The position numbers were made by a program, and so were the translations under genes. A stretch of 64,000 nucleotides of DNA from Minisyncoccota bacterium (GTDB lineage Bacteria > Patescibacteriota > Minisyncoccia > Phycocordibacterales > PALSA-1337), in NCBI GenBank assembly GCA_041663145.1, contig JBAZRG010000002.1, forward strand, positions 22,384 to 86,383. The letters are read 5' to 3'. Shown in pieces: positions 1 through 64,000 of this stretch (position 1 is the stretch's first letter; every line of letters starts with the position of its first letter). The notes under the pieces are model-generated. The model saw only the letters and a program-made list of their open reading frames with translations, was not told where the DNA came from and did no database searches.

Positions 1-270
1 TGTTGCACTACTGAATTTATTACTTTCAAGTCAAACATATATTTAGTTGTTATTGATTTTTTATTAAGTTGTGACTATATCTATTGTATCTCATGGTCAA
101 TATATCATCTAGATATAATATATCATGCGATACCCTCTAAACTAAAATGTCCGCCGGTAGGCGAACTTCTCTAGACATGATGTAGTATACACTATTTTTT
201 GCGTTTGTAAAGTATCTAGCTATTCACCAAGCTCAATAAGTCCAATACCTTTGAATCATTACGTGGTGTG

Positions 271-300
271 TTGACAAGTAGCTATTATGTGCTGTATAAT
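271..300 (+). promoter_or_regulatory. sigma70-like promoter for the DGR target gene: TTGACA (271-276), 18-nt spacer, TATAAT (295-300)
   Basis: Perfect consensus -35 and -10 hexamers read directly in the sequence, about 135 nt upstream of the likely ATG at 437. Confidence 0.5.
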
Positions 301-436
301 TATTAAGGTAGTTCTTTGATATGCCAGTTACGTTCACCATAACAGAAAGCGTCTCAAAACTGAGGCATTTTCCGTTGTGGTGAACTGTAGTAACCACACA
401 TCAACAAAACAACGTATACGAAAGGTAATAACGATT

Positions 437-1123
437 ATGAAATCGATTACACCTGGTCAGATGGAACAGTTTGCTCGTTTTGTGACAGATGCTTCCGGTC
501 CAAGCACGAAGACGGCTCTTGAGCAGCTTCGCGACGACTGGGAATTCAGTCATGAAGGTCTTCAGCGCGCGCTCGGAAAAGGTAATCAGCTCAAATCCCG
601 CCTTATTCCGCTTCTCAAGGCCATGATCAAGGAAATGGCGACTAATATCCAAGGATGCGTGAAGCGCATCCTTGATGGAGAAGAGATCGCCATCGCCAAA
701 ACGAGCGGAAAGGAAAATCTCGCCCATGCCAAGGACGTTTTCACCGGTTGGGTTGATCCCGACTTCGTGAATTACGGCTGTGATGTGGAAGGGGAGCCTA
801 CCGCTCCGACACCTGTAGAGGTGTTCGAGATGGTGGAAAACGGCGACTTCGCGCGGATATTCGGTGGTTTCAATGTCAGCCTCGATCAGCTGCGTCTTTC
901 ACAGCACCAGATCAAGGCTTTCGCAAGGGATCACCGTGATAAGCTCCGCACGGAAGGATACGGGACCTTCTTCCTGTTCAAGGTTGGCGAAGAGTTCTTC
1001 GTTGCGTACGTGCACTTCTACGGCGGCGGGCGGCTCCGGGTCTACGTGCACCGCTTCTCGGACGTCAACGTCTGGGGCGCCGAGCGCCGTCATCGCGTCG
1101 TGCTCCCGAAACTGAACCAGTAG
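437..1123 (+). CDS. DGR target protein; the C-terminal about 40 aa are encoded by the variable repeat
   Basis: ORF 377..1123; the likely true start is the ATG at 437 (MKSITPGQ), which has an upstream AAGG. The gene is GC-richer than its surroundings. Its 3' 119 bp is an adenine-mismatch copy of the downstream template repeat. The fold is not recognisable from sequence; DGR targets are usually C-type-lectin-like. Confidence 0.7.
   Translation: MKSITPGQMEQFARFVTDASGPSTKTALEQLRDDWEFSHEGLQRALGKGNQLKSRLIPLLKAMIKEMATNIQGCVKRILDGEEIAIAKTSGKENLAHAKDVFTGWVDPDFVNYGCDVEGEPTAPTPVEVFEMVENGDFARIFGGFNVSLDQLRLSQHQIKAFARDHRDKLRTEGYGTFFLFKVGEEFFVAYVHFYGGGRLRVYVHRFSDVNVWGAERRHRVVLPKLNQ
996..1114 (+). repeat. 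DGR variable repeat (VR)
   Basis: 119 nt aligned without gaps to 1482-1600. There are 18 mismatches, every one at a position where the TR has A (VR has T, C or G). There are no mismatches at TR C, G or T positions. Confidence 0.9.
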
Positions 1124-1481
1124 GTTCACCTACTGGGTGGCACTTGCAAATTAGCCTTGAGCCTTTGGCTCTCAGTCCCTCTGATCCTTGTCAAAATTTA
1201 TTTTGGCAAATCAGGGGGATTTTTTGATTGAGCACAATCACCTACTGGGTTATACTGGAATGGCACGCATGAACGTACGGTGGCTATGGCTCCTGTGCCA
1301 CGCTTGTGAAGAAATACGTTCGGGAGTTCTGCTGGATATGTCTTGCAGAAGAGTGGATGTATTATTATCTAAACAAAAAATAATCAGTTGGTGTAGCGAA
1401 CTGGAGGACTTCAAGGTCCCGAATACTATTCAATTTGTCCTGATTGGGCGGGTGGTGTACTGGATGGTCCGCTACACATTA

Positions 1482-1600
1482 TCTTCGTTGCGAACGTGAA
1501 CTTCAACGACGACGGGCAGCTCAAGGTCAACGTGAACCGCTTCTCGAACGACAACGTCTGGAACGCCGAGAACCGTCATCGCATCGTGATCCCGAAACTG
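1482..1600 (+). repeat. DGR template repeat (TR)
   Basis: Invariant partner of the VR. Read in the VR frame it is rich in AAC codons (aac ttc aac gac gac ... aac gtg aac ... aac gac aac ... aac gcc gag aac), the classic DGR design that allows diversification without stop codons. The six-frame ORF 1496..1765 is this TR read in frame and is not a gene. Confidence 0.9.
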
Positions 1601-1615
1601 CAATTTCTCTCATCA

Positions 1616-1984
1616 TTATTTGGTGAGAGTTTTGTTGAGTGTCGATTTAGCAGACGGACTTTGAAGGCCTTTGCGCCATCCACCAAGCATCCGTCCTATT
1701 TCTTCGAGCTTTTCCGAGAGTTCTGTATATTTGTCAGTCGGCATGAGCTTGCTCTCCCATGCTAGTTGATAAAAGAATTTAAGAGTATCTACCTTCGTTA
1801 TTGTTCGACCAAGCATTACCGTTTTGGTTTCTGGTGGTAGATATATGCAAGAAAAACTAAATTCCAAAGTATCTAAGAATAAATCCTCGATCTTTTGCCC
1901 GATGCCGAGTCGTTCGACCCTCGGAAAGTTCCTATGAATAGTTAACCAAAACTGATATGCTTCTTTTTCCTTTAAAATTACCAC
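1616..1984 (-). CDS. avd: DGR accessory variability determinant (Avd), a four-helix-bundle protein
   Basis: 122 aa. The C-terminal ...LSEKLEEIGRMLGGWRKGLQ matches the Avd-type EVGRILGSWI ending, and the N-terminal EAYQFWLTIHRNFPRVERLG matches the Avd/23S-IVS-protein helix 1. It lies between the TR and the RT, but on the opposite strand. Confidence 0.7.
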   Translation of the reverse strand: MVILKEKEAYQFWLTIHRNFPRVERLGIGQKIEDLFLDTLEFSFSCIYLPPETKTVMLGRTITKVDTLKFFYQLAWESKLMPTDKYTELSEKLEEIGRMLGGWRKGLQSPSAKSTLNKTLTK

Positions 1985-2024
1985 TGGAGAATTGCGGGGG
2001 GGGGGTCGTTATAGTCATTTTATT

Positions 2025-3021
2025 TATGAAAAATAATGGGGTTTCGTACAACCATATCATATCTCTTAAAAATATCCACGAAGCGTGGCGCGAATTTGTC
2101 TCGGGCAAAAAATACAAAAAAGATGTCGCTGAATTTCTGCTCAGACTTTCGGAGAATACATATAAACTCCACACTGATCTGAAAAATAAAATATATGTTC
2201 ATGGACCGTACGAAGCGTTTGCTGTTAATGATCCAAAACCGCGCAGCATCCATAAAGCAAGCGTGCGGGACCGCTTACTCCACCACGCCCTCTATCGACA
2301 ACTCTACCCGTACTTTGATCAGAAGTTTATTCATGATTCCTATTCTTGCCGTGATTTTAAGGGAACACATCGGGCATTGGACCGTTTTATGCAATTTGCC
2401 CGCAAGGTTTCGAAGAGCAATAAACGCACCTGCTGGGTGTTGAAATGTGACATACGCAAATTCTTTGCTTCAGTTGACCATTCAGTCCTCATGGCAATAC
2501 TTAAAAAGCATGTCTCTGATTCTGATATTATCCGCCTTGTTGGTGGGGTAGTGGAGAGTTTTAAAAGTACTGGTCCAGGAAAGGGATTGCCGCTCGGTAA
2601 TCTCACGTCACAACTCCTTGTAAATGTTTATATGAATGAGTTTGACCAATATGTAAAGCATGTCCTCAAACAGGAGTTCTATATCCGTTACGCTGATGAT
2701 TTTGTGATTATGCATCACGATCGCAAGGCTTTGCTCGAGGTATTGCCGAAGATTGAAACCTTTCTTGAATCAATTCTTAAACTACAGCTTCATCCTGATA
2801 AGGTTTCTATCGAGACAGTTTCATCCGGTGTTGATTTTCTTGGTTGGGTGCATTTTCCGACTCATCGTGTACTTAGGACAAAGACAAAGAAGAGAATGTT
2901 TACAAGAATTGAAGATTCACAAGGAAAGGAAGAAGTAGTATGTTCATATCTCGGTATGTTAAAGCATGGGAATTGCAAAAAATTGAAGTGCAGGGTCATG
3001 AAATTGACAATCACAATCTAA
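2025..3021 (+). CDS. DGR reverse transcriptase
   Basis: RT motifs are present: RSIHKASVRDRLLHHAL (motifs 1-2), the DGR-specific GLPLGNLTSQLLVNVYMNEFD (motif 4 I/LGNxxSQ), and YADD in YIRYADDFVIMH (motif 5). The size of about 330 aa is typical of a DGR RT. The start is taken at ATG 2025 (MKNNGVSYNHI...); the six-frame ORF extends upstream to 1957. Confidence 0.9.
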
Positions 3022-3030
3022 TTTATCGTA

Positions 3031-3185
3031 GGAGCTTGGTGAATATTGTGTATTTGCTCCTCGCAATGCGATTTGAACCCCGAACAAATTGCCCATATTA
3101 GAGTAGCTCCGTCTACTCTAATATGGTTGCAATTTGGAGTGGGTGACCTTGCGAGGAGCAAATACACAATATTCACCAAGCTCCT
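3031..3185. repeat. Element A copy 1: a 36-bp outer inverted repeat enclosing a conserved ~85-nt core with an internal 14-bp hairpin
   Basis: The arm 3031-3066 (ggagcttggtgaatattgtgtatttgctcctcgcaa) is the reverse complement of 3150-3185. The core tgcgatttgaaccccgaacaaattgcccatattagagtagctccgtctactctaatatggttgcaatttggagtgggtgacc is nearly identical to the core at 44100-44190. Confidence 0.7.
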
Positions 3186-3237
3186 GTAGACTCTATGCAC
3201 AGTGACTCGCGCTTGAATTAGCGATACAATTGACTCA

Positions 3238-4986
3238 ATGTTCGTCGAAGATGCCCAGCTCTATAAATTCATACTCGACTCCGGATTGGTGACAAAGGAG
3301 GAGCTTGAGGATGCAAAAAAAGAGAGTGAAAAAACTAATAAAAGACTTGGCGATATTTTGGTTAGTGCCGGCAAGATAAATGCCGACAATCTACGTCGCA
3401 TGCAAGCATATGTTCTCGGTATTCCTTTTGTCGATCTGAAAAACAAAAAGATCCCTTTTGAAACTCTGTCACAAATACCGGAACCGATCGCGAGAGGGCA
3501 CAATATCGTGGCTTTCAAAAAGACCGAGGTTTCTCTCGAGGTCGCCATGCTCGACGTCAACGATCTTTCGGCTATCGATTTTATAAAGAAAAAAGTAAAT
3601 CTCAAGATATTACCTCGTCTCACAGATACTGATTCGATCAAGGAGGTTCTCGTTCAATACCAAAAAAGCTTGAAGGCCGAGTTCGGAGATATCATCCAAA
3701 AAGAAACCGCGACGATGAATATGATCTCGGAAGAAAGCGGTGAAGCTATATCCGAAGCTGATTTGAAAAAGATCGCCGAAGATCTGCCGGTAGTTCGCAT
3801 TGTCGATACCTTGATTAAACATGCAATATTGCAAAATGCTTCAGATATCCATATAGAGCCGATGGAGGAACAGGTATTGGTGAGATATCGCATAGACGGC
3901 TTGTTGCACGATGCCATGGTCCTTCCAAAACAGGCAGGTCCTTCGGTCACTGCCCGTATAAAGGTCTTGTCGAATTTGAAACTTGATGAAAAACGTTTGC
4001 CACAAGACGGTCGTTTCAAAGTAGATATAAATAATGAGAAAGTTTCTTTTCGTGTATCGATATTGCCGACTTATTACGGGGAAAAGACCGTTATGCGTCT
4101 GTTACGAGAGAGCATTTCTGGTTTTACTCTAGAATATCTGACATTTCACGGTGAGAGTCTCGAACGTATTCACAAAGCACTTACAAAATCCACAGGCATG
4201 ATCCTCACAACCGGTCCTACTGGATCCGGAAAGACGACGACTCTATATACGATGCTCGACATATTGAACACTCCTGATGTAAATATTTCGACTATTGAAG
4301 ATCCTATCGAATATCAGATGGCTAGAATAAATCAGACTCAGGTCAAACCAGAGATCGGTTTCTCTTTTGCTCAAGGCATACGCACACTCGTTCGTCAGGA
4401 TCCGGATATTATCATGGTTGGTGAGATCCGAGACAATGAAACAGCCGCTTTGGCGGTGAATGCCGCTTTGACTGGCCACTTGGTTTTGTCGACACTCCAC
4501 ACAAATTCCGCCGCCGGTGCTATACCACGACTTTTGGATATGAAAGTAGAATCATTTTTGCTCGTATCTATACTAGACATCGTGATCGGTCAGCGACTGG
4601 TGCGCAGACTGACTGAAGCCAAATCACAATACAAATTGACCAAGGATGAACTGGCTGAGCTAGGTCGTCTGGTGGATTTGGAACGAGTCCTTGAAACTTT
4701 GAAGGCTGAAAAAATAGTAAAACCTAGCGATTCGTGGGAGAAGATATCTTTTTGGAAACCTGTACCGGGTGGAGATGATGATGGGTTCAAGGGTCGCATC
4801 GGTATTCACGAAGTATTGAAGATGACTCCTTCCATGAAGGATCTCATAATGAAAGATGCTAGTTCGGACGGTCTAGAAGCACAAGCTAGAAAAGAGGGAA
4901 TGTTGACCATGTTAGAAGATGGGATATTCAAATGCGTTCAAGGTTTGACGACTATTGAGGAAGTTCTTCGAGTTATTTCGGAATAA
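3238..4986 (+). CDS. pilB: Type IV pilus assembly / type II secretion ATPase (PilB/GspE family)
   Basis: 582 aa with Walker A GPTGSGKTTTLY. The GspE-family N-terminal domain and the C-terminal Zn-finger region are consistent with this family. Confidence 0.85.
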   Translation: MFVEDAQLYKFILDSGLVTKEELEDAKKESEKTNKRLGDILVSAGKINADNLRRMQAYVLGIPFVDLKNKKIPFETLSQIPEPIARGHNIVAFKKTEVSLEVAMLDVNDLSAIDFIKKKVNLKILPRLTDTDSIKEVLVQYQKSLKAEFGDIIQKETATMNMISEESGEAISEADLKKIAEDLPVVRIVDTLIKHAILQNASDIHIEPMEEQVLVRYRIDGLLHDAMVLPKQAGPSVTARIKVLSNLKLDEKRLPQDGRFKVDINNEKVSFRVSILPTYYGEKTVMRLLRESISGFTLEYLTFHGESLERIHKALTKSTGMILTTGPTGSGKTTTLYTMLDILNTPDVNISTIEDPIEYQMARINQTQVKPEIGFSFAQGIRTLVRQDPDIIMVGEIRDNETAALAVNAALTGHLVLSTLHTNSAAGAIPRLLDMKVESFLLVSILDIVIGQRLVRRLTEAKSQYKLTKDELAELGRLVDLERVLETLKAEKIVKPSDSWEKISFWKPVPGGDDDGFKGRIGIHEVLKMTPSMKDLIMKDASSDGLEAQARKEGMLTMLEDGIFKCVQGLTTIEEVLRVISE

Positions 4987-5020
4987 TATTTTTCTTTTTA
5001 AATAATCATTACACAACGTC

Positions 5021-6241
5021 ATGCCTCATTTCACTTTCAAAGCAAAAAGACCTTCGGGCGAGATTTATAGCTCGGAAAAAGACGTGAATGATCGATACGA
5101 ACTGTATAAATTGCTTCGTGAGACCGGTGATGAAGTCGTTGAATTTAAAGAAAAGAAATCAAGAGGGGGTATAAATATGGAAATATCATTGGGACGTATT
5201 ACGGACCATGTCAAAACTATTGAAAAGATAAACTTTGCCCGCAATCTAGGCTCGATGTTGCAGGCCGGACTTTCGCTATCCCGTGCTTTGCAGGTCTTGG
5301 AGCGACAGACTCGAAACAAAAAATTCAAAAAAATCTTGGCTCAATTGATCGACGAGATCGATAAAGGTACAACATTTTCTGACGCTTTAGCTAAACATCC
5401 ACGAGTATTTCCTCAATTATTCGTCTCTATGGTCAATTCGGGAGAACAATCTGGCACATTATCCGAATCACTCAGAGTTGTCGCAACTCAAATGGACAGC
5501 AGTTATTCACTAGAGAAGCGTGTCCGTGGTGCACTCATGTATCCGGCGGTCATTGTGACGGCTATGGTTGGCATTGCGATTTTGATGTTCATATTCGTAG
5601 TACCGACTTTGATGAAGACATTTACGGATCTCAATGTTGAATTGCCGTTTGCGACACGTCTGGTGCTCGGTATATCAAATATAATTCAAAATCAAGGTTT
5701 TTTGGTTCTGATCATAATACTTATTATCACATCCGGATTGTACTGGTGGACGCGAAAATCAACAGGTCAAAAAATATTGCACCGTATTTTGTTGAAGTTA
5801 CCGGTGATAGGCGAACTTGTTCAAGAGGTTAATACTGCCAGAACCGCTCGCACCATGTCATCACTGCTAACTTCTGGTGTCGATGTTGTAGAATCGGTAA
5901 CAATAACATCGGCTGTCGTCCAAAATGTTCATTTTCGAAGAGTATTGGTTGAAGTTGCTGAATCTATAAAGAAAGGTGAATCGATGTCCAAGGTTTTTTC
6001 GGAAAATATCAATCTTTACCCCGTATTCTTCTCTGAAATGATAAATGTTGGAGAAGAGACTGGAAAAACAGGGGAGATGCTCTTGGGAGTGGCACATTAT
6101 TACGAAGATGATGTATCCCAAAGAACCAAAGACATGTCTACCATCATTGAACCGATACTGATATTAATGATCGGAGCGGCTGTAGGAGTGTTCGCTCTGT
6201 CGATGATTCAGCCAATGTATTCATTGGTAAATGTTATCTGA
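5021..6241 (+). CDS. pilC: Type IV pilus inner-membrane platform protein (PilC/GspF family)
   Basis: 406 aa polytopic membrane protein with duplicated GspF-type domains. It lies directly downstream of pilB. Confidence 0.8.
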   Translation: MPHFTFKAKRPSGEIYSSEKDVNDRYELYKLLRETGDEVVEFKEKKSRGGINMEISLGRITDHVKTIEKINFARNLGSMLQAGLSLSRALQVLERQTRNKKFKKILAQLIDEIDKGTTFSDALAKHPRVFPQLFVSMVNSGEQSGTLSESLRVVATQMDSSYSLEKRVRGALMYPAVIVTAMVGIAILMFIFVVPTLMKTFTDLNVELPFATRLVLGISNIIQNQGFLVLIIILIITSGLYWWTRKSTGQKILHRILLKLPVIGELVQEVNTARTARTMSSLLTSGVDVVESVTITSAVVQNVHFRRVLVEVAESIKKGESMSKVFSENINLYPVFFSEMINVGEETGKTGEMLLGVAHYYEDDVSQRTKDMSTIIEPILILMIGAAVGVFALSMIQPMYSLVNVI

Positions 6242-8019
6242 TGGAATCCAATACAATGCATCCAAAAAAATCCAACGGTTTTTCTCTGGTGGAAGTTCTG
6301 GTGGGAACAGCTATTTTCCTGATAGTTGCAATATCAGCATATGGGATCTTTGCCAATGTTTTTCGCTTGGCTAATGGCAATCAGGCCAGAATGTTGGCTA
6401 TACAGTTGGCAGATGAACAATTTGAGATCGTTAGAAACATGCCATATCTATCAGTTGGTTTGACCAACGGTATTCCGCTCGGAATTTTGCCACAAAATCA
6501 GACTCTAGTACGCGGTAACGTGACATTTGATGTCGGCATGACTATTCGTAATGTCAATTTCTCCACGACAAGCTATCAGGCCAGTAGTAAATTGGTTGAA
6601 ATCACCGTAACATGCTCAACATGTCAAAATTTCAATCCGGTTACTTTAACAGGGCAAATATCTCCAGCAAATCTTCAATCAGCTGGAGATGGGGGGGCGA
6701 TAGTGGTTCAGGTTTTTGATGCCAATGGTCAGCCAGTCGTCGGTGCCGAGGTGGTTATTCAAAGTGTATCTACATCCACCATTACAAATACAGATGTTAC
6801 GAATAATAACGGTATTCTAAATGTTATCGGAGTGCCACCTGGAAATAATGCTTATAGAATAACTGTAAGCAAAGCTGGTTATTCGACGGAGCGAACATAT
6901 TCGATCGGAGGTGCAGGCAATCCAAACCCGATAAAACCGGATGCGACGGTGCTCAATCAACAGGTTACGCAAGTCAGTTTTGCAATAGATAAATTGAGCA
7001 CATTACATTTTTCCAGTGTCGGACCATTATGCAACGTTATTCCAAACGTGGAGTTTAATCTGTCTGGCGCAAAGCAAATCGGTGCGGATATTCCCAAATA
7101 TTCAGAAGCTTTGTCAACTGATACAAATGGCACATTGACTTTGAATTCCATGGAATGGGATACATATACACTTTTACCGACTGAAGCATCATATGATATT
7201 TACGGTATCAATCCTATTAGTCCATTTGCTCTAAATCCTGACAATATACAGGAAGTTCAATTGGTCGGTATTCCTTCCTCAGGTAATAGTCTCATGGTTA
7301 CGGTCGTAGACAGTGCCCTTCAATTGCCTATATCTGGAGTCGAAGTAAATCTTTCAAAAACTGGATATGATGTTACAAAGATCACTGGTCAAGGTTATAT
7401 GAATCAGACTGATTGGTCAGCTGGAAGTGGGCAGATCTTATTTACTGATCCGACCAAATATTATTCTGATAATGGTCTAGTCGATACGTCAACATCGACT
7501 GGAGATATATTGTTGGATCAGGCTTTTGGTCTATATAATATAAATTCCACAGGCACACTAGAATCTTCCACTTTTGATACAGGTACGACAAGTAATTTTT
7601 ATACATTTTCTTGGAATCCTTCCAGTCAGCCATCTTTAGCTGGAGTGGAAAGCGTGAAATTCCAATTTGCTTCAAATGACACATCGACTTCTACTAGTTG
7701 GGACTATAAAGGTCCAGATGGTACATCGAGCTCATTCTTTACCGTACCGGGTTCATCTATAAATAATAATCAGAACGGTAAACAATTCGTCAGATACAAA
7801 GCTTATTTATCGACTGAGGTGGCAACAGTGACGCCAATGGTCTCTGATGTATCGTTTGCATATACTTCTGGTTGTATACCACCTGGACAGGTATTATTCC
7901 AGAATCTTTCTGGTACATATACTTTGACTGTCGAAAAAGCTGGATATATCACAGTGAGTGGCAGTATAGATATCGGTTCTGATTGGCAACAAAAAAAGGT
8001 TTTACTTGAATTACAATGA
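6241..8019 (+). CDS. Large pilin/pseudopilin-like protein with a prepilin-type N-terminal cleavage/methylation signal
   Basis: The N-terminus ...KSNGFSLVEVLVGTAIFLIV fits G|F-S-L-V-E with Glu at +5. It has a long Ser/Thr/Asn-rich extracellular region and is translationally coupled to pilC. Confidence 0.7.
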   Translation: MESNTMHPKKSNGFSLVEVLVGTAIFLIVAISAYGIFANVFRLANGNQARMLAIQLADEQFEIVRNMPYLSVGLTNGIPLGILPQNQTLVRGNVTFDVGMTIRNVNFSTTSYQASSKLVEITVTCSTCQNFNPVTLTGQISPANLQSAGDGGAIVVQVFDANGQPVVGAEVVIQSVSTSTITNTDVTNNNGILNVIGVPPGNNAYRITVSKAGYSTERTYSIGGAGNPNPIKPDATVLNQQVTQVSFAIDKLSTLHFSSVGPLCNVIPNVEFNLSGAKQIGADIPKYSEALSTDTNGTLTLNSMEWDTYTLLPTEASYDIYGINPISPFALNPDNIQEVQLVGIPSSGNSLMVTVVDSALQLPISGVEVNLSKTGYDVTKITGQGYMNQTDWSAGSGQILFTDPTKYYSDNGLVDTSTSTGDILLDQAFGLYNINSTGTLESSTFDTGTTSNFYTFSWNPSSQPSLAGVESVKFQFASNDTSTSTSWDYKGPDGTSSSFFTVPGSSINNNQNGKQFVRYKAYLSTEVATVTPMVSDVSFAYTSGCIPPGQVLFQNLSGTYTLTVEKAGYITVSGSIDIGSDWQQKKVLLELQ

Positions 8020-8627
8020 TGAATAAATCCATTTATAACAAAGGTATGACTCTAGTCGAAATATTGGTTGCCATAGCGATTTTTCTTGTTGTCCTTGGAG
8101 CTTTGATGTTATTTTTTAAGAATATTTTCTCATACAGGACAGTTATTTCTGGTTCTTATGAGACTACTCAGCAGGCCCAAGCTATCTTGAAAACAATGTT
8201 GACCGAGATAAGACAGATGTCACCTGGAGCCAATGGTGCCTATGCTCTGGCCTTATCTGGAACAAGCACTATAGCCTTTTATTCTGATTCCAACGCTGAT
8301 GGCGTAAAAGAAAAGATCACTTATGAACGTGTCGGTACAGATCTATATCGAAGGCAAATCATACCATCCGGTTCTACTTATAATCCTGCAAGTCAAACAT
8401 CAAGTATTATCGTTCGGAGCGTGCGAAATGAAAATACCTCTCCTATCTTTGAATATTTTAATGAGTATTATAATGGTACAAGTTCACCACTCGTCCAACC
8501 AGTCACTACGACTCAAGTCCGACTTGTGAAGATCAATCTCCGATTGGATATCGATCCGAACCTGTCTCCCGTGCCGGTTATGTTCACTACACAGACAAGT
8601 ATTAGAAATATCAAAACCAATTTATGA
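8016..8627 (+). CDS. Minor pilin-like protein (prepilin N-terminal motif)
   Basis: The N-terminus ...NKGMTLVEILVAIAIFLVV fits the prepilin signal. Its start overlaps the stop of the upstream gene. Confidence 0.7.
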   Translation: MMNKSIYNKGMTLVEILVAIAIFLVVLGALMLFFKNIFSYRTVISGSYETTQQAQAILKTMLTEIRQMSPGANGAYALALSGTSTIAFYSDSNADGVKEKITYERVGTDLYRRQIIPSGSTYNPASQTSSIIVRSVRNENTSPIFEYFNEYYNGTSSPLVQPVTTTQVRLVKINLRLDIDPNLSPVPVMFTTQTSIRNIKTNL

Positions 8628-10156
8628 TTAAAAGATTTTTTGAGTGGAATAAGAAGCGAAACTCAAATCAAAATAGGGGAGATATTTTGGTTACCTCGTT
8701 GGTTTTTGGTGCAATCGCCCTTATGGTCGTTGTCGGTCTGATAAATTGGGGTGTATATATAATGAAATCTATCAGGGCGACGGTTTCTCGCGAACAAGCA
8801 TTCCAAATAGCCGAAGCTGGTGCTGACTATTATCAATGGCACTTGGCGCAGTATCCGACTGATTATCAGGATGGCACATCTGGCTCTGGTCCATACAGTC
8901 ATGATTTTTTTGATAAAGATGGAAATTTACTAGGTTCATTTCATCTGACTATTACTCCACCTCAGATCGGATCTACTGTGGTCAAGATTGTTTCTGAAGG
9001 CCGAATAGCCTCATCGAGTATTGCTCGTAAGATCGAAAAGACGATGGCGATTCCATCTCTTGCTCGATATGCGGTCGTAGCAAACGACAATATGCGATTT
9101 GGTGAAGGTACAGAGGTATTTGGTCCGATCCAATCAAACGGCGGTATTCGTTTCGACGGTGTCGCACACAATCTCGTATCGAGTGCCATGAGTACCTATA
9201 GAGATCCGGATACTGGCCAGACGGAGTGGGGAGTGTATACAAATGTTGGAACGGATGACCCAACTCCGCCAACAGCACTTCCAAATCGCTCCGATATCTT
9301 TATAGCCGGTCGCCAAGTCGGAGTGCCAAGAACAGACTTTGTCGGGCTTACGGCCGGTCTCACAAATCTACAAACTTTGGCACGTGCAGGAGGTAAAGAA
9401 TGGACATCTTCTGGTAGTAAGGGATATCACATAATTTTGAGAACCGATGGAAAATACGATATATATAAAGTAAATTCTTTACAAGCTTCACCTAACAGCA
9501 CTTGTTCAGATGGTGGTGATTCACAAGTGCAATGGGGAACATGGAGTATAAAAAATAAAAATCCGAATGATAGCAATCAGCCGAATCAAACTTATATAGG
9601 TAGATATAATTTTCCGACTAACGGCGTGATATTCGTAAATGATCATGTTTGGATCGATGGACAAATCGACAGTGCTCGTTTAACTGTAGTTGCGGGTCTT
9701 ATAGGCAATACTGATCCGACCAAGAATGCCAATATCACAATAAATAGCGATCTTATATATAGTAGTTATGATGGTACAAATTCTGTTGGTTTGGTAGCAC
9801 AAGGCAATATCAACGTCGGATTGGTTTCGGAAGATGATATTCGTATCGATGCTGCATTGGTAGCTGAGAAAGGCCGTGTTGGCAGATTTTTCTATAATTC
9901 CAGTTGTTCTATAAGTGGTACTGCATATTGGCATCGTGATTCTCTGACTTTATATGGAATGATAGCAACATATGTCCGTTATGGTTTCGCCTATACAGGA
10001 AACAGTTTCAATTGCGGAGGTTCTATAGGTAGTACAGGTAGTGGATATTGCATCCGAGATATTACTTACGATGCAAACCTATTGTATGCACCACCTCCTT
10101 CATTTCCACAGGCCACAACGCAATACCAAGTGATATCGTGGCGTGAAATCAAATAG
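8624..10156 (+). CDS. Pilus-associated protein (PilX-like; hydrophobic N-terminal anchor without the canonical Glu+5)
   Basis: 510 aa. The N-terminus has a TM helix (ILVTSLVFGAIALMVVVGLINW). It is translationally coupled to the pilin genes. Confidence 0.5.
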   Translation: MIKRFFEWNKKRNSNQNRGDILVTSLVFGAIALMVVVGLINWGVYIMKSIRATVSREQAFQIAEAGADYYQWHLAQYPTDYQDGTSGSGPYSHDFFDKDGNLLGSFHLTITPPQIGSTVVKIVSEGRIASSSIARKIEKTMAIPSLARYAVVANDNMRFGEGTEVFGPIQSNGGIRFDGVAHNLVSSAMSTYRDPDTGQTEWGVYTNVGTDDPTPPTALPNRSDIFIAGRQVGVPRTDFVGLTAGLTNLQTLARAGGKEWTSSGSKGYHIILRTDGKYDIYKVNSLQASPNSTCSDGGDSQVQWGTWSIKNKNPNDSNQPNQTYIGRYNFPTNGVIFVNDHVWIDGQIDSARLTVVAGLIGNTDPTKNANITINSDLIYSSYDGTNSVGLVAQGNINVGLVSEDDIRIDAALVAEKGRVGRFFYNSSCSISGTAYWHRDSLTLYGMIATYVRYGFAYTGNSFNCGGSIGSTGSGYCIRDITYDANLLYAPPPSFPQATTQYQVISWREIK

Positions 10157-10170
10157 TCTGACCTCACATA

Positions 10171-10959
10171 ATGGGGTACAATATAAGCCATATGAAAAAT
10201 AGAAGATTAGTGGTTGGAAATTGGAAGATGAATCCGACGACGGAAGAAGAAGCAAAAGAAATTGCCAGAAAAGTCCGTCGTACAGTTTCTGGTCTCGGAT
10301 CTATCGAGACTGTTTTGTGTCCGCCGTATATTTTTGTCTCGGCGGTTCGTCCCAGTGTCAAAGTCCCTCATTTTCACGTTGGCGCACAATCGGTTTCGTT
10401 TTTGGAGGGGGGTTCTCATACAGGAGAAGTCGGTGCTCAAATGCTCAAAGATTCGGGAGTCGAATATGTTATAGTCGGTCACTCAGAAATGAGGGCAATA
10501 GGTGATACGGATGAGATTGTTTCAAAGAAGATCGCCGCTGTATTGGAGGCGGATCTGAGTCCAATAGTCTGTTTTGGAGAAAAAATCCGTGATGAGAGTG
10601 GTTCCCACTTCAATTTTCTTAAGGAACAGATGAAAAATACCCTAGTTAACATACCAAAATCAAAAAGTTCAAAGATAATTATCGCCTACGAACCGATTTG
10701 GGCTATTGGCGCCGCGGAAGCGATGAAACCGGAAGAAATATATGAGATGTCTATTTTTATTAAAAAAATATTCTCTGATATATTCAGTATAAATCTGGCC
10801 CATAAGATCGATGTGCTTTATGGTGGAGCTGTTACATACAAAAATGCTTTTGATATTGTGAAGACTGGTCAGATAGACGGTCTCTTGGTTGGCAGAGAAA
10901 GTGTAAATGTAACTGGTTTTGTGGAATTATTAAAAGTAGTCGATAGTGTTCCTGTATAA
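10171..10959 (+). CDS. tpiA: Triosephosphate isomerase
   Basis: TIM hallmarks are VVGNWKMN, GAQ..TGE..., VGHSE.R and IAYEPIWAIG. Confidence 0.9.
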   Translation: MGYNISHMKNRRLVVGNWKMNPTTEEEAKEIARKVRRTVSGLGSIETVLCPPYIFVSAVRPSVKVPHFHVGAQSVSFLEGGSHTGEVGAQMLKDSGVEYVIVGHSEMRAIGDTDEIVSKKIAAVLEADLSPIVCFGEKIRDESGSHFNFLKEQMKNTLVNIPKSKSSKIIIAYEPIWAIGAAEAMKPEEIYEMSIFIKKIFSDIFSINLAHKIDVLYGGAVTYKNAFDIVKTGQIDGLLVGRESVNVTGFVELLKVVDSVPV

Positions 10960-10998
10960 GATAGATATAGCGTTAGATTTTTTTAATAATCATTTTCA

Positions 10999-12147
10999 AT
11001 GAAAACACTTAAGACATTAAAGGATATAGAAGTATTGAGAGGAGTCAGGGTTCTTGTTACGACGGATTTCAATGTGCCAATCAAAGGTGGTTTTGTAGCT
11101 GATCCATTTCGTATCGATTCGGCTATGCCGACTATAGAATATCTACGAGAAAAGGGAGCCAAAATAATTTTGGTGAGCCATTTACAATTAGTAGATGGTG
11201 AAAATGGTAGTCTTCAACCGGTTGCGGATTATATAAATAAGTCAGGTACACCAGTAGTATTTTTGAAAGACTGGAAAAAGGCGCATGAGACGATAGAGAA
11301 TATGAAAGATGGTGAATGTATTTTGCTTGAGAATATCCGTTTTTTTGAAGGAGAAAAGAAAAATGATCCAAAATTCAGCAAAGAGCTGGCTTCACTGGCT
11401 GATATATTTGTAAACGACGCATTTTCGGTTTCGCATAGACCACACGCCTCGATCATCGGAGTTCCAGCATTACTGCCGAGTTATGCCGGTTTGCAAGTAG
11501 AAAAAGAAATAAAAAATCTCTCTTTTGCCTTCAATCCACCTCATCCATTTCTATTTATCTTGGGTGGAGCAAAGTTCGCGACGAAACTTCCGCTTCTTCG
11601 GAAATTCTTTGATACGGCCGATTCCGTCTTTATTGGAGGCGCTATGGCAAATGATCTTTATAGACAAAAAGGCTATGAAATAGGCATTTCCTTGGTTTCA
11701 AAACCTGATGGAGATGAAAAAGCACTCGATCTTTCGGAATACGCAAACAATCCAAAATTGATTTTATCCGAAGATATTGTAAATCAAAACAAGGATGTGA
11801 AATCAGTAAGGGAATTGTTGAAGACCGATAAAATATTGGACGCTGGACCAAGTGCAATAGACGCTTTAAGATCGGTAATCGCCAATGCGAAATTTATTCT
11901 CTGGAATGGCCCACTCGGTCTTTATGAAGAAGGATACAGCGATGCGACTTTGGAATTGGCAAAATTGATAGGGGAGGCAACAGAAAAAGGTGCCACCTCG
12001 ATAGTTGGTGGTGGTGATACTTTGGCGGCTATCGAAACTCTGGGGATTGAAAAAAAGTTTTCTTTCATTTCGACCGGCGGCGGAGCAATGCTGGATTTTT
12101 TGGCAGACGAGAGTTTGATAGGTTTAGAATTTTTGTTTGATAATTGA
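10999..12147 (+). CDS. pgk: Phosphoglycerate kinase
   Basis: 382 aa with the N-terminal RVLVTTDFNVP and conserved C-terminal PGK motifs (GGGDTLAAI, STGGGA). Confidence 0.9.
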   Translation: MKTLKTLKDIEVLRGVRVLVTTDFNVPIKGGFVADPFRIDSAMPTIEYLREKGAKIILVSHLQLVDGENGSLQPVADYINKSGTPVVFLKDWKKAHETIENMKDGECILLENIRFFEGEKKNDPKFSKELASLADIFVNDAFSVSHRPHASIIGVPALLPSYAGLQVEKEIKNLSFAFNPPHPFLFILGGAKFATKLPLLRKFFDTADSVFIGGAMANDLYRQKGYEIGISLVSKPDGDEKALDLSEYANNPKLILSEDIVNQNKDVKSVRELLKTDKILDAGPSAIDALRSVIANAKFILWNGPLGLYEEGYSDATLELAKLIGEATEKGATSIVGGGDTLAAIETLGIEKKFSFISTGGGAMLDFLADESLIGLEFLFDN

Positions 12148-13931
12148 TAACTTTCAGGAAGGTGCGTGGTATACTCTTTTGCGTGAAATATAAGATTCGC
12201 CGACCACTACTACTCGATGAACAAAATGCTTTTGCTGGGCATTCCAATCTGCTGTCACATCTATTATTCCATAGAGGAGTAGTATCGAGTGATATGGCGC
12301 GTGAGTTTATTCTTCCTGATTTCGCATCCGGCACTCACGATCCTTTTTTATTAAAAGATGCCCGTAAATCGGCAGAGCGTGTTGTTCAAGCAATAGAAAG
12401 TGATGAACGTATAGCCATATACTCGGACTATGATGCTGACGGTATTCCTGGCGCCGCGATATTTCATGATTTTTTCAAAAGGATTGGCTTTAAAAATTTT
12501 TCCATATACATACCTCATCGCCACGATGAAGGATTTGGGGTTAATAGCGAAGCTGTTCGACAATTGATAGATGAAGGCGTAAAACTGCTCATCACTCTGG
12601 ATTGCGGAATCACTGATGTTTTGCCTGTGAAGTTGGCAAAGGAAAATGGTATAGACGTTATCATCACGGATCACCATGAACCACCCGATGCATTGCCTCC
12701 AGCTTTTGGAATCATCGATCACAAACAAAAAGATTGTGAATATCCCGATAAGAATCTTTGCGGTTCGGGGGTTGCATACAAATTGATCCAAGCTATCCTC
12801 AAGATCAATCGTTTCGGACTCAAAGAGGGGATGGAGAAATGGTTTTTGGATCTAGTAGGTATAGCGACCTTGTCTGACATGGTCCCGCTCGTCGGTGAAA
12901 ATAGAATATTCGCAAAGTATGGTTTGGCTGTCCTCGGGAAAAGCCAGAGAAAAGGACTAGTTCAACTTTTTCGTAAATTGAAAATATCACAAAAAGATGT
13001 TACTGAGGACGATATCGTCTTTATGGTAACACCTAGGATCAATGCCGCATCGAGAATGGGAGTTCCGATGGACGCATTTCACATGCTGGTGGCAGAGGAC
13101 GAGGATGAAGCATATTCTGCTGTTGAACATCTGGATACCATCAACAATGAACGTAAAGGAGTCGTAGCTTCATTAGTCAAAGAAGTAAAAAAGATATTAC
13201 GAGAACGGCACATGGGTTCTATTCCCGGTGCCATTGTGCTCGGTAATCCTTTGTGGCGTCCAGCCCTACTAGGTCTAGTGGCAAATTCATGTGCCGAGGA
13301 ATTCAGACGACCGGTATTTCTCTGGGGGCGTGATGGAGAAAACATGATTAAAGGATCATGTCGTTCCGAAGGTACTTCGAGTGTTGTCGAGATCATGCGG
13401 ACTGCTTCTACTGGTACGTTTTCACAATTTGGTGGACATCATCATTCTGGTGGTTTTGCTGTGGCGAATGATCAGATCCATTTCCTAGAACAAAAGTTAA
13501 ATGAAGCTGTTGAAATGATAAAATCTCAAAGACAAACAGGTGGTGATACAGCGAAAGATGGAATTCAAGAAGATAAGATAGAAGATTTTATGGTTGATGC
13601 TGAATTGAAATTGGATGATATCAACATCGGTTTGTTTAATGACATCGATAAATTGGCTCCGTTTGGCATGGCAAATCCCAAGCCGATTTTCATATTCCGT
13701 AATATATTACCCATTTCTATAAAGAAGTTTGGAAAAACCAAGGATCATGTCGAACTCATTTTCAATAAAAAAGACGGCAGTAAAGTCTCGGCTATTTCAT
13801 TTTTTGGTGCGACAAAAGATTGGGCGGAAAAGATACGGGAGAATGTCAGGATAGATCTGATCGCAACTCTGGAAAGGTCACTGTTTAAAGGTAGACCGGA
13901 ATTGCGTCTCCGTGTTGTCGATATAATATGA
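12144..13931 (+). CDS. recJ: Single-stranded-DNA-specific exonuclease RecJ (DHH/DHHA1 phosphoesterase)
   Basis: The DHH motif ITDHHEP, AIYSDYDADGI and the DHHA1 region are present. The start codon is uncertain and may be a non-ATG start upstream of ...LLSHLLFHRGV. Confidence 0.8.
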   Translation: MITFRKVRGILFCVKYKIRRPLLLDEQNAFAGHSNLLSHLLFHRGVVSSDMAREFILPDFASGTHDPFLLKDARKSAERVVQAIESDERIAIYSDYDADGIPGAAIFHDFFKRIGFKNFSIYIPHRHDEGFGVNSEAVRQLIDEGVKLLITLDCGITDVLPVKLAKENGIDVIITDHHEPPDALPPAFGIIDHKQKDCEYPDKNLCGSGVAYKLIQAILKINRFGLKEGMEKWFLDLVGIATLSDMVPLVGENRIFAKYGLAVLGKSQRKGLVQLFRKLKISQKDVTEDDIVFMVTPRINAASRMGVPMDAFHMLVAEDEDEAYSAVEHLDTINNERKGVVASLVKEVKKILRERHMGSIPGAIVLGNPLWRPALLGLVANSCAEEFRRPVFLWGRDGENMIKGSCRSEGTSSVVEIMRTASTGTFSQFGGHHHSGGFAVANDQIHFLEQKLNEAVEMIKSQRQTGGDTAKDGIQEDKIEDFMVDAELKLDDINIGLFNDIDKLAPFGMANPKPIFIFRNILPISIKKFGKTKDHVELIFNKKDGSKVSAISFFGATKDWAEKIRENVRIDLIATLERSLFKGRPELRLRVVDII

Positions 13932-13944
13932 TATTGTATTCTCT

Positions 13945-14673
13945 ATGAATCCAGCTTCAAACATCACTATATTTACCGATGGATCCTCACGTGGCAATCC
14001 TGGTCCTGGGGGATGGGGTGCCATTATCGTAGATAAAAAAGAAGATCAAAATAAATCTCACATTCGAGAGATTGGAGGCTCGGAGAAAAATACGACGAAT
14101 AATAGAATGGAATTAACTGCAGTTTTACGTGCCATTGGAAGTACGGCAAATGAAACAGTCAGTACAGTTTATACAGATTCCTCGTATGTCATAAATGGAA
14201 TAACCAAGTGGATCCATGGCTGGAAAAGAAATGGTTGGCAGACAAAAGCCAAAGAAGATGTCCTGAATAAAGATCTATGGGAAGAATTGGATAGAAATAT
14301 AAATAATAAAAAAATATCTTGGAAATATGTCGGGGGACATGTCGGTATTGCTGGAAATGAACGTTGTGATCTAATAGCGACCGGTTTCGCCGATGGTATC
14401 AAAGTCGATCTGTATGACGGCCCTTTGACTGGATATAAGGATAAAAATATTCTGAATATATCACTCGATCATACTAAAGCCACAGATAAAAAATCCAAGT
14501 CCAATCGTTCCAAAGCCAAAGCTTATTCATATATAAGTAGCATAAACGGTAAGATTGAAATCCATAAAAGTTGGCCGGAATGTGAAAAGAGAGTTAAGGG
14601 TGCAAGAGGAGCTAGATATAAAAAGGCATTGAGTCCACTAGAGGAGGCTGAAATTGTTGATGAATTTAAATAA
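13945..14673 (+). CDS. rnhA: Ribonuclease HI with a C-terminal basic extension
   Basis: Motifs TDGSSRGNPGPGGWGAII, NNRMELTAV and YTDSSYVINGITKWIHGWKRNGW are present. Confidence 0.85.
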   Translation: MNPASNITIFTDGSSRGNPGPGGWGAIIVDKKEDQNKSHIREIGGSEKNTTNNRMELTAVLRAIGSTANETVSTVYTDSSYVINGITKWIHGWKRNGWQTKAKEDVLNKDLWEELDRNINNKKISWKYVGGHVGIAGNERCDLIATGFADGIKVDLYDGPLTGYKDKNILNISLDHTKATDKKSKSNRSKAKAYSYISSINGKIEIHKSWPECEKRVKGARGARYKKALSPLEEAEIVDEFK

Positions 14674-14782
14674 CCAAAGAACCTCCCAGAAATAACTTCC
14701 CTCCCGTCTCCTGCGGGCGCTAATCGCTGGCTACCCATCCTCGGAGCACGGGAGGGAAGTTATTTCTGGGAGGTTCTTTGGT
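14672..14782. repeat. Element B copy 1: a 36-bp perfect inverted repeat enclosing a conserved 39-nt loop (cctgcgggcgct...atcctcgg)
   Basis: The arm 14672-14707 (aaccaaagaacctcccagaaataacttccctcccgt) is the reverse complement of 14747-14782. It overlaps the rnhA stop codon. Confidence 0.75.
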
Positions 14783-14836
14783 TAATTTAGACTTTCTTAA
14801 TCAGGATTTTAAGTTCCGCTTCTATAATGAACTCTC

Positions 14837-16198
14837 ATGAATCGGAGAGTTTATTTATTTTGGAGCATATTGGTTGCCATTGCTTTGCTTCGTATCTGGC
14901 ATTCCTTTGACATGGATATTCCAGATATCGGTTCTTGTGTTAAAGAAAATGTATCTGGTGTTGGTATTGTTCATACTGAACCGGAACGTAAAGAGTCAGG
15001 TCAGATCATGCTAGTTCGAGTGTTGGATATGCGAGTCGCCAGTACTTCGGAATCGTGTGGAGAGGAAGTGATCCTTAGAGTAAAGACAAAATTGTATCCG
15101 CGTTTTGTATTTGGCGATAAGGTTTCATTTCAGGGAAAATTGTCTGCACCGTTCAATTTCAAAAGTGAAAACGGTAGATCGTTCGATTATATAGGTTTTC
15201 TAGCCAAAGATGAGGTGTTCTTTGAAATAAAAAGCGCGTCTGTGCGTAAATCTGATTCAGATCAGTCGATGAATAGTGGGGGAATAGTCAGTAAAATTCA
15301 ATCAGTTTTATTTCAATTGAAAAGAGGCTTTGTAGTAAATCTAGAAAATGCACTCGGTGAACCACATGGCGCTCTAGCAGCAGGTCTGGTAGTTGGTGAG
15401 AAAGCTGCTCTGGGAAAAGATTTGCTCGACGATTTTCGTCTGGTTGGACTGATTCATATTGTAGTCTTGTCTGGATATAACATCACTATCGTCGGAGATG
15501 CTATGAGACGATTGCTTTCATTTTTACCAAGAGTGTGGGGAATTGTTTGTGGTGGTATAGGAATAGTATTGTTCGGAATTTTGGTCGGGGGAGGTGCGAC
15601 TGTGGTCCGATCTTGTTTTATGGCTTCCATCGCTCTTTCTGCAGATCTTATTCGTCGAGATTACAATGTCATACGAGCTCTCATATTTTCAGCTCTACTC
15701 ATGCTCATTGAAAATCCGATGATTTTGCTTCATGATCCTTCTTTTCAATTATCATTTCTAGCTACAGCCGGTCTCATAGCATTGTCTGGACCTATAGAGA
15801 GTAAGTTGACGTTTATAACAGAAAAGTTCGGTATGCGTGGCATAATAGCTTCTACTTTAGCTACACAGGTTTTTGTCTCTCCGTTCATCCTATATATGAT
15901 GGGACAGATATCTGTGATCGGTATTGTTGTAAATATATTAGTATTACCACTCATTCCGCTCACAATGTTTGTTGTGTTTCTAACGGGAGCATTGGGTTTT
16001 ATAGAACCACACATCTCAGAGATTGCTGGATACTTTTCACATTTACTCCTATCGTACGAATTATTCATGGTTGAGAATTTTGCAAAGTTTTCTTTCGCTG
16101 CCATAAAGGTCCCGATCTTTAGTCAGTGGTGGGTAGTGGGTTTCTATGGGGCACTTATAACGGTTTGGTTCGGAGTTAGGAGATTGAAAAGAATGTAA
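14837..16198 (+). CDS. comEC: ComEC/Rec2-family DNA-uptake channel protein (DUF4131 plus competence domain; lacks the C-terminal MBL domain)
   Basis: 453 aa polytopic membrane protein with a ComEC-type competence-domain core (VGLIHIVVLSGYNITIV). Confidence 0.65.
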   Translation: MNRRVYLFWSILVAIALLRIWHSFDMDIPDIGSCVKENVSGVGIVHTEPERKESGQIMLVRVLDMRVASTSESCGEEVILRVKTKLYPRFVFGDKVSFQGKLSAPFNFKSENGRSFDYIGFLAKDEVFFEIKSASVRKSDSDQSMNSGGIVSKIQSVLFQLKRGFVVNLENALGEPHGALAAGLVVGEKAALGKDLLDDFRLVGLIHIVVLSGYNITIVGDAMRRLLSFLPRVWGIVCGGIGIVLFGILVGGGATVVRSCFMASIALSADLIRRDYNVIRALIFSALLMLIENPMILLHDPSFQLSFLATAGLIALSGPIESKLTFITEKFGMRGIIASTLATQVFVSPFILYMMGQISVIGIVVNILVLPLIPLTMFVVFLTGALGFIEPHISEIAGYFSHLLLSYELFMVENFAKFSFAAIKVPIFSQWWVVGFYGALITVWFGVRRLKRM

Positions 16199-16464
16199 CT
16201 CTGTAGATCATCTTGGACGATGTGGGCGAATAAACATCCAATACCCTTGAATTTATGTCAAAAAATGCTATATTTGAGTCACTTTTATGCAAAAATAAGC
16301 CAATGAATCAAATCATCTATATTCTATGTTTGTCGATCGTCGAGCAAGAGATAGTCACGAATCTTTTGAGATGAACCCAGAATATGTGGATAAGATTCTA
16401 GACGATATGCGAAGGTTATTAAAGATGTGGCTCAAATTGTCAGTGTCGCAACAGGTAAATAATT

Positions 16465-17589
16465 ATGGCAAACAGTAATCTCACAAACGCAAAAAGAGTA
16501 AAGAATGATGAGTTTTATACTCAGTACGGCGATATTCAAAAGGAGATTGAAGCGTATTTGGAATACGATGCAAATGTATTTCGTGGTAAGGTGGTCTATT
16601 GCAACTGCGATGATCCGTTCGAGAGCAATTTCTTTCGCTATTTTGTGCTCAATTTCAATAAGCTTGGATTGAAACAACTTATAACTACTAGCTATAAACC
16701 TTCACCTGTGGCCAACTCGCAATTGGGATTGTTTGGCGATGACAAGACTCTTACAAAAGCAAAAGGTCGTCCCAAGGTAACTGCCAATAAATTTATCATC
16801 AATGAAGTGCATGATGTGGACGGTGACGGCGAGTTCAATTTGAAGGATATTGCGGAGCAGTTAAAGGCAAACAAACATAATGAATGGACACCGCTCGAAG
16901 GTGATGGTGATTTTCGGAGCGATGAATGTGTAGAACTACTCAAACAATCAGATATTGTCGTAACAAATCCGCCGTTCAGTTTGTTTCGGGAGTATGTTAA
17001 GCAACTCTTTGAGTATGATAAAAAGTTTGTGATTATTGGTAATATGAATACGATTACTGGCAAAGAAATATTCCCGCTAATTAAAAATAATAAATTGTGG
17101 TTAGGAAATGGTTTTCATGCTGGCAACGCTTATTTCTCTACTCCTTTTGCTAAAGAGTATGGAGAGGGAGTTTATATGCCCGAAACTGGTTTAGTAAAAT
17201 TTAGGAATGTTTGTTGGTTTACCAATCTCGACCATGGGCGTCGTCATCAACCGTTGCCACTCATGACAATAGAAGAAAATTTGAAATACAGTAAGCACAA
17301 AGAAATTAAGGGTAAAAAGACGTATGAAAAGTATGACAATTATGATGCTATAGAAGTACCGTTTACTGATGCCATACCAAGTGATTATGATGGAGTGATG
17401 GGTGTACCTATCAGCTTTTTGGATAAATACTCTCCCGAGCAATTTGAAATTTTAGGCAGTGATTATAATGTTAAAGAGGGATTACTTCCAAAATTAGTTA
17501 ATCAAAAATGGAAGGGTAAGTTAGATAGGGGTTATGTAAATGACAAAAGACTTTTTACTAGAATTTTCATTAAGCATAGAGAAAAATAA
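16465..17589 (+). CDS. N6-adenine-specific DNA methyltransferase
   Basis: Catalytic motif IV NPPF (SDIVVTNPPFSLFREY) and an N-terminal NDEFYTQ region typical of adenine MTases. Confidence 0.7.
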   Translation: MANSNLTNAKRVKNDEFYTQYGDIQKEIEAYLEYDANVFRGKVVYCNCDDPFESNFFRYFVLNFNKLGLKQLITTSYKPSPVANSQLGLFGDDKTLTKAKGRPKVTANKFIINEVHDVDGDGEFNLKDIAEQLKANKHNEWTPLEGDGDFRSDECVELLKQSDIVVTNPPFSLFREYVKQLFEYDKKFVIIGNMNTITGKEIFPLIKNNKLWLGNGFHAGNAYFSTPFAKEYGEGVYMPETGLVKFRNVCWFTNLDHGRRHQPLPLMTIEENLKYSKHKEIKGKKTYEKYDNYDAIEVPFTDAIPSDYDGVMGVPISFLDKYSPEQFEILGSDYNVKEGLLPKLVNQKWKGKLDRGYVNDKRLFTRIFIKHREK

Positions 17590-17591
17590 TC

Positions 17592-18053
17592 ATGGATGTT
17601 TTGATTACAATTATATTAACTTCCATTAGTATTTTTATCGGTATTGTTGCTGTTTATTATGCAAAAAGATCTGATGAGAATTTTAGAAGTCCAAAAATTG
17701 ATCTAGAATTATCTCCCGGTCATGAATCTTTCTATATAAGGAATGTCGGAACAGATATAGCTTTGGGTTTAAAAGAAAATACAAATTATTTTAGAGATAT
17801 CCCTGATAGATTATGGAATTTCACTGGCCCAATTGATTATATGCGTACAAAGAATTATAGTGTGTCGAAATTTATAACCTTTCATGATAGTAAAATGCCA
17901 GCACCATCAAGCTCTGTTCTTGTCAATTTTGAATATCAAAATACAGATGGAATTAAATTCTATTCACATATAGAAGTGAAACGAGGAACTCCTACTCAGC
18001 AATTATATTTTACAGATTCTCGATTATTAAAATGGGGAAAATTGAAGAAATAA
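17592..18053 (+). CDS. Hypothetical membrane-anchored protein (operon partner of the MTase)
   Basis: 153 aa with an N-terminal TM helix. Its start lies 2 nt after the MTase stop. Confidence 0.45.
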   Translation: MDVLITIILTSISIFIGIVAVYYAKRSDENFRSPKIDLELSPGHESFYIRNVGTDIALGLKENTNYFRDIPDRLWNFTGPIDYMRTKNYSVSKFITFHDSKMPAPSSSVLVNFEYQNTDGIKFYSHIEVKRGTPTQQLYFTDSRLLKWGKLKK

Positions 18054-18054
18054 C

Positions 18055-18906
18055 ATGAAAAGACAACAATCACATAAAGATACCTTGCTGACTGTCTTTG
18101 AAAAAACGAGTATTCGCAAGATTTGGCATGACGAGCAATGGTACTTTTCTGTGATTGATATCATATCCGCACTTGATGTGACGGGACGCGAGCCGAGAAA
18201 GTATTGGTCAGATCTGAAGCAAAAGTTGATAACAGAAGGATATGTTGAAGTGTCCGAAAAAATCGGACAGTTGAAACTGCAAGCGGAGGACGGCAAGATA
18301 CGAGAGACAGACGTTGCTAATATGGAGACTGTTTTGCGTATTATTCAATCAGTGCCTTCGTCAAAAGCCGAGCCGCTCAAAAGATGGCTTGCAAAAGTCG
18401 GAACAGAACGAATCGTGGAAATTCAAGATCCGGCACTTGGCGTTAATCGCGCACGAGAACTTTGGAAGAAACATGGTCGAAGCGATAAATGGATTCAACA
18501 GAGAATGATGGGGCAAGAGACTAGGAATAAGCTCACCGATTATTGGAAAGAAGCAGGAGTAAAAGAGGGTGATGAATACGCTATACTTACAAATATCATC
18601 CATCAGGAATGGGCTGATATATCCGTATCAGATCACAAGTTGCTAAAAAATCTTGGCAAAACACATAATTTACGAGATCATATGAACGAGGCGGAATTGA
18701 TTCTGACTGCACTCGCTGAACTCTCCACCAGACAGATTGCCTCGAGTATGCAAGCCAAAGGATTTGTAGAGAACCAGATACCGGCTAAAAAGGGTGGAAA
18801 GATTGCCAAAGACGCTCGAAAATCACTTGAAGAGAAGACGGGAAAGCCGGTTATTACTGGGGCAAATTATTTACCAAATAAACAGTCCATAAGAAAATTA
18901 AAATAA
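18055..18906 (+). CDS. Bro-N domain protein (DinD / phage antirepressor-like)
   Basis: The Bro-N core is IRKIWHDEQWYFSVIDIISAL. The start lies 1 nt after the upstream stop. Confidence 0.55.
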   Translation: MKRQQSHKDTLLTVFEKTSIRKIWHDEQWYFSVIDIISALDVTGREPRKYWSDLKQKLITEGYVEVSEKIGQLKLQAEDGKIRETDVANMETVLRIIQSVPSSKAEPLKRWLAKVGTERIVEIQDPALGVNRARELWKKHGRSDKWIQQRMMGQETRNKLTDYWKEAGVKEGDEYAILTNIIHQEWADISVSDHKLLKNLGKTHNLRDHMNEAELILTALAELSTRQIASSMQAKGFVENQIPAKKGGKIAKDARKSLEEKTGKPVITGANYLPNKQSIRKLK

Positions 18907-18907
18907 G

Positions 18908-20074
18908 ATGAAAACAATCCTAAGAACTGAAATAACTGTTAAAGATATTTGTGAAGGGTTTGTCTATAATGAACTGGAAGGTAAAGGTTTGTTTGGCTTA
19001 TCTGGTAATCTCACTATTCAACCAGAGTATCAACGTAACTACATATATGCATCTGATGGTGGAAAAAGAGAGGTTGCTGTTATTGAGTCAATACTCAAAA
19101 GTTACCCAATAGGTTTGATTTATTTTAATAAAGTAGATGAGGAAAAATTTGAAGTCTTGGACGGGCAACAGCGTATCACTAGCGTCGGACGTTTTGTAAC
19201 TGGAAAATTTGCCATTCGAGATGAGAATGGGATGCAATATTTTGAGGCTATGGCAGGAGACAAAAAAGATAAGATTTTGGAAACTAAGCTGCTCATTTAT
19301 GAATGTGAAGGTACCGAAAGCCAAATAAAAGAGTGGTTTAAGACAATCAACATAGCCGGAGTTCCGCTGGTCCCTCAAGAATTGTTAAATGCGATTTATT
19401 CAGGACCATTTGTTACATTAGGTAAAGAAGAGTTTAGCAATAGTCAGAATGCTAATATTCAAAAATGGAGTGCGTATATAAAAGGAAGTGCAAACAGACA
19501 AGCATTTTTTGAGAGAGCTCTGGACTGGGTGAGTAGGGGAAATATCGATGATTATATGAGTATTCATCGCAACGACAAAAATATCAATGAGCTAAAAAAA
19601 TATTTCAACAGCGTGATTGATTGGATCTCTAGTGTATTTACCGACGTAGAAAGCGAGATGTGCGGTCTTGAATGGGGTAGACTATATGAGGAGTATCATA
19701 AGAAGGCTTATGACCCCAAGAGAGTGTCAGTCGAAGTTCGTAAACTTTATGGTGATTCGTACATCAGAAATCGCAAAGGTATTTTTGAGTATATTCTCGG
19801 TGGTTCAATCGATTCAAAATTACTTGAAGTCCGAATCTTTGATGAAGCAGATAAAAAAACTGTCTATTTAACACAAACTGCCAAAGCAGAGAAAAAAGGT
19901 GAATCAAATTGTCCACTTTGTGCTGTTGGACATGATGCCAACAAGGAAAAGATTTGGACTCTAGGTGATATGGATGCCGACCATGTAGCTGCTTGGAGCA
20001 AGGGTGGTAAGACAACGATAAAAAATTGTGAGATGTTGTGTAAGACGCATAATAGAGCGAAAGGTAATCGGTAA
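18908..20074 (+). CDS. GmrSD-like type IV (modification-dependent) restriction endonuclease: DUF262 ParB-like NTPase/nuclease plus a C-terminal HNH/DUF1524 nuclease
   Basis: The DUF262 motif DGQQRIT is present. The C-terminus carries CPLC...H..., DADHVAAWSKGG and CKTHNRAKGN, an HNH-like set of residues. Confidence 0.7.
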   Translation: MKTILRTEITVKDICEGFVYNELEGKGLFGLSGNLTIQPEYQRNYIYASDGGKREVAVIESILKSYPIGLIYFNKVDEEKFEVLDGQQRITSVGRFVTGKFAIRDENGMQYFEAMAGDKKDKILETKLLIYECEGTESQIKEWFKTINIAGVPLVPQELLNAIYSGPFVTLGKEEFSNSQNANIQKWSAYIKGSANRQAFFERALDWVSRGNIDDYMSIHRNDKNINELKKYFNSVIDWISSVFTDVESEMCGLEWGRLYEEYHKKAYDPKRVSVEVRKLYGDSYIRNRKGIFEYILGGSIDSKLLEVRIFDEADKKTVYLTQTAKAEKKGESNCPLCAVGHDANKEKIWTLGDMDADHVAAWSKGGKTTIKNCEMLCKTHNRAKGNR

Positions 20075-20359
20075 TAGATAAAGTCGTTGAGAAAGATTCA
20101 TGAAAGATATCTATAAAAAATCACCTCTGGAGGGGATGTTATCTATTGCTCTCAAACCTCCTAAAATATTGTTGTATGTTTTCATTTCACTAATTATTGG
20201 GTCACTAATTTTTCACTTTGATTTTGTCTATTGGTGGGTTAAGGCTTGCAATTTTCTTTATGTTGATAAAGTAGTCAAATTCATCGCTACTGTTTTGAAT
20301 AACGTTATACCCAAATAAAATAGTTTTATAAAATCTGATGGGTATATCTATACTAGTAA

Positions 20360-20533
20360 CTATCCACGCTTATGCTTAGTTTTATCAACTAAGGTCCAAA
20401 CCTGTCGTTTGCTAGTATTGTTTGGTGGAACCTTTTCTCCCTTTGTGAAGGTAGCTTCGGTTCGCGCACCAGACGGACGGTATTGTCCTGAAACAGGAAC
20501 CTTACCGCCAGTTTTAGCTGTTATCTTTTTCAT
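20360..20533 (-). CDS. Small protein (57 aa), possibly of the YjzC-like family
   Basis: Hand-translated minus-strand ORF MKKITAKTGGKVPVSGQYRPSGARTEATFTKGEKVPPNNTSKRQVWTLVDKTKHKRG*. It is below the 60-aa cut-off of the ORF track. The SD is weak. Confidence 0.3.
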   Translation of the reverse strand: MKKITAKTGGKVPVSGQYRPSGARTEATFTKGEKVPPNNTSKRQVWTLVDKTKHKRG

Positions 20534-20781
20534 AATGAAATTGATACTTATTAGTAATTAGGGACACGGTCGATCCTGCTCGCGCCCCCGCCAAAATCAC
20601 CAATAAAATTGGTAATTATGGAGGGGGAGGAGGAAAGTGACCTAGTATAACCACAAATAACTGGATCCAATTTTCTATACCCACCAGATTTCAAAAAACT
20701 ATTAATCCAATTATAGTCCAGTTGCTATTTATGTAAATACTGCAATTTTTGGAGATTAAAAACATATGTTAAAATACCCCT

Positions 20782-21165
20782 ATGTCTCCCAAAACCCTCG
20801 GAACAATATCTATCATCGCCGCTCTCCTCGTTTTATTTTCAGCAATGCTCGATCCGATAGTGTCGGTTATTGTGGCGGTTATTACTCTCATCGGACTTGG
20901 CGCATATCATTTGCTTGGAAAAGGAGCTAAGCCCATGAATGCAAATATTCCCATCAGCAATCAGACCGAAGAAAAAGAGCAGAACAAGCAAGCAATTCTT
21001 GATTTGATGGAGAGCGGTAATCAACCACTTACCAATGAACATATCAGGCAAATGTCTGGAATATCCGAGGCCACAGCTACACGTTATCTAGATGAACTAG
21101 AAAAAGAAGGTAAAGTAAAACAGGTTGGTAAGACTGGAGCACATGTGTTTTATGAGAAAATATAA
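20782..21165 (+). CDS. Membrane-anchored winged-helix (HTH) protein
   Basis: Two N-terminal TM helices and a C-terminal wHTH-like segment (ISEATATRYLDELEKEGKVKQVGKTGAHVFYE). Confidence 0.45.
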   Translation: MSPKTLGTISIIAALLVLFSAMLDPIVSVIVAVITLIGLGAYHLLGKGAKPMNANIPISNQTEEKEQNKQAILDLMESGNQPLTNEHIRQMSGISEATATRYLDELEKEGKVKQVGKTGAHVFYEKI

Positions 21166-21301
21166 GGCTTCTAACGGCTCAATGCGATGAGCCGTTGAAG
21201 ACCAGTAACTAGATTGGCATTATTGTAATCTGAGCGGAGGAAATGAAACTGAAGAATGGAAATCAATCGTTAAAGATAATTATCCTGAATATAGAAAATT
21301 A

Positions 21302-21898
21302 TTATAAGATAGACTTCTTATAATAATCCTCAATCACTGACCAGTTCATATTGGCGAAAAAATCTTCGACATACTTTTTCTTTCCAGATGACTGATAATC
21401 GGCTACATATGAATGTTCCCACATATCCATGGCAAGAATCATAGAGCAACCATTCAGTTGGCCCAGATGTTGTTCGTCTACCCAAGAATTTAGAAGTCCA
21501 TTATGTTTTGGATCATACCAGAGTACCGCCCACCCTATACCACGAGTGAGACCGATGGCTTTAAATTCTGCCAGCCAAATCTCGAAGGATCCCCATGTTT
21601 CGACGATTTTCTTTTTTAATGGACTCGAATCGGACATCTGACTAGGACCGCCTTCGAAAGTAGAGAAATAAATCTCATGATTGCGCATGCCATTGTATTC
21701 GAAACTGAAACGTCTAGTCAGTTCTCCGAGTACATAACTGTGTTTCTCGGCATCTTTCTTGTATTCTTTGATCTTTTCTAAGACGAGATTTGTATTTGTC
21801 ACATAGCCACTGTAGAGCTTCAAATGTTCCTCGATGTTTTTCGGAGATATACCGATAAGTTTTGGGATTTTGAATTGTTTTGGGGTGAATTGGGACAT
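21302..21898 (-). CDS. sodA: Fe/Mn superoxide dismutase
   Basis: Motif DMWEHSYVADY (DxWEHAYY) and the conserved His/Asp metal ligands are present. Confidence 0.9.
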   Translation of the reverse strand: MSQFTPKQFKIPKLIGISPKNIEEHLKLYSGYVTNTNLVLEKIKEYKKDAEKHSYVLGELTRRFSFEYNGMRNHEIYFSTFEGGPSQMSDSSPLKKKIVETWGSFEIWLAEFKAIGLTRGIGWAVLWYDPKHNGLLNSWVDEQHLGQLNGCSMILAMDMWEHSYVADYQSSGKKKYVEDFFANMNWSVIEDYYKKSIL

Positions 21899-21979
21899 TT
21901 TTATTAGATTAATGTTGATAATCTCTTTATTTGAATGATAACACCTTTAGACCTTTTTTATTAAGATTTTATCTGGTGT

Positions 21980-23011
21980 GTGTACGATTTACTCATGTCA
22001 CTAAAGATATCTGGAAGACCACTAATTATAGCCGCTACAACCGGTGCCTTGATGTTGGGTATGGGAGGTTATGCCTACAGGGAAGAACACAGATCGAGAA
22101 ACTTGGAGGTTTATGTATTTTCTATGAAAAGTGGCCGTTCGATGTTCATCAGAACTCCGGATGATAGGAGATTTCTGATTGATGGTGGAGCAAATTCCGA
22201 TATTGTCCGTGAACTTTCGAAAATATTACCTTTCTATTCTCACCATCTCGATGCTGTCATTGCCACCAATTCCGAAGGCAAGAACATTTCAGGGTTGATA
22301 GATGTGATAAATCGCTACAGAGTCGAGAAAGTTTACGTGCCAAAATTTACTATCCAGTCCATCGGTCTAGCTAGTTCAAGTGATCTTATATACGAAACAT
22401 TCGAGGAGACGATAAAATCATTGAACATTGCTGTAGAGGAGGTGATGGTAGGGGATTCTATTGATCTAAGAGATGCTAACAACAACATTAATTATAATAC
22501 TACTAATGATAGTAGCAGTAGATCCATCGATCTAGTCTTTGATTTTCCATTATCTCCAGATGAATTTGAATATTCAAAAGCCAGTCCGCCAGAGACTTTA
22601 TTCCATATCATATACGGTGATACTAGTATTGTATTTCTAGGTAATGCGTCGAATAAGGTTCAGAAAAGTCTGACTATATCGATGTTATCTGCCGATCGGA
22701 CCATGAATACGAAAGTTCAATCCAAAGAAAATGCTCTAATCGTGTCACATAGTGCTCTTCCAGCAAATACGTCTAGTGATTTGATGGCTGTCTTGATGCC
22801 AAAAAATCTAGTATATTCAAAATCGCTAACGACTGATACGAAATCGAATTCAAAATCTTCTTCCAAATCCATCGTCAAAAAATCTTCGTCAAAAAAGCCC
22901 ATTCCTGATCCTTTGGCTACAATTCTCAATGATCATAGATTCAATCTCAAAGAAGTAGGTACAATAAAAATCTCATCTGATAGTAAACAGTTAGAGATCA
23001 AACCATTATGA
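21980..23011 (+). CDS. Membrane-anchored metallo-beta-lactamase-fold protein resembling the C-terminal domain of ComEC
   Basis: N-terminal TM helix. The segment MFIRTPDDRRFLIDGG...HLDAVIATNSEGKNISGLIDVINRYRVEKVYVP resembles the ComEC MBL domain. Ser/Lys-rich C-terminus. Confidence 0.4.
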   Translation: MYDLLMSLKISGRPLIIAATTGALMLGMGGYAYREEHRSRNLEVYVFSMKSGRSMFIRTPDDRRFLIDGGANSDIVRELSKILPFYSHHLDAVIATNSEGKNISGLIDVINRYRVEKVYVPKFTIQSIGLASSSDLIYETFEETIKSLNIAVEEVMVGDSIDLRDANNNINYNTTNDSSSRSIDLVFDFPLSPDEFEYSKASPPETLFHIIYGDTSIVFLGNASNKVQKSLTISMLSADRTMNTKVQSKENALIVSHSALPANTSSDLMAVLMPKNLVYSKSLTTDTKSNSKSSSKSIVKKSSSKKPIPDPLATILNDHRFNLKEVGTIKISSDSKQLEIKPL

Positions 23012-23127
23012 GGTGACTATCTTCTGAAAGCAAGCGATTGATTTTAGAAGATAGTTACTTATCGGTAGCTATAATAAAGGTCGAGTTATTATTGAAAATA
23101 ATTTTCTAGAGGTGTATAGTGCCATAG

Positions 23128-24204
23128 ATGAGAGACGTACCCAAAATATTACAGGAGATTAAAAAACTCCAAAATTTAAGAAATGATGTCCCAACTTTTG
23201 TGTATTTCGGTGGCATAGGGGGTATTAATGTTGTGAGCGTTAGGAAAAGTTTACAAACTATTTCTTCCCATGGAGAAGAGATAGATGTCATTCTACAATC
23301 AGGAGGTGGGCAAGCTGACGACGCTTATAGACTGATTAGGACGTTCCGTGAAAAATATGAAACTGTAAATGTAGTAATTCCTTTTTGGGCGAAAAGTGCT
23401 GCGACAATCTTTGCCTTTGGGGCGAGTAGGATTGTTCTTAATGAATTTGGGGAACTTGGTCCGATTGATGTCCAAGTTAAGAAAGATGATGACACAGATC
23501 CTGATGGACAATGGTCATCAGCATTAAATGTCCAAGCAAGTTTGGCGGAAATCGAAGCTCGATCTAGACAAGGAATGCTAGAAACATTCAACCGTCTACG
23601 TTCTAAAGAAAAGGGTAATGGAGAAATTCTCAAAATAGGGAGGAAACCTCTTGCTGAGATGTTGTTGGACTACTCTGCAAAGTTTTATCAACCACTTCTT
23701 CAAAAAGTTGAGACAATAGAACTAGGTACAATGACACGCTCTCTGAATGTTGGTAGAATGTACACAAAACGTATATTGAAACAATATGCCGAGCTAGAGG
23801 ATGATAAAATCAGCAAACTTATTGATTTCTTGGCCTATGATTGTCCAGATCACGGCTATGTAGTGGACTATAATATCTTGAAATCATATTTACCGGATAA
23901 CGTTATTAAGTCTAGCGAAGCACCGTTCAGTGAACAATACAATAAGGATTTGGAGACGCTTTCTATTCATTTAATGATGGCTGATGACGGAAGCGACAAT
24001 ATAGTAGGCTTCCTAAACACCTTGTTACTTAAAGAAGAAAAATCAGTTATAATTAATCCAAAACATAATGAACAAACACCTCAATCAAAACCAATCTCAG
24101 ACACTAAACCCAAGGATAAAACTGGTAACGGTGGAGGACTTGACAATAAATCCATTCCGAGTACTAGCGCGAAAGATTTTACCGGTGGTAACAAGTCTTC
24201 CTAG
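23128..24204 (+). CDS. SDH-family (ClpP/SppA-fold) serine protease
   Basis: DVILQSGGGQADDAYRLIRTF...VVIPFWAKSAATIFAFGASRIVLNEFGELGPIDVQV matches the serine-dehydrogenase proteinase pattern. Confidence 0.55.
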   Translation: MRDVPKILQEIKKLQNLRNDVPTFVYFGGIGGINVVSVRKSLQTISSHGEEIDVILQSGGGQADDAYRLIRTFREKYETVNVVIPFWAKSAATIFAFGASRIVLNEFGELGPIDVQVKKDDDTDPDGQWSSALNVQASLAEIEARSRQGMLETFNRLRSKEKGNGEILKIGRKPLAEMLLDYSAKFYQPLLQKVETIELGTMTRSLNVGRMYTKRILKQYAELEDDKISKLIDFLAYDCPDHGYVVDYNILKSYLPDNVIKSSEAPFSEQYNKDLETLSIHLMMADDGSDNIVGFLNTLLLKEEKSVIINPKHNEQTPQSKPISDTKPKDKTGNGGGLDNKSIPSTSAKDFTGGNKSS

Positions 24205-24296
24205 AACAGATGAAGGTAGACTTGTTAATTCTACGGATTCAAATGTCAAAGCATCACAAGTGTGGAGATAAATGTGCCTCTTTGTGAACATTTTGT

Positions 24297-24905
24297 TTAA
24301 ATACGCACCCCTGTGATCAGATTAAATACAAATGGAATTATCGGTGCGACAACTTGCCATAAAAAGAAAATGATTATGATTACAAATATTGGTCCGAATC
24401 GTTCGAGATTCATGCGAAGCTGTCCGAATTGATGTGGTAGGAAAGCCAGAAAAAGTTTCGATCCATCCAAAGGGGGAATAGGGATAAGGTTGAAAATGGC
24501 TAAGACAATATTGATATAGATAACAATAGAGACGATTTCTGCAAACGGTGTCATGATAGCTGTGCCACTTATATAGAATCTCAAAATTAAACCAAAGATA
24601 ATCGCTATGAGTAGATTTGAAGCGGGTCCAGCGGCAGCGATTAAAAATTCACCTTGCCTTTTATTTTTGAGATTGTAAGGATTGTAGACAACCGGTTTGG
24701 CCCATCCGAAAGTAAAGCCGGCCAATGACGTCAAAAGAGGCACGGCAAATGAACCTATAGGATCGAGATGACGTATAGGATTTATCGTGAGACGGCCCTG
24801 AAGACGTGGTGTCGGATCACCCAGGTAATCAGCCATATATCCATGAGAAACTTCATGGAGGATGACAGAAAATATGAGAATAACTATTGATAAAATGATT
24901 AACAT
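24297..24905 (-). CDS. Site-2 protease family (M50-like) zinc metalloprotease
   Basis: HExxH (LHEVSHGYMA) within a TM helix; polytopic membrane protein. Confidence 0.65.
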   Translation of the reverse strand: MLIILSIVILIFSVILHEVSHGYMADYLGDPTPRLQGRLTINPIRHLDPIGSFAVPLLTSLAGFTFGWAKPVVYNPYNLKNKRQGEFLIAAAGPASNLLIAIIFGLILRFYISGTAIMTPFAEIVSIVIYINIVLAIFNLIPIPPLDGSKLFLAFLPHQFGQLRMNLERFGPIFVIIIIFFLWQVVAPIIPFVFNLITGVRI

Positions 24906-24953
24906 CTTGAATATATATACGCTCTATGTTACCATACGAACCTCATAACCAAC

Positions 24954-25196
24954 ATGGCAAAAGTTTGTGAAATAACAAAAGTTGGCTCGGTTGTCGGAGG
25001 TCGATATTCGAACCGTACTCGCGCAACGCAATTCAATCCTTGTGGTAATTTGCGACGCTACCCAAATATTCAGCGCAAGCGCATATACGTGCCAGAATTG
25101 AAGAAATCAATAATTTTGAATATCTCGACTAGAGCTATGAGAACTATCGAAAAGAACGGCGCCTTTCGAACCCTAAAGAAAGCTGGACTAATATAA
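24954..25196 (+). CDS. rpmB: 50S ribosomal protein L28
   Basis: [20 protein letters not shown]... matches the L28 pattern (MSRVCQVTGK..G...SHA). Confidence 0.75.
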
Positions 25197-25224
25197 TATC
25201 TTTTTATCATCTTTTCAATTAACC

Positions 25225-25647
25225 ATGCCTACGATCAATCAACTTACACGAAGACACAGACAGCGTTTTAAGGCTAAATCCAAGTCTATAGCATTGACCA
25301 GGACTTTCAATACGATCAAAAACCACCCTTCATTCTTTCCAGCACCTTTCAAAAGGGGAGTTTGCGTCAAGGTAACTACAAAGACACCAAAAAAGCCAAA
25401 CTCAGCTATTCGTAAGATTGCTCGCGTACGTTTGACTAACGGAGTTGAGGTGACCGCATACATTCCAGGTATGGGACACAATCTCCAAGAGCACGCTGTA
25501 GTACTTTTGCGAGGTGGTAGGGTCAAAGACGTAGGTTTGCGATATTCAGTAGTCCGTGGAGTCTTGGACTGTGCAGGAGTCGAAGCCCGAAGAAAAGGAC
25601 GCAGTCAGTACGGTAATAAGAGACCAAAGGTAGCAAAGACAGCCTAA
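25225..25647 (+). CDS. rpsL: 30S ribosomal protein S12
   Basis: [10 protein letters not shown]..., [34 protein letters not shown]. Confidence 0.95.
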
Positions 25648-25678
25648 TTTATCCTAATTTTCTATTCAATCCACTAAA

Positions 25679-26149
25679 ATGCGACGTAAACTAAACATAA
25701 AAAGAGAATTAAGAGCCGACATTAACTACAATTCTATAAAATTGGGCAAATTTACCAATTACCTTATGGAATCAGGTAAGAAAAATGTCGCTCGCAAGAT
25801 CGTGGCTGACTGCATGACTGCTATAAAAGAAAAAGCCAAAGTCGAGAATCCTCTGGAATTGTTCGAGACAGCACTAAAAAACACCACACCTCTCATGGAA
25901 GTTCGTTCTCGTCGAGTCGGTGGAGCAAATTACCAGGTTCCTCGCGAAGTTCGACCAGAAAGGAAACAAGCTCTATCTATGAAATGGTTGATCGATGCCG
26001 CCCGTTCGAAAAAAGGCGCTCCTATTCACCTAAAATTGGCCGATGAGATCATCTCTGCTTCTAAGAATGAGGGAGAAGCCGTCAAAAAGAGAGAAAACGT
26101 TCACAAAATGGCCGAAGCTAACAAGGCTTTCGCTCACTTTGCTTGGTAG
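25679..26149 (+). CDS. rpsG: 30S ribosomal protein S7
   Basis: 156 aa with S7 conserved segments. It sits in rpsL-rpsG-fusA order. Confidence 0.9.
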   Translation: MRRKLNIKRELRADINYNSIKLGKFTNYLMESGKKNVARKIVADCMTAIKEKAKVENPLELFETALKNTTPLMEVRSRRVGGANYQVPREVRPERKQALSMKWLIDAARSKKGAPIHLKLADEIISASKNEGEAVKKRENVHKMAEANKAFAHFAW

Positions 26150-26216
26150 TACACTGGATTTTGTTTGTTTTTTTTATTATTAATAAAATAGTAGGACCAA
26201 ATTTTGAATTAAAATC

Positions 26217-28361
26217 ATGAACCGCGACTATCCACTAGAGAGAATGCGCAATTTTGGAATCATTGCCCATATTGATGCCGGAAAAACTACGACTTCTGAG
26301 CGTATTTTGTACTATACAGGAATGACTCATAAGATCGGTGAAGTTCATGAAGGTGATACTGTGACTGATTGGATGGAACAAGAGAGGGAACGTGGTATTA
26401 CGATCACAGCCGCCGCCATCACCTGTTTTTGGAATCCTACCTACATGCCAAAGGGTGATGTTTCCAAGAAAGTCCGTTTTAATATTATCGATACTCCCGG
26501 ACACATCGACTTTACGGTAGAGGTAAAGAGATCTTTGCGTGTTTTGGACGGCGCAGTCGTGGTTTTTGATGGAGTTGCCGGAGTAGAGCCACAATCAGAG
26601 ACAAACTGGCGTTATGCTGATGATGGAAAAGTTCCTCGACTTTGCTTCATTAACAAGCTTGATCGTACAGGAGCTTCATTTGAAAAGTCTTTCAAGTCAA
26701 TTCAGGAACGTTTAAATAAAAATGCGATCAGATTCCAGATTCCAATCGGTTTGGAAGGGGATCATAAGGGAGTTGTGGATCTCTTGAATATGAAAGCCTA
26801 TTATTTCGAAGGAGAAATGGGCAATCAAATCATCGAAAAGGAAATTCCAGCTGAACTCCTCGATGATGCAAAGAAATACCGTTCTATTTTGGTTGAAAAG
26901 ATCGTCGAACACGATGATGCTACAATGCAGGCATATTTGGATGGAAAAGAGATATCTATAGAAGAGCTCAAGAAAATCACAAGAAAAGCAGTTATTAACA
27001 ATGAAATTTTCCCAGTCTTTACTGGTTCTGCTTTGAAAAATATCGGTGTTCAATTGGTTTTGGACGCCGTTGTTGACTATTTGCCTTCGCCGTTAGATAT
27101 TCCAGCTGTTAAAGGTATCAATCCTAATACTGGTGAAGAAGTTTTTCGCCATGCTGACGATAAAGAGCCATTTTCTGCTTTGGCTTTCAAACTTCAGAAC
27201 GATCCTTTCGTCGGAGCGTTGACATTCTTTCGAGTGTATTCTGGAACTATAGAAGCTGGATCATACATATACAATTCTTCAACTGGTAAAAAAGAGCGAC
27301 TAGGTCGCATCGTCCGTCTGCAGGCCGACAAGCGTGAAGAAGTTAAGAAAGTCTTTGCTGGTGAGATCGCAGCGGCAGTAGGTTTGAAAGAAGCCCTTAC
27401 CTCACATACTTTTTCGGATGAAACAAATCCTATTGTCCTAGAAGTCATAAAATTCATGGAGCCAGTTATTTCTCTTCGAGTAGAACCAAAGACGAAGGCT
27501 GACCAAGAAAAGATGGGTGTAGCTCTACGCAAGCTCAGCATCGAAGATCCAACTTTCAGAATTTCTTCAAACCAGGAGACAGGTGAAACTATCATCTCCG
27601 GTATGGGCGAACTTCATTTGGAGATCATGGTAGATCGTATGAAGCGTGAATTTGCTGTCGAAGCAAATGTCGGCGAACCTCAGGTAGCTTATAGAGAGAC
27701 TATCTTGAATACTGCAGAAGCTGAAAATAAATACATCAAGCAAACTGGAGGTAAAGGTCAATATGGACACGTCCGTATCACCTTGAAACCTATGGAACCA
27801 TGGCCAGAAGGTGAAAAGATCCCGAAGACAGTTCATAGGTTTGATGATTTTGAATTCATAAACTCTATCAAAGGTGGTGTTATCCCAAATGAATTTATCC
27901 CGGCTGTTGAAAAAGGTGTTCATGAAGCTATGGATCGAGGTATCGTGGCCGGTTACAAGATGGTTAACATTTCCTGTGAACTAACATTTGGTTCGTATCA
28001 CGACGTGGACTCATCAGAAATCGCTTACAAGATCGCCGCATCTCAGGCTTTTCAGGATGCCGCCAAGAGAGCTAAGCCTGTGATCCTTGAACCTATCATG
28101 CGACTGGAAGTAGTTGCGCCGGAGAAATACATGGGTGATATCAACGGTTCGATCGCTTCGAAACGAGGTACCATCGAAGGTTCTGAGCCAAAAGGTCAGG
28201 TATTGGCTATTCACGCCAAGGTTCCTCTCTCGGAAATGTTCGGGTATACAACAGAACTTCGTTCTATGACTTCTGGTCAAGGCAGCGCAATGATGGAATT
28301 TGATCACTATGAAGTCGTGCCGGCAAACGTAGCGGCAGAGATTGTGGAAAAGAGGAAGTAA
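26217..28361 (+). CDS. fusA: Elongation factor G
   Basis: 714 aa with G-domain motifs [17 protein letters not shown] and NKLD. Confidence 0.95.
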
Positions 28362-28372
28362 TAGAACCGTAA

Positions 28373-28472
28373 ACCCCACGCGACATAACAACATCCCTCC
28401 GTACACCTGCGGGCGCTTACGCTAAGCACAATCCTCGGTGTACGGAGGGATGTTGTTATGTCGCGTGGGGTT
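28373..28472. repeat. Element B copy 2: a 34-bp perfect inverted repeat enclosing a conserved loop (cctgcgggcgcttacgctaagcacaatcctcgg)
   Basis: 28373-28406 is the reverse complement of 28439-28472. The loop shares cctgcgggcgct and atcctcgg with copy 1. It lies immediately after the fusA stop. Confidence 0.75.
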
Positions 28473-28563
28473 ATCTATACATTTGAAGTTATACACAGCG
28501 TTGTTATCTTAGTGGGGGGGGTATAATAAGACTACTTAATGAAGTGGTCTTATTATTTATTTC

Positions 28564-30672
28564 ATGAAAAAAGAGTTGCAGATTTATCTTGGGAGTATAT
28601 CGAAAATATCTTTTTCTGTGGTAATTATCTCTCTTTTCTTCTTCCGAATATCCTCAGCAGCGGTCGCTACTCCGACAAATGAAAATGTCTTGTGCGTATA
28701 CAATTCACTCTCCGACATATCGACTGCCATCTGCGATTATTATCTAGAAAAAAGACCTGGAGCCCATTTACTCGGGCTCGATATAGATGATTCGAAATTT
28801 CATCCCAAAGTAGATTTTGTTGGAGTTGATGGACCAAGATTCAAAGATGATACACATCTTCGTGAAGTAATAACGTTTGAAAGTTTCCGAGACAATCTGG
28901 CTCTGCCTATACAGAGAGAGGTAAGTGCTCATCCAGAATGGAATATTACACATTTGGCTATTGCCAAGGATCTGCCCACGACAATAGATTTTGTTACACG
29001 TCGTGTATCAGCCGCATATATGCTCGGTCTCAGTTTTCCAGAAAATACTACCTATGAAGATATAGAGGCATTTAAGAAAAAGATACCTTATGATTACAAT
29101 CGCAATCAATACAATGTAACCGGAAAAGAGGAAATGAAATATGCCGCATGCGCAATGTTTCCAGTACATTTCAGGCCGCAAACATGCGTAGCATGGCAGG
29201 GGATAAAGTTTAGATTTGCCGTGTCGTATCTCACAGGATTCACAGTTGCTGATGTAAAAAAGATGATCGATAAAGCTAGAATGCCTACAGTTGCTATTTC
29301 AGAAGCTAAATGGTTAATGGATGCTAAACAAGGGTGGGGATTAAAACTTCTGGAAGATGCTTACAAGATAATGCTTGATGCGGGTATGAGTAGTGAGAGC
29401 ATAATAACCGAAAAGACTGCTACTTACCCAGTCACAATAAATGCAACGATCGTGGGATATGGAGGACAAGGTGTGCATCATGGTTATACAAAAGATTGGG
29501 CCGCAAAAGTCCCAGCAATAAATGTTGAGGTCTCAAATAGAGCCATACTCAGTGTTTACGAGAGTTGGTTTGCCGTCTCCGCTAACAAATTAAGAAGACC
29601 CACATTAGATCAAGGGTCAATATATGATGCCATATCTCCAGAAGCCTTTGGTGGTGAGAATTATTCTAAATCTTTTTCCGGTGGGATGGGTACGGTTTTT
29701 GAGCCATATATCGGTGGAGTCGTAACTTGGTATGATTTGTTCACAAATTATTGGATGGGTAAGACTTTGGGGGAGACATGGTTAGCTTCGACATATATGA
29801 ATAGGCACATAGCAATGTCAGTTGGAGATCCAATCATGAGGCTTTATGATACTCCTTCTCTCAATGTGAATAGAGCGCCAGTTGTAAATGCTGGGGAGGA
29901 TATGGACGTTGTTGTAAACTCTTTTCCAGCGAAGATAAGATTCACCAGCATGGTAGGTGACGATAATTATCCAGAAGCGAGTCTTACTTACAAATGGATA
30001 AATATGAATGAATATACGCCGATAGTGAAGTTTCTAGATAGTTTCCTGCGTGGAAATATATTTGGTTTCTTAAACTCTTCCGATATTCTCGCTGCAGGTT
30101 TATTAGCTCAAAATAAACTTATCGAATCAGATAATACGAGTGGAAACAAGAAACCTCCCGTAGAAAATGCCAGAGTTCCTATTTTCAATTTCGATTGCTC
30201 CACCTGTATCCAGACCACGGCGACTTTTCCTGAGCCAGGGAAATATACCATCAGATTTGAAGTCTCTGATGGTGAAAAGACCGGTTATGATGAAGTTACG
30301 GTAAATTTAAAAGAATCCGCAAATGCTTCTCAATGGACGAAGGGAGATGGAGAATCATCTAAGACTAAAAATAAATCAACAAATAAAGTTATAGACAATC
30401 ACGATGCGATCATAAATAACCGTAACGGAGAGGTGGTACCTGCCGGTACTGATTTTTCTTCGGTCAAGAATGATATAGATAATGCAAAGACACAGATAAA
30501 AGACATGTTGCCTCAGATACCGATACCTGATATGGAGTCCGATACACCAAATAATGTCAAAGAAACAATAAATAAAGGCGGTGAAAATGTAAAAATAATC
30601 AGCGAGAGAATTATTCGTGGAGCTAAGAAAATTAGTAATAATCTATTTCAAACTCTGATTGATATTTTCTAA
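28564..30672 (+). CDS. Large secreted protein of unknown function (signal peptide)
   Basis: 702 aa with an N-terminal hydrophobic signal (ISKISFSVVIISLFFFRISSAAVA). No recognised domain. Confidence 0.5.
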   Translation: MKKELQIYLGSISKISFSVVIISLFFFRISSAAVATPTNENVLCVYNSLSDISTAICDYYLEKRPGAHLLGLDIDDSKFHPKVDFVGVDGPRFKDDTHLREVITFESFRDNLALPIQREVSAHPEWNITHLAIAKDLPTTIDFVTRRVSAAYMLGLSFPENTTYEDIEAFKKKIPYDYNRNQYNVTGKEEMKYAACAMFPVHFRPQTCVAWQGIKFRFAVSYLTGFTVADVKKMIDKARMPTVAISEAKWLMDAKQGWGLKLLEDAYKIMLDAGMSSESIITEKTATYPVTINATIVGYGGQGVHHGYTKDWAAKVPAINVEVSNRAILSVYESWFAVSANKLRRPTLDQGSIYDAISPEAFGGENYSKSFSGGMGTVFEPYIGGVVTWYDLFTNYWMGKTLGETWLASTYMNRHIAMSVGDPIMRLYDTPSLNVNRAPVVNAGEDMDVVVNSFPAKIRFTSMVGDDNYPEASLTYKWINMNEYTPIVKFLDSFLRGNIFGFLNSSDILAAGLLAQNKLIESDNTSGNKKPPVENARVPIFNFDCSTCIQTTATFPEPGKYTIRFEVSDGEKTGYDEVTVNLKESANASQWTKGDGESSKTKNKSTNKVIDNHDAIINNRNGEVVPAGTDFSSVKNDIDNAKTQIKDMLPQIPIPDMESDTPNNVKETINKGGENVKIISERIIRGAKKISNNLFQTLIDIF

Positions 30673-30697
30673 GACCATCATATTAAAAAATAAAAAA

Positions 30698-32617
30698 ATG
30701 AACATAATAAGCAAGATAAAGGCGATGATACTGATACAATTCTTAGTGTTCTTATATGCTTCTTCTGTATTTGCGCAATCGTCAGTAGATTGTTCTAGTC
30801 CTCTAATGTTCAGGGCCGATAGGGACGTAGGAGATATTATGACTTCCGAAGAAGCTTCTTCACTCAAAAATATTTTATCCAAATACAATTTGTTAAATGA
30901 TGCCGCCAAATATAATCTTGAATACAATGATGAGTATTCTGTGGCTATAGGAAAGTATCAAGCGATGAATGATCTTTTACGCACCGGCTATATGGGACCA
31001 CTCACTAGGTTGAAGTTAAACAATATTTGTTCTGGTTCAGTCACAAAATTGACGGTTGTGGGTCCAAATGGTAACGAAGAGAAAAAAGTTGGAGAAAATA
31101 TGACAGTTTCTTGGAAAGCCCAAGGAGTAATCACCGGCAAGATAGCGATATCGGCGTATTCATATGTCACAATGGTTACTACCAATATCGCCACCGTACC
31201 CGTAGCTCAGAGTTCATATACATGGAAAATAAATGTACCTGTTGGTAAATACAAGATACAGATAAATTATGTAGATAGCCAAGGTAAATTACAAAAAAAT
31301 ATCTCTGATTTGAGTGATGAATATTTCAAAGTCATATCAGCAACCGTTAAACCTGAACCATCTATAAATATAGCATCACCTATTAATGGCGCTTTGTATG
31401 AAACTGGATCAGAATTGAAATTGATTTGGTCAACATCTAATTTCGATAATAACATATCCAATCTTTCAGCCAATCTTATTATAATAGATGAGATTCAGGA
31501 GAGGGCAATAGTATTATCTTCATCTCTTATAAACGATGGACAAGAAACATTTAAGATACCAAATACTGGCAATGGTAAATATTGGATACAGATCAAAGCA
31601 GATGTTACGGGAAAAAATGTCCCCGTGAAAGGGTATAGTGGAGTATTCAGAATATCGAATCCTGCTCCTGTAATCGCTAATGACTTGGCCATAAGTAAGA
31701 CGGAGGTTGTACCAGACTCAACTTCCGGTAAATATAAATCGTGGCTAACATTCAAGGGTGCTACGGCAGAAAGTAAGATATCTTCTTGGAAAATAAAGTT
31801 CGGTTGCATTTCGGGTATAGTAGTCAGTTCTAAAGAGGGTTCATTCTGTGAAGAAAGAATTGTGGCATCAAATATATATCAATATAACGGAGAAATGGCC
31901 AAAGAGTTTTCATTTACCAATACAACAGGATCAGCACAGACTATAACTGTGGTGGCAACTGCAGTGGGAGTGAGCGGTAGTATTTTGGGGAATACCGACG
32001 ATTCAATAACTATCCCTAGTATTCAAATAGAAGAAAGTAGTATTGAAATCAGCTCTATTTCATCGTCGAATCAAAGTCTAAACATATCTTCGACAGAAGA
32101 AACTTCTAATGTAGTCTTGGGACAATTTGTATTTAAATCCAAAAATGTAGATTCTTATCTGGAACATGTATTTGTAAGAGTGAATACAGGAAAAACTCCT
32201 GTAGCAGATATAATAAAAAATATGATTTTGGAATCTAATGGAAAGATCTATCCCATGGATATTTTGGAGAATGCAGATGCTGTATTTGTAGATATGAGAA
32301 TACCATTGCCGGCAAACGCCACTGTACCTATAGTTATAAAAGGATCAATAGCCAAAGATAATGGAAAGTTAAATGGTCAATCCATATCTTTAAGCGTGAT
32401 TGTAGCTGCTAATAATGCTATATATAATAGGGTTTATGTTCACGATTCATATGGAAGAGATATAAAAGTCCCTGAAGGTACTCACACTAGCTTTACTACA
32501 ACATTGGTCGGATCATCGGGTCTATTACAAGATGGATCTGAACAGCCCAAAGAATCTCCAGTAATAGACGTATCGGCTTCCATATTCAATATAATTGAGA
32601 AGTTGATGAAATTCTAA
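30698..32617 (+). CDS. Large secreted surface protein of unknown function (signal peptide; Ig-like/repeat-rich)
   Basis: Signal peptide MNIISKIKAMILIQFLVFLYASSVFAQS. Ser/Thr/Asn-rich beta-type repeats. The start is taken at ATG 30698. Confidence 0.5.
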   Translation: MNIISKIKAMILIQFLVFLYASSVFAQSSVDCSSPLMFRADRDVGDIMTSEEASSLKNILSKYNLLNDAAKYNLEYNDEYSVAIGKYQAMNDLLRTGYMGPLTRLKLNNICSGSVTKLTVVGPNGNEEKKVGENMTVSWKAQGVITGKIAISAYSYVTMVTTNIATVPVAQSSYTWKINVPVGKYKIQINYVDSQGKLQKNISDLSDEYFKVISATVKPEPSINIASPINGALYETGSELKLIWSTSNFDNNISNLSANLIIIDEIQERAIVLSSSLINDGQETFKIPNTGNGKYWIQIKADVTGKNVPVKGYSGVFRISNPAPVIANDLAISKTEVVPDSTSGKYKSWLTFKGATAESKISSWKIKFGCISGIVVSSKEGSFCEERIVASNIYQYNGEMAKEFSFTNTTGSAQTITVVATAVGVSGSILGNTDDSITIPSIQIEESSIEISSISSSNQSLNISSTEETSNVVLGQFVFKSKNVDSYLEHVFVRVNTGKTPVADIIKNMILESNGKIYPMDILENADAVFVDMRIPLPANATVPIVIKGSIAKDNGKLNGQSISLSVIVAANNAIYNRVYVHDSYGRDIKVPEGTHTSFTTTLVGSSGLLQDGSEQPKESPVIDVSASIFNIIEKLMKF

Positions 32618-32642
32618 ATATATATAGTATGATTATTCTGCA

Positions 32643-33716
32643 ATGAAAAATTTCCAAAAAGGGTTTGTCGTGCGGGGCATTATAGCAATCATAGCCTTAC
32701 TTTTATTAACAGGAGGAGCATATATAGCTTCCAAAGATCAACGGGGTACCGCAAGTAATCAAGACATAAGTGGTGAAAATGTTTTTAATAATTCCCAGGA
32801 ATCGAGATGTTCCAATGGTTCCACAAATTATCCTCACTGCAATGCCGATTTACCGTATATAGGAAGTATCACTTCTGGATCAACCATCTTTACACATGTT
32901 GACTCTGGTATTACTTTCAAATATCCCAAAAACTGGAAGTTTGATGCCGTAAAAAATTATTTTACAACGTCGGATTATCAGGAAGGTAAAAGCGGGGCAC
33001 GAATCGAATTTGTATATGGACTTTCATACAGTGACTGGCAAAAAACAGTTGCCGCTATGTATGGAAGTAAATCCACTAATAATCCAATTTTTATCAATGG
33101 AAGACCTGCATTGCAGACAACATATGCAAGTGAGCCATATCTTCTAGGACTATCGATACCATTTGCAAATAATACTGCGTTTATATCGTTATTCTTGAGA
33201 TACGAAGCTGCAGGAAGATTTGAGGCTTCATACAAGGAATCTTATGAGCCGATTTTGCGACAGATAGCTGAAAATATGATTTTGCCATCTTCGCAAGACA
33301 CGACTTGGCATACATATACTAACAATAAACATAATTTTAGCTTTAACCATCCGCCGCTTACAGCAGTAGTCCAAAGTAGCACATACTCGACAAATTCCGT
33401 GGCATCTTATGAAGTCTTTGTGCGTTATGGATTTCACCAGTTACTTTTTGTCTACTCTAAACCTTCCGATCATTCTATAAAGGCGTGGTATGACGGCACA
33501 TATTCTGAAATTACACCATTTAAAGGTCCTACAGAAAAAACAGTCAACGGATACTCAGCTATCGATGTTACCTTCAATGATATGGCTAATCTAACGAGAC
33601 ATATTATGCTTGCAAAAGGCAATGTTGTAATTGATTTTGTATTCAACGCTGACCCAGAGGGTCCACTGAATTTCGATCAACAAAAATTATTAGATTCATT
33701 TTTATTCATAAATTAA
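32643..33716 (+). CDS. Membrane-anchored or pilin-like-leader protein, paralogous N-terminus with the next gene
   Basis: The N-terminus MKNFQKGFVVRGIIAIIALLLLTGG is G-F plus a hydrophobic stretch, but lacks Glu at +5. Confidence 0.45.
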   Translation: MKNFQKGFVVRGIIAIIALLLLTGGAYIASKDQRGTASNQDISGENVFNNSQESRCSNGSTNYPHCNADLPYIGSITSGSTIFTHVDSGITFKYPKNWKFDAVKNYFTTSDYQEGKSGARIEFVYGLSYSDWQKTVAAMYGSKSTNNPIFINGRPALQTTYASEPYLLGLSIPFANNTAFISLFLRYEAAGRFEASYKESYEPILRQIAENMILPSSQDTTWHTYTNNKHNFSFNHPPLTAVVQSSTYSTNSVASYEVFVRYGFHQLLFVYSKPSDHSIKAWYDGTYSEITPFKGPTEKTVNGYSAIDVTFNDMANLTRHIMLAKGNVVIDFVFNADPEGPLNFDQQKLLDSFLFIN

Positions 33717-33717
33717 C

Positions 33718-34830
33718 ATGAAAAACTTACAAAAAGGATTTGTCGTGCCGGTACTTTTAACAATAATTACATTGTTGGTAGTCGGTGGTGGTGTTTATAT
33801 TTATCAAAGTAAAAAAGTAGAAACACCTTCTGTTAAAAATACTGACACGCCTCAGTTGAATCAAGTGCAACAGACAAATGCTCAAACTCCCGCCGTCACA
33901 CAACCGATAGTTACCTCTGCTGCAGTTTCCACAAAGCCTTCTATCACTGTTCTCTCTCCAAACGGCGGTGAGACATTTAAACAAAATTCTCCTATTACTG
34001 TGAAATGGTCACAGAATTTCTCTGGATCGGCATTTATTTGCCTTATGGGAGATGCTGGCTGTGTTTATAGTTCGACACCAGTCAAATTTAATTCAGGAAT
34101 TAATACTTTGACTATTCCTGTGGGTATAAATATTGCAACATGTAACACAACTATTTGTTATATCGCAGATGGTTTCAAGGTAAGAGTTACCACAGACAAT
34201 CAGCCTGGGAGTGGTCATGCGGGAGAATTCATGAATGACGAGAGTAACGGTTATTTTGTGATACTACCACAGACAGGCTTACAAGCATTTTCATTTTTAC
34301 AAGAGATGCAAAGTCAGATTGGTACTAATTACACAATTAATCCTTCAGTAGGAAGTACTATTCCAGCATTCAGAGTAGATTTACCGAGTGATAAATTTGC
34401 ACAAGCAACCAATTATCTCTCTTCTCAATTCGGTGGTCATAATAATAAATATACCAGTGAACGCGGGTATGGCTATGAAAATTGGCATTTGCTTTGCATG
34501 AGTATCGGTCTCGGTGCAGGTGCAGCTTCTTCAGATCTTCCGTATGTAACATGTAAGGACAAAGTTGGAGTTCAAACAATTGATGTTGTGGTTAAAGATA
34601 TAAAAGGCATTAATACAAATCCTCGCGATTTCCTACTGACGATAGGGAATGAGACTATGAAGGTTAGAATGCCAGCAGTGATACAAAATAACAATTACCA
34701 AAATGGTACTTATGCTGATTTCGTTAAAACCATAACCAGTAACCAATATCAGACGAGTACGTTCAAAATGACTGGTGAGATAAAGGGTGATGCTTTTGAG
34801 GTGACTACTATTCAGTGGATATTGGGTTAG
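33718..34830 (+). CDS. Membrane-anchored or pilin-like-leader protein (paralogue of 32643..33716)
   Basis: The N-terminus MKNLQKGFVVPVLLTIITLLVVGGG is nearly identical in design to the upstream gene. The start lies 2 nt after the upstream stop. Confidence 0.45.
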   Translation: MKNLQKGFVVPVLLTIITLLVVGGGVYIYQSKKVETPSVKNTDTPQLNQVQQTNAQTPAVTQPIVTSAAVSTKPSITVLSPNGGETFKQNSPITVKWSQNFSGSAFICLMGDAGCVYSSTPVKFNSGINTLTIPVGINIATCNTTICYIADGFKVRVTTDNQPGSGHAGEFMNDESNGYFVILPQTGLQAFSFLQEMQSQIGTNYTINPSVGSTIPAFRVDLPSDKFAQATNYLSSQFGGHNNKYTSERGYGYENWHLLCMSIGLGAGAASSDLPYVTCKDKVGVQTIDVVVKDIKGINTNPRDFLLTIGNETMKVRMPAVIQNNNYQNGTYADFVKTITSNQYQTSTFKMTGEIKGDAFEVTTIQWILG

Positions 34831-35016
34831 TATAACCAATACAAAGCCAAAAAATTTGCGAATTTTATTGAGTCATGTTAGTATCTTCTGTACGCGCAGA
34901 CCCTGCGTTTTTAATAGTCTTATTAACAATTTTATCCACTGCTTTTGGGATGATCGACGTGACACACTTGGATCCCGTCGAGTATTCCAAAAGTTGGGGC
35001 ACTAAAAATAAAAAAC

Positions 35017-36204
35017 ATGGCAGCAGAATTCAATCGCACAAAGCCGCACGTTAACGTCGGCACAATCGGCCACGTCGACCACGGAAAGTCGACGCTCACA
35101 GCCGCTATTCTTGTCGTTCAAGCCAAAAAAGGTTTGGCAAAGGAGAAGGCATACGCCGATATTACAAAGGGAGGTACCGTTCGAGACGCTTCAAAGACGG
35201 TTACTATCTCACTCGCTCACGTTGAGTATGAGTCAGCTACAAGACACTATGCTCATATCGATGCTCCTGGACATGCCGACTACATCAAGAACATGATCAC
35301 AGGTGCCGCCCAGATGGACGGTGCTATCTTGGTCGTATCCGCTCTAGACGGTGTGATGCCACAGACTCGTGAGCATATCCTCCTTGCCAAGCAGGTTGGT
35401 GTGCCGAAAGTTCTAGTATTTCTCAACAAATGTGATGCGGTCGAAGAGAAAGATTTGATTGACCTCGTCGAAGAAGAAGTTCGCGAACTATTGACCAAGC
35501 AAGGTTTCGATGGCAAGACAGCCCCAGTTATCCGTGGATCAGCCCTCAAAGCTCTCGAAGGTGATCCTGCATGGACTACCAAGATCGATGAACTCATGGA
35601 AGCTCTCGATACCTTTATTCCAATTCCAGTTCGTGAAGTCGACAAGCCGTTCCTGATGCCAATCGAAGACATATTCTCTATCGAAGGCCGTGGAACTGTG
35701 GTTACAGGTCGTATCGAGCGCGGAAGGATCACTTTGAACGAAGAAGTTGAGATCGTCGGATTCCGAGACACTGTAAAGACAGTTGTTACCGGTATCGAAA
35801 TGTTCAATAAACAGCTCAAAGAGGGTATCGCTGGAGATAACGCAGGTTTGCTCTTGCGTGGTACAGCCAAAGACGCCGTATCTCGCGGACAGGTACTATC
35901 GAAGACTGGTGCAGTCAAACCTCATACAGAATTTGAGTCAGAAGTTTACGTTTTGAAGAAAGAAGAAGGAGGTAGACACACACCATTCTTTACAGGATAT
36001 AAACCTCAGTTCTATATTCGAACAACAGACGTAACTGGTGAAGTAACATTGCCAGAGAAAGTAGAAATGGTAATGCCGGGAGATACAGTTACTTTCAAAG
36101 TGAAGCTCGTAGCTCCAGTCGCACTCGAAGCACAAATGCACTTTGCAGTTCGTGAAGGAGGCAAGACTGTCGGAGCCGGAGTCGTCACAAAGGTTATCGC
36201 TTAG
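35017..36204 (+). CDS. tuf: Elongation factor Tu
   Basis: [22 protein letters not shown] and the C-terminal beta-barrel motifs are present. Confidence 0.95.
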
Positions 36205-36265
36205 TGCAAAATGAAGATTAAAAATTAACACATTCCATTTTAGTTTTTAATTTTCCATTAAAATA

Positions 36266-36667
36266 ATGACAGCAAACAAAGACACAACCAAGCACGAAGC
36301 TCCTAAGGAAGCAAAAGCTTCTAAACCTGTTAGAATTCGTAAAAATAAGGCAGCAGATGCGGTACCCCATCTACGAATCAGGGTTAGAGCTTATGAACAC
36401 AAGATTTTGGACGCTTCCTTGAAACAGATTATCGATACGGCCAGCCGATACGACGCTACCATTCATGGTCCAGTGCCGTTGCCGACCGAGATCAAGAAGT
36501 ACACTGTAAATCGCTCTTCATTCATCGATAAGAACTCACGTGAACAGTTCGAAATGAGAGTTCACAAGCGTTTGATCGACATCGTCAATCCAAACCCGAA
36601 GGTTATCGAGGCGTTGACGAACTTGAGTTTGCCATCCGGAGTGAATATAGATGTAAAGATGATGTAA
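36266..36667 (+). CDS. rpsJ: 30S ribosomal protein S10 with a ~35-aa N-terminal extension
   Basis: LRIRVRAYEHKILD...HGPVPLPTEIKKYTV...HKRLIDIV. Confidence 0.9.
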   Translation: MTANKDTTKHEAPKEAKASKPVRIRKNKAADAVPHLRIRVRAYEHKILDASLKQIIDTASRYDATIHGPVPLPTEIKKYTVNRSSFIDKNSREQFEMRVHKRLIDIVNPNPKVIEALTNLSLPSGVNIDVKMM

Positions 36668-36721
36668 TGAAGTTATTCTGATCCTGTCAAAGGATGTCCG
36701 AAACGACTAAAGCAAACCAAC

Positions 36722-37342
36722 ATGAAATTTATTTTAGGAAGAAAACTGAATATGACGCAGATATATGACGCAACTGGTCGTGCCATACCGGTTACAGCTG
36801 TGGCTGTGCGTGGCAATGTCATCACTCAGGTCAGGACATCGGAAATCGATGGTTATTCAGCTTTGCAGGTAGGGGAAGGATCTCGCAATCCAAATCGCAT
36901 AAATAAAGCGCAAAAAGGTCATTTCAAAGATCTTGGATCATTTAGTTCTCTTCGAGAGTTCCGATTGGATCCGGCAAATGCAGTGACCGCCAAGGTTGGC
37001 GACAAGATCGAGCTTTCCAACTTTACAGTCGGAGAGATTGTGACTGTTTCGGCAACATCAAAAGGTAAAGGTTTCCAGGGTGTTGTGAAGCGTCACGGAT
37101 TCCATGGAGGACCACGTTCTCACGGTCAAAAACACTCAGAACGCGAACCAGGATCGATCGGTGGAGGTCTTCGTACACACGTTCCAGTCGGTATGCGAAT
37201 GGCCGGTAGGATGGGAAGTGAGCGCATAACAGTTCGCAATCTCAAAGTCACTCATATTGACCCGGAAGAGAACGTAATGTATGTTTCTGGAGCAATACCA
37301 GGCCGAAGAGGTACTCTGGTAGAGATCGTCAGTCAAAACTAA
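36722..37342 (+). CDS. rplC: 50S ribosomal protein L3
   Basis: 206 aa with L3 conserved segments; operon position. Confidence 0.9.
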   Translation: MKFILGRKLNMTQIYDATGRAIPVTAVAVRGNVITQVRTSEIDGYSALQVGEGSRNPNRINKAQKGHFKDLGSFSSLREFRLDPANAVTAKVGDKIELSNFTVGEIVTVSATSKGKGFQGVVKRHGFHGGPRSHGQKHSEREPGSIGGGLRTHVPVGMRMAGRMGSERITVRNLKVTHIDPEENVMYVSGAIPGRRGTLVEIVSQN

Positions 37343-37346
37343 TATC

Positions 37347-38015
37347 ATGGAAGCCAATATATACAATCAGACAGGAAAAGAAACCGGCAAGGTCACATTG
37401 CCAACGGGGGTATTCGATCTTCCTTGGAATGCCGACTTGGTGCATGAAGTTGTTCGATTGATGAATTCAAATTCCAGAACAAATATTGCCCATACAAAAA
37501 CTCGTGGTGAAGTACGAGGTGGAGGAAAGAAGCCGTGGAAACAGAAGGGTACTGGACGAGCACGTCACGGTTCGACCAGGTCACCGATCTGGGTAGGAGG
37601 TGGAGTAGCCCATGGTCCGAGAAATGACAAGAATTTTGATCGCAAGATCAATAAGAAAGTCAAAACAAAAGCTTTGTTTACTATTCTTTCCCGCAAATGG
37701 AAAGATGGTGAAATACTCTTCCTCGATAATATGAACATCTCAGCTCCAAAGACAAAGGACGCAAAATCAGTTATCGGATCGCTTTCGAAGATCAAAGGTT
37801 TTGATAAATTAACCACAAAAAAGGTCAATACTGCTTTATTCACAATAAATAAAAAGAGCTCAGCCATTGAAAAAAGCTTCCGTAATATCGGTAATGTCTC
37901 GATCGAAGAATTCCGAAATATCAATCCAGTCAATATCTTGAATCATACATATCTGATTGTTTCTGATCCTGTCGAATCATTTAAGTCGTTCGATTCAAAG
38001 ATTGCAAAGAAATAA
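37347..38015 (+). CDS. rplD: 50S ribosomal protein L4
   Basis: 222 aa with L4 conserved segments; operon position. Confidence 0.85.
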   Translation: MEANIYNQTGKETGKVTLPTGVFDLPWNADLVHEVVRLMNSNSRTNIAHTKTRGEVRGGGKKPWKQKGTGRARHGSTRSPIWVGGGVAHGPRNDKNFDRKINKKVKTKALFTILSRKWKDGEILFLDNMNISAPKTKDAKSVIGSLSKIKGFDKLTTKKVNTALFTINKKSSAIEKSFRNIGNVSIEEFRNINPVNILNHTYLIVSDPVESFKSFDSKIAKK

Positions 38016-38037
38016 TAATTTCCATATCACTACTACC

Positions 38038-38400
38038 ATGGCTATATTCGGACTTAAAAAAATAAAAGAGACAAAGAAGATCAAGGCAGATGCTAAGCCC
38101 GTTGTTTTTGTCGAAAAGAAAGACAACAATCACGCTTCGGTAGTTATCAGGCCTCGTATTACCGAGAAGTCAGGTATATTGAGTCAGAGCAATGTCTATA
38201 CATTCGAAGTTACTAAGAACGCAAATAAAGGTTCGATCATGAAGGCTATTTCTACTTTGTACAAAGTTGTACCGACAAAGGTAGCGATCATCAATACACC
38301 AAGACGCAATGTCTTCGTAAAAGGTCGCAAGGGTACAGTTGCAGGAATCAAAAAAGCCGTCATTACCCTCAAAAAGGGTGATAAGATCGACTTCGTTTAG
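38038..38400 (+). CDS. rplW: 50S ribosomal protein L23
   Basis: The start is taken at ATG 38038 (MAIFGLKK...). The upstream extension in the ORF track overlaps rplD. Confidence 0.8.
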   Translation: MAIFGLKKIKETKKIKADAKPVVFVEKKDNNHASVVIRPRITEKSGILSQSNVYTFEVTKNANKGSIMKAISTLYKVVPTKVAIINTPRRNVFVKGRKGTVAGIKKAVITLKKGDKIDFV

Positions 38401-38432
38401 TCTAAATATACTTTCAATTTTAATTTACCAAT

Positions 38433-39287
38433 ATGAAATCATTCCGACCAACAAGTAAATCACGCCGACACATGACGGTTTTGCCGTTCAAGCAATATCT
38501 CACTGCTTCTGAACCTCACAAGTCTCTAACACGTGGTATGAAGCGTGATATGGGTCGCAATGCATTTGGCCGAATCACAGTACGACACAAAGGTGGAGGC
38601 CATAAGAAACTATTCCGTGATATCGATTTTAAATATGACAAAAAGGACATGATAGCGACAGTCAAGACTGTTGAATACGATCCTTTCCGAACTGGATATA
38701 TCGGTATAGTCAATTATAAAGACGGCACAAAGAGATACGTTCTTTTGCCAAAGTCTATGAAAGTGGGCAATTCATTTATCGTATCCGAAAATGCTCCGAT
38801 CGAAACTGGTAATCGTTTGCCTTTGAAAAAGATTCCAGTCGGTGCTTTTATCTACAATATCGAAGTCAAACCAGGTAGCGGAGCCAAGCTCGTCCGTTCA
38901 GCTGGTTCATTTGCTCAGGTTATCGCCAACGACGCCGGATATACTCACATCAAGATGCCTTCGACTGAGATCAGAAAGATTCATGATGATGCTTGGGCTT
39001 CTATAGGTGCCGTATCAAATGAAGAAAATCGTCTCGTAAATATCGGTAAAGCAGGTCGTTCACGATGGATGGGTATTCGTCCTACGGTTCGTGGTTCTGC
39101 TCAAAACCCAGTAGATCACCCATACGGTGGAGGTGAACAGCGTTCAGGAAGAGGTCTTCGACGTCTAAAAACTCGTTGGGGCAAACCAGCTGGTAAAGGT
39201 CAAAAGACTCGCCGTTCAAAGAAATATTCCAATGTTTTTGTTGTATCACGTCGTCAGCCAGGTAAGAATATGACGGCATCGAGTTAA
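38433..39287 (+). CDS. rplB: 50S ribosomal protein L2
   Basis: 284 aa with L2 conserved segments including the C-terminal GGGEQRSGRG region. Confidence 0.95.
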   Translation: MKSFRPTSKSRRHMTVLPFKQYLTASEPHKSLTRGMKRDMGRNAFGRITVRHKGGGHKKLFRDIDFKYDKKDMIATVKTVEYDPFRTGYIGIVNYKDGTKRYVLLPKSMKVGNSFIVSENAPIETGNRLPLKKIPVGAFIYNIEVKPGSGAKLVRSAGSFAQVIANDAGYTHIKMPSTEIRKIHDDAWASIGAVSNEENRLVNIGKAGRSRWMGIRPTVRGSAQNPVDHPYGGGEQRSGRGLRRLKTRWGKPAGKGQKTRRSKKYSNVFVVSRRQPGKNMTASS

Positions 39288-39377
39288 GGTTCTTAACTTA
39301 TGCTTAATAAGATAATAAAGATTACTAAAATTGTTATGGATGCGATAGTACGAACTATTATCGGAAAATAGAGCTTT

Positions 39378-40199
39378 CTATTTGGTCGGTATCTCAATTG
39401 TGAAAGTTGTTCCTCGATTTATTCCAGGAGAACTGACTGTAATCTTTCCATGATGTTTCTTTACGATCGATCGGGCAAGGAATAGTCCAACACCGAAACC
39501 TTCTGTATCTATATTCTGGGCGTTTTTTGTGCGGTAGAATTTCGTGAATATCTTGTCTATGTCGGCGTGATCAATGCCGATACCATTGTCGACAATAACT
39601 ATTATGGCTGTATTCGATCTTTGTCCGATACTCACCTCAACATTTCTGCCTGGTGGAGTGTAATTGTGGGCATTTTCCAATATTGTTTGTAAGACAAATT
39701 CCATTCGAGGTCGATCGATTTTTGCGGTTAATTGCTGGATAGCACACTGAACTGAGAAGAACAAGTTTTTTTGATGGAATAAGTCTTTGTGCTGTTCGGC
39801 AATTGATTTTACAAAGGCACATATATCAGTAGTTTCGAAGTTATATGAAGATTTCGTTTCATTGTCGAGATTTGTCATTTCGATCAGTGTGCCGGTTAGA
39901 TTGATCAATTTTTCATTTGATTGCTTCAGATCTTTGAAATTTTCCAGACGTCGAACATCTTGTTCTTCAGCTACCATGCTTTCGATCAACCACTTGGCAG
40001 CTGTGAGTGGTGTTCGGAATTTGTGAGCGATGATCGTTATGAATTCGTATTTGAGCTTTTCGTTTTCATTGATCTTGATCCATATTCGAGAAATGATGAT
40101 ATAGAGTAGACTGACCACAATGACAGCCAACAGAGAGAGTCCGATCAAATTGCTTTCAAATATGGTCGAATCATCGATAAGTATTTTGAAATCCATCAT
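39378..40199 (-). CDS. Membrane-anchored sensor histidine kinase (HisKA + HATPase_c); no response regulator nearby
   Basis: H-box IIAHKFRTPL and G-boxes DNGIGI / GFGVGLFLARSIV. It has an N-terminal TM helix. It sits convergently after rplB. Confidence 0.8.
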   Translation of the reverse strand: MMDFKILIDDSTIFESNLIGLSLLAVIVVSLLYIIISRIWIKINENEKLKYEFITIIAHKFRTPLTAAKWLIESMVAEEQDVRRLENFKDLKQSNEKLINLTGTLIEMTNLDNETKSSYNFETTDICAFVKSIAEQHKDLFHQKNLFFSVQCAIQQLTAKIDRPRMEFVLQTILENAHNYTPPGRNVEVSIGQRSNTAIIVIVDNGIGIDHADIDKIFTKFYRTKNAQNIDTEGFGVGLFLARSIVKKHHGKITVSSPGINRGTTFTIEIPTK

Positions 40200-40268
40200 A
40201 GGTGCTTTGATTATAGCATTATGGGGATAAGGTGGTCATGCTATAATGTAGATAAATAAGTGTTCGAT

Positions 40269-41813
40269 ATGAAAAAAACTTTCAAATCTTATATAAAAAA
40301 GTGGCATATAGTAGTTCTGATCATATTTGTATTGATTGTAGTTGGATATGTATTTTTGAAAGGAGGTGATAGACCTATATTTGAGACGGCTCTGGTTACA
40401 ACGGGGGATATTATCCGAGAAGTTAGTGTAACAGGCAAGGTTTCGCCGATAGAAAGGGCACAATTATCTTTTGCCAAAGGGGGAATTGTTACGAAGATAG
40501 CCGTCAAGGTCGGTGATAAAGTAAAAAGAGGCGATATGATAGCCTCGCTAGATGATGCTGTGGACAAAGCCAATCTGGCGGCAGCTGAAGCAAAATTGGC
40601 TGATATTTCTCGCACTTTACGTCCGGAAGAATGGAAATTGGAACAATCAAAGGTTAATTCATCCAAAGTCGCTCTGGATAATTCAAAAAAAGATTCTGAG
40701 AATGCTTTTCGTGAAAGCTATAACACAGTCCAAAGCGCACTTATAAACTATACTGATCAGATTTTTGACAATCCACAAAGTATAAATCCGACAATAAAAG
40801 TTAGATTGTCTGGTACGACTCAGCAGTCGCGGATTAATGAACTTCGATTGAAGGTGACTGAGAATATGGCAAAATGGAAAGCTGATATAGATGCGATGAC
40901 AAGTGGAGTAGATCAAGACAACCTACTTTCAAAAGCTATGCAATATCTGGATGTAGATAAGATTTTTTTGAGTGAACTCTCTGCGATTGTGAATGGTTTG
41001 AACTCAGTCAATTCAGGATTGACGGAAGCTACTTTGGAAATATATATTTCGGATACAAATACAGCCATTTCATTGCAAAATCAAGCAATTACGGTAGTTA
41101 CCACGGCAGATTCGGCATTACGCAATGCTTCCTCGGCATATGTCGAAGCACAGAACAGTTCCTCGTTAAAAGTCGCCGGCTCATCTTCCGAATCCATAAA
41201 AGCTCAGGCTGCATCTGTTGCGGCCTATCGAGCAGAATTGTCTCGAAATCAGATCACAGCTTCGATAGATGGAATCATCACGCGAGTTGTGCCAAATGTG
41301 GGCGAATATGTTTCTCCTGGAATGACATTGTTCGATTTACAAAGCAGCGGAATATACAAGATCGAGGCCAATGTAGCAGAAGCGGACATAGCCAAGATTG
41401 CTATTGATGATACGGCTCAGGTGACTTTGGATGCATACGGACAAGATGTAATATTTGGAGCCAAATTGGTCCGGATAGACCCGGCTGAGACTGTCCTCGA
41501 GGGTGTTCCAACATATAAAGTCACACTATTTTTCGATGATGAAGATGAAAAGATCTTTTCGGGAATGACTGCTAATACGGATATTTTGACTGATAAGCGT
41601 AATGATGTGATGATGGTGCCTTCGCGTTCTATTCTCGAAGAGAAAGATGAGATTACAGGACAAGTTACAGGTCGATTTGTCAGAGTTATGAATCCAGACA
41701 ATCGTGATTTCACTAAAGTTCCAGTCACTGTAGGTCTCAAAGGATCATCTGGCACGACGGAGATCATTTCCGGTTTGAATATTGGTGATACGGTCGTGAC
41801 GTATGTGAAATAG
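40269..41813 (+). CDS. HlyD/MacA-family periplasmic adaptor (membrane fusion protein)
   Basis: N-terminal TM anchor, a long coiled-coil middle region and a C-terminal beta-barrel region. It is followed by ABC ATPase and FtsX-like permease genes. Confidence 0.7.
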   Translation: MKKTFKSYIKKWHIVVLIIFVLIVVGYVFLKGGDRPIFETALVTTGDIIREVSVTGKVSPIERAQLSFAKGGIVTKIAVKVGDKVKRGDMIASLDDAVDKANLAAAEAKLADISRTLRPEEWKLEQSKVNSSKVALDNSKKDSENAFRESYNTVQSALINYTDQIFDNPQSINPTIKVRLSGTTQQSRINELRLKVTENMAKWKADIDAMTSGVDQDNLLSKAMQYLDVDKIFLSELSAIVNGLNSVNSGLTEATLEIYISDTNTAISLQNQAITVVTTADSALRNASSAYVEAQNSSSLKVAGSSSESIKAQAASVAAYRAELSRNQITASIDGIITRVVPNVGEYVSPGMTLFDLQSSGIYKIEANVAEADIAKIAIDDTAQVTLDAYGQDVIFGAKLVRIDPAETVLEGVPTYKVTLFFDDEDEKIFSGMTANTDILTDKRNDVMMVPSRSILEEKDEITGQVTGRFVRVMNPDNRDFTKVPVTVGLKGSSGTTEIISGLNIGDTVVTYVK

Positions 41814-41864
41814 TTGGGTGGATGTTTCGTGTGAGGATTATACTTTCACATAATACGAGCCGAT

Positions 41865-42578
41865 ATGCAGAACATAATTGAAGTAAAAAATCTCAGTAAA
41901 TCTTATGATGATGGTACAGTCGCACTTAACGGAGTGACTTTTTCGGTTCGTAAAGGTGAATTTATGGCCATTATGGGTCCGTCAGGTAGTGGGAAATCCA
42001 CACTTTTGCATTTGCTTGGTCTCCTAGATATACCGACGAAGGGTTCATATCATCTGGATGGACACCCGATATCCTCATATTCCGATATAGATCTGGCCAG
42101 GATCAGAAATCACCATCTCGGTTTTGTCTTTCAATCATTCAATCTTCTGCCGAGGACTTCAGTTTTGGAAAATGTAAAATTACCTCTGTTTTATTCAACT
42201 GTTCCAGAAATAGAATGGGAAATGAAGGCAAAAAAAGCCGTAGAAGATGTTGGTCTCGGTCACAGAATGTTCCATGAACCGGCAGAACTTTCAGGTGGAG
42301 AAAAGCAACGTGTAGCAATAGCGCGAGCTCTGGTCAATGATCCAGATATAATATTTGCTGATGAGCCGACTGGTAATCTAGATTCGAAATCTGGCAAAAA
42401 TGTCATGGCAATCATTCAACATCTAAATGAAGAACACGGCAAAACCATTATCCTTATTACACATGAGACATCAACAGCCGAACATTCAGAAAGGATCATT
42501 CATCTCATAGATGGAGAGATAGATAGTGATCATAAAGTTAGAAATCGTCTGAAAACCACAGATCAGTATGTAAAATAA
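41865..42578 (+). CDS. ABC transporter ATP-binding protein (MacB/LolD-type)
   Basis: Walker [10 protein letters not shown], signature LSGGEKQR and Walker B IIFADEPT. Confidence 0.9.
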
Positions 42579-42583
42579 ATATC

Positions 42584-43819
42584 ATGACCTGGAAACATAT
42601 TATCAAGACTTCTCTGACCGGACTCTCGACGAATAGATCGAGATCTTTTCTGACTATACTGGGAATAGTGATAGGTATTACATCGATAATGCTGGTGGTT
42701 TCTCTAGGTGCTGGAGCTCAAAATCTGATACTCGGTCAGATCCAAGGACTCGGTTCGAATACTCTGACTGTACACGCCGGCAGGGAACCATCGGGTCCAT
42801 CGGACGTATCTTTTCTATATAGCGATTCTTTGAAGGAAAAAGATGTTATTGCCCTCAAGAATAAAACAAATGTTCCCGGTTTAAAATCCATAATGCCCTC
42901 GGTTTTCGGCGCTGTTACTGTTTCATACGGTTCAAACTCATATCAAACATCAATATTTGGTTGTACTGATTTGGTTGTGGATATCATGGATCTCAATCCT
43001 ATTGGAGAATTTTTCACCGAACAAGACGTTTCTTCGAGAAGCGATACGGTTGTTCTAGGTTCAAAAGTGGTTGAGCACATATTCGATAATGAAGATCCTA
43101 TCGGACAAAAGGTCAAGATTAAGGGTCGGAATTTCAAAGTAATTGGCACGTTGCCGGCTTCTGGTGGAGGATCGATATTTAATTTTGACGATATGGTTCT
43201 AGTACCATATACAACTGCTCAGTATTATATTCTCGGTCAGAAACATTTTAGCGAAATCATCATGCAGGCGGTTTCTGATATTGCAGTTCCATCTACAGCT
43301 GAAGATATCAAAACAACCCTACGCGAATCTCATGGTATTACAGATCCAACTAAAGATGATTTCAACGTCAGCACTCAACAAGATCTAGCAAAGAGACTAG
43401 GTACTATCACTAGTATTTTGACTTATTTCCTAGTGGCTGTGGCTTCGATCGCTCTATTTGTAGGAGGTGTAGGCATCATGAACATCATGCTTGTTGCTGT
43501 TACAGAACGCACTCGAGAGATAGGTCTTCGAAAGGCCTTGGGTGCAACGAATAAAGATATATTGTCACAATTTTTGATTGAAGCTATATGTCTCACGGTA
43601 ATGGGCGGTATCATTGGAATATTTCTAGGTTCAGTATTGGCTTTTGCTATTTCCTTTGGGCTTTCGAAAGGTTTAGGTGTTGATTGGCAATATATATTCC
43701 CCTGGAGTGGGGCAATGCTAGGTTTTGGTGTATCAGCTCTGATCGGTCTCATTTTCGGCGGATATCCAGCTAGTCAGGCATCAAAGAAGAGTCCGATAGA
43801 GGCGTTGAGGTATGAGTAG
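42584..43819 (+). CDS. ABC transporter permease, FtsX-like (MacB-type)
   Basis: 411 aa with an N-terminal TM helix, a large periplasmic domain and a C-terminal 3-TM FtsX domain. Confidence 0.85.
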   Translation: MTWKHIIKTSLTGLSTNRSRSFLTILGIVIGITSIMLVVSLGAGAQNLILGQIQGLGSNTLTVHAGREPSGPSDVSFLYSDSLKEKDVIALKNKTNVPGLKSIMPSVFGAVTVSYGSNSYQTSIFGCTDLVVDIMDLNPIGEFFTEQDVSSRSDTVVLGSKVVEHIFDNEDPIGQKVKIKGRNFKVIGTLPASGGGSIFNFDDMVLVPYTTAQYYILGQKHFSEIIMQAVSDIAVPSTAEDIKTTLRESHGITDPTKDDFNVSTQQDLAKRLGTITSILTYFLVAVASIALFVGGVGIMNIMLVAVTERTREIGLRKALGATNKDILSQFLIEAICLTVMGGIIGIFLGSVLAFAISFGLSKGLGVDWQYIFPWSGAMLGFGVSALIGLIFGGYPASQASKKSPIEALRYE

Positions 43820-43858
43820 ATTCGCTCTGATTTGAATAGATTTATAACGTAACCCCCC

Positions 43859-44007
43859 TTGCATCCTCGTTTTTCATCCTCGAACTCTACTCACAATATA
43901 CCAACATTTTCACAAAGGATGCGTTACAAGGATTCGCGCATCCTTTGGAAAATGTATTGGTATATTGTTTCGCAGATTATTCTCGGAAGAAAAACGAGGA
44001 TGCAAGG
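43859..44007. repeat. Nested palindromic structure: an 18-bp perfect outer inverted repeat enclosing a ~70-nt imperfect hairpin
   Basis: cttgcatcctcgtttttc at 43859-43876 is the reverse complement of 43990-44007. The inner acaatataccaacattttcacaaaggatgcg pairs with cgcatcctttggaaaatgtattggtatattgt. Confidence 0.6.
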
Positions 44008-44068
44008 AGTGTTACGTAAAATCTTCATATTCACGTCCATGACTACTTTTGTAAAATTTCAGCTCCTC

Positions 44069-44220
44069 GAGCTCGGTGAATATTGTTCGGAAACGACTCG
44101 CAATGCGATTTGAACCCCGAACAAATTGCCCATATCTGAGTAGTTCCATCTACTCAAATATGGATGCAATTTGGAGTGGGTGACCTTGCGTGTCGTTTCC
44201 GAACAATGTTCACCGAGCTC
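44069..44220. repeat. Element A copy 2 (outer 35-bp inverted repeat plus conserved core)
   Basis: gagctcggtgaatattgttcggaaacgactcgcaa (44069-44103) is the reverse complement of 44186-44220. The core at 44104-44185 matches the 3067-3149 core at most positions. The variable stem segment differs from copy 1 but stays self-complementary. Confidence 0.75.
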
Positions 44221-44297
44221 TTTCTTTTCTTGACTTCAAAGTGTGGCTCTGTTAACATGCAACGACTGCTCCGCGGAGCTGTTTTAGTTAATCTTAC

Positions 44298-44648
44298 ATG
44301 TCAAGATCACTCAAGAAAGGTCCATATGTCGACGAAAATCTTATCAAAAAGATTTCGGGTAAAAAGCCGGCTCAAACTGGTACTATAAAAACATGGGCAC
44401 GTCGTTCTCAAATCTCACCTGAAATGGTGGGCTTTACTTTTGGTGTTCACAATGGACGCAATCATCTAGATGTATTTGTAACCGAGGACATGGTAGGACA
44501 CCGCCTCGGTGAATTTTCGCCTACAAAGAAATTCATCCGACATGGAGGTAAGATGCAAAAGGAGATCGAACTCAAGGCTAAAGAAGCAGAGATGGCCGCA
44601 GCCAAATCCGCCAAGGAAGCCGCTACAACAGCAGCTACAAAGAAATAA
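44298..44648 (+). CDS. rpsS: 30S ribosomal protein S19 with a Lys/Ala-rich C-terminal extension
   Basis: [15 protein letters not shown]..., [12 protein letters not shown]..., HRLGEF. Confidence 0.95.
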
Positions 44649-44657
44649 TCCACTGCC

Positions 44658-45086
44658 ATGATTACCGCTTCACTCAAAAATTTCCGAATATCACCACGAA
44701 AAGTCCGTCTAGTTGCCAATATGATCCGCGGTAAAGGCGTAGCCGATGCTCAAAATATTTTAAATACAGTCATCAAGAAAGCTGGTAGTCCACTCGGCGA
44801 TTTGTTAAATTCCGCCGTGGCAAATGCTTCACATAACTATCAGATCGAAAAGAGCGCGCTTTTCGTAAAAGAGATCCGTGTCGATCAGGGATATGTTATG
44901 AAGCGTTCGATGCCTGTTTCCCGAGGTTCAGCCCATCCTATTATGAAGAGAACAAGCCATGTCAGCATCACTCTGGCACCGATCATCGCAAAGGGTGCAA
45001 AGAGTACGAAGTCTGAGAAGGCAGTAGAGGAGAAGCCAGTTATAGAAAAAGCAAAAGTAGCCAAAAAGAAAACAACCAAGAAATAA
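44658..45086 (+). CDS. rplV: 50S ribosomal protein L22
   Basis: 142 aa with an L22 core and a K-rich C-terminal tail; operon position. Confidence 0.85.
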   Translation: MITASLKNFRISPRKVRLVANMIRGKGVADAQNILNTVIKKAGSPLGDLLNSAVANASHNYQIEKSALFVKEIRVDQGYVMKRSMPVSRGSAHPIMKRTSHVSITLAPIIAKGAKSTKSEKAVEEKPVIEKAKVAKKKTTKK

Positions 45087-45092
45087 ACTAAC

Positions 45093-45761
45093 ATGTCACA
45101 TACCGTACACCCTTATTCACATAGACTTGGAATTATCCGCGATTGGAAGAGTCGCTGGTTTCTTTCTCATAAGAATTACCGATCCGCTCTGAAAGGGGAT
45201 CTTTTGATTCGTGAATTTTTGATAGAACAATTGCGGGCAAACTATCTAGGAGGCATAGATATCGAAAGAAATCAAAAGACTTTGCGCGTAGTCATCAAGA
45301 CATCTCGTCCAGGTCTACTCATCGGCAAGGCTGGTGATGGTGTCGTGAAGCTTCGCGAAAAGATCCTGAAATTGCTCCGAGTCAATAAAGTCGAGCTCAA
45401 TGGTCAGGAACTCAAAGTTGATATCGAAGAGATTCGAAATCCAGAGTCAAATGCCGCTATTGCAGCCATGATGGTTGCTGAATCACTCGAGAAACGTCTA
45501 CCATTCCGCCGAGTTCTAAAGCAGACTGTCGAAAAAGTCATGGCAAATAGAGAAGTTCAAGGTATCCGTATATATTTGGGAGGTCGTCTAGGTGGAGCTG
45601 AAATAGCCCGTTCAGAACAACTCAAAAAGGGTCGAATACCACTACAGACTTTGCGTGCCGACATTGATTTTGCTCGAGAGAAAGCCCATATGACATATGG
45701 AGATATTGGTATAAAGGTTTGGATATACAAAGGAGAGATTTTCAAAAAAGATCAGAAATAA
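45093..45761 (+). CDS. rpsC: 30S ribosomal protein S3
   Basis: 222 aa with a KH-domain region (LLIGKAGDGV...). Confidence 0.9.
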   Translation: MSHTVHPYSHRLGIIRDWKSRWFLSHKNYRSALKGDLLIREFLIEQLRANYLGGIDIERNQKTLRVVIKTSRPGLLIGKAGDGVVKLREKILKLLRVNKVELNGQELKVDIEEIRNPESNAAIAAMMVAESLEKRLPFRRVLKQTVEKVMANREVQGIRIYLGGRLGGAEIARSEQLKKGRIPLQTLRADIDFAREKAHMTYGDIGIKVWIYKGEIFKKDQK

Positions 45762-45795
45762 TACGCAATTCAATTTTTCATTTTAAATTACCAAC

Positions 45796-46221
45796 ATGTT
45801 ATTCCCAAAAAAAGTAAAACATCGCAAATGGTTCACCATGCGTACGCATCCAGACAAGGAGGCGTCTCATGCTGATACCCGAGGTGTTCATATTGCTTTT
45901 GGTTCATATGGACTCAAGGCCACCAAGTATGCCCGAATAACATCAAATCAGATAGAAGCCGCTCGAAAAGTTATGGCCCGTTATGCTACGAAGTCCGGTA
46001 AAGTTTGGATTCGTATTTTTCCAGATCATCCTTTCACACAAAAGCCTGCTGAAGTAAAAATGGGTAAAGGAAAAGGAGATCCAGTAGGATATATCGCCGA
46101 AGTAAAGCCAGGTCGTATCATGTTCGAGATCGATGGAGTAGAGCCACTCGTAGCCGCTGAAGCTTTGCGTAAGGCTGGTACAAAACTACCGGTCAAATGT
46201 AAAGTAGTCAGCCGAAACTAA
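45796..46221 (+). CDS. rplP: 50S ribosomal protein L16
   Basis: 141 aa with L16 conserved segments. Confidence 0.9.
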   Translation: MLFPKKVKHRKWFTMRTHPDKEASHADTRGVHIAFGSYGLKATKYARITSNQIEAARKVMARYATKSGKVWIRIFPDHPFTQKPAEVKMGKGKGDPVGYIAEVKPGRIMFEIDGVEPLVAAEALRKAGTKLPVKCKVVSRN

Positions 46222-46235
46222 TACACCATACCAAT

Positions 46236-46421
46236 ATGAAAATGAAGGATATAACAAATAAGACAGAAGGAGATCTAGCAAGGATGCTTGTAGAAAAGAA
46301 CGAAGCTCTCCGAGTATTTCGTTTTGGGGGTGCTGGAGCCAAGAGCAAAAATGTCAAAGAAGGCCGAATGATCAGAAAGGACATTGCTCGTATAAAAACA
46401 TTTCAAAATAGCAAATCCTAG
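46236..46421 (+). CDS. rpmC: 50S ribosomal protein L29
   Basis: 61 aa; operon position between L16 and S17. Confidence 0.75.
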   Translation: MKMKDITNKTEGDLARMLVEKNEALRVFRFGGAGAKSKNVKEGRMIRKDIARIKTFQNSKS

Positions 46422-46457
46422 ACAAAACATCACTGATAACGTAATATCACAATTCAC

Positions 46458-46715
46458 ATGAAGACCACCGAAACAACTGAAAAGAATGGAAAACGACAAG
46501 TTTTTGTCGGTGTTGTTGTCTCTGACAAAATGAAAGATACGGTTGTTGTCGAAGTCAAACGTTATGTTAAGCATGAGAAGTATCACAAGTTCCAGACAAA
46601 GAAGACCAAACTCATGGCCCACGATGCTGGCAATACAAAGAAGATAGGGGATAGTGCCACCATCGAAGCTTGCAGGCCATTATCAAAGCATAAAAATTTC
46701 AAAGTAATCGCATAG
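46458..46715 (+). CDS. rpsQ: 30S ribosomal protein S17
   Basis: GVVVSDKMKDTVVVEV.R...H.KY. Confidence 0.9.
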   Translation: MKTTETTEKNGKRQVFVGVVVSDKMKDTVVVEVKRYVKHEKYHKFQTKKTKLMAHDAGNTKKIGDSATIEACRPLSKHKNFKVIA

Positions 46716-46741
46716 TTTTCTTTTTACATTAATCCAAACCC

Positions 46742-47113
46742 ATGATTCAGCCTCGAACAATTGTGAAAATAGCCGATAACTCAGGAGCCAAAATAGGCCG
46801 TATTTTCAAAGTGCTCGGCGCAACCAGAAAGCGCTATGCTGAATTGGGCGAAGTAGTAGTTTTGTCAGTTCAGAAAGCCGAACCTAGAAAGGCAATAAAA
46901 AAGAAAGATGTTTTGCATGCGGTAGTAGTGAGACAAACAAAAGCTACCAGACGCAAAGATGGTTCGTATATTCGTTTTGATGAAAATGCAGTTGTGATTA
47001 TCGAAAAAGATAAGAAAGAGCCGATAGCCGGACGTATTTTCGGTCCTATACCTCGTGAAGTCGGTGAGGCAGGATTCAAAACCATAGCTTCGAGAGCACC
47101 TGAAATAGTCTAA
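46742..47113 (+). CDS. rplN: 50S ribosomal protein L14
   Basis: [17 protein letters not shown]... Confidence 0.95.
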
Positions 47114-47123
47114 TTTCAAATAT

Positions 47124-47348
47124 ATGAATATGCATGTAAAAAAAGGAGATACGGTAACTATACTTTCAGGTGATGATAAGGGTAAATCCGGCAAAGTCAT
47201 CAAGGCCTTTCCTAAGGAAAATAAGATCGTCGTCGAAGGTATGAATACAGTAAAGAAACACGAGCGTCCAAGGAAACAAGGACAGAAAGGTCAGACTGTT
47301 GTTCGACCAATGCCAATGAATGCTTCAAAGGTCACCAAGAAATCATAA
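47124..47348 (+). CDS. rplX: 50S ribosomal protein L24 (short form)
   Basis: [22 protein letters not shown]... (KOW motif). Confidence 0.85.
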
Positions 47349-47353
47349 ATACC

Positions 47354-47896
47354 ATGTCTTACAAATCAGTACAAGAACTCAATAATGAATCTTACAAAGT
47401 CCTAAAGGAAACTTTGGCTTTGAAGAATCCGATGCAAACTCCAAGATTGCTCAAGGTTGTCGTATCTTGTGGTTTTGGTTCTACAAAGGATAAAAAGAAG
47501 ATCGAGCTCATCGCTGATAGACTAGCTCGCATCACTGGCCAGAAACCTGCAGTTCGTGCCACAAAGAAAGCTATCGCTACCTTCAAGACTCGCGTAGGTG
47601 ACCCTATAGGTTATCAGGTCACTCTTCGTGGCAAGAGAATGTATGAATTCATGGATCGTCTCATACACGTCGCTCTGCCTCGTACCAAGGACTTCCGTGG
47701 TCTCTCTCGAACATCAGTGGATGCCATGGGCAATTACACTATGGGTATAAAGGAGCACACTATCTTTGCCGAAACTTCCGATGAAGATCTCAAAGATGTT
47801 TTCGGTTTTGCCATAACTATCGTCACAACTTCTAGTGATAAAAAAGCAACATTGGCTTTTCTAGAACATATCGGTATGCCTTTGAAGAGGGATTAG
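47354..47896 (+). CDS. rplE: 50S ribosomal protein L5
   Basis: 180 aa with L5 conserved segments. Confidence 0.9.
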   Translation: MSYKSVQELNNESYKVLKETLALKNPMQTPRLLKVVVSCGFGSTKDKKKIELIADRLARITGQKPAVRATKKAIATFKTRVGDPIGYQVTLRGKRMYEFMDRLIHVALPRTKDFRGLSRTSVDAMGNYTMGIKEHTIFAETSDEDLKDVFGFAITIVTTSSDKKATLAFLEHIGMPLKRD

Positions 47897-47944
47897 TTAG
47901 AAATCATCGTAAGTGCTAGACTTATACCAGAAGAAAAGGAGAAC

Positions 47945-48361
47945 ATGATGATAAAGTTCCTGCTCATATTAGCGGTGATACCGTTCATATTCGTAACTCC
48001 CGACAATTCATTCGCAGGGGAGACGAATACTCTAAGCAAGTCTTTTGTCGCCATAAAGGCGCCTAAGCTTAATATTGGGACAAACGACACTACGGTCACC
48101 AAGGTCAAATGGAGCATCGAAACGACAGAATCAAAAGATGTCTTCAGATTACCTTTGGAAGACAGAATGGATTTCGATTCCTATACGGAGTTCTCTGGAG
48201 CAAAGAATGGTCGGGACATCTGGAATTGGAGACTCATCAGAGTAACCAAAAGATCCGGTATCGGACCGTTTGTTTCGGCTGACTATCCAGTCACAATGAC
48301 TGGTCCCAATAGGGATACCCTTTCGACAGGAATTGCTTTTGGTGCGATAATAGGTAGATAA
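47945..48361 (+). CDS. Small secreted protein of unknown function inserted between rplE and rpsZ
   Basis: 138 aa with a signal peptide MMIKFLLILAVIPFIFVTPDNSFA. An RBS aaggagaac lies upstream. It is followed by a strong terminator. Confidence 0.5.
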   Translation: MMIKFLLILAVIPFIFVTPDNSFAGETNTLSKSFVAIKAPKLNIGTNDTTVTKVKWSIETTESKDVFRLPLEDRMDFDSYTEFSGAKNGRDIWNWRLIRVTKRSGIGPFVSADYPVTMTGPNRDTLSTGIAFGAIIGR

Positions 48362-48387
48362 GCTAGTTTCATAACTGCGTGTCTGCA

Positions 48388-48428
48388 AGGCCTCCATATT
48401 CAGTTATGGAGGCCCCTTTCGTATTTTT
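48388..48428 (+). terminator. Rho-independent terminator (ggcctccata / tatggaggcc stem plus T-run)
   Basis: A 10-bp perfect GC-rich stem with loop ttcagt, followed by cctttcgtattttt. Confidence 0.75.
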
Positions 48429-48469
48429 GAGATATGGACTTTCGGCAATAGTTTTAATGAGCTCAAAAA

Positions 48470-48498
48470 TTTGACGTCCGCTTCGCATTCTGCTAGTA
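48470..48498 (+). promoter_or_regulatory. Candidate sigma70-like promoter restarting the spc operon (TTGACG, 17 nt, TAGTAT)
   Basis: ttgacgtccgcttcgcattctgctagtat lies about 125 nt upstream of rpsZ. Confidence 0.4.
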
Positions 48499-48623
48499 TC
48501 CTAATTACCTCCAAATACCCTGTATCTTGAGGAAATATAGATTGGAAGCACGTTCCTTCGAGGAAAAGCTAACCAATCTCATTTAATTTGATAAAATAGT
48601 GCGACTTCGCTCACCATAAATAA

Positions 48624-48809
48624 ATGGCAAAAACATCAGTAATAGCTAGATCAAAGAAGACACCGAAGTTCAAATCTCGGGTTGTAAGACGTTGTTTCCG
48701 TTGCGGTAGAAAGCACGGATACATGAGAGACTTCGATCTTTGCCGTATTTGTTTCCGTGAATTCGCAAATGACGGAGCAATTCCAGGTATCAAGAAATCG
48801 TCTTGGTAA
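48624..48809 (+). CDS. rpsZ: 30S ribosomal protein S14 type Z (zinc-binding)
   Basis: 61 aa with the CxxC...CxxC motif ([25 protein letters not shown]). Confidence 0.95.
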
Positions 48810-48839
48810 TCATTCAAATCATTTTTCATATCAAACATC

Positions 48840-49232
48840 ATGACCACCGACCCAGTATCAGATTTCATAACAAGATTGCAGAATGCTAGCAATGCACGTA
48901 AGGCTTCTGTCATTGTTTCGTATTCGAAGTTTGCCGACAGCATCGCTCATGCCTTGAAGAAGGCCGGTTATGTCGAGTCTGTACAAAAGGACGGTAAGCC
49001 ATTTTCAAGAGAGTTGTCGATCGGACTCGTATACTTCACGACTGGTCCACGTATAAATGGAGTCGAGAGAGTTTCGAAGCCATCACGACGTGTATATCAG
49101 AAGTCGAGCGATATCCGAACTTTTCGAAGCGGATTTGGAAATACATTTTTGTCGACACCAAAAGGAGTCCTTATAGATCAGGATGCAAAGAAATTCAAGG
49201 TCGGTGGAGAAGTGCTCTTCAAGATCTGGTAA
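48840..49232 (+). CDS. rpsH: 30S ribosomal protein S8
   Basis: MTTDPVSDFITRLQNA... Confidence 0.9.
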   Translation: MTTDPVSDFITRLQNASNARKASVIVSYSKFADSIAHALKKAGYVESVQKDGKPFSRELSIGLVYFTTGPRINGVERVSKPSRRVYQKSSDIRTFRSGFGNTFLSTPKGVLIDQDAKKFKVGGEVLFKIW

Positions 49233-49263
49233 TACAACGATTTTCAATACTTAAACAAATACA

Positions 49264-49797
49264 ATGTCCAGAATTGCCAAAAAACCAATAACACTCCCAG
49301 CCAAGACCGAGGCAACTTTTGCAAACGGCACCATGACTATCAAGGGTCCTTTGGGCAGTCTTTCGAAGATTTTCCGATCTCATATCAATATTGTGATTGC
49401 TAATAACGAAATCACTTTGACACCAGCTTTCGAAAGTTTGGAGACTCGAGCATTGTGGGGAACATATGCTTCTCATATCAAGAACATGATTGCCGGAGTC
49501 AATAAACCATATGAAAAGAAATTGGTTGTTGAAGGTATCGGTTACAAAGCCGATGTCAAAGGCAAAGATCTCGCTATGTCACTCGGTTTTTCACATCCTG
49601 TCATCATCCCTATACCAGCTGATCTCAAAGTAACAACAGAAAAGAACACAGTTACTATTTCCGGTATCGATTGTGAGAAAGTTGGTCAATTCGCCGCTCA
49701 GGTCCGATCCAAAAAGAAACCAGAACCATATCTAGGTAAAGGTATCAGATATTCGGATGAAGTGATCAGACGTAAGCAAGGTAAGAAAGCCGCATAA
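49264..49797 (+). CDS. rplF: 50S ribosomal protein L6
   Basis: [12 protein letters not shown]...; 177 aa. Confidence 0.9.
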
Positions 49798-49814
49798 TCC
49801 ACAAAGTTAATAAT

Positions 49815-50165
49815 ATGAATACCCTCGAAAGAAAACATAAAGTATTTGCAAGACGAAAGCTCCGCATTCGTGCCAAGATACATGGCTCAGCAGACAGACC
49901 ACGTTTGTCGATCTTCAAATCTCACAAATACATTTATGCTCAGATCATCGATGATGATAAGGGTAATACTTTGGTTGCTTTCAGTTCGAAGGAAGGCAAG
50001 GGCAAGACTCCTGTCGATCGTGCAAAAGAAGTTGGACTCGAAGTGGCAAAGCTTGCCAAGACCGCCAAGATAGTGAAAGTAGTCTTTGATCGAGGTGGAT
50101 ATATTTATACAGGCAAGATCAAGATGGTCGCCGATGCCGCCCGTGAAGGAGGACTTTCATTTTAA
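49815..50165 (+). CDS. rplR: 50S ribosomal protein L18
   Basis: 116 aa; [20 protein letters not shown]. Confidence 0.9.
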
Positions 50166-50193
50166 ATAAATTATTATCATCGCAACAAATACA

Positions 50194-50985
50194 ATGACTG
50201 CCAAAGAAATCAAACAGAATAACGATAGTACTGCCGGAGGTGGGGCAGCGGCTTTGGATATCAATATTCCAGCTACTGGTGTTGATGTGGCAGCTATTTT
50301 GCCTGAGAGTGCCCATATTGCCGATGTTGCCGATATTCCTGCAACTGCTCCTACAGCAAACAAATTTACTCCTGGTCGCAAGATGCGTGGTGATCCGGCT
50401 CGCAGAGGTGGACATGGATCGGCTGGTCCTGGCGCTCAAAGCCGTGGTGGACCAAGAGGTGGTAGAGGAGAAACTCGTGAACGTGTTAAACCAGAATTTG
50501 ATTCCAAAATCATCGATATTCGCCGTGTGACTCGAGTCGCAGCCGGTGGACGAAGATATTCATTTAGCGTTGCAGTCGTTGCAGGAGACCGTAAGGGTCG
50601 CGTCGGTGTAGGTTTGGGTAAAGGTGGAGATACAGCTTTGTCAGTAGAAAAGGCCACTCGTGAAGCAAAGAAGAATCTCATCAAGATCACCCTTTCTCCT
50701 CAGATGACTATCCCTCATGCAGTAGAAGGTAAGTATGGCAGTGCACTCATAAAGATCTTTCCGGCTAGAGGAAGTGGTATTGTGGCTGGAAGCTCAGCTC
50801 GTGCTGTTATCGAACTTGCTGGTGTTAGAGATGTCTGTGCCAAATTCCTATCTGGTAGCAAAAATCGCCTCAACAATGCTCGCGCCGCTATCGAAGCTTT
50901 CCGATCACTATCAAAAACTTCCCGAGCCACACTTCGCGGTAAGACACCGAAAGTAAAAGAAGGTATAGCTCCAGTTCAGAAATAG
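50194..50985 (+). CDS. rpsE: 30S ribosomal protein S5 with a ~100-aa Gly/Ala/Arg-rich N-terminal extension
   Basis: The S5 core IIDIRRVTRVAAGGRRYSFSVAVVAGDRKGRVGVGLGKG is preceded by a low-complexity N-terminus. Confidence 0.9.
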   Translation: MTAKEIKQNNDSTAGGGAAALDINIPATGVDVAAILPESAHIADVADIPATAPTANKFTPGRKMRGDPARRGGHGSAGPGAQSRGGPRGGRGETRERVKPEFDSKIIDIRRVTRVAAGGRRYSFSVAVVAGDRKGRVGVGLGKGGDTALSVEKATREAKKNLIKITLSPQMTIPHAVEGKYGSALIKIFPARGSGIVAGSSARAVIELAGVRDVCAKFLSGSKNRLNNARAAIEAFRSLSKTSRATLRGKTPKVKEGIAPVQK

Positions 50986-51003
50986 TATAGAAATAATACA
51001 ACC

Positions 51004-51684
51004 ATGCAAACACATCAATTAAAAAGAAATCATCCAAACATGAAGCGCATGATCGTCGCTCGTGGTGGACATCGTGGAAAGACAGCCGGTCGTGGAGGCA
51101 AAGGTCAGTCAGCTCGTGCTGGTAACAAGCGCCGTCCAGAATGGAGAGATATCATCAAGCGTCTTCCAAAATTGCGTGGTCGTGGAGTAAATCAAAACAA
51201 ATCTTTTGCCATAGCAAATACAGTTATCAAACTGACGATTCTGGACAAGTCTTTTGATGCTAAGGAATCAGTTTCACCATCAATATTGATTGCAAAGGGT
51301 ATCATTCGTACAAAATCTGGAGTCATCCCAACTGTAAAAATATTGGGAGATGGCGAGATCACAAAAGCCCTCATGATTTCCGGTTGTCTTGTATCACAAT
51401 CAGCCAAGGAAAAAATAGAAAAGGTTGGTGGTATCATTACTCCAGTTCCATCCCGAGTCGTCGTTAAAGTTCCAGCAGTTAAGGTCGTCAAGGAAAAAGT
51501 TGAAAAGGCTCCAAATGCTGAGAAAACTGAAAAAATCACAAAGGTTGAAAAGACAACAAAAGTGACAGAGCCCGCAACTAAAGAGACTAAATCAAGAACT
51601 AAAACGGCTGAATCAACCGAATCAGCTGAACCAGCAAAGAAAGCCAAGAACGTAGCTAAGGTAGATAAAAAAGTTAAAAAATAA
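51004..51684 (+). CDS. rplO: 50S ribosomal protein L15 with a ~80-aa Lys/Glu/Thr-rich repetitive C-terminal extension
   Basis: The L15 core (KRMIVARGGHRGKTAGRGGKGQSARAG...) is followed by VKVVKEKVEKAPNAEKTEKITKVEKTTKV... There is no rpmD (L30) gene between rpsE and rplO. Confidence 0.9.
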   Translation: MQTHQLKRNHPNMKRMIVARGGHRGKTAGRGGKGQSARAGNKRRPEWRDIIKRLPKLRGRGVNQNKSFAIANTVIKLTILDKSFDAKESVSPSILIAKGIIRTKSGVIPTVKILGDGEITKALMISGCLVSQSAKEKIEKVGGIITPVPSRVVVKVPAVKVVKEKVEKAPNAEKTEKITKVEKTTKVTEPATKETKSRTKTAESTESAEPAKKAKNVAKVDKKVKK

Positions 51685-52973
51685 TGAAGAATTTTTGGGC
51701 AAAATTCCTAGTAGCGTTGAATGATCCTGTTTTGCGAAGGAGGGTTGGTTTTACCATCACGGCCCTCGTAATATTCCGTGTTTTTGCCACAATACCGATA
51801 CCGGGCGTTGATCCAAGTAGTTTGGCAAATATACTTTCATCCAGTCAGCTCTTGGGATTCTTGAACATATTCTCGGGCGGAGGTCTTTCTAACCTTTCTA
51901 TTGTGATGCTCGGTGTCGGTCCTTTCATTACAGCTTCGATCGTCATTCAGCTCATGACTATGATGTTCCCAAAATGGAAGGCACTCATGCACGAAGAAGG
52001 GGATGCGGGACGACAAAAGCTTTCTCAGTACTCACGACTTTTGGGTGCACCTCTGGCTATCGTCCAAGCAATTGGTTTTATAATTCTTTTGCAATCACAA
52101 AATGTTTTGCCACATTTGAATACTTTTGATTTTACTACAAATGTCATCATAATCGCCGCCGGATCGATGCTTCTCATGTGGATCGGCGAGCTCATATCGG
52201 AATTTGGCATCGGTAATGGAGTATCGCTTATCATATTTGCCGGTATCGTCTCCAGTCTGCCCGTATCAGTCATGCAGACCTATCAGAAGATCCTTACAAC
52301 CGGCGCGGCTGACTTGCCATTCTATATCATTATTTTGGTCGTAGCCGTAGCGGCTGTGGCTGGTGTAGTCTATGTAACCGAAGCCGATCGTTCCGTGCCT
52401 ATCACTTACGCAAAACAAGTTCGTGGCAATAAAGTATATGGTGGATCTTCGACATACTTGCCACTTCGACTCAATCAGTCCGGTGTTATACCGATAATCT
52501 TCGCACTTTCGATTCTATTGTTCCCTCAGATCATCGCGACTTCTTTGTCTAAGTTAGTTAGCTATCCAATTATTTCTGGAATTGCTTCTTCATTCGTCAC
52601 CATATTTAACAATCAATGGTTCTACGGCGCTTGTTACTTTATCCTAGTCGTACTTTTCACTTATTTCTACACGGCAGTCACATTCGATCCAAAGATGATT
52701 TCGGAAAATCTACAACGCTCCGGTGCATTCATACCGGGCGTCCGTCCAGGTGAACATACGCAGAATTATCTAGGTAATATCGTTACTCGTATCACATTGG
52801 TCGGTGCTTTGTTCCTAGGAGCTGTAGCTATTCTTCCACTCATAATTCAGGCATTTTCTTCATCGAATGATCGCTCGATGGCTATCGGTGGTACAGCCTT
52901 ACTCATCGTCGTTTCAGTAGTTATCGATCTCTTGAAGAAGATCGACGCTCAGGTTGCGATGAGAGAATACTAA
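51684..52973 (+). CDS. secY: Preprotein translocase subunit SecY
   Basis: 429 aa 10-TM protein; operon position after rplO. Confidence 0.95.
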   Translation: MKNFWAKFLVALNDPVLRRRVGFTITALVIFRVFATIPIPGVDPSSLANILSSSQLLGFLNIFSGGGLSNLSIVMLGVGPFITASIVIQLMTMMFPKWKALMHEEGDAGRQKLSQYSRLLGAPLAIVQAIGFIILLQSQNVLPHLNTFDFTTNVIIIAAGSMLLMWIGELISEFGIGNGVSLIIFAGIVSSLPVSVMQTYQKILTTGAADLPFYIIILVVAVAAVAGVVYVTEADRSVPITYAKQVRGNKVYGGSSTYLPLRLNQSGVIPIIFALSILLFPQIIATSLSKLVSYPIISGIASSFVTIFNNQWFYGACYFILVVLFTYFYTAVTFDPKMISENLQRSGAFIPGVRPGEHTQNYLGNIVTRITLVGALFLGAVAILPLIIQAFSSSNDRSMAIGGTALLIVVSVVIDLLKKIDAQVAMREY

Positions 52974-53012
52974 GTAAGTGCGAGTTTTTTTCTGTGCGCT
53001 ATAATAGAGCAC

Positions 53013-53603
53013 ATGACACCACGAACATTTTTATTTATCGGACGCTCTGGCTGTGGAAAGGGTACACAGGCCAAACTTCTCATGGATGCGCTAAAAGTCA
53101 ATGATCCCAAAAGCAACAGTGTGTATATTCAGACTGGCAATGAACTCAGGAATTTCATAAAGGGAGATACCTATACTCAGAAGTTAGCGAAAAACGTCTA
53201 TGATGACGGCGGTCTTATGCCCGAGTTTTTGACAGTCTACGAATGGTCGAAAGTTCTCATAGAGAGATTTTCCGGCCGAGAACATCTGATCTTTGACGGT
53301 TCACCACGCCGTCTACATGAAGCTGGTGTACTACATTCGATATTTGGTTTCTTTAAATTGAATAAACCATGCGTGATCCTGATCGATCTCGATAGAGACG
53401 TTGCCATAAAGAGATTGCTCGATAGGAAACGTCTCGATGATAATAAGGATGATATAGAAGAGAGAATGGCTTGGTTCGAGACAGATGTTATGCCAGCAAT
53501 AAACTTTTATCGCGATAACACTTTTTATGATTTTCTAGTAGTCGATGGAAATAGAAGTATCGAAGATATTCATGCTGATATAGTGAGTAAGGTTGGCTTT
53601 TAG
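53013..53603 (+). CDS. adk: Adenylate kinase
   Basis: P-loop GRSGCGKGTQA; 196 aa. Confidence 0.8.
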   Translation: MTPRTFLFIGRSGCGKGTQAKLLMDALKVNDPKSNSVYIQTGNELRNFIKGDTYTQKLAKNVYDDGGLMPEFLTVYEWSKVLIERFSGREHLIFDGSPRRLHEAGVLHSIFGFFKLNKPCVILIDLDRDVAIKRLLDRKRLDDNKDDIEERMAWFETDVMPAINFYRDNTFYDFLVVDGNRSIEDIHADIVSKVGF

Positions 53604-53604
53604 T

Positions 53605-54378
53605 ATGATCACCATAAAAACAAAGGAAGATATAGATATTTTGCGTGAAGGAGGCAAGCGTCACGCTTTTATCTTGAAAGAGTTGTCAGCTATGGTCAAA
53701 CCGGGTTTGGTTGTGCAAATCCTAGAAGATAAAGCACGAGAACTAATAGAAGAAGGAGGAGATCGTTCGGCATTTTTGAATTACACACCTGTCGGTTCGA
53801 AACGTCCGTATCCGGCTGTTTTATGTGTTTCCATCAACGATGAAATAGTCCATGGCATTCCGAATGAAAATGAAAAAGTCTTGAAAGAAGGCGATATAGT
53901 CAGTCTAGATCTGGGACTGGTTCATAAAGGATTGATAACCGATGCGGCTATCACGGTACCGGTTGGAAAGATTAGCGATGAATTGGAAACATTGTTGGAG
54001 TTAACAAAAAAAGCTATGTATGCCGGTATAAAGGAAGCCAAAGGTGGACGAAGAGTAGGTGATATAAGTAATGCTGTCGAAAGAGTGGCTATTCCAAAAG
54101 GTTACGGTGTGGTGCGAGAATTATCTGGTCATGGAGTCGGCTATCATGTCCACGAAGATCCTTATGTGCCAAATTTCGGCGAAGCCGGTAAAGGTAGTGT
54201 TTTGAAACCGGGCATGGTCATCGCTATTGAGCCGATGTTCAATCTGGGCACAGAAGAGATATATCTGGATGATGATGGTTATACATATCGAACTGCCGAT
54301 GGTAAACCGAGTGCTCATTTTGAGCATACGGTGGTGATTACCAAGAGTGGAGCGGAAATATTGACACAATACATATAA
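53605..54378 (+). CDS. map: Methionine aminopeptidase type I
   Basis: The start is taken at ATG 53605 (MITIKTKEDI...). Metal-binding residues lie in the D..D..H..E..E pattern (GHGVGYHVHE). Confidence 0.9.
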   Translation: MITIKTKEDIDILREGGKRHAFILKELSAMVKPGLVVQILEDKARELIEEGGDRSAFLNYTPVGSKRPYPAVLCVSINDEIVHGIPNENEKVLKEGDIVSLDLGLVHKGLITDAAITVPVGKISDELETLLELTKKAMYAGIKEAKGGRRVGDISNAVERVAIPKGYGVVRELSGHGVGYHVHEDPYVPNFGEAGKGSVLKPGMVIAIEPMFNLGTEEIYLDDDGYTYRTADGKPSAHFEHTVVITKSGAEILTQYI

Positions 54379-54398
54379 TGAAGTTATAATAAACAAAT

Positions 54399-55007
54399 AT
54401 GAATTCTCACCCAAAGTACGAGCGTACATTAGTAGTCATCAAACCCGACGGTATCCAGAGATCCCTGATCGGTGAAATTGTGAAGAGGTATGAAAGGGTA
54501 GGGTTGAAGTTGGTTGCGATAAAAATGATGGTACCTTCGGCGGACCTGATCGAGAAACACTATACTTTGGATCCTGAATGGCGCATAAAGACCGGATTGA
54601 AGACTATCAAGGGCTATACTGACAAGGGGCAAGTTCCTCCATATACGGATCCTCTAAAGATCACGGCTATTATCTTGAAAAATCTGATCAACTACATGAC
54701 CAAGGGTCCTGTGATCGCTATGGTCTGGCAAGGGGCGCATGCAGTGGAGCTGGTACGTAAGATCACGGGTGGAACAGAGCCTCTGACGTCACTGATGGGA
54801 ACTATTAGGGGTGATTTTGTGATCGATTCATATAGAATGTCTGATGTGGATGGCAGAGCAGTTCGCAATCTAGTGCATGCTTCGGGGTCTGTTAAGGAGG
54901 CAAATGATGAGATCGCCCACTGGTTCAAAAAGGAAGAAGTATTCAACTACAATGCAGTTGTGGAGCAGATGCTCTATGATGTGGATCTTGATGGGATTTT
55001 GGAGTAA
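54399..55007 (+). CDS. ndk: Nucleoside diphosphate kinase (long form)
   Basis: ERTLVVIKPDGIQRSLIGEIVKRYERVGLKLVAIKMM and the active-site His region are present. 202 aa. Confidence 0.85.
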   Translation: MNSHPKYERTLVVIKPDGIQRSLIGEIVKRYERVGLKLVAIKMMVPSADLIEKHYTLDPEWRIKTGLKTIKGYTDKGQVPPYTDPLKITAIILKNLINYMTKGPVIAMVWQGAHAVELVRKITGGTEPLTSLMGTIRGDFVIDSYRMSDVDGRAVRNLVHASGSVKEANDEIAHWFKKEEVFNYNAVVEQMLYDVDLDGILE

Positions 55008-55042
55008 GGCGGCACCATAGTCCTCTAAAAACGATCGTGCGT

Positions 55043-55216
55043 AATCGCTTTTGAATAACAGGCACTAACAGAATGTTCCCAGAACAATCCGAGTATGCGA
55101 TTGAGCTTCGAAAAATTACCCGTGTTTGGTGAAGCCCTGGAACCAAACACGGTTGTAATTTGAGAAGCGATTACGCAGGATTGTGGCGGGAACATTCTGT
55201 TAGTGCCTGTTATGAT
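55043..55216. repeat. Complex interleaved inverted-repeat structure downstream of ndk (pseudoknot-like or alternative stems)
   Basis: Pair A: cgtgcgtaatcgcttt (55043-55058) with gaagcgattacgcagg (55165-55180). Pair B: tgaataacaggcactaacagaatgttccc (~55060-55090) with gggaacattctgttagtgcctgttatga (~55188-55216). There is an inner hairpin cgtgtttggt...ccaaacacgg. Confidence 0.55.
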
Positions 55217-55587
55217 TTAATCACGTATTCGGATTGTTTCCGAAGTATTGTGGTACTGCCTTACCCAAATTTAATCCTAAGATTTCATTACAACTTGCAG
55301 TAATTACTGAATAATGTCGCAACTACTTTTTCCTCTTGCGCTTCGAGATGAGAGTAATACAATTAAGACAGATTGCGAGAGTAAAATCCTACAAAATTTT
55401 TATTTTTGGAATGTCGACGAACAGGTAGAGCTGTTCAATTTCTTCCGCGATCTTTATGACGTTGGAAGCTAGATAACCCACCTGGAACACCAGGTATATT
55501 ACTCTCGCGATCTATGAAGCGCATCCCGATCTATACAGATACGGGGTGCTTTTCTATATTATCCATTATCACGTATAATTGAACACA

Positions 55588-55962
55588 ATGAGATATCTTT
55601 TTGGATTCACACTGATCGCAATTGTTATGGCTTTTCAGTTTTCTGACGCACACAAGGAATTTGTATTGATTCCAGGATATGGAATTTTTCTGCATATCCT
55701 AGGAGGTATGGGAGTCGCGTTACTGGCTAGTGCCGTTTTGCGTTTTTGGCGTCTGAGTTTGTTGAAAAAGAATATTATTGTACTCATTCTGACTTTGGTG
55801 GCAGGTCTCGCCTGGGAATATTGGGAGATTTATTTTGGACTTACAGGCCGTGTACTTTGGAGCTCAGCTTATTTTATTGATACTTTAAAAGATCTGGCAG
55901 TCGATCTTATAGGTGGAATAGCGGCACTATTTTTTACCATAAAAAATGACAAATTATCCTAA
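55588..55962 (+). CDS. Small polytopic membrane protein of unknown function
   Basis: About 124 aa with 4 predicted TM helices. The start is taken at ATG 55588. Confidence 0.4.
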   Translation: MRYLFGFTLIAIVMAFQFSDAHKEFVLIPGYGIFLHILGGMGVALLASAVLRFWRLSLLKKNIIVLILTLVAGLAWEYWEIYFGLTGRVLWSSAYFIDTLKDLAVDLIGGIAALFFTIKNDKLS

Positions 55963-57334
55963 AATAAAATTTTGTGGTGGTGTCGGATCGGTAACCGGAG
56001 CAAATTTTTTGCTTGAAGTTTCGGATGAAATGAAGATCCTCGTCGATTGTGGTCTTGTTCAGGGTGATAAAGTGGCTATGAAAGAGAATAGGGAACCTTT
56101 CACATACGATCTCTCCGAGATCAAAGCTCTTTTCATTACTCATGCACATCTAGACCATGTTGGCCGTATTCCAAAGCTAGTAAAGGAGGGTTATCAGGGT
56201 CCCATTTATTCCACACCGGAGACGAAGGCATTGGCTGAAATAGTTTTGACTGATGCGGCATCCATATTGGCTATGGAGGCAAAACAAGATGGTGAAGAGC
56301 CATTATATGACATTAGCGATGTGGAGAAAGTTTTTCCGCTTTGGAATGCGATTCCATATCATCAGAATTTTGAATTGAATGATAAAGTGTCTGTTTTCTT
56401 CAAAGACGCTGGACATATTCTAGGCTCGGCAATGATAGAGTTTTCCATAAAAGACACTTCGAAAAATAACGATGTTTTGCGTGTATTATTTACAGGTGAT
56501 CTGGGCAATTCTCCTGCACCTCTCTTGAGAGATACTGAAGCAATTGGGGATGCGAATTATCTAGTTATGGAAAGCGTGTACGGAGATCGCAATCATGAAA
56601 GCAAAGAGGGAAGAATAAATAAGTTCCAAAAAATCATCAAAGATGCCTTGGATCGCGGTGGTACTCTAGTGATACCGGCTTTTTCTATAGATAGAACACA
56701 GGTACTGCTCTATGAACTCAACAATATGGTAGAAGAGGGGAAGATACCCGATGTTCCAGTCTACGTCGATTCACCTATGGCCATCAAGGCGACCGAGATA
56801 TACAAAAGTAACACCGATCTTTTCAACGATCATGTAAAAGAAAAAATTGCCAACGGAGATGATATCTTTCAATTTCCCAGATTGAAATTTACGGTCAGTT
56901 CGGCAGAATCTAGAAATATTAAAGAATATGAAGGAGCCAAAATCATTTTGGCTGGCTCGGGTATGTCAGTGGGTGGTAGAGTGATCGGTCATGAAGAATA
57001 TTTTCTTCCTGATCCAAAGAACACTATTCTTCTTGTAGGATATCAATCAGTCGGCTCACTCGGACGACATCTCGCAGATGGACAAAAGAAAGTGACTATA
57101 CACAAAAGGACGATAAAGGTGAAAGCTCATATCGAAACACTATATGGTTTTTCGGCTCATCGTGACAGTGACCATTTGGTTGAGTTTGTCTCGACTGGCA
57201 CAGATAAATTAAAAAATGTTTTTGTGGTTATGGGGGAACCTGGGGCTTCTATGCATCTGGCACAGCGTGTGAACGATGAATTGGGCGTAAAAGCCATTGT
57301 TCCGGACAGAGACAATGAATATACGCTATCGTAG
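55946..57334 (+). CDS. MBL-fold beta-CASP family RNA-metabolising hydrolase (RNase J / CPSF-like)
   Basis: HxHxDH motif ITHAHLDHVGRIP. The beta-CASP region and the C-terminal RNA-metabolising MBL domain are consistent with this family. 462 aa. Confidence 0.7.
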   Translation: MTNYPKIKFCGGVGSVTGANFLLEVSDEMKILVDCGLVQGDKVAMKENREPFTYDLSEIKALFITHAHLDHVGRIPKLVKEGYQGPIYSTPETKALAEIVLTDAASILAMEAKQDGEEPLYDISDVEKVFPLWNAIPYHQNFELNDKVSVFFKDAGHILGSAMIEFSIKDTSKNNDVLRVLFTGDLGNSPAPLLRDTEAIGDANYLVMESVYGDRNHESKEGRINKFQKIIKDALDRGGTLVIPAFSIDRTQVLLYELNNMVEEGKIPDVPVYVDSPMAIKATEIYKSNTDLFNDHVKEKIANGDDIFQFPRLKFTVSSAESRNIKEYEGAKIILAGSGMSVGGRVIGHEEYFLPDPKNTILLVGYQSVGSLGRHLADGQKKVTIHKRTIKVKAHIETLYGFSAHRDSDHLVEFVSTGTDKLKNVFVVMGEPGASMHLAQRVNDELGVKAIVPDRDNEYTLS

Positions 57335-57365
57335 AGCAACTATATCGAGAGTGATAGGGGGAGGG

Positions 57366-57710
57366 TTATTTTACCAGAGCTACAACTTTTGCAAATGTGT
57401 CCGGTTTGAATTCAGCCAAGTGAGCCAAAGATTTTCGATCGAGAGCGATACCTTTCTTTTTGGCAGCACCGATGAATTTGCTATATGAAAATCCAAGTGG
57501 ACGTAGAGCGGCATTGATCTTTACATTCCAAAGACGGCGAAAATCGCCTTTTTTATCCCTGCGATGGGCAAATGAATAAGCTCCGGCATGTGCCAAAGCA
57601 TCGGTAGCAGCTCTCTCGGTCTTTGATCGGCGAAAACGAAAACCTTTTGCGGCTTTGAGTGTCGATCGGCGATTCTTCAGTGCGTGTACTCCTTTTTTTA
57701 CTCTTGTCAT
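57366..57710 (-). CDS. rplT: 50S ribosomal protein L20
   Basis: MTRVKKGVHALKNRRSTLKAAKGFR... Confidence 0.95.
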   Translation of the reverse strand: MTRVKKGVHALKNRRSTLKAAKGFRFRRSKTERAATDALAHAGAYSFAHRRDKKGDFRRLWNVKINAALRPLGFSYSKFIGAAKKKGIALDRKSLAHLAEFKPDTFAKVVALVK

Positions 57711-57725
57711 TGTGGTGTTATTAGA

Positions 57726-57914
57726 TTATAGGTTTACTAGAAAACGGCTCTTGGATTTGTTATCCATGTGAACAGCGACCATGCCACTCTTCCTGGCGGC
57801 GACTTTGGTGCGTTCTTTGGCGTTGAAGTGATTTTGACCGGCTTTGCGAGACATAATCTTGCCATTCTTGGTCACTTTAAAACGCTTGGCGTATGATTTG
57901 TTTGTTTTAATCAT
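57726..57914 (-). CDS. rpmI: 50S ribosomal protein L35
   Basis: 62 aa; MIKTNKSYAKRFKVTKNGKIMSRKAG. Confidence 0.9.
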   Translation of the reverse strand: MIKTNKSYAKRFKVTKNGKIMSRKAGQNHFNAKERTKVAARKSGMVAVHMDNKSKSRFLVNL

Positions 57915-57935
57915 TGTATTCTAAATTATTACGTT

Positions 57936-58445
57936 CTATTTCTTTTCGATTATTACGGAAAGTCCTTTTGGTCCTTTTGTGACGGCTTGGACTATCTTGT
58001 ATTCTATCGTGATAAGTTTCAAAACACGCTCGAGTCTTTCTTTTAGGAAATTGATATCCATATACTTTGATCGGCCGACTAAGAAGAGATCAATCTTGAC
58101 TCTATTACCTTCGGTTAGCCATTCGGAAATTTTCTTGGCTTTGAGTTCTAGGTCGTGTTCACCTGTACCGATCTTGATTTGAATGATCTTTAACTCGCTC
58201 GTAATAGTCTTGGTCTTGGCACTCTTTTCTTTCTTTTTTTCATCGTACAGATACTTGCCATAGTCCATTATTTTGGCTACTGGCGGAACTGCTGTAGGTG
58301 ATATCTCGATCAGATCAAGTCCGCGCTTTTGAGCCTCAGATAGGGCTACTGTAAGAGCGATAACGCCGAGGTTTTCACCATCACCGGTGACGACTCGGAG
58401 TTCAGGTGCCTTGATTTGATGATTTATTTTGACTCGTATGACCAA
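57936..58445 (-). CDS. infC: Translation initiation factor IF-3 (non-AUG start likely)
   Basis: KINHQIKAPELRVVTGDGENLGVI and the C-terminal domain IKIGTGEHDLELKAKKISEWL are present. The ORF track extends to 58526, but homology begins near the TTG at 58445. Confidence 0.85.
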   Translation of the reverse strand: MVIRVKINHQIKAPELRVVTGDGENLGVIALTVALSEAQKRGLDLIEISPTAVPPVAKIMDYGKYLYDEKKKEKSAKTKTITSELKIIQIKIGTGEHDLELKAKKISEWLTEGNRVKIDLFLVGRSKYMDINFLKERLERVLKLITIEYKIVQAVTKGPKGLSVIIEKK

Positions 58446-58530
58446 TTGACTATGTATTACTTTACAAGGACTATTTATAGCATGTTTCGATGGGCTACGC
58501 AAGCGTTTAACGAGCTCACGACGCAATTGT

Positions 58531-59634
58531 TCACAAGAATCTTCTAACCAGCTTTATGAGTATTTCAGGTATTTTTTCCCAGAAAAATCGTGATTTCCAT
58601 TCATCTAGCGAAACTTCTTTTGATAGATTCATATCATGAACGAAATGCGAAGCCAATTCTTCGGTAAATCGAGTATTTGAAGTGATAATATTGGCTTCGA
58701 AATTGTAGAGAAGACTGGCATGGTCAAGATTTAGGGAGCCGACAGTCGACCATTTGTCATCTATGATTATTGATTTGCTATGGATCAGATTGCCGTCAAT
58801 ATTGGGATATAGAAATATTCGTGCTCCTGAAGACAGAAGTTGAGAGAAATATGATCGAGCGGCAAGATCCAAAGTAGGGTAGTGATCGGTTTTTTCTGGA
58901 ATTATGATACGAACATCGACACCACGCATGGCAGCTCGGCGTATAGAACGCAGTAGGCGATGAGTCGGCACGAAGTATGGTGAAGTCATGTATATGTACC
59001 GACGCGATTCACGAATTGATTTGACTATCTCTCGGTATATCATCTTTTGACCGGGAGCGGGAGAATTGGTGACATAAGCAAACTCTTTCTTTCTCACGCC
59101 AAGTCGTCGGTCGTAGATCTTCCGTGGAACGCGCTGACCTTGCGCTTTTTGCCACATCCGATCGAAAGCATCTTTCATATCACTTACCACGGCTCCTTCC
59201 ATTCGAACATTTGTGTCACGCCAGTTTTTCATGGCATCGGAGATACAAATACTGCCTGTATATCCTATTTTACCGTCAATAACTAGAGTACGGCGATGAT
59301 TTCGCAGATACCATGAACGTATGTCGGGGATTTTGAAATATGAAGGGATGAGAGTTTTCCAAAAGAGTAATTCTATACCCTTGCTTTTCAAGTCGTTAAT
59401 TATATCTGTTCCGAAAAAGCTGAAACTACCAGCGGCATCCCAAAGAAATCTGACTTTGACGCCTGCTTTGGCCCTTTCGACGCAGATATCGATGAGTTTT
59501 TGACCAAAGTCATCACTGACGAAGATGAATTGTTCGAGGACTATGCTCTTTTGAGCTTTGGAACAATCGGATAGTATTGCTTTCCAAGCTTCCTTGTTTA
59601 GAGCATAAAGATTCCAGGTATTTTCCATTAACAT
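58531..59634 (-). CDS. cls: Cardiolipin synthase / phospholipase D family (two HKD motifs)
   Basis: Second HKD is LIHSKSIIIDDKWSTVGSLNLD; the first HKD region is upstream. The start is taken at ATG 59634 (MLMENTWNLY). The longer ORF-track extension overlaps smpB. Confidence 0.7.
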   Translation of the reverse strand: MLMENTWNLYALNKEAWKAILSDCSKAQKSIVLEQFIFVSDDFGQKLIDICVERAKAGVKVRFLWDAAGSFSFFGTDIINDLKSKGIELLFWKTLIPSYFKIPDIRSWYLRNHRRTLVIDGKIGYTGSICISDAMKNWRDTNVRMEGAVVSDMKDAFDRMWQKAQGQRVPRKIYDRRLGVRKKEFAYVTNSPAPGQKMIYREIVKSIRESRRYIYMTSPYFVPTHRLLRSIRRAAMRGVDVRIIIPEKTDHYPTLDLAARSYFSQLLSSGARIFLYPNIDGNLIHSKSIIIDDKWSTVGSLNLDHASLLYNFEANIITSNTRFTEELASHFVHDMNLSKEVSLDEWKSRFFWEKIPEILIKLVRRFL

Positions 59635-59667
59635 ATAGACAAGTATATAATATGTTACGATATTTGT

Positions 59668-60114
59668 ATGCCAACATTGGTAGATAACAAAAAAGCCCAT
59701 TTCAATTACGAGATCATGGAAAAGATCGAAGCCGGTATCGAGCTTCTCGGTCATGAAGTGAAATCCGTAAAAAAGGGGCAAGGATCTCTAGATGGCGCTC
59801 ACATCATTATTCGTGGTGGCGAAGCTTTTGTGATCAACATGCTCATTTCGCCATATCAAGAAAAGAACACTCCTGCCGGTTACGAACCGCGTCGCAATCG
59901 AAGGTTGATAATGAATAGGAAAGAGATACAGAGACTGGCGGATATCGAAACTAACAATGGTTTGACAATCATACCGATTTCGGTTTATAATAAGGGTAAT
60001 CTCATCAAGGTTTCTGTCGCTCTGGCTCGTGGCAAAAGAAAGTACGATAAACGCGAGTCCATAAAGAAACGCGAAACTGACAGGACTGTGAGGAGGGAGT
60101 TTAGAGATCGTTGA
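59668..60114 (+). CDS. smpB: SsrA-binding protein SmpB
   Basis: KKAHFNYEIMEKIEAGIELLGHEVKSVKKGQGSLDGAHI... It lies immediately upstream of the tmRNA. Confidence 0.9.
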   Translation: MPTLVDNKKAHFNYEIMEKIEAGIELLGHEVKSVKKGQGSLDGAHIIIRGGEAFVINMLISPYQEKNTPAGYEPRRNRRLIMNRKEIQRLADIETNNGLTIIPISVYNKGNLIKVSVALARGKRKYDKRESIKKRETDRTVRREFRDR

Positions 60115-60195
60115 CATAGAAAAATTCGGTCAAAAATTTGTTTTCGTTTACACGAAAAAAATTTTCGACACGATTTTTCTTGGGAAAGAAAAATC

Positions 60196-60557
60196 GGGGA
60201 TGATCGGCATAGACAGTCTATGGTCTCCGTTCGTGCGGCGTGAGCACCGTTAACTCATAAATCTGACGGAAACTCTAAATGCTAAATCAACCGTTTCTCC
60301 GTATTTCGGAGCAAAGGACTTTAGTTTCGCTCTTGCTTAAAGAGCGCGTTCACCTCAGGGTATCCTAACCTGAGAATGGGCGTCATTATCTGGATGTAGG
60401 GCAGTGAAGTTTCTCGCTTCATTGTCTGAAATCATGAGATCGTGAATACGTGTTTTGTCTTCTTTCGAGCGTATTCATTAAACTTCAAAGAATTCTACCG
60501 CCGTAGAATCGTTCGGTTGATCTTGATTGCACCTGGGTTCGATTCCCAGCATCTCCA
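60196..60557 (+). ncRNA. ssrA: tmRNA (SsrA); the 3' CCA is not encoded
   Basis: The 5' GGGGAUGAUCGGCAUAGAC pairs with the 3' CAUCUCC plus the discriminator A. The T-arm is CUGGGUUCGAUUCCCAG (60531-60549). The internal tag reading frame is ...GCA AAG GAC TTT AGT TTC GCT CTT GCT TAA, giving ...AKDFSFALA*. It is adjacent to smpB. Confidence 0.8.
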
Positions 60558-60585
60558 CAAAAATAAGAAGCGTAGCGACTATATT

Positions 60586-60704
60586 TTTGTAGGATGCCGC
60601 CTGAAAGGCGGCACCACAAAAATCTAACCGCCGAAAGGCGGTTTTGATTTTTGTAGCCCTTCGCTGTGCTCAGGATCTTCGAGATGCCGACGCAGTGGCG
60701 TCGG
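60586..60704 (+). repeat. GC-rich cluster of hairpins downstream of ssrA (tandem ccgcc-gaaa-ggcgg stems; overlapping alternative stems)
   Basis: gccgcctgaaaggcggc (60586-60602); accgccgaaaggcggt followed by tttgattttt; gccgacgcagtggcgtcggc overlapping gtggcgtcggcgccac. The direct repeat atttttgtag (60574 and 60646) flanks the inverse ccacaaaaat. Confidence 0.5.
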
Positions 60705-60807
60705 CGCCACACTTTTATTCATCAAATTGCAGGTTTAATTGCATAGTGTTAGTCTACGGAAAGCGGTGTACGTTTTGTTCCCTCAACAATAAAAAGAAAG
60801 GTCAAAC

Positions 60808-61119
60808 ATGGAGACACTTCGTGTGAGTAAATCTGTTCTGCTACTCGTAGTCATATCATTCTTTGTGACCGTTATGTGTCTGTTCACAGGACTGATGTTT
60901 GAATTGACCCTCAATCCTTTGGTGGCTTTCCTTACAGCCACCATTATATGGGCTTCATACGGCTTGACAGCCTTCAAGTTTGCGGTGAATAATTTCAAGG
61001 CGTATCTGTGGCTTGATATGATTCTCGCGATAAGTTCACTCATATTTTTCATCTTATGCGGACCAGTCATGCTTTCGGTTATCGCAGTTATGGATGAGAA
61101 ACGAGACGGTCCGGAATGA
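60808..61119 (+). CDS. Small membrane protein of unknown function
   Basis: 103 aa with 3 TM helices. An RBS-like aaagaaagg lies upstream. Confidence 0.4.
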   Translation: METLRVSKSVLLLVVISFFVTVMCLFTGLMFELTLNPLVAFLTATIIWASYGLTAFKFAVNNFKAYLWLDMILAISSLIFFILCGPVMLSVIAVMDEKRDGPE

Positions 61120-61152
61120 ATCAACATGATTATCTCCTCAAGTTCTCAAATC

Positions 61153-61184
61153 ACCCTCCAAATGAAATACGGAGGGTTGTTTTT
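61153..61184 (+). terminator. Rho-independent terminator (ccctcc...ggaggg plus T-run)
   Basis: caccctccaaatgaaatacggagggttgtttttt. Confidence 0.7.
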
Positions 61185-61307
61185 TGACTTGTATTGGTAT
61201 TAAAAATGGGTGGGGTTATTCATCATCTTGCTTTCCTTAATATCATCTGTTAACTTTATAAAAGTTTATTGCAATAGAAACCGAAACCTTAACAATAGGA
61301 GTCTCAA

Positions 61308-61571
61308 ATGAAAAATAGAGAGGGCCGGAGACGTGACTTACAGGTACAACGAAGGTCTGCGCGGGAAACTAGGATGCTTCATCCTAAAGGTGGGAGTGAT
61401 TATGCCAGAAAGATTCGATTGAAGGGCAGAACTTTTGGCCAACCACAGGAGGTTGTGGTCGTGGGCTCTTGGGAGCAGAAGCCTTCGAGAGAAGATCTCG
61501 AAGAAGCCAGGCGCCGAGAAGATGTACGACGTTCCAACTTTCGTTTCTGTGGACTCAATCCGTGGTTGTGA
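61308..61571 (+). other. GC-rich island between two terminators: either an Arg-rich 87-aa protein with a strong SD or a structured ncRNA
   Basis: The RBS taggagtctcaaATG is strong. The local GC content is clearly higher than the genome. ORFs are open on both strands and there are many local hairpins. It is bounded by intrinsic terminators at 61153-61184 and 61594-61642. Confidence 0.3.
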
Positions 61572-61593
61572 TGTTGTAGATGTCTACATGAGA

Positions 61594-61642
61594 CCCTCAC
61601 GAGAAAGACCTTAAAAAGTCATTCTCGTGAGGGTTGTTTTTT
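61594..61642 (+). terminator. Rho-independent terminator (ccctcacgagaa...ttctcgtgaggg plus T-run)
   Basis: A 12-bp stem at 61594-61605 / 61623-61633, followed by ttgtttttt. Confidence 0.75.
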
Positions 61643-61709
61643 GATTGAGAGTTTTTTCTTATTTGCGATCATCTTACTCTCAGTCTAAAATTTGATGTAA
61701 AATAGACCC

Positions 61710-62384
61710 ATGAAAGCAGAATCAGTAAAGATAAACGATACATGGAAGATGGAATTGAAACAGGAATTCGAAAAGCCTTATTTCGATGAACTTTCCGGTT
61801 TTGTAAAAGACGAATATCTGAAACACAAAGTCTATCCGCCACCTAGAGAGATTTTCAAGGCATTCGAGATGTGTTCATTCGATGAAGTGAAAGTCGTCAT
61901 AATAGGACAAGACCCTTACCATGGCCACAGACAAGCCAATGGACTGTGTTTTGCTGTGAATGAAGATGTGGATTTACCACCTTCGCTCCGTAACATATTC
62001 AAGGAAATAAAAGATGATCTCAATGTGGAACCATGCGAAAATGGCGACCTTACTCGCTGGGCAAAGCAGGGTGTATTGTTATTGAATGCGACTCTAACAG
62101 TCAGAGCATCTTCGCCTGGTTCGCATCAGAAAAAAGGCTGGGAAGAGTTTACGGATGCTGTTATAAGAACGCTTTCGGAAAAGAGAGAAGGTCTAGTTTT
62201 TATTCTGTGGGGCAACTATGCGAAACAAAAGGGGACAGTAATAAATAGATCAAAGCATTTCATCATTGAGTCACCACATCCCTCACCATTTTCAGCGTAT
62301 AACGGATTCTTCGGTTCGAAGCCTTTTAGTAAGACAAATAAGTATCTCAAAGAGAACGGTTTGGGAGAGATAAATTGGGTGTGA
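61710..62384 (+). CDS. ung: Uracil-DNA glycosylase (family 1)
   Basis: GQDPYHG and the water-activating loop are present, with a C-terminal HPSPFS-type motif (SPHPSPFSA). Confidence 0.9.
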   Translation: MKAESVKINDTWKMELKQEFEKPYFDELSGFVKDEYLKHKVYPPPREIFKAFEMCSFDEVKVVIIGQDPYHGHRQANGLCFAVNEDVDLPPSLRNIFKEIKDDLNVEPCENGDLTRWAKQGVLLLNATLTVRASSPGSHQKKGWEEFTDAVIRTLSEKREGLVFILWGNYAKQKGTVINRSKHFIIESPHPSPFSAYNGFFGSKPFSKTNKYLKENGLGEINWV

Positions 62385-62463
62385 ATTTCGATTGACAGCA
62401 CTCTCAATATAATCTATCGTAATTGTGGAGTACTCCTTTTTAATAGAGGAGAGAAAGGAAAAG

Positions 62464-62637
62464 ATGAAAAGATCTTCTGATTTCCAAGTTCTGTTTATCG
62501 GAGTTGGAATCGTGACGTTGGTAATAGCTGTCGTCTTGGCGCTAACTGCAGTCAGGGCGAGTGGTAAGCATGCCATCGAACGAAAAGGACTGGTGTCAGT
62601 CCTTTTTTGTATATATCAATGGATTTTGAAGTTGTAA
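62464..62637 (+). CDS. Possible small single-TM protein (57 aa)
   Basis: The RBS ggagagaaaggaaaag precedes the ATG at 62464. A TM helix is present (VLFIGVGIVTLVIAVVLALTAV). The 3' end overlaps a terminator hairpin, so it may be spurious. Confidence 0.3.
   Translation: MKRSSDFQVLFIGVGIVTLVIAVVLALTAVRASGKHAIERKGLVSVLFCIYQWILKL
62583..62608. terminator. Bidirectional intrinsic terminator (A-run, aaaggactg / cagtccttt stem, T-run)
   Basis: aaaaggactggtgtcagtcctttttt lies about 55 nt downstream of the stop of the minus-strand gene 62662..63645. Confidence 0.65.
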
Positions 62638-62661
62638 TATCAAAGAGAACGCGTTTTCGTG

Positions 62662-63645
62662 TTATATGTATTTCCAACGCGTCTTTATATACTCCTCAGC
62701 TTCGCTCATGGAGAAAGGTTGTGTTGAGTTGCCAATTCGGACGAAAAATTCTTCTTTACCTTCCTGGTTGTGCAGATAGGCTGGTTTGTGACTCGGTTCA
62801 ACCATTACTATACAGGCTTCTTTTCCTTGGAAGAATTCAAATTTTGTACGAAAATAATTTGTGAACTTTATTCCGATCATCGTCTTTACGAGTAGACTCA
62901 GATGATTTTCGAGGCCGTCTCGGTTCTTTTTGGCCAGAGTATCATAATCGTTTTCTAGTCCGGTCACCACACCTTCATCATCAACTCCGATGATCAGAGT
63001 TCCACCTTCGGAATTCATAAATCCGGCGATGGTCTTCATTGCCGATCTTTCGACGTCCTTACTGACGGTTTTTTTACGGATGTCATATCGAAGTGTTTGT
63101 TTGAATTCCAAAAATAGACTCTCACCCTCCTTTATTAGCATCTGAAGACTCCTGTGTTGAAGTGCGGTTTTTGTTGTATTCGTTATCGTTTGTTTTATGA
63201 GTTCGGCATTCTCGGCAAAATTTGAAACATTTCGAATCTTTGTGACTCGACCGTTTTCGTGTTCGAGGATGATGGTCGCATGCTTCATGATACGATCAAA
63301 AGGGGATTGTTGTATCTCTACCGCGACAATTTGCCTCAATGATACGGATTTTTGTCTTCGAAATAAGAGACCAGAACGTCTGACAATCTCTCGTTCTCGT
63401 ATCTCAAAATGCTTCATATACCAGTCAAAGAATGTTGTTAGAATAAAAATAAGTTGGAATAATCCTGAAACCAAAATGAGAAAGTTATTGTACTCGATAA
63501 AATCGATAAGTCCGTACACCCTAAACAATTGTTCATAATTGGCCAGATACGATATACCTAGAAAGATCGCAGACGCTATGATCTCCATGAATAATATGTT
63601 CCTGAGAAAGACTACTGGACCTTCTTTGAGGATGATATGTTTCAT
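62662..63645 (-). CDS. Membrane protein with a bacterial PH (bPH_2/YdbT-like) domain and a C-terminal AlbA_2 (Schlafen-like) putative DNA-binding domain
   Basis: N-terminal TM helices; the bPH_2-like FEIREREIVRRSGLLFRRQKSVSLRQIVAVEIQQSPFDRIMKHATIILE; the AlbA_2 core TIAGFMNSEGGTLIIGVDDEGVVTGLEND. Confidence 0.5.
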   Translation of the reverse strand: MKHIILKEGPVVFLRNILFMEIIASAIFLGISYLANYEQLFRVYGLIDFIEYNNFLILVSGLFQLIFILTTFFDWYMKHFEIREREIVRRSGLLFRRQKSVSLRQIVAVEIQQSPFDRIMKHATIILEHENGRVTKIRNVSNFAENAELIKQTITNTTKTALQHRSLQMLIKEGESLFLEFKQTLRYDIRKKTVSKDVERSAMKTIAGFMNSEGGTLIIGVDDEGVVTGLENDYDTLAKKNRDGLENHLSLLVKTMIGIKFTNYFRTKFEFFQGKEACIVMVEPSHKPAYLHNQEGKEEFFVRIGNSTQPFSMSEAEEYIKTRWKYI

Positions 63646-63743
63646 AATTGAATGATAGCACAGGGTAATGAATCGTAAATGACTTTTTTCTTTCTTTTTG
63701 CCCGCATTTCTGTATAATCAGTTTAAACGGTTTTCCACGATAT

Positions 63744-64000
63744 ATGTCACAAGAGACCATACCAAAATCAAATAACAAGAAAAAGTCCGGAAGAAGAATG
63801 AAAGTATCACCAAAAATGGGTTTTTTGAATGTAATCGCGGTAGTTGTACTGATCTTTCTTCTCATCACTGGGGTCTATTCGCAATTTGCCACTGATAGAG
63901 CGTCGGTCGAAACAATTTCACTTTCGATATTGGCAAAGGATGTTCATGAAAATAAAGTCGCTTCTATCTCACTTTCGGGCAATAAGGCAAAGGCCACTTA
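63744..64000 (+). CDS. ftsH: Probable FtsH N-terminus (partial, runs off the window end)
   Basis: MSQETIPKSNNKKKSGRRMKVSPKMGFLNVIAVVVLIFLLITGVYSQF...ISLSILAKDVHENKVASISLSGNKAKAT resembles the FtsH N-terminal TM plus periplasmic domain. Confidence 0.35.
   Translation, partial: MSQETIPKSNNKKKSGRRMKVSPKMGFLNVIAVVVLIFLLITGVYSQFATDRASVETISLSILAKDVHENKVASISLSGNKAKAT

Follow-up and report, generated by a model that had tools for sequence, protein, structure and literature searches.

A histidine kinase and a MacAB-type exporter separate rplB from rpsS in the S10 cluster of a Paceibacteria bacterium

In this bacterium of the candidate phyla (Paceibacteria), genes for a sensor kinase and for a MacAB-type exporter truly lie between rplB and rpsS. 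We consider it likely that the arrangement is old and inherited, situated at a boundary that tolerates additional genes and at which rpsS is preceded by a conserved promoter of its own, and that it did not arise by a recent, hairpin-driven insertion. Read in this way, the locus would show ribosomal operon architecture in a variant specific to this lineage.

Gene content of the interrupted S10 cluster

We analyzed a 64-kb stretch of DNA (the window), in which nearly all genes lie on one strand. Pfam searches and a table of intergenic gaps delimit a contiguous plus-strand series, tuf-rpsJ-rplC-rplD-rplW-rplB (35017..39287; spacings of 8 to 98 nt), encoding EF-Tu (tuf, 35017-36204), S10 (rpsJ, 36266-36667), L3 (rplC, 36722-37342), L4 (rplD, 37347-38015), L23 (rplW, ending at 38400), and L2 (rplB, 38433-39287). 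A second ribosomal segment (44298..47113, plus strand) begins with S19 (rpsS, 44298-44648) and continues with L22, S3, L16, L29, S17, and L14. The initial annotation described an interruption of about 5 kb between rplB and rpsS; indeed, the gap spans 5,010 nt (39288-44297), and the ribosomal genes on its two sides retain the genes, order, and orientation of the S10 operon despite it. Within the gap are a minus-strand histidine kinase gene, genes for an MFP/HlyD adaptor, an ABC ATPase, and a MacB-type permease, and two long palindromes; the identities previously given to the four genes (kinase, HlyD adaptor, ABC ATPase, and FtsX permease) are borne out by Pfam.

The kinase gene (273 codons; 39378..40199, minus strand) faces rplB, confirming the convergent orientation described earlier. 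The stop codons of the two genes stand at the ends of a 90-nt spacer (39288..39377) with no significant structure (fold z = -1.27), repeats, or palindromic element; in several relatives a canonical bidirectional terminator occupies this place. By Pfam and hydropathy, the protein consists of about 16 residues, one hydrophobic segment (residues 11-44), and then directly the HisKA (from residue 50, with His59) and HATPase_c domains, with no extracytoplasmic, PAS, HAMP, or similar input domain. All catalytic boxes are present: H (H59, HKFRTP), N (NAHNYT), G1 (DNGIG), F (FTKF), and G2 (GFGVG). The kinase core matches the WalK, PnpS, and PhoR models of NCBIfam, every score being far under its cut-off. 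A response regulator had been reported missing near the kinase, and tblastn searches with CheY, OmpR, NarL, and Spo0F likewise found no receiver-domain gene in the 64-kb window (best E-value, 0.24). Such a regulator is also absent beside the kinase orthologue in nearly all relatives compared.

The exporter genes are transcribed away from the kinase gene. The adaptor (40269..41813, plus strand; annotated from 40260, the ATG at 40269 being the more likely start) contains HlyD_D23, HlyD_3, and Biotin_lipoyl_2 domains (Pfam), has an N-terminal anchor at residues 6-35 by hydropathy, and matches TIGR01730 (RND_mfp) at 157 bits versus a cut-off of 95. The ABC ATPase (ABC_tran, PF00005; 41865..42578, plus strand), which Pfam, NCBIfam, and its sequence place in the LolD/MacB/FtsE type, carries the Walker A, signature (LSGGEKQR), and Walker B (IIFADEPT) motifs. 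The permease (411 aa; 42584..43819, plus strand) combines MacB_PCD (PF12704, 2e-41) with FtsX (PF02687, 3.5e-20), shows four hydrophobic regions, its MacB_PCD domain being extracytoplasmic, and aligns to positions 261-646 of the E. coli MacB model of NCBIfam. A MacB_PCD/FtsX permease, a motif-complete ABC ATPase, and an HlyD-family adaptor encoded in the same predicted operon are what a MacB-type exporter comprises. The same combination of MFP adaptor, ABC ATPase, and 4-TM permease with a MacB periplasmic core is found in MacAB-TolC of E. coli, YknXYZ of Gram-positive bacteria, and pneumococcal Spr0693-0695. The separate ATPase and permease polypeptides and the long MFP resemble Gram-positive MacAB-type exporters, whereas ATPase and permease are fused in E. 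coli MacB. None of the exporter equivalog models reaches its cut-off, all scores being far below it (for E. coli MacB, 218 bits versus 966), and, unlike in MacAB-TolC, no outer-membrane partner is expected for this exporter or seen in the window.

Distribution of the kinase and the exporter cassette among relatives

We compared the loci of 80 species-level relatives, comprising about 65 ingroup genomes and 15 outgroup loci. rplB and rpsS lie between 20 nt and 8.5 kb apart; the two genes are adjacent in 14 of the 15 outgroup loci, and the gap is enlarged in the whole ingroup. The kinase gene lies antisense after rplB in 37 relatives of the ingroup, including deep branches of a tree of L4, L23, and L2, and the kinase tree recovers the clades of the species tree (distance correlation, rho = 0.46, p = 2e-32). 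Presence after rplB in 37 ingroup genomes, together with a tree that follows the species clades, shows the kinase to be ancestral there to a large Paceibacteria clade and to have been inherited vertically. The species tree is a quick neighbour-joining tree of three proteins (L4+L23+L2), and counts and directions of cassette relocation and kinase loss are therefore approximate.

The exporter cassette has a more varied distribution. It occupies rplB/rpsS in nine of the 80 loci as well as in the window, and rplC/rplD in eight; across lineages, it is found at three sites within the S10 cluster, co-oriented with it, or elsewhere in the genome. At E <= 1e-60 the permease has 7,203 homologues, and the top matches listed are mostly from Paceibacteria/Patescibacteria. 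The closest non-self permeases (77% identity) are in another context, namely, an asnS/aspS-type tRNA synthetase, a cassette, an ECF sigma factor, and a second cassette, and this context also occurs on another contig of one of the compared genomes (L019). In the permease tree, the window's protein groups with the rplC/rplD cassettes of the sister clade. These data identify the cassette as a resident core gene set of Paceibacteria. Among the further cargo in the compared loci are a lysA-like decarboxylase together with an aminotransferase, a reverse transcriptase, a DEAD helicase, and a receiver protein, and the S10 cluster of relatives is also broken at rplC/rplD and rplP/rpmC. The window's junction of FtsX gene, hairpin, and rpsS has no close counterpart, the next closest permease being 77% identical.

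The window's nearest relatives in the L4+L23+L2 tree, L014 and L005, have the same gene order. The initial annotation, which proposed an insertion, named as the contrary case an ancient arrangement shared universally by related lineages without the flanking elements. The comparison shows an ancient arrangement, shared without the window's palindromes; universal it is not, being widespread and variable among the 80 relatives.

The same comparison bears on assembly or binning error, that is, on a chimera in which misassembly across repeats fused the block to the ribosomal cluster. The window does come from a metagenome-type genome and has repeats of the dispersed Element A (described below) at one edge of the block. 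However, assembly error is unlikely because the order of rplB, minus-strand kinase, and HlyD recurs in the independent assemblies L014 and L005 and the junction of FtsX and rpsS promoter recurs in L017; the kinase follows rplB in 37 independent genomes, and base composition is uniform. We therefore regard a chimera as extremely improbable.

Predicted promoters and transcription units

A promoter serving rpsS had been suspected within 44220-44297, and we found a consensus match there (TTGACT-17-TAACAT with an upstream TG, 44230-44258). This predicted promoter-leader module (44230..44285, plus strand), recognized by consensus match and conservation, consists of a -35 element, TTGACT (44230-44235), an extended -10 element, TGTTAACAT (44250-44258), an inverted repeat, GCTC-cgcg-GAGC (44268-44279), and a T-run (44282-44285). 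The motif TTGACT-17-TGnTAnnAT precedes rpsS in 59 of the 61 relatives that carry rpsS, and the promoter is also present in outgroup genomes in which rplB and rpsS are just 47-160 nt apart. In 1.26 Mb searched on both strands, the full module occurs only before rpsS (47 loci), rplD (18 loci), and rpmC (3 loci); the minus strand has none, every occurrence is at a junction that is interrupted or spaced, and the module recurs before rplD or rpmC in all cases in which those two junctions are interrupted. The leader repeat shows no covariation among relatives. The unit from tuf to rplB has a predicted promoter and leader of its own (34876..34912, plus strand), with an extended -10 element, TGTTAGTAT, a hairpin, CGCAG-acc-CTGCG, and TTTTT; this site and that of rpsS are the only convincing ones that the pattern scan returned upstream of a plus-strand gene.

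The S10 operon as a single transcription unit implies contiguity and one upstream promoter; the window instead has a convergent gene and a conserved, predicted internal promoter before rpsS. Because the rpsS promoter is conserved even where rplB and rpsS adjoin, these consensus predictions suggest that the junction was a transcription-unit boundary, tolerant of cargo, before any cargo arrived. The locus also differs from the S10 operon in that unrelated genes break it at rplB/rpsS (at rplC/rplD and rplP/rpmC in relatives) and each downstream segment has its own conserved, predicted promoter-leader module. By analogy, a short hairpin and U-run near the start of the transcript would recall attenuation in the E. 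coli S10 leader, whereas the leader in the window has no match to an Rfam r-protein leader.

The kinase and the cassette also have predicted promoters. In the window, they diverge from a 69-nt control region (40200..40268) with two back-to-back extended -10 elements of the same sequence, TGCTATAAT, at 40218->40210 on the minus strand (kinase) and at 40239-40247 on the plus strand (exporter cassette). Across the loci compared, TGnTAnnnT (mostly TGnTATAAT-like) precedes the kinase gene in 23 of 38 loci and the HlyD gene in 14 of 15 cassettes. In loci with the kinase as sole cargo, its extended -10 element is about 8-12 nt from the -35 element of rpsS. Loci with the cassette at rplC/rplD have canonical terminators after rplC.

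From these features we propose a history in which the S10 cluster of this Taylorbacteria-like lineage of Paceibacteria (Patescibacteria) would be a chain of separate transcription units instead of one operon. The rpsS gene would head its own unit, with a conserved, strong sigma-70-type promoter that has an extended -10 element and, after it, a short inverted repeat and T-run that are likewise conserved. As the rplB/rpsS junction would be a unit boundary, DNA placed there would have no polar effect, and the junction would therefore have become a long-lived hotspot for cargo. The small, membrane-anchored, sensorless kinase would have arrived first and been fixed antisense after rplB in the ingroup ancestor, then inherited vertically and lost several times. 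In the lineage of the window, L014, and L005, a resident MFP-ABC-MacB cassette would have relocated to the space separating the kinase start from the rpsS promoter and brought a promoter with it, such that kinase and exporter would now be transcribed divergently from the 69-nt region.

This history treats the cargo as tolerated, and a purely neutral hotspot does not explain the repeated relocation of the cassette to three sites within the S10 cluster. The kinase, together with the exporter where present, could instead be a functional, selected part of the regulation of the ribosomal cluster. The kinase and rpsS promoters would then stand back to back, the shared promoter-leader module would coordinate the split ribosomal units, and the kinase would signal via a distant response regulator or via the MacB-type transporter, so that ribosomal protein synthesis would be coupled to the state of the envelope or of efflux. 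BceS signals through the BceAB transporter, and in Bce-type detoxification modules an ABC transporter serves the intramembrane-sensing kinase as sensor. Like a Bce kinase, the kinase in the window has essentially no extracytoplasmic domain and adjoins, and diverges from, an FtsX-family ABC transporter; having no sensor domain, it would need a partner or a membrane cue. It differs from BceRS-BceAB in that the permease is of the 411-aa, 4-TM MacB type (versus 10-TM BceB), the kinase has one hydrophobic segment (versus two clear TM helices), no response regulator adjoins it, and in most relatives it is apart from the transporter; the window thus holds neither a 10-TM BceB permease nor an adjacent BceR-type regulator.

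That deep branches have all kept the kinase in one place and one orientation also speaks for selected linkage, as do the close approach of the kinase and rpsS promoters where the kinase is alone, the placement of the cassette at three sites, each within the S10 cluster and in the orientation of the cluster, and an OmpR-type regulator just upstream of tuf in L012, L027, L031, L045, and L061. However, the kinase has been lost many times, no response regulator is encoded in the window, and close permease homologues lie away from ribosomal genes, beside an ECF sigma factor; co-orientation of the cassette is uninformative because nearly all genes of the window share a strand. On balance, we find selected linkage doubtful. 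Many kinase-bearing loci have no cassette within 10 kb, which also counts against it. More improbable still is its fullest form, in which the S10 operon has been dismantled into autonomous units with a shared promoter-leader (attenuator/operator) module, the sensorless kinase divergent from rpsS is a conserved regulatory component linking the state of the envelope or of efflux with ribosomal protein synthesis, and the MacB-type exporter acts as co-sensor in some lineages. If true, this would be a previously undescribed coordination of ribosome production in ultra-small bacteria.

Palindromic repeats at the rpsS-side edge

The two palindromes reported on the rpsS side are real, with coordinates slightly shifted from those first given. 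The nested palindrome (171 nt, 43847-44017) begins 28 nt past the permease stop codon and has 38-nt arms that are 87% complementary, with inner arms at 43908-43952. The second (152 nt, 44069-44220; 35-nt arms, 94%) is copy 2 of Element A, a palindromic dispersed repeat, and has TTTCTTTTCTT after its stem; a repeat/palindrome search places copy 1 at 3030-3185. Folding of the region 43820-44300 gives -209 kcal/mol (z = -17.5 versus shuffles). The nested palindrome has no homologue in the 80 relatives and only generic hairpin (miRNA-precursor) matches in Rfam. It is probably a hairpin of the dispersed-repeat type, possibly serving as a terminator or insulator.

The initial annotation took these palindromes to suggest insertion of the 5-kb block by a hairpin-associated mechanism. 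A recent insertion by a mechanism that used the hairpins as termini, like that of a MITE, an IS200/IS605-type element, or a palindrome-associated element, would account for the presence of two highly stable palindromes right at the rpsS-side edge; Element A looks mobile and is multi-copy, and hairpins also trail the permease gene in L003 and L008. However, the rplB edge has no such element, no direct repeats were found around the block, and Pfam detected no transposase or recombinase among its six ORFs (four genes and two small ones), the domains being those of kinase, adaptor, ATPase, and permease alone. The insert shows no compositional anomaly, its GC and GC3 matching the host. The distribution incongruent with host phylogeny that a mobile island would have is likewise not seen: the kinase tree is congruent, the cassette groups with that of the sister clade, and both are vertically inherited residents. 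L014 and L005 share the order of rplB, kinase, and HlyD and lack the window's palindromes and their homologues, and many cargo-free junctions carry long hairpins, relatives having them at S10/L3, L4/L23, L23/L2, and L22/S3. The hairpin-insertion model is already disfavored by these observations; we judge it very improbable, and the earlier claim is unsupported.

All six window hairpins are intergenic, and five start about 30 nt or less after a stop codon; the sixth, Element A copy 2, lies 52 nt beyond the nested palindrome. The window's palindromes and their homologues are absent from all relatives' loci; the one exception, a weak match to Element A in L035, is at an unrelated site. Element A has, besides its two copies in the window, at least 15 in metagenome Ga0209542 (which includes L035); the copies inspected all lie between ORFs, most of them 0-30 nt from a stop codon. 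Together, these features suggest that the hairpins are genome-specific dispersed palindromic repeats. The two unrelated elements would have settled 3' of the permease after the cassette had moved, where they probably help to end exporter transcripts ahead of the rpsS promoter.

As 100- to 200-nt imperfect palindromes that are multi-copy, non-coding, and intergenic near gene ends, these repeats resemble ERIC/IRU, REPIN, Correia, RUP, and other MITE-like elements, and Element A likewise has terminal inverted repeats. Unlike such elements, it has no target-site duplication visible in its flanks and no partner transposase identified. The conserved, transposase-recognized termini of a classical MITE are reversed in Element A: the core of about 95 nt is about 96% (96.5%) identical among copies, whereas the outer arms are the least conserved part, at only about 67%, yet remain Watson-Crick complementary within each copy.

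Gene order at the rplB-rpsS junction

Few gene arrangements in prokaryotes are as conserved as the S10-spc-alpha cluster, which is a common anchor for synteny analysis and binning of uncultured lineages. Pfam scans place tuf (35017-36204), rpsJ (36266-36667), rplC (36722-37342), rplD (37347-38015), rplW (ending at 38400) and rplB (38433-39287) on the plus strand of the window; the cluster resumes on the same strand at rpsS (44298-44648), followed by rplV, rpsC, rplP, rpmC, rpsQ, rplN, and the remaining cluster genes. The initial annotation had described an interruption of about 5 kb between rplB and rpsS, and the measured gap is 5,010 nt. The gene identities it proposed for this block were matched in the same scans: a minus-strand HisKA/HATPase_c kinase (39378-40199) and, on the plus strand, a HlyD-family adaptor (starting at 40260 or 40269 and ending at 41813), an ABC ATPase (41865-42578), and a MacB_PCD/FtsX permease (42584-43819).

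Comparison of the L2 protein with species-representative genomes yielded 80 loci (L001 to L080; 79 to 93% identity), all from Patescibacteria MAGs labeled Taylorbacteria, Paceibacterota, or Parcubacteria. We mapped the window proteins onto these loci and built a neighbor-joining species tree from L4, L23, and L2. Among these relatives, the distance between rplB and rpsS ranges from 20 nt to 8.5 kb. The two genes are adjacent (20 to 159 nt apart) in the 15-member outgroup, with L071 as the sole exception, and the gap is enlarged in every one of the approximately 65 ingroup members. L014 and L005, the nearest relatives of the window, show exactly its order of rplB, minus-strand kinase, and HlyD. 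The synteny comparison that the initial annotation had called for thus bears out the split and speaks against a recent insertion, since the kinase is inherited across the ingroup. The split is probably ancient and inherited, located at a pre-existing transcription-unit boundary that acts as a hotspot for cargo.

At rplB/rpsS, a whole Paceibacteria clade accommodates variable cargo of as much as 8.5 kb, and cargo is tolerated at rplC/rplD, rplP/rpmC, S7/fusA, and fusA/tuf as well, so marker contiguity cannot be assumed in Patescibacteria. Our literature search for interruptions of the S10 cluster in Patescibacteria/CPR gave no paper describing one. The arrangement is a lineage-specific form of ribosomal protein operon organization together with otherwise ordinary two-component and ABC genes; its new elements are a conserved, predicted internal rpsS promoter, a portable promoter-leader module at breakpoints, and a conserved antisense kinase.

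Other departures from the usual clusters were observed. In the window, the str cluster is split between fusA (26217-28361) and tuf (from 35017) by four large open reading frames (ORFs) of 702, 652, 357, and 370 amino acids (28564-34830). Neither Pfam nor NCBIfam gives a significant match to any of them; spacing at fusA/tuf and S7/fusA also varies among relatives (0.1 to 4.5 kb). The spc part has a small interruption too: a 138-amino-acid ORF (47945-48361) with no Pfam match separates rplE (L5) from the S14/S8 genes. S5 (50194-50985) has 263 amino acids, with the Pfam S5 N-terminal domain beginning only at residue 102, and S10 (36266-36667) has an N-terminal extension of about 36 residues; both extensions are lineage specific. 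Alternative cargo recurs in the rplB-rpsS gap of L012, L027, L043, L053, L056, L060, and L073, consisting of a class I/II aminotransferase and a PLP-dependent Orn/DAP/Arg decarboxylase (lysA-like), at times with two extra conserved ORFs. Three relatives (L034 [8679-9680], L077, and L003) carry reverse transcriptase (RVT_1) genes in this gap, which may be of the retron or DGR type.

A predicted rpsS promoter and its leader

Among relatives, the only conserved noncoding DNA of the region is the 80 nt upstream of rpsS. A promoter for rpsS had been suspected within 44220-44297, and a predicted consensus match, TTGACT-17-TGTTAACAT, lies there at 44230-44258 and is conserved in relatives. Of the 61 loci that carry rpsS, 59 have TTGAC-N16-18-TAnnnT no more than 160 nt from the gene, nearly always with the upstream TG. 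Because the promoter is also present in outgroup genomes with adjacent genes (rplB-rpsS spacers of only 47 to 160 nt), rpsS probably heads its own predicted transcription unit across the group, a state that would be older than the insertions. In outgroup genomes with a short spacer, the −10 element ends 6 to 9 nt before the rpsS ATG (L065 to L067, L072, L076, L078, and L080), which implies a leaderless or near-leaderless rpsS mRNA, as judged from the predicted promoter, in several of them. With rpsS heading its own unit before any cargo arrived, the rplB/rpsS unit boundary would have tolerated cargo and so become a hotspot.

Downstream of the promoter, ingroup loci share an inverted repeat, (A/C)GCTC-N3-7-GAGC(T/C), and then a T-run (alignment A3). 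The full module, TTGACT-17-TGnTAnnAT, then GCTC-loop-GAGC, then a T-run, spans 44230-44285 in the window and is found in relatives from L001 to L077. A pattern search of 1.26 Mb on both strands found the complete module only before rpsS (47 loci), rplD (18 loci), and rpmC (3 loci), and never on the minus strand. With the exception of L003 and L024, which escaped the strict pattern, all loci with a visibly interrupted rplC/rplD junction carry the rplD module; in a few of the 18, there is just a short rplC/rplD spacer or the upstream flank is unsequenced. In the three loci with an rpmC module, rplP/rpmC is interrupted at that point, and the module at rplD and rpmC nearly always marks cargo-interrupted junctions. 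Within the window, promoter-leader architecture precedes a plus-strand gene only at tuf (34876-34912) and rpsS (44250).

RNAalifold kept only three pairs in the leader, and pair counting gave no covariation above that of shuffles, because the inverted repeat is too invariant. The repeat may be an RNA attenuator, a 5′ stem-loop, or a DNA operator, and the module as a whole may represent an unrecognized Paceibacteria ribosomal protein leader, attenuator, or operator. We also considered GAGCTC-N4-GAGCT as a direct repeat, that is, a response-regulator box, and judged this reading weaker because the invariant parts, GCTC and GAGC, pair as an inverted repeat and the 5′ unit is often CGCTC. The S10 cluster appears re-wirable into several promoter-driven units, and the repeated module is a testable candidate for coregulation of split ribosomal units in reduced-genome bacteria.

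The antisense kinase and the exporter cassette

A kinase ortholog lies on the minus strand inside the rplB-rpsS gap in 37 loci, the deepest ingroup branches among them, and the clades of the kinase tree agree with those of the species tree (distance correlation, rho = 0.46, P = 2 × 10−32). On these grounds, the kinase is an ancestral resident that has been inherited vertically with several losses; it would have settled at rplB/rpsS in the ingroup ancestor. Its catalytic core is intact (H59 plus the N, G1, F, and G2 boxes); it has no input domain, and a single hydrophobic segment leads directly into HisKA. The core bears a generic resemblance to WalK, PnpS, and PhoR, with every score far under the curated cutoffs. 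In 23 of 38 loci, the 110 nt preceding the kinase start contain an extended −10 element, TGnTAnnnT (mostly TGnTATAAT-like), usually 14 to 34 nt from the start; where the kinase is the sole cargo, this element and the rpsS −35 stand back-to-back. A canonical bidirectional terminator follows rplB in several relatives but not in the window; antisense coupling by rplB read-through into the kinase is speculation.

The kinase had been described as an orphan, and no receiver-domain gene was detected within the 64-kb window. OmpR-type response regulators are encoded on the minus strand about 2 kb upstream of tuf in L012, L027, L031, L045, and L061, and double-receiver proteins are encoded within the rplB-rpsS gap of L046 (5780-6598) and L009 (14109-14912); these are candidate partners.

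With separate ATPase and permease subunits, as in the Gram-positive systems YknXYZ and Spr0693-0695, the transporter belongs to the MacB-type tripartite exporters. Orthologous cassettes of adaptor, ATPase, and permease genes occupy three positions in relatives. Eight loci, representing the window's sister clade, have them between rplC and rplD; in L052, L073, and L077, they lie between rplB and the 3′ end of the kinase; and L005 and L014 share with the window a position between the 5′ end of the kinase and the rpsS promoter. The window permease groups with the rplC/rplD cassettes of the sister clade. Its family is very large (7,203 proteins at E ≤ 1e−60), and the matches listed at the top are mostly from Paceibacteria/Patescibacteria; besides a 100% identical JGI protein, which presumably stems from the window's own source, the best match has 77% identity. 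Homologs at this level lie in a neighborhood of an asnS/aspS-type tRNA synthetase, the cassette, an ECF sigma factor, and a second cassette; one is on a separate contig of L019, whose S10 cluster has no cassette. These positions, homologs, and other contexts indicate that the cassette is a resident gene set relocated within genomes rather than a foreign import, and all four inserted genes match neighboring ribosomal genes in GC and GC3.

TGnTAnnnT is found just upstream of HlyD in 14 of 15 cassettes (absent in L023), and when the cassette comes after rplC, the rpsJ-rplC unit ends in canonical intrinsic terminators. In the window, the extended −10 elements of the kinase (40218 to 40210) and the exporter (40239-40247) face outward in opposite directions from the same 69-nt region. 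Each cargo unit is thus predicted to be autonomous. Such divergent transcription makes a Bce-like scheme attractive for the window, in which the kinase would sense via the transporter; however, the defining Bce features are lacking and the kinase stands alone in most relatives, so functional coupling is unlikely.

Palindromes and the origin of the block

The window holds six palindromes of 100 to 190 nt, all intergenic. Five begin no more than about 30 nt past a stop codon: 3030-3185 (stop at 3021), which is the first window copy of the dispersed repeat Element A; 14668-14787 (stop at 14673); 28372-28472 (stop at 28361); the nested palindrome at 43847-44017 (stop at 43819); and 55055-55213 (stop at 55007, with the palindromic region beginning at 55031). 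The sixth, at 44069-44220, is the second window copy of Element A and follows the nested palindrome. The palindromes noted near the rpsS side of the block are real, and the region containing both (43820-44300) folds at −209 kcal/mol (z = −17.5).

The proposal that a hairpin-associated mechanism inserted the block fared less well. At its rplB edge, we looked for a palindromic element or significant structure and found none; direct repeats flanking the block amounted to short, chance-level matches; and none of the six block ORFs scanned against Pfam contains a recombinase or transposase domain. For these reasons, a role for the hairpins as insertion vehicles is unsupported and they are better regarded as dispersed repeats. 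The kinase and cassette are residents, and relatives carry long hairpins of their own at cargo-free junctions: S10/L3 (L005, L027, and L045), L4/L23 (L033), and L23/L2 and L22/S3 (L028). Others follow FtsX (L003 and L008). The genes and promoter of the initial annotation thus stand, and its mechanism does not. Although striking, the hairpin-flanked interruption would be an inherited lineage trait and not a fresh mobile-element event.

Window palindromes show no sequence conservation in relatives, save one weak Element A homolog in L035 (553-700). A pattern scan of metagenome contigs found at least 15 copies of Element A in metagenome Ga0209542 (L081 to L094); this metagenome includes the L035 organism, as L087 shares its copy and flanks. 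Every copy inspected is located between ORFs, mostly 0 to 30 nt from a stop codon, and both orientations occur. Their core of about 95 nt is approximately 96.5% identical among copies, and the outer arms of about 30 bp are 66 to 68% identical, with Watson-Crick complementarity kept inside each copy. Element A is therefore the opposite of a classical MITE, its core being constant and its arms divergent; our literature search on CPR MITEs returned nothing relevant. A search for G-U strand asymmetry as a sign of RNA-level selection on Element A found none. The hairpins are best read as dispersed intergenic repeats gathered in free 3′ intergenic space. They may add a terminator or insulator function: the stem of the second Element A copy is followed by TTTCTTTTCTT, 9 nt ahead of the rpsS −35.

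Permissive Rfam searches of the hairpin regions gave only generic miRNA precursor matches far below threshold, which we rejected. At the gathering threshold, Rfam identified only a tmRNA gene in the whole window (60196-60560; 108 bits; tag peptide AKSTVSPYFGAKDFSFALA). Palindromes 14668-14787 and 28372-28472 are 74% identical over 74 nt and form a second hairpin family, and overlapping palindromes follow an NDK-like gene at 55031-55261. In two sister species, a separate family lies directly after the permease stop (L003, 7669-7858; L008, 5861-5984), with conserved termini (TGTCATTCCCGCGAAAGCGGGAATCCAGGAT) and variable interiors, as in a classical MITE. L028 and L033 share a further family (CAAATTTCAAAATCCAAATGACAAATC) at different ribosomal junctions.

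Follow-up and report, generated by a model that had tools for sequence, protein, structure and literature searches.

Directly behind the stop codon of ndk in this genome lies a stretch of non-coding DNA in which long complementary segments are interleaved, and it raises the question of whether such an arrangement encodes a regulatory RNA, alternating between mutually exclusive stems or tied into a pseudoknot, or whether it belongs to a structured mobile element, both of which had been proposed in an earlier note on this DNA. We followed up the question in the window, that is, the whole 64-kb stretch of DNA that was analysed, and in the corresponding loci of related genomes. Our answer is that positions 55008-55267 are probably a 260-nt palindromic foldback insertion of DNA, an orphan element similar to MITEs and REPs, of which a single copy is known and whose mobility is putative. 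The conserved and structured RNA of this locus lies next to the insertion and not within it.

The complementary segments and the rod that they form

All three of the complementarities described in the earlier note are present 3' of ndk, close to where they had been placed, and the structure that they make is non-random. The first pair (B and B' of that description) joins 55055-55090 to 55178-55213 over 36 nt with 92% complementarity, and contains a perfect core of 26 bp (55055-55080 with 55188-55213), while the second pair (A and A') joins 55031-55055 to 55160-55184 over 25 nt with 84% complementarity, 13 of the 14 positions of its core (55037-55050 with 55165-55178) being matched. These inverted-repeat coordinates bear out the A-B-A'-B' interleaving of the two long pairs, and the inner hairpin is also there, as 11 perfect base pairs (55120-55130 with 55142-55152) closing a loop of 11 nt. 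Additionally, we found a third, crossed pair between 55060-55102 and 55219-55261 (72% complementary) and a direct repeat, D1, lying between the units F1 and F2 described below, in which 55178-55208 recurs at 55231-55261 (71%). When up to three mismatches are allowed, the 26-mer occurs in the 64 kb only at its two sites, with none expected from shuffled sequences. Tandem Repeats Finder found nothing in the element because its units are too diverged.

The upstream gene had been correctly named as ndk (Table 1), and the pairs had been located correctly, but the true extent of the structure is larger than was described, reaching from 55008 to 55260. The non-coding gap, given as 360 nt, needs to be redrawn as well, given that the unannotated stretch from ndk to the next protein gene measures 580 nt (55008-55587); a distance of about 358 nt separates the ndk stop codon from a conserved small-RNA gene that had gone unnoticed.

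Table 1. Positions of the features discussed in the text, numbered from the first letter of the window.
Feature	Position	Strand	Remarks
Rod hairpin	3030-3185		37 bp, perfect
Rod hairpin	14668-14787		40 bp, 98%
Rod hairpin	28372-28472		36 bp, perfect
Rod hairpin	43847-44017		
Rod hairpin	44069-44220		
ndk	54399-55007	+	Nucleoside-diphosphate kinase, 202 aa; Pfam NDK match on an identical product
Unit Ra, head (type b)	55004-55036	+	Pairs with the F2 head in the outermost stem
Palindromic insert E6	55008-55267	.	About 260 nt; one nested rod, 55008-55260
Unit Ra, tail (type 1)	55037-55056	+	Arm A of the earlier note; 17/20 with the F1 tail
Unit Rb, head (type a)	55057-55090	+	Arm B of the earlier note; contains the 26-bp perfect core
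Unit Rb, tail (type 2)	55091-55110	+	Partly paired, 4 + 5 bp with the F1 tail
Central hairpin, rod tip	55113-55161	.	Stem of 7 + 11 bp; 11-nt loop, 55131-55141
Unit F1, tail (type 1), inverted	55158-55177	-	Arm A' of the earlier note
Unit F1, head (type a), inverted	55178-55211	-	Arm B' of the earlier note
Unit F2, tail (type 2), inverted	55211-55230	-	Placed by direct repeat D1 and module identities
Unit F2, head (type b), inverted	55231-55264	-	Closes the rod with the Ra head
Ancestral spacer	55268-55367	+	Outside the insert; aligns with the L005 spacer; carries the promoter-like motif of the small RNA
Small RNA with intrinsic terminator	55368-55555	+	Unannotated, structured; nhmmer, consensus fold and covariance model; outside the insert

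The minimum free energy fold of the plus strand (55008-55300) is a single nested rod of about 255 nt with 93 base pairs and -121.2 kcal/mol, whose outermost stem pairs 55008-55042 with 55223-55260, and which lies far outside what dinucleotide shuffles produce (z = -10.5, with none of 200 shuffles equalling it). The minus strand folds just as well, at -117.5 kcal/mol (z = -10.4), and the best fold of each strand contains six G-U pairs. We had considered an asymmetry between G-U and A-C as a sign of selection acting on the plus-strand RNA, and dropped it on account of this equal count. Since both strands fold equally well, without any strand bias in their G-U pairs, the symmetry belongs to the DNA and not to one particular transcript.

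The rod is built from two units of about 53 nt, Ra and Rb, followed by a central hairpin and then by two inverted units, F1 and F2, and the alignment of the four units (A1) has a mean column identity of 69%. Each unit consists of a "head" and a "tail". The heads match in nested order, with 31 of 34 positions identical between Rb and F1 and 23 of 34 between Ra and F2, the first four nucleotides of the Ra head (GTAA) being the native end of ndk. The type-1 tail, in contrast, matches in crossed order, between Ra and F1 (17 of 20 positions), while every other pair of tails shares at most 12 of 20, the value found for Rb and F2. It is this difference of order between the heads and the type-1 tail that makes the complementarity appear interleaved. 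As read from the alignment of the units, A:A' is the shared type-1 tail, B:B' is the shared type-a head, and the other crossed pair is the general similarity among tandem units. The A-B-A'-B' complementarity is, therefore, a by-product of the repeated, mosaic make-up of the element and not a functional alternative structure.

An insertion behind ndk

Among relatives with an ndk 70-88% identical to that of the window, the gene order ndk, gap, DUF2238, beta-CASP metallo-beta-lactamase and rplT/rpmI/infC is kept, the best of 7839 ndk homologues being 88% identical. The element stands behind ndk, the last gene in the context of a secY-adk-map-ndk operon, and no similarity to it was found in more than 80 related syntenic loci. 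The small RNA begins only 5-13 nt behind the ndk stop codon in 16 of 41 distinct syntenic loci, and no more than 190 nt behind it in 38 of them; the 358-nt spacer of the window is the largest non-coding one among the loci compared, and also the one with the densest folding (-0.367 kcal/mol per nt). In the closest relative having a spacer, L005 (ndk 88% identical), this spacer measures 96 nt, and the whole of it aligns end to end with 55268-55367 of the window, which sets the right boundary of the insert; the difference between 358 and 96 nt, that is, 262 nt, is about the length of the rod. On the left side, the end of ndk that abuts the insert (...GGAGTAA) is native, since it is common to the relatives L011 and L019. 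Taken together, the native end of ndk and the alignment with the L005 spacer indicate a clean 260-nt insertion, 55008-55267, placed right after the stop codon, and on this comparison of sequences the element is a lineage-specific insertion. The suggestion of a structured mobile element was thus approximately right as to kind, given that a lineage-specific palindromic insert is what we found, and mobility is a conjecture for this element, with a single copy known.

This single copy is the only one within the 64-kb window, and searches elsewhere returned nothing like it. In 596 Gb of species-representative genomes, patterns made from the units met with only two single chance matches, in a Desulfobacterium and a Methylobacter; a degenerate pattern covering all four units had no match among JGI metagenomes or viral contigs, and by blastn neither phages nor plasmids contained anything similar to the element. 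No open reading frame within the element is on record as a called gene. As for a duplicated target site, the only candidate is a TA on both sides (TA/AGGCGG...CTGCCT/TA), and this TA equally extends the inverted repeat.

Among known element types, the closest in appearance are MITEs and the Correia/NEMIS, ERIC, RUP and BOX elements, with which the insert shares its length of about 260 nt, its non-coding nature, its terminal inverted repeats and long stem-loop, its transcribed intergenic or 3' position, its lineage-specific presence or absence and its occurrence in a genome with several such elements; with BOX, it also shares a modular build with repeated internal modules. Unlike these elements, it has one known copy and no clear target-site duplication, its 255-nt rod is longer than most, and its arms consist of tandem duplicates, one module being crossed. 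Mobility is what chiefly defines a MITE or a REP, and MITEs are by definition dispersed in multiple copies, and here the count is one in the 64-kb window and none in the collections, a count that is provisional for the whole genome. REP units and their BIME mosaics in enterobacteria and pseudomonads are similar in being mosaics of repeated units in alternating orientation, located after stop codons and forming stem-loops at the 3' ends of operons. REP units measure 20-40 nt, are individually palindromic, reach copy numbers of tens to hundreds and are accompanied by a RAYT transposase, whereas the units described here measure about 53 nt, are not strong palindromes individually and occupy a single locus. 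Lastly, the foldback (FB) transposons of eukaryotes also have inverted arms made of tandem sub-repeats, which produce several pairing registers and an apparent interleaving, but FB elements are eukaryotic, kilobase-scale and multi-copy, and we imply neither homology nor a shared mechanism.

Other known systems were considered and rejected. A retron is not indicated, given that the window has a single reverse transcriptase (1957-3021), which lies at a distance of 52 kb and is part of a diversity-generating retroelement, and the neighbours of the locus (ndk, DUF2238 and a beta-CASP metallo-beta-lactamase) do not point to a retron or to a CRISPR array either. TIGR arrays carry their spacers in loops and lie next to Nop-domain proteins (PMC12045711). 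We rejected such an array because there is no Tas gene and no tandem direct array here, and because TIGR spacers are found in loops and not in stems.

As to how the element would have come to behave as it does, its arrival could have been the insertion of a non-autonomous element or a template switch during replication. It would then be transcribed as the 3' tail of the secY-adk-map-ndk operon, and its RNA would fold into the 93-bp rod. In REP/BIME and Correia elements, structures of this kind can hold up 3' exonucleases, make RNA polymerase pause or serve as RNase substrates. By analogy, the rod would at most be a passive 3' stem that blocks exonucleases, pauses or terminates transcription or is cut by a double-strand-specific RNase, and the element may, in a REP-like manner, protect the 3' end or attenuate transcription. 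A scan for intrinsic terminators returned none at the rod, and the plus strand downstream of it reads CCTTACCCAAATTT, without a U-run, so the rod is not a canonical intrinsic terminator. Given that the relatives manage without the element, any function that it might have is dispensable.

Rods of the clade and the origin of the palindrome

The insert, which we named E6, is not the only palindrome of its type. Five further rods, E1-E5, are present in the window (Table 1), each lying 0-30 nt past a plus-strand gene or beside another rod, and relatives carry about 23 more; over 415 kb of sequence from this clade, we counted 30 rods of at least 90 nt. Some are evidently related to each other: E1 and E5 have in common a 94-nt core with 94% identity, E2 and E3 share 73 nt with 78% identity, and L008_4625 and L019_910 form a family whose members do not sit at the same locus from one genome to the other. 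Within the E1/E5 core there is a 10-bp block of the stem that is wholly different between the two copies (GTATTTGCTC and TCGGAAACGA), and that is perfectly compensated on the opposite arm in each of them. At the very same site behind ndk, the relative L008 carries an unrelated palindrome of 190 nt, whose arms are also made of tandem sub-repeats and also show interleaved inverted repeats; with this same signature in an unrelated sequence, interleaving is generic for palindromes with repeated arms. Searching Rfam with ten relatives (E ≤ 1) gave only spurious matches of long hairpins to plant miRNA precursors, and the literature searched had nothing specific on palindromes of this type in Patescibacteria. 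Rod-like palindromes are common between the genes of this Paceibacterota clade, and E6 is most likely, as part of the same overall explanation, an orphan of this class.

Next to rod E1 lies the diversity-generating retroelement mentioned above, which extends over 377-3021. Its variable repeat (996-1114) is found at the end of a 248-aa gene, its template repeat is located at 1482-1600, and all 18 mismatches between the two (18/18) fall on adenines of the template; its reverse transcriptase is of the type characteristic of these retroelements.

A palindrome can also be born in place without ever having been mobile, and we consider such an origin less likely here, though it accounts for several features of E6 and is a rival to be taken seriously. 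A segment of about 53 nt would have been duplicated in tandem, the product would have been duplicated again in inverted orientation by template switching or foldback priming, and conversion between arms or units would at last have perfected the 26-bp core and crossed the tail. A simple inverted duplication cannot produce the crossed place of the type-1 tail, which also weighs against the preferred reading. A single copy across everything searched fits this course of events, as does the missing convincing target-site duplication. The inverted repeat, moreover, enters the native sequence by 4 nt, with the GTAA at the end of ndk pairing with TTAC at 55261-55264, and an arm of E2 likewise takes in the last codons and the stop codon of its upstream gene; the perfect core among diverged arms is what a hairpin-templated correction would leave behind. 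Against it, no precursor of the 53-nt unit exists in the spacers of the relatives, the ancestral spacer is intact and the insert is fitted cleanly between it and the stop codon, as insertions are, and other rods of the clade form dispersed families at unrelated loci. We therefore keep the insertion of a foldback element as the preferred explanation of E6.

The 26-bp perfect core amid diverged arms could reflect selection or arm-to-arm conversion instead of neutrality. Together with the compensated block of E1 and E5, it hints that the rods of the clade, E6 included, might be a class of long dsRNA-forming sequences kept by arm-to-arm copying or by selection, a notion to which we give little credence. 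If it were true, the rods might give rise to small RNAs whose "payload" segments vary, or might be dedicated signals for processing or termination in genomes whose intergenic spacers are very short.

The neighbouring small RNA, and why E6 is not a switch

The conserved 3' part of the gap between ndk and DUF2238 in the relatives is a small RNA of about 190 nt. With nhmmer it was found in 49 loci in addition to the window, always on the plus strand and downstream of ndk, and a covariance model placed it on the plus strand at 44 places in 83 sources, again always downstream of ndk. Its fold begins with a 13-bp closing stem and a conserved single-stranded stretch of 24 nt (AAAAUCCUACAAAAU...), and continues with an inner stem that carries two hairpins, another, conserved hairpin on the 3' side (ACCUG-loop-CAGGU) and the terminator, which is a hairpin followed by a T-run at the 3' end. 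In an alignment that was fitted to the model and that includes four minus-strand rows, 96.8% of the cells are paired and changes on both sides are seen in 34 of the 39 pairs, as opposed to about 40% of the cells and 8-16 pairs in controls in which the 3' partner was slid by 1-3 columns. No Rfam family matched the small RNA at E ≤ 10, nor its relatives at E ≤ 1, and a tRNA/tmRNA scan of the window returned only a tmRNA at 60196. By its closing stem, its large bubble with a 3' hairpin and its inner stem, we would infer a resemblance to 6S RNA.

The small RNA appears to have its own promoter, with a promoter-like TTGCGC-16 nt-TACAAT at about 55339-55366, and a motif of the form TTGCxx-16/17-TAAAAT or TACAAT is found in the gaps that were inspected (the window, L005, L008 and L014). 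In these same four, which are all those whose start was read, a conserved TATAAT stands 6-8 nt before the ATG of DUF2238, and it also appears soon after the terminator in four further relatives, in which the start codons were not located. A TATAAT so close to the ATG suggests that the DUF2238 transcript is leaderless and, consequently, that the small RNA is a free-standing gene and not a leader.

On this background, we can weigh the proposal that the transcript of E6 is itself a regulatory RNA, whose interleaved stems work as a pseudoknot or as two exclusive structures switching expression. The interleaved complementarity is indeed real and non-random, and the type-1 tail is truly matched in crossed order; nevertheless, we find the proposal highly improbable. 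Forcing the A:A' pairing gives -96.3 kcal/mol versus -120.8 kcal/mol for the nested rod, a cost of +24.5 kcal/mol, and forcing the other crossed pairing (Rb:F2) gives -91.8 kcal/mol, a cost of +29 kcal/mol, and with a penalty of 24-29 kcal/mol the alternative structures are not balanced. In an H-type pseudoknot, the loops must be long enough to cross the grooves of both stems. Here, A (55031-55055) abuts B (55055-55090) and A' (55160-55184) overlaps B' (55178-55213), which leaves 0 nt for loops 1 and 3 across helices of 36 and 25 bp; judged from the known geometry of this fold, a pseudoknot would be sterically impossible. The lack of conservation, which the earlier note had named among the results that would speak against its own reading, is what we observed in more than 40 distinct syntenic relatives, and given that the homologue search found no related sequence in any relative, the covariation that it had proposed to examine is impossible. 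Neither the whole window at the gathering threshold nor 54700-55900 at E ≤ 10 gave an Rfam match for the element. Furthermore, the plus and minus strands fold equally well; the element is located 3', starting where ndk stops, with an independent, conserved promoter downstream of it, and is not a 5' leader; and the unrelated L008 rod shows the same interleaving merely from tandem repeats in its arms. With riboswitches, RNA thermometers and H-type pseudoknots, E6 therefore has only the competing complementary segments in common, and it differs from them in that it lacks a conserved aptamer and covariation, does not occupy a 5' leader and has competing folds whose energies are not comparable.

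An invertible DNA switch is just as hard to sustain. According to this proposal, a recombinase would flip 55081-55187 and thereby change the terminator strength of the central hairpin between ndk and the small-RNA gene, and there are reasons to take it up: perfect 26-bp inverted repeats surround a 107-bp segment, and behind the central hairpin the minus strand reads TAATTTTTC, the plus strand only TTGTAATTTGAG. The contigs L001 and L002 from Logan (SRR18595301), which were assembled independently and are 100% identical to the window, also break within the element, symmetrically about its centre, the one with the left arm and ndk ending at 55101 and the one with the right arm and the downstream genes starting at 55167, so that the central 65 nt (55102-55166) are present in the source assembly only. 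We had entertained this break as an inversion or deletion variant, and rejected it because a further Logan contig ends within rod E4, some 20 nt short of its loop; in that data set, contigs thus break systematically at the centres of rods, and the break at this site, being nothing peculiar to it, does not speak for a switch. The breaks, besides, do not coincide with the 26-bp repeats, there is no promoter-like site in 55081-55187 on either strand, no recombinase is found among the 20 window proteins scanned, and the element is missing from the relatives. That the palindrome is an artefact of assembly or amplification, such as a chimeric inverted duplication, is barely credible in spite of palindromes being a known class of artefact and of the missing central 65 nt in the Logan contigs, given that the arms are imperfect and mosaic instead of a clean inverted copy, that each arm is joined to a different unique flank in two independent contigs 100% identical to the window, and that rods like it are present in many other assemblies from the clade.

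In summary, the preferred reading of E6 as an inserted palindrome removes a false riboswitch or pseudoknot lead, and in itself matters little, besides calling for caution in sequence-only scans, in which tandem sub-repeats in the arms of a palindrome mimic the topology of a pseudoknot. More interesting leads are the neighbouring small RNA, which has strong covariation support and is conserved after ndk across the clade without an Rfam family or annotation, and the clade-wide rods, with the compensated 10-bp block of E1 and E5. The insertion also shows that the junction between ndk and the small RNA tolerates large inserts. In these small-genome Paceibacterota, whose genes are tightly spaced, there is about one rod of at least 90 nt for every 10-14 kb, with a rapid turnover, and as a consequence contigs break at the rods and the 3' ends of transcripts are possibly affected.

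A conserved small RNA between ndk and the DUF2238 gene

Directly 3' of ndk we found an unannotated structured small RNA, which is conserved throughout the examined Paceibacterota clade and for which the covariance model search returned 44 plus-strand matches in 83 sources. In the alignment 96.8% of the cells are paired, with compensatory changes in 34 of the 39 pairs, and no Rfam family matched this RNA. It consists of a closing stem, a 24-nt conserved single strand, an inner branched stem, and a 3'-side hairpin, a layout that, by analogy, may resemble that of 6S RNA.

In the window (55560-55590) and in the syntenic relatives L005, L008, and L014, the DUF2238 gene has the sequence TATAAT 6–8 nt 5' of its ATG. 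TATAAT also occurs 3' of the terminator of the small RNA in four further relatives, for which the start codon was not located. Because TATAAT is so close to the ATG and no Shine-Dalgarno sequence is visible upstream of this gene, leaderless transcription of DUF2238 is suggested. Likewise, ndk has a TATAAT 9 nt upstream of its own ATG.

Coordinates of the features in the window
Feature	Position	Strand	Support
Retroelement target gene	377-1123		
Variable repeat, within target gene	996-1114		
Avd-like ORF, 103 aa	1188-1499		
Template repeat	1482-1600		
Reverse transcriptase	1957-3021		Pfam RVT_1, E = 2e-26
E1 rod	3030-3185		
E1 variable 10-bp block, approximate	3050-3059 / 3156-3165		
E2 rod	14668-14787		
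E3 rod	28372-28472		
E4 rod	43847-44017		
Logan contig L096, end	43906		
E5 rod	44069-44220		
E5 variable 10-bp block, approximate	44087-44096 / 44193-44202		
Logan contig L001, end	55101		
Logan contig L002, start	55167		
Promoter-like TTGCGC-16-TACAAT of small RNA	~55339-55366		
Structured small RNA, unannotated	55368-55555	+	Conservation, covariance model
Small-RNA terminator	~55535-55555		
tmRNA gene	60196-60560	+	Rfam, 108 bits

Insertions at the ndk junction and rods elsewhere

Insertions recur at the junction of ndk with the small RNA. In the related locus L011 (4070-5200), two ORFs of 115 and 187 aa, with no Pfam hit on record, sit between them, and the small RNA still adjoins DUF2238. 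In L008–L010, a palindromic element with terminal GTCATTCCCGCGAAAGCGGGAATCC hairpins, unrelated to the E6 insert that follows ndk in the window, is inserted 3' of ndk (L008 4625-4813), and another genome has a member of the same family at a different locus (L019 910-1007), which is evidence that some of the rods of this clade, that is, long intergenic palindromes folding into a single nested hairpin, are dispersed.

The five other rods of the window, E1–E5, have near-perfect arms of 35–40 bp and folding energies of -80 to -105 kcal/mol, and all are intergenic, each lying either just 3' of a plus-strand gene or next to a further rod. The cores of E1 and E5 are 94% identical over 94 nt, and E2 and E3 have 73 nt in common with 78% identity. 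Within the otherwise near-identical stems of E1 and E5, one 10-bp block is wholly different (GTATTTGCTC in E1 vs. TCGGAAACGA in E5), and in each copy the other arm compensates for it exactly; one block has been replaced by another, with the change mirrored across the two arms.

A diversity-generating retroelement and the tmRNA

Positions 377-3021 hold a diversity-generating retroelement, in which all the mismatches between the variable and template repeats (18/18) fall at template adenines, and a short hairpin, CAGTAGG-TTCA-CCTACTG, lies 3' of the variable repeat. An RVT_1 gene near adk is also present in the relatives L008–L010. The tmRNA gene encodes the tag peptide AKSTVSPYFGAKDFSFALA.

Rods, Rfam matches and assembly breaks

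Long hairpins in two related loci (L023 1855-2067 and L019 4796-4908) scored below the gathering threshold against Rfam plant miRNA-precursor models, an identity that we reject as spurious and a product of the rod shape.

In rods E6 and E4, the Logan contigs (SRR18595301) have breaks 20–35 nt away from the centre. The perfect arms of these rods are shorter than k = 31, yet the contigs break there, probably because strong hairpins affect the coverage or the graph. Such an effect may systematically fragment the assemblies of this clade.
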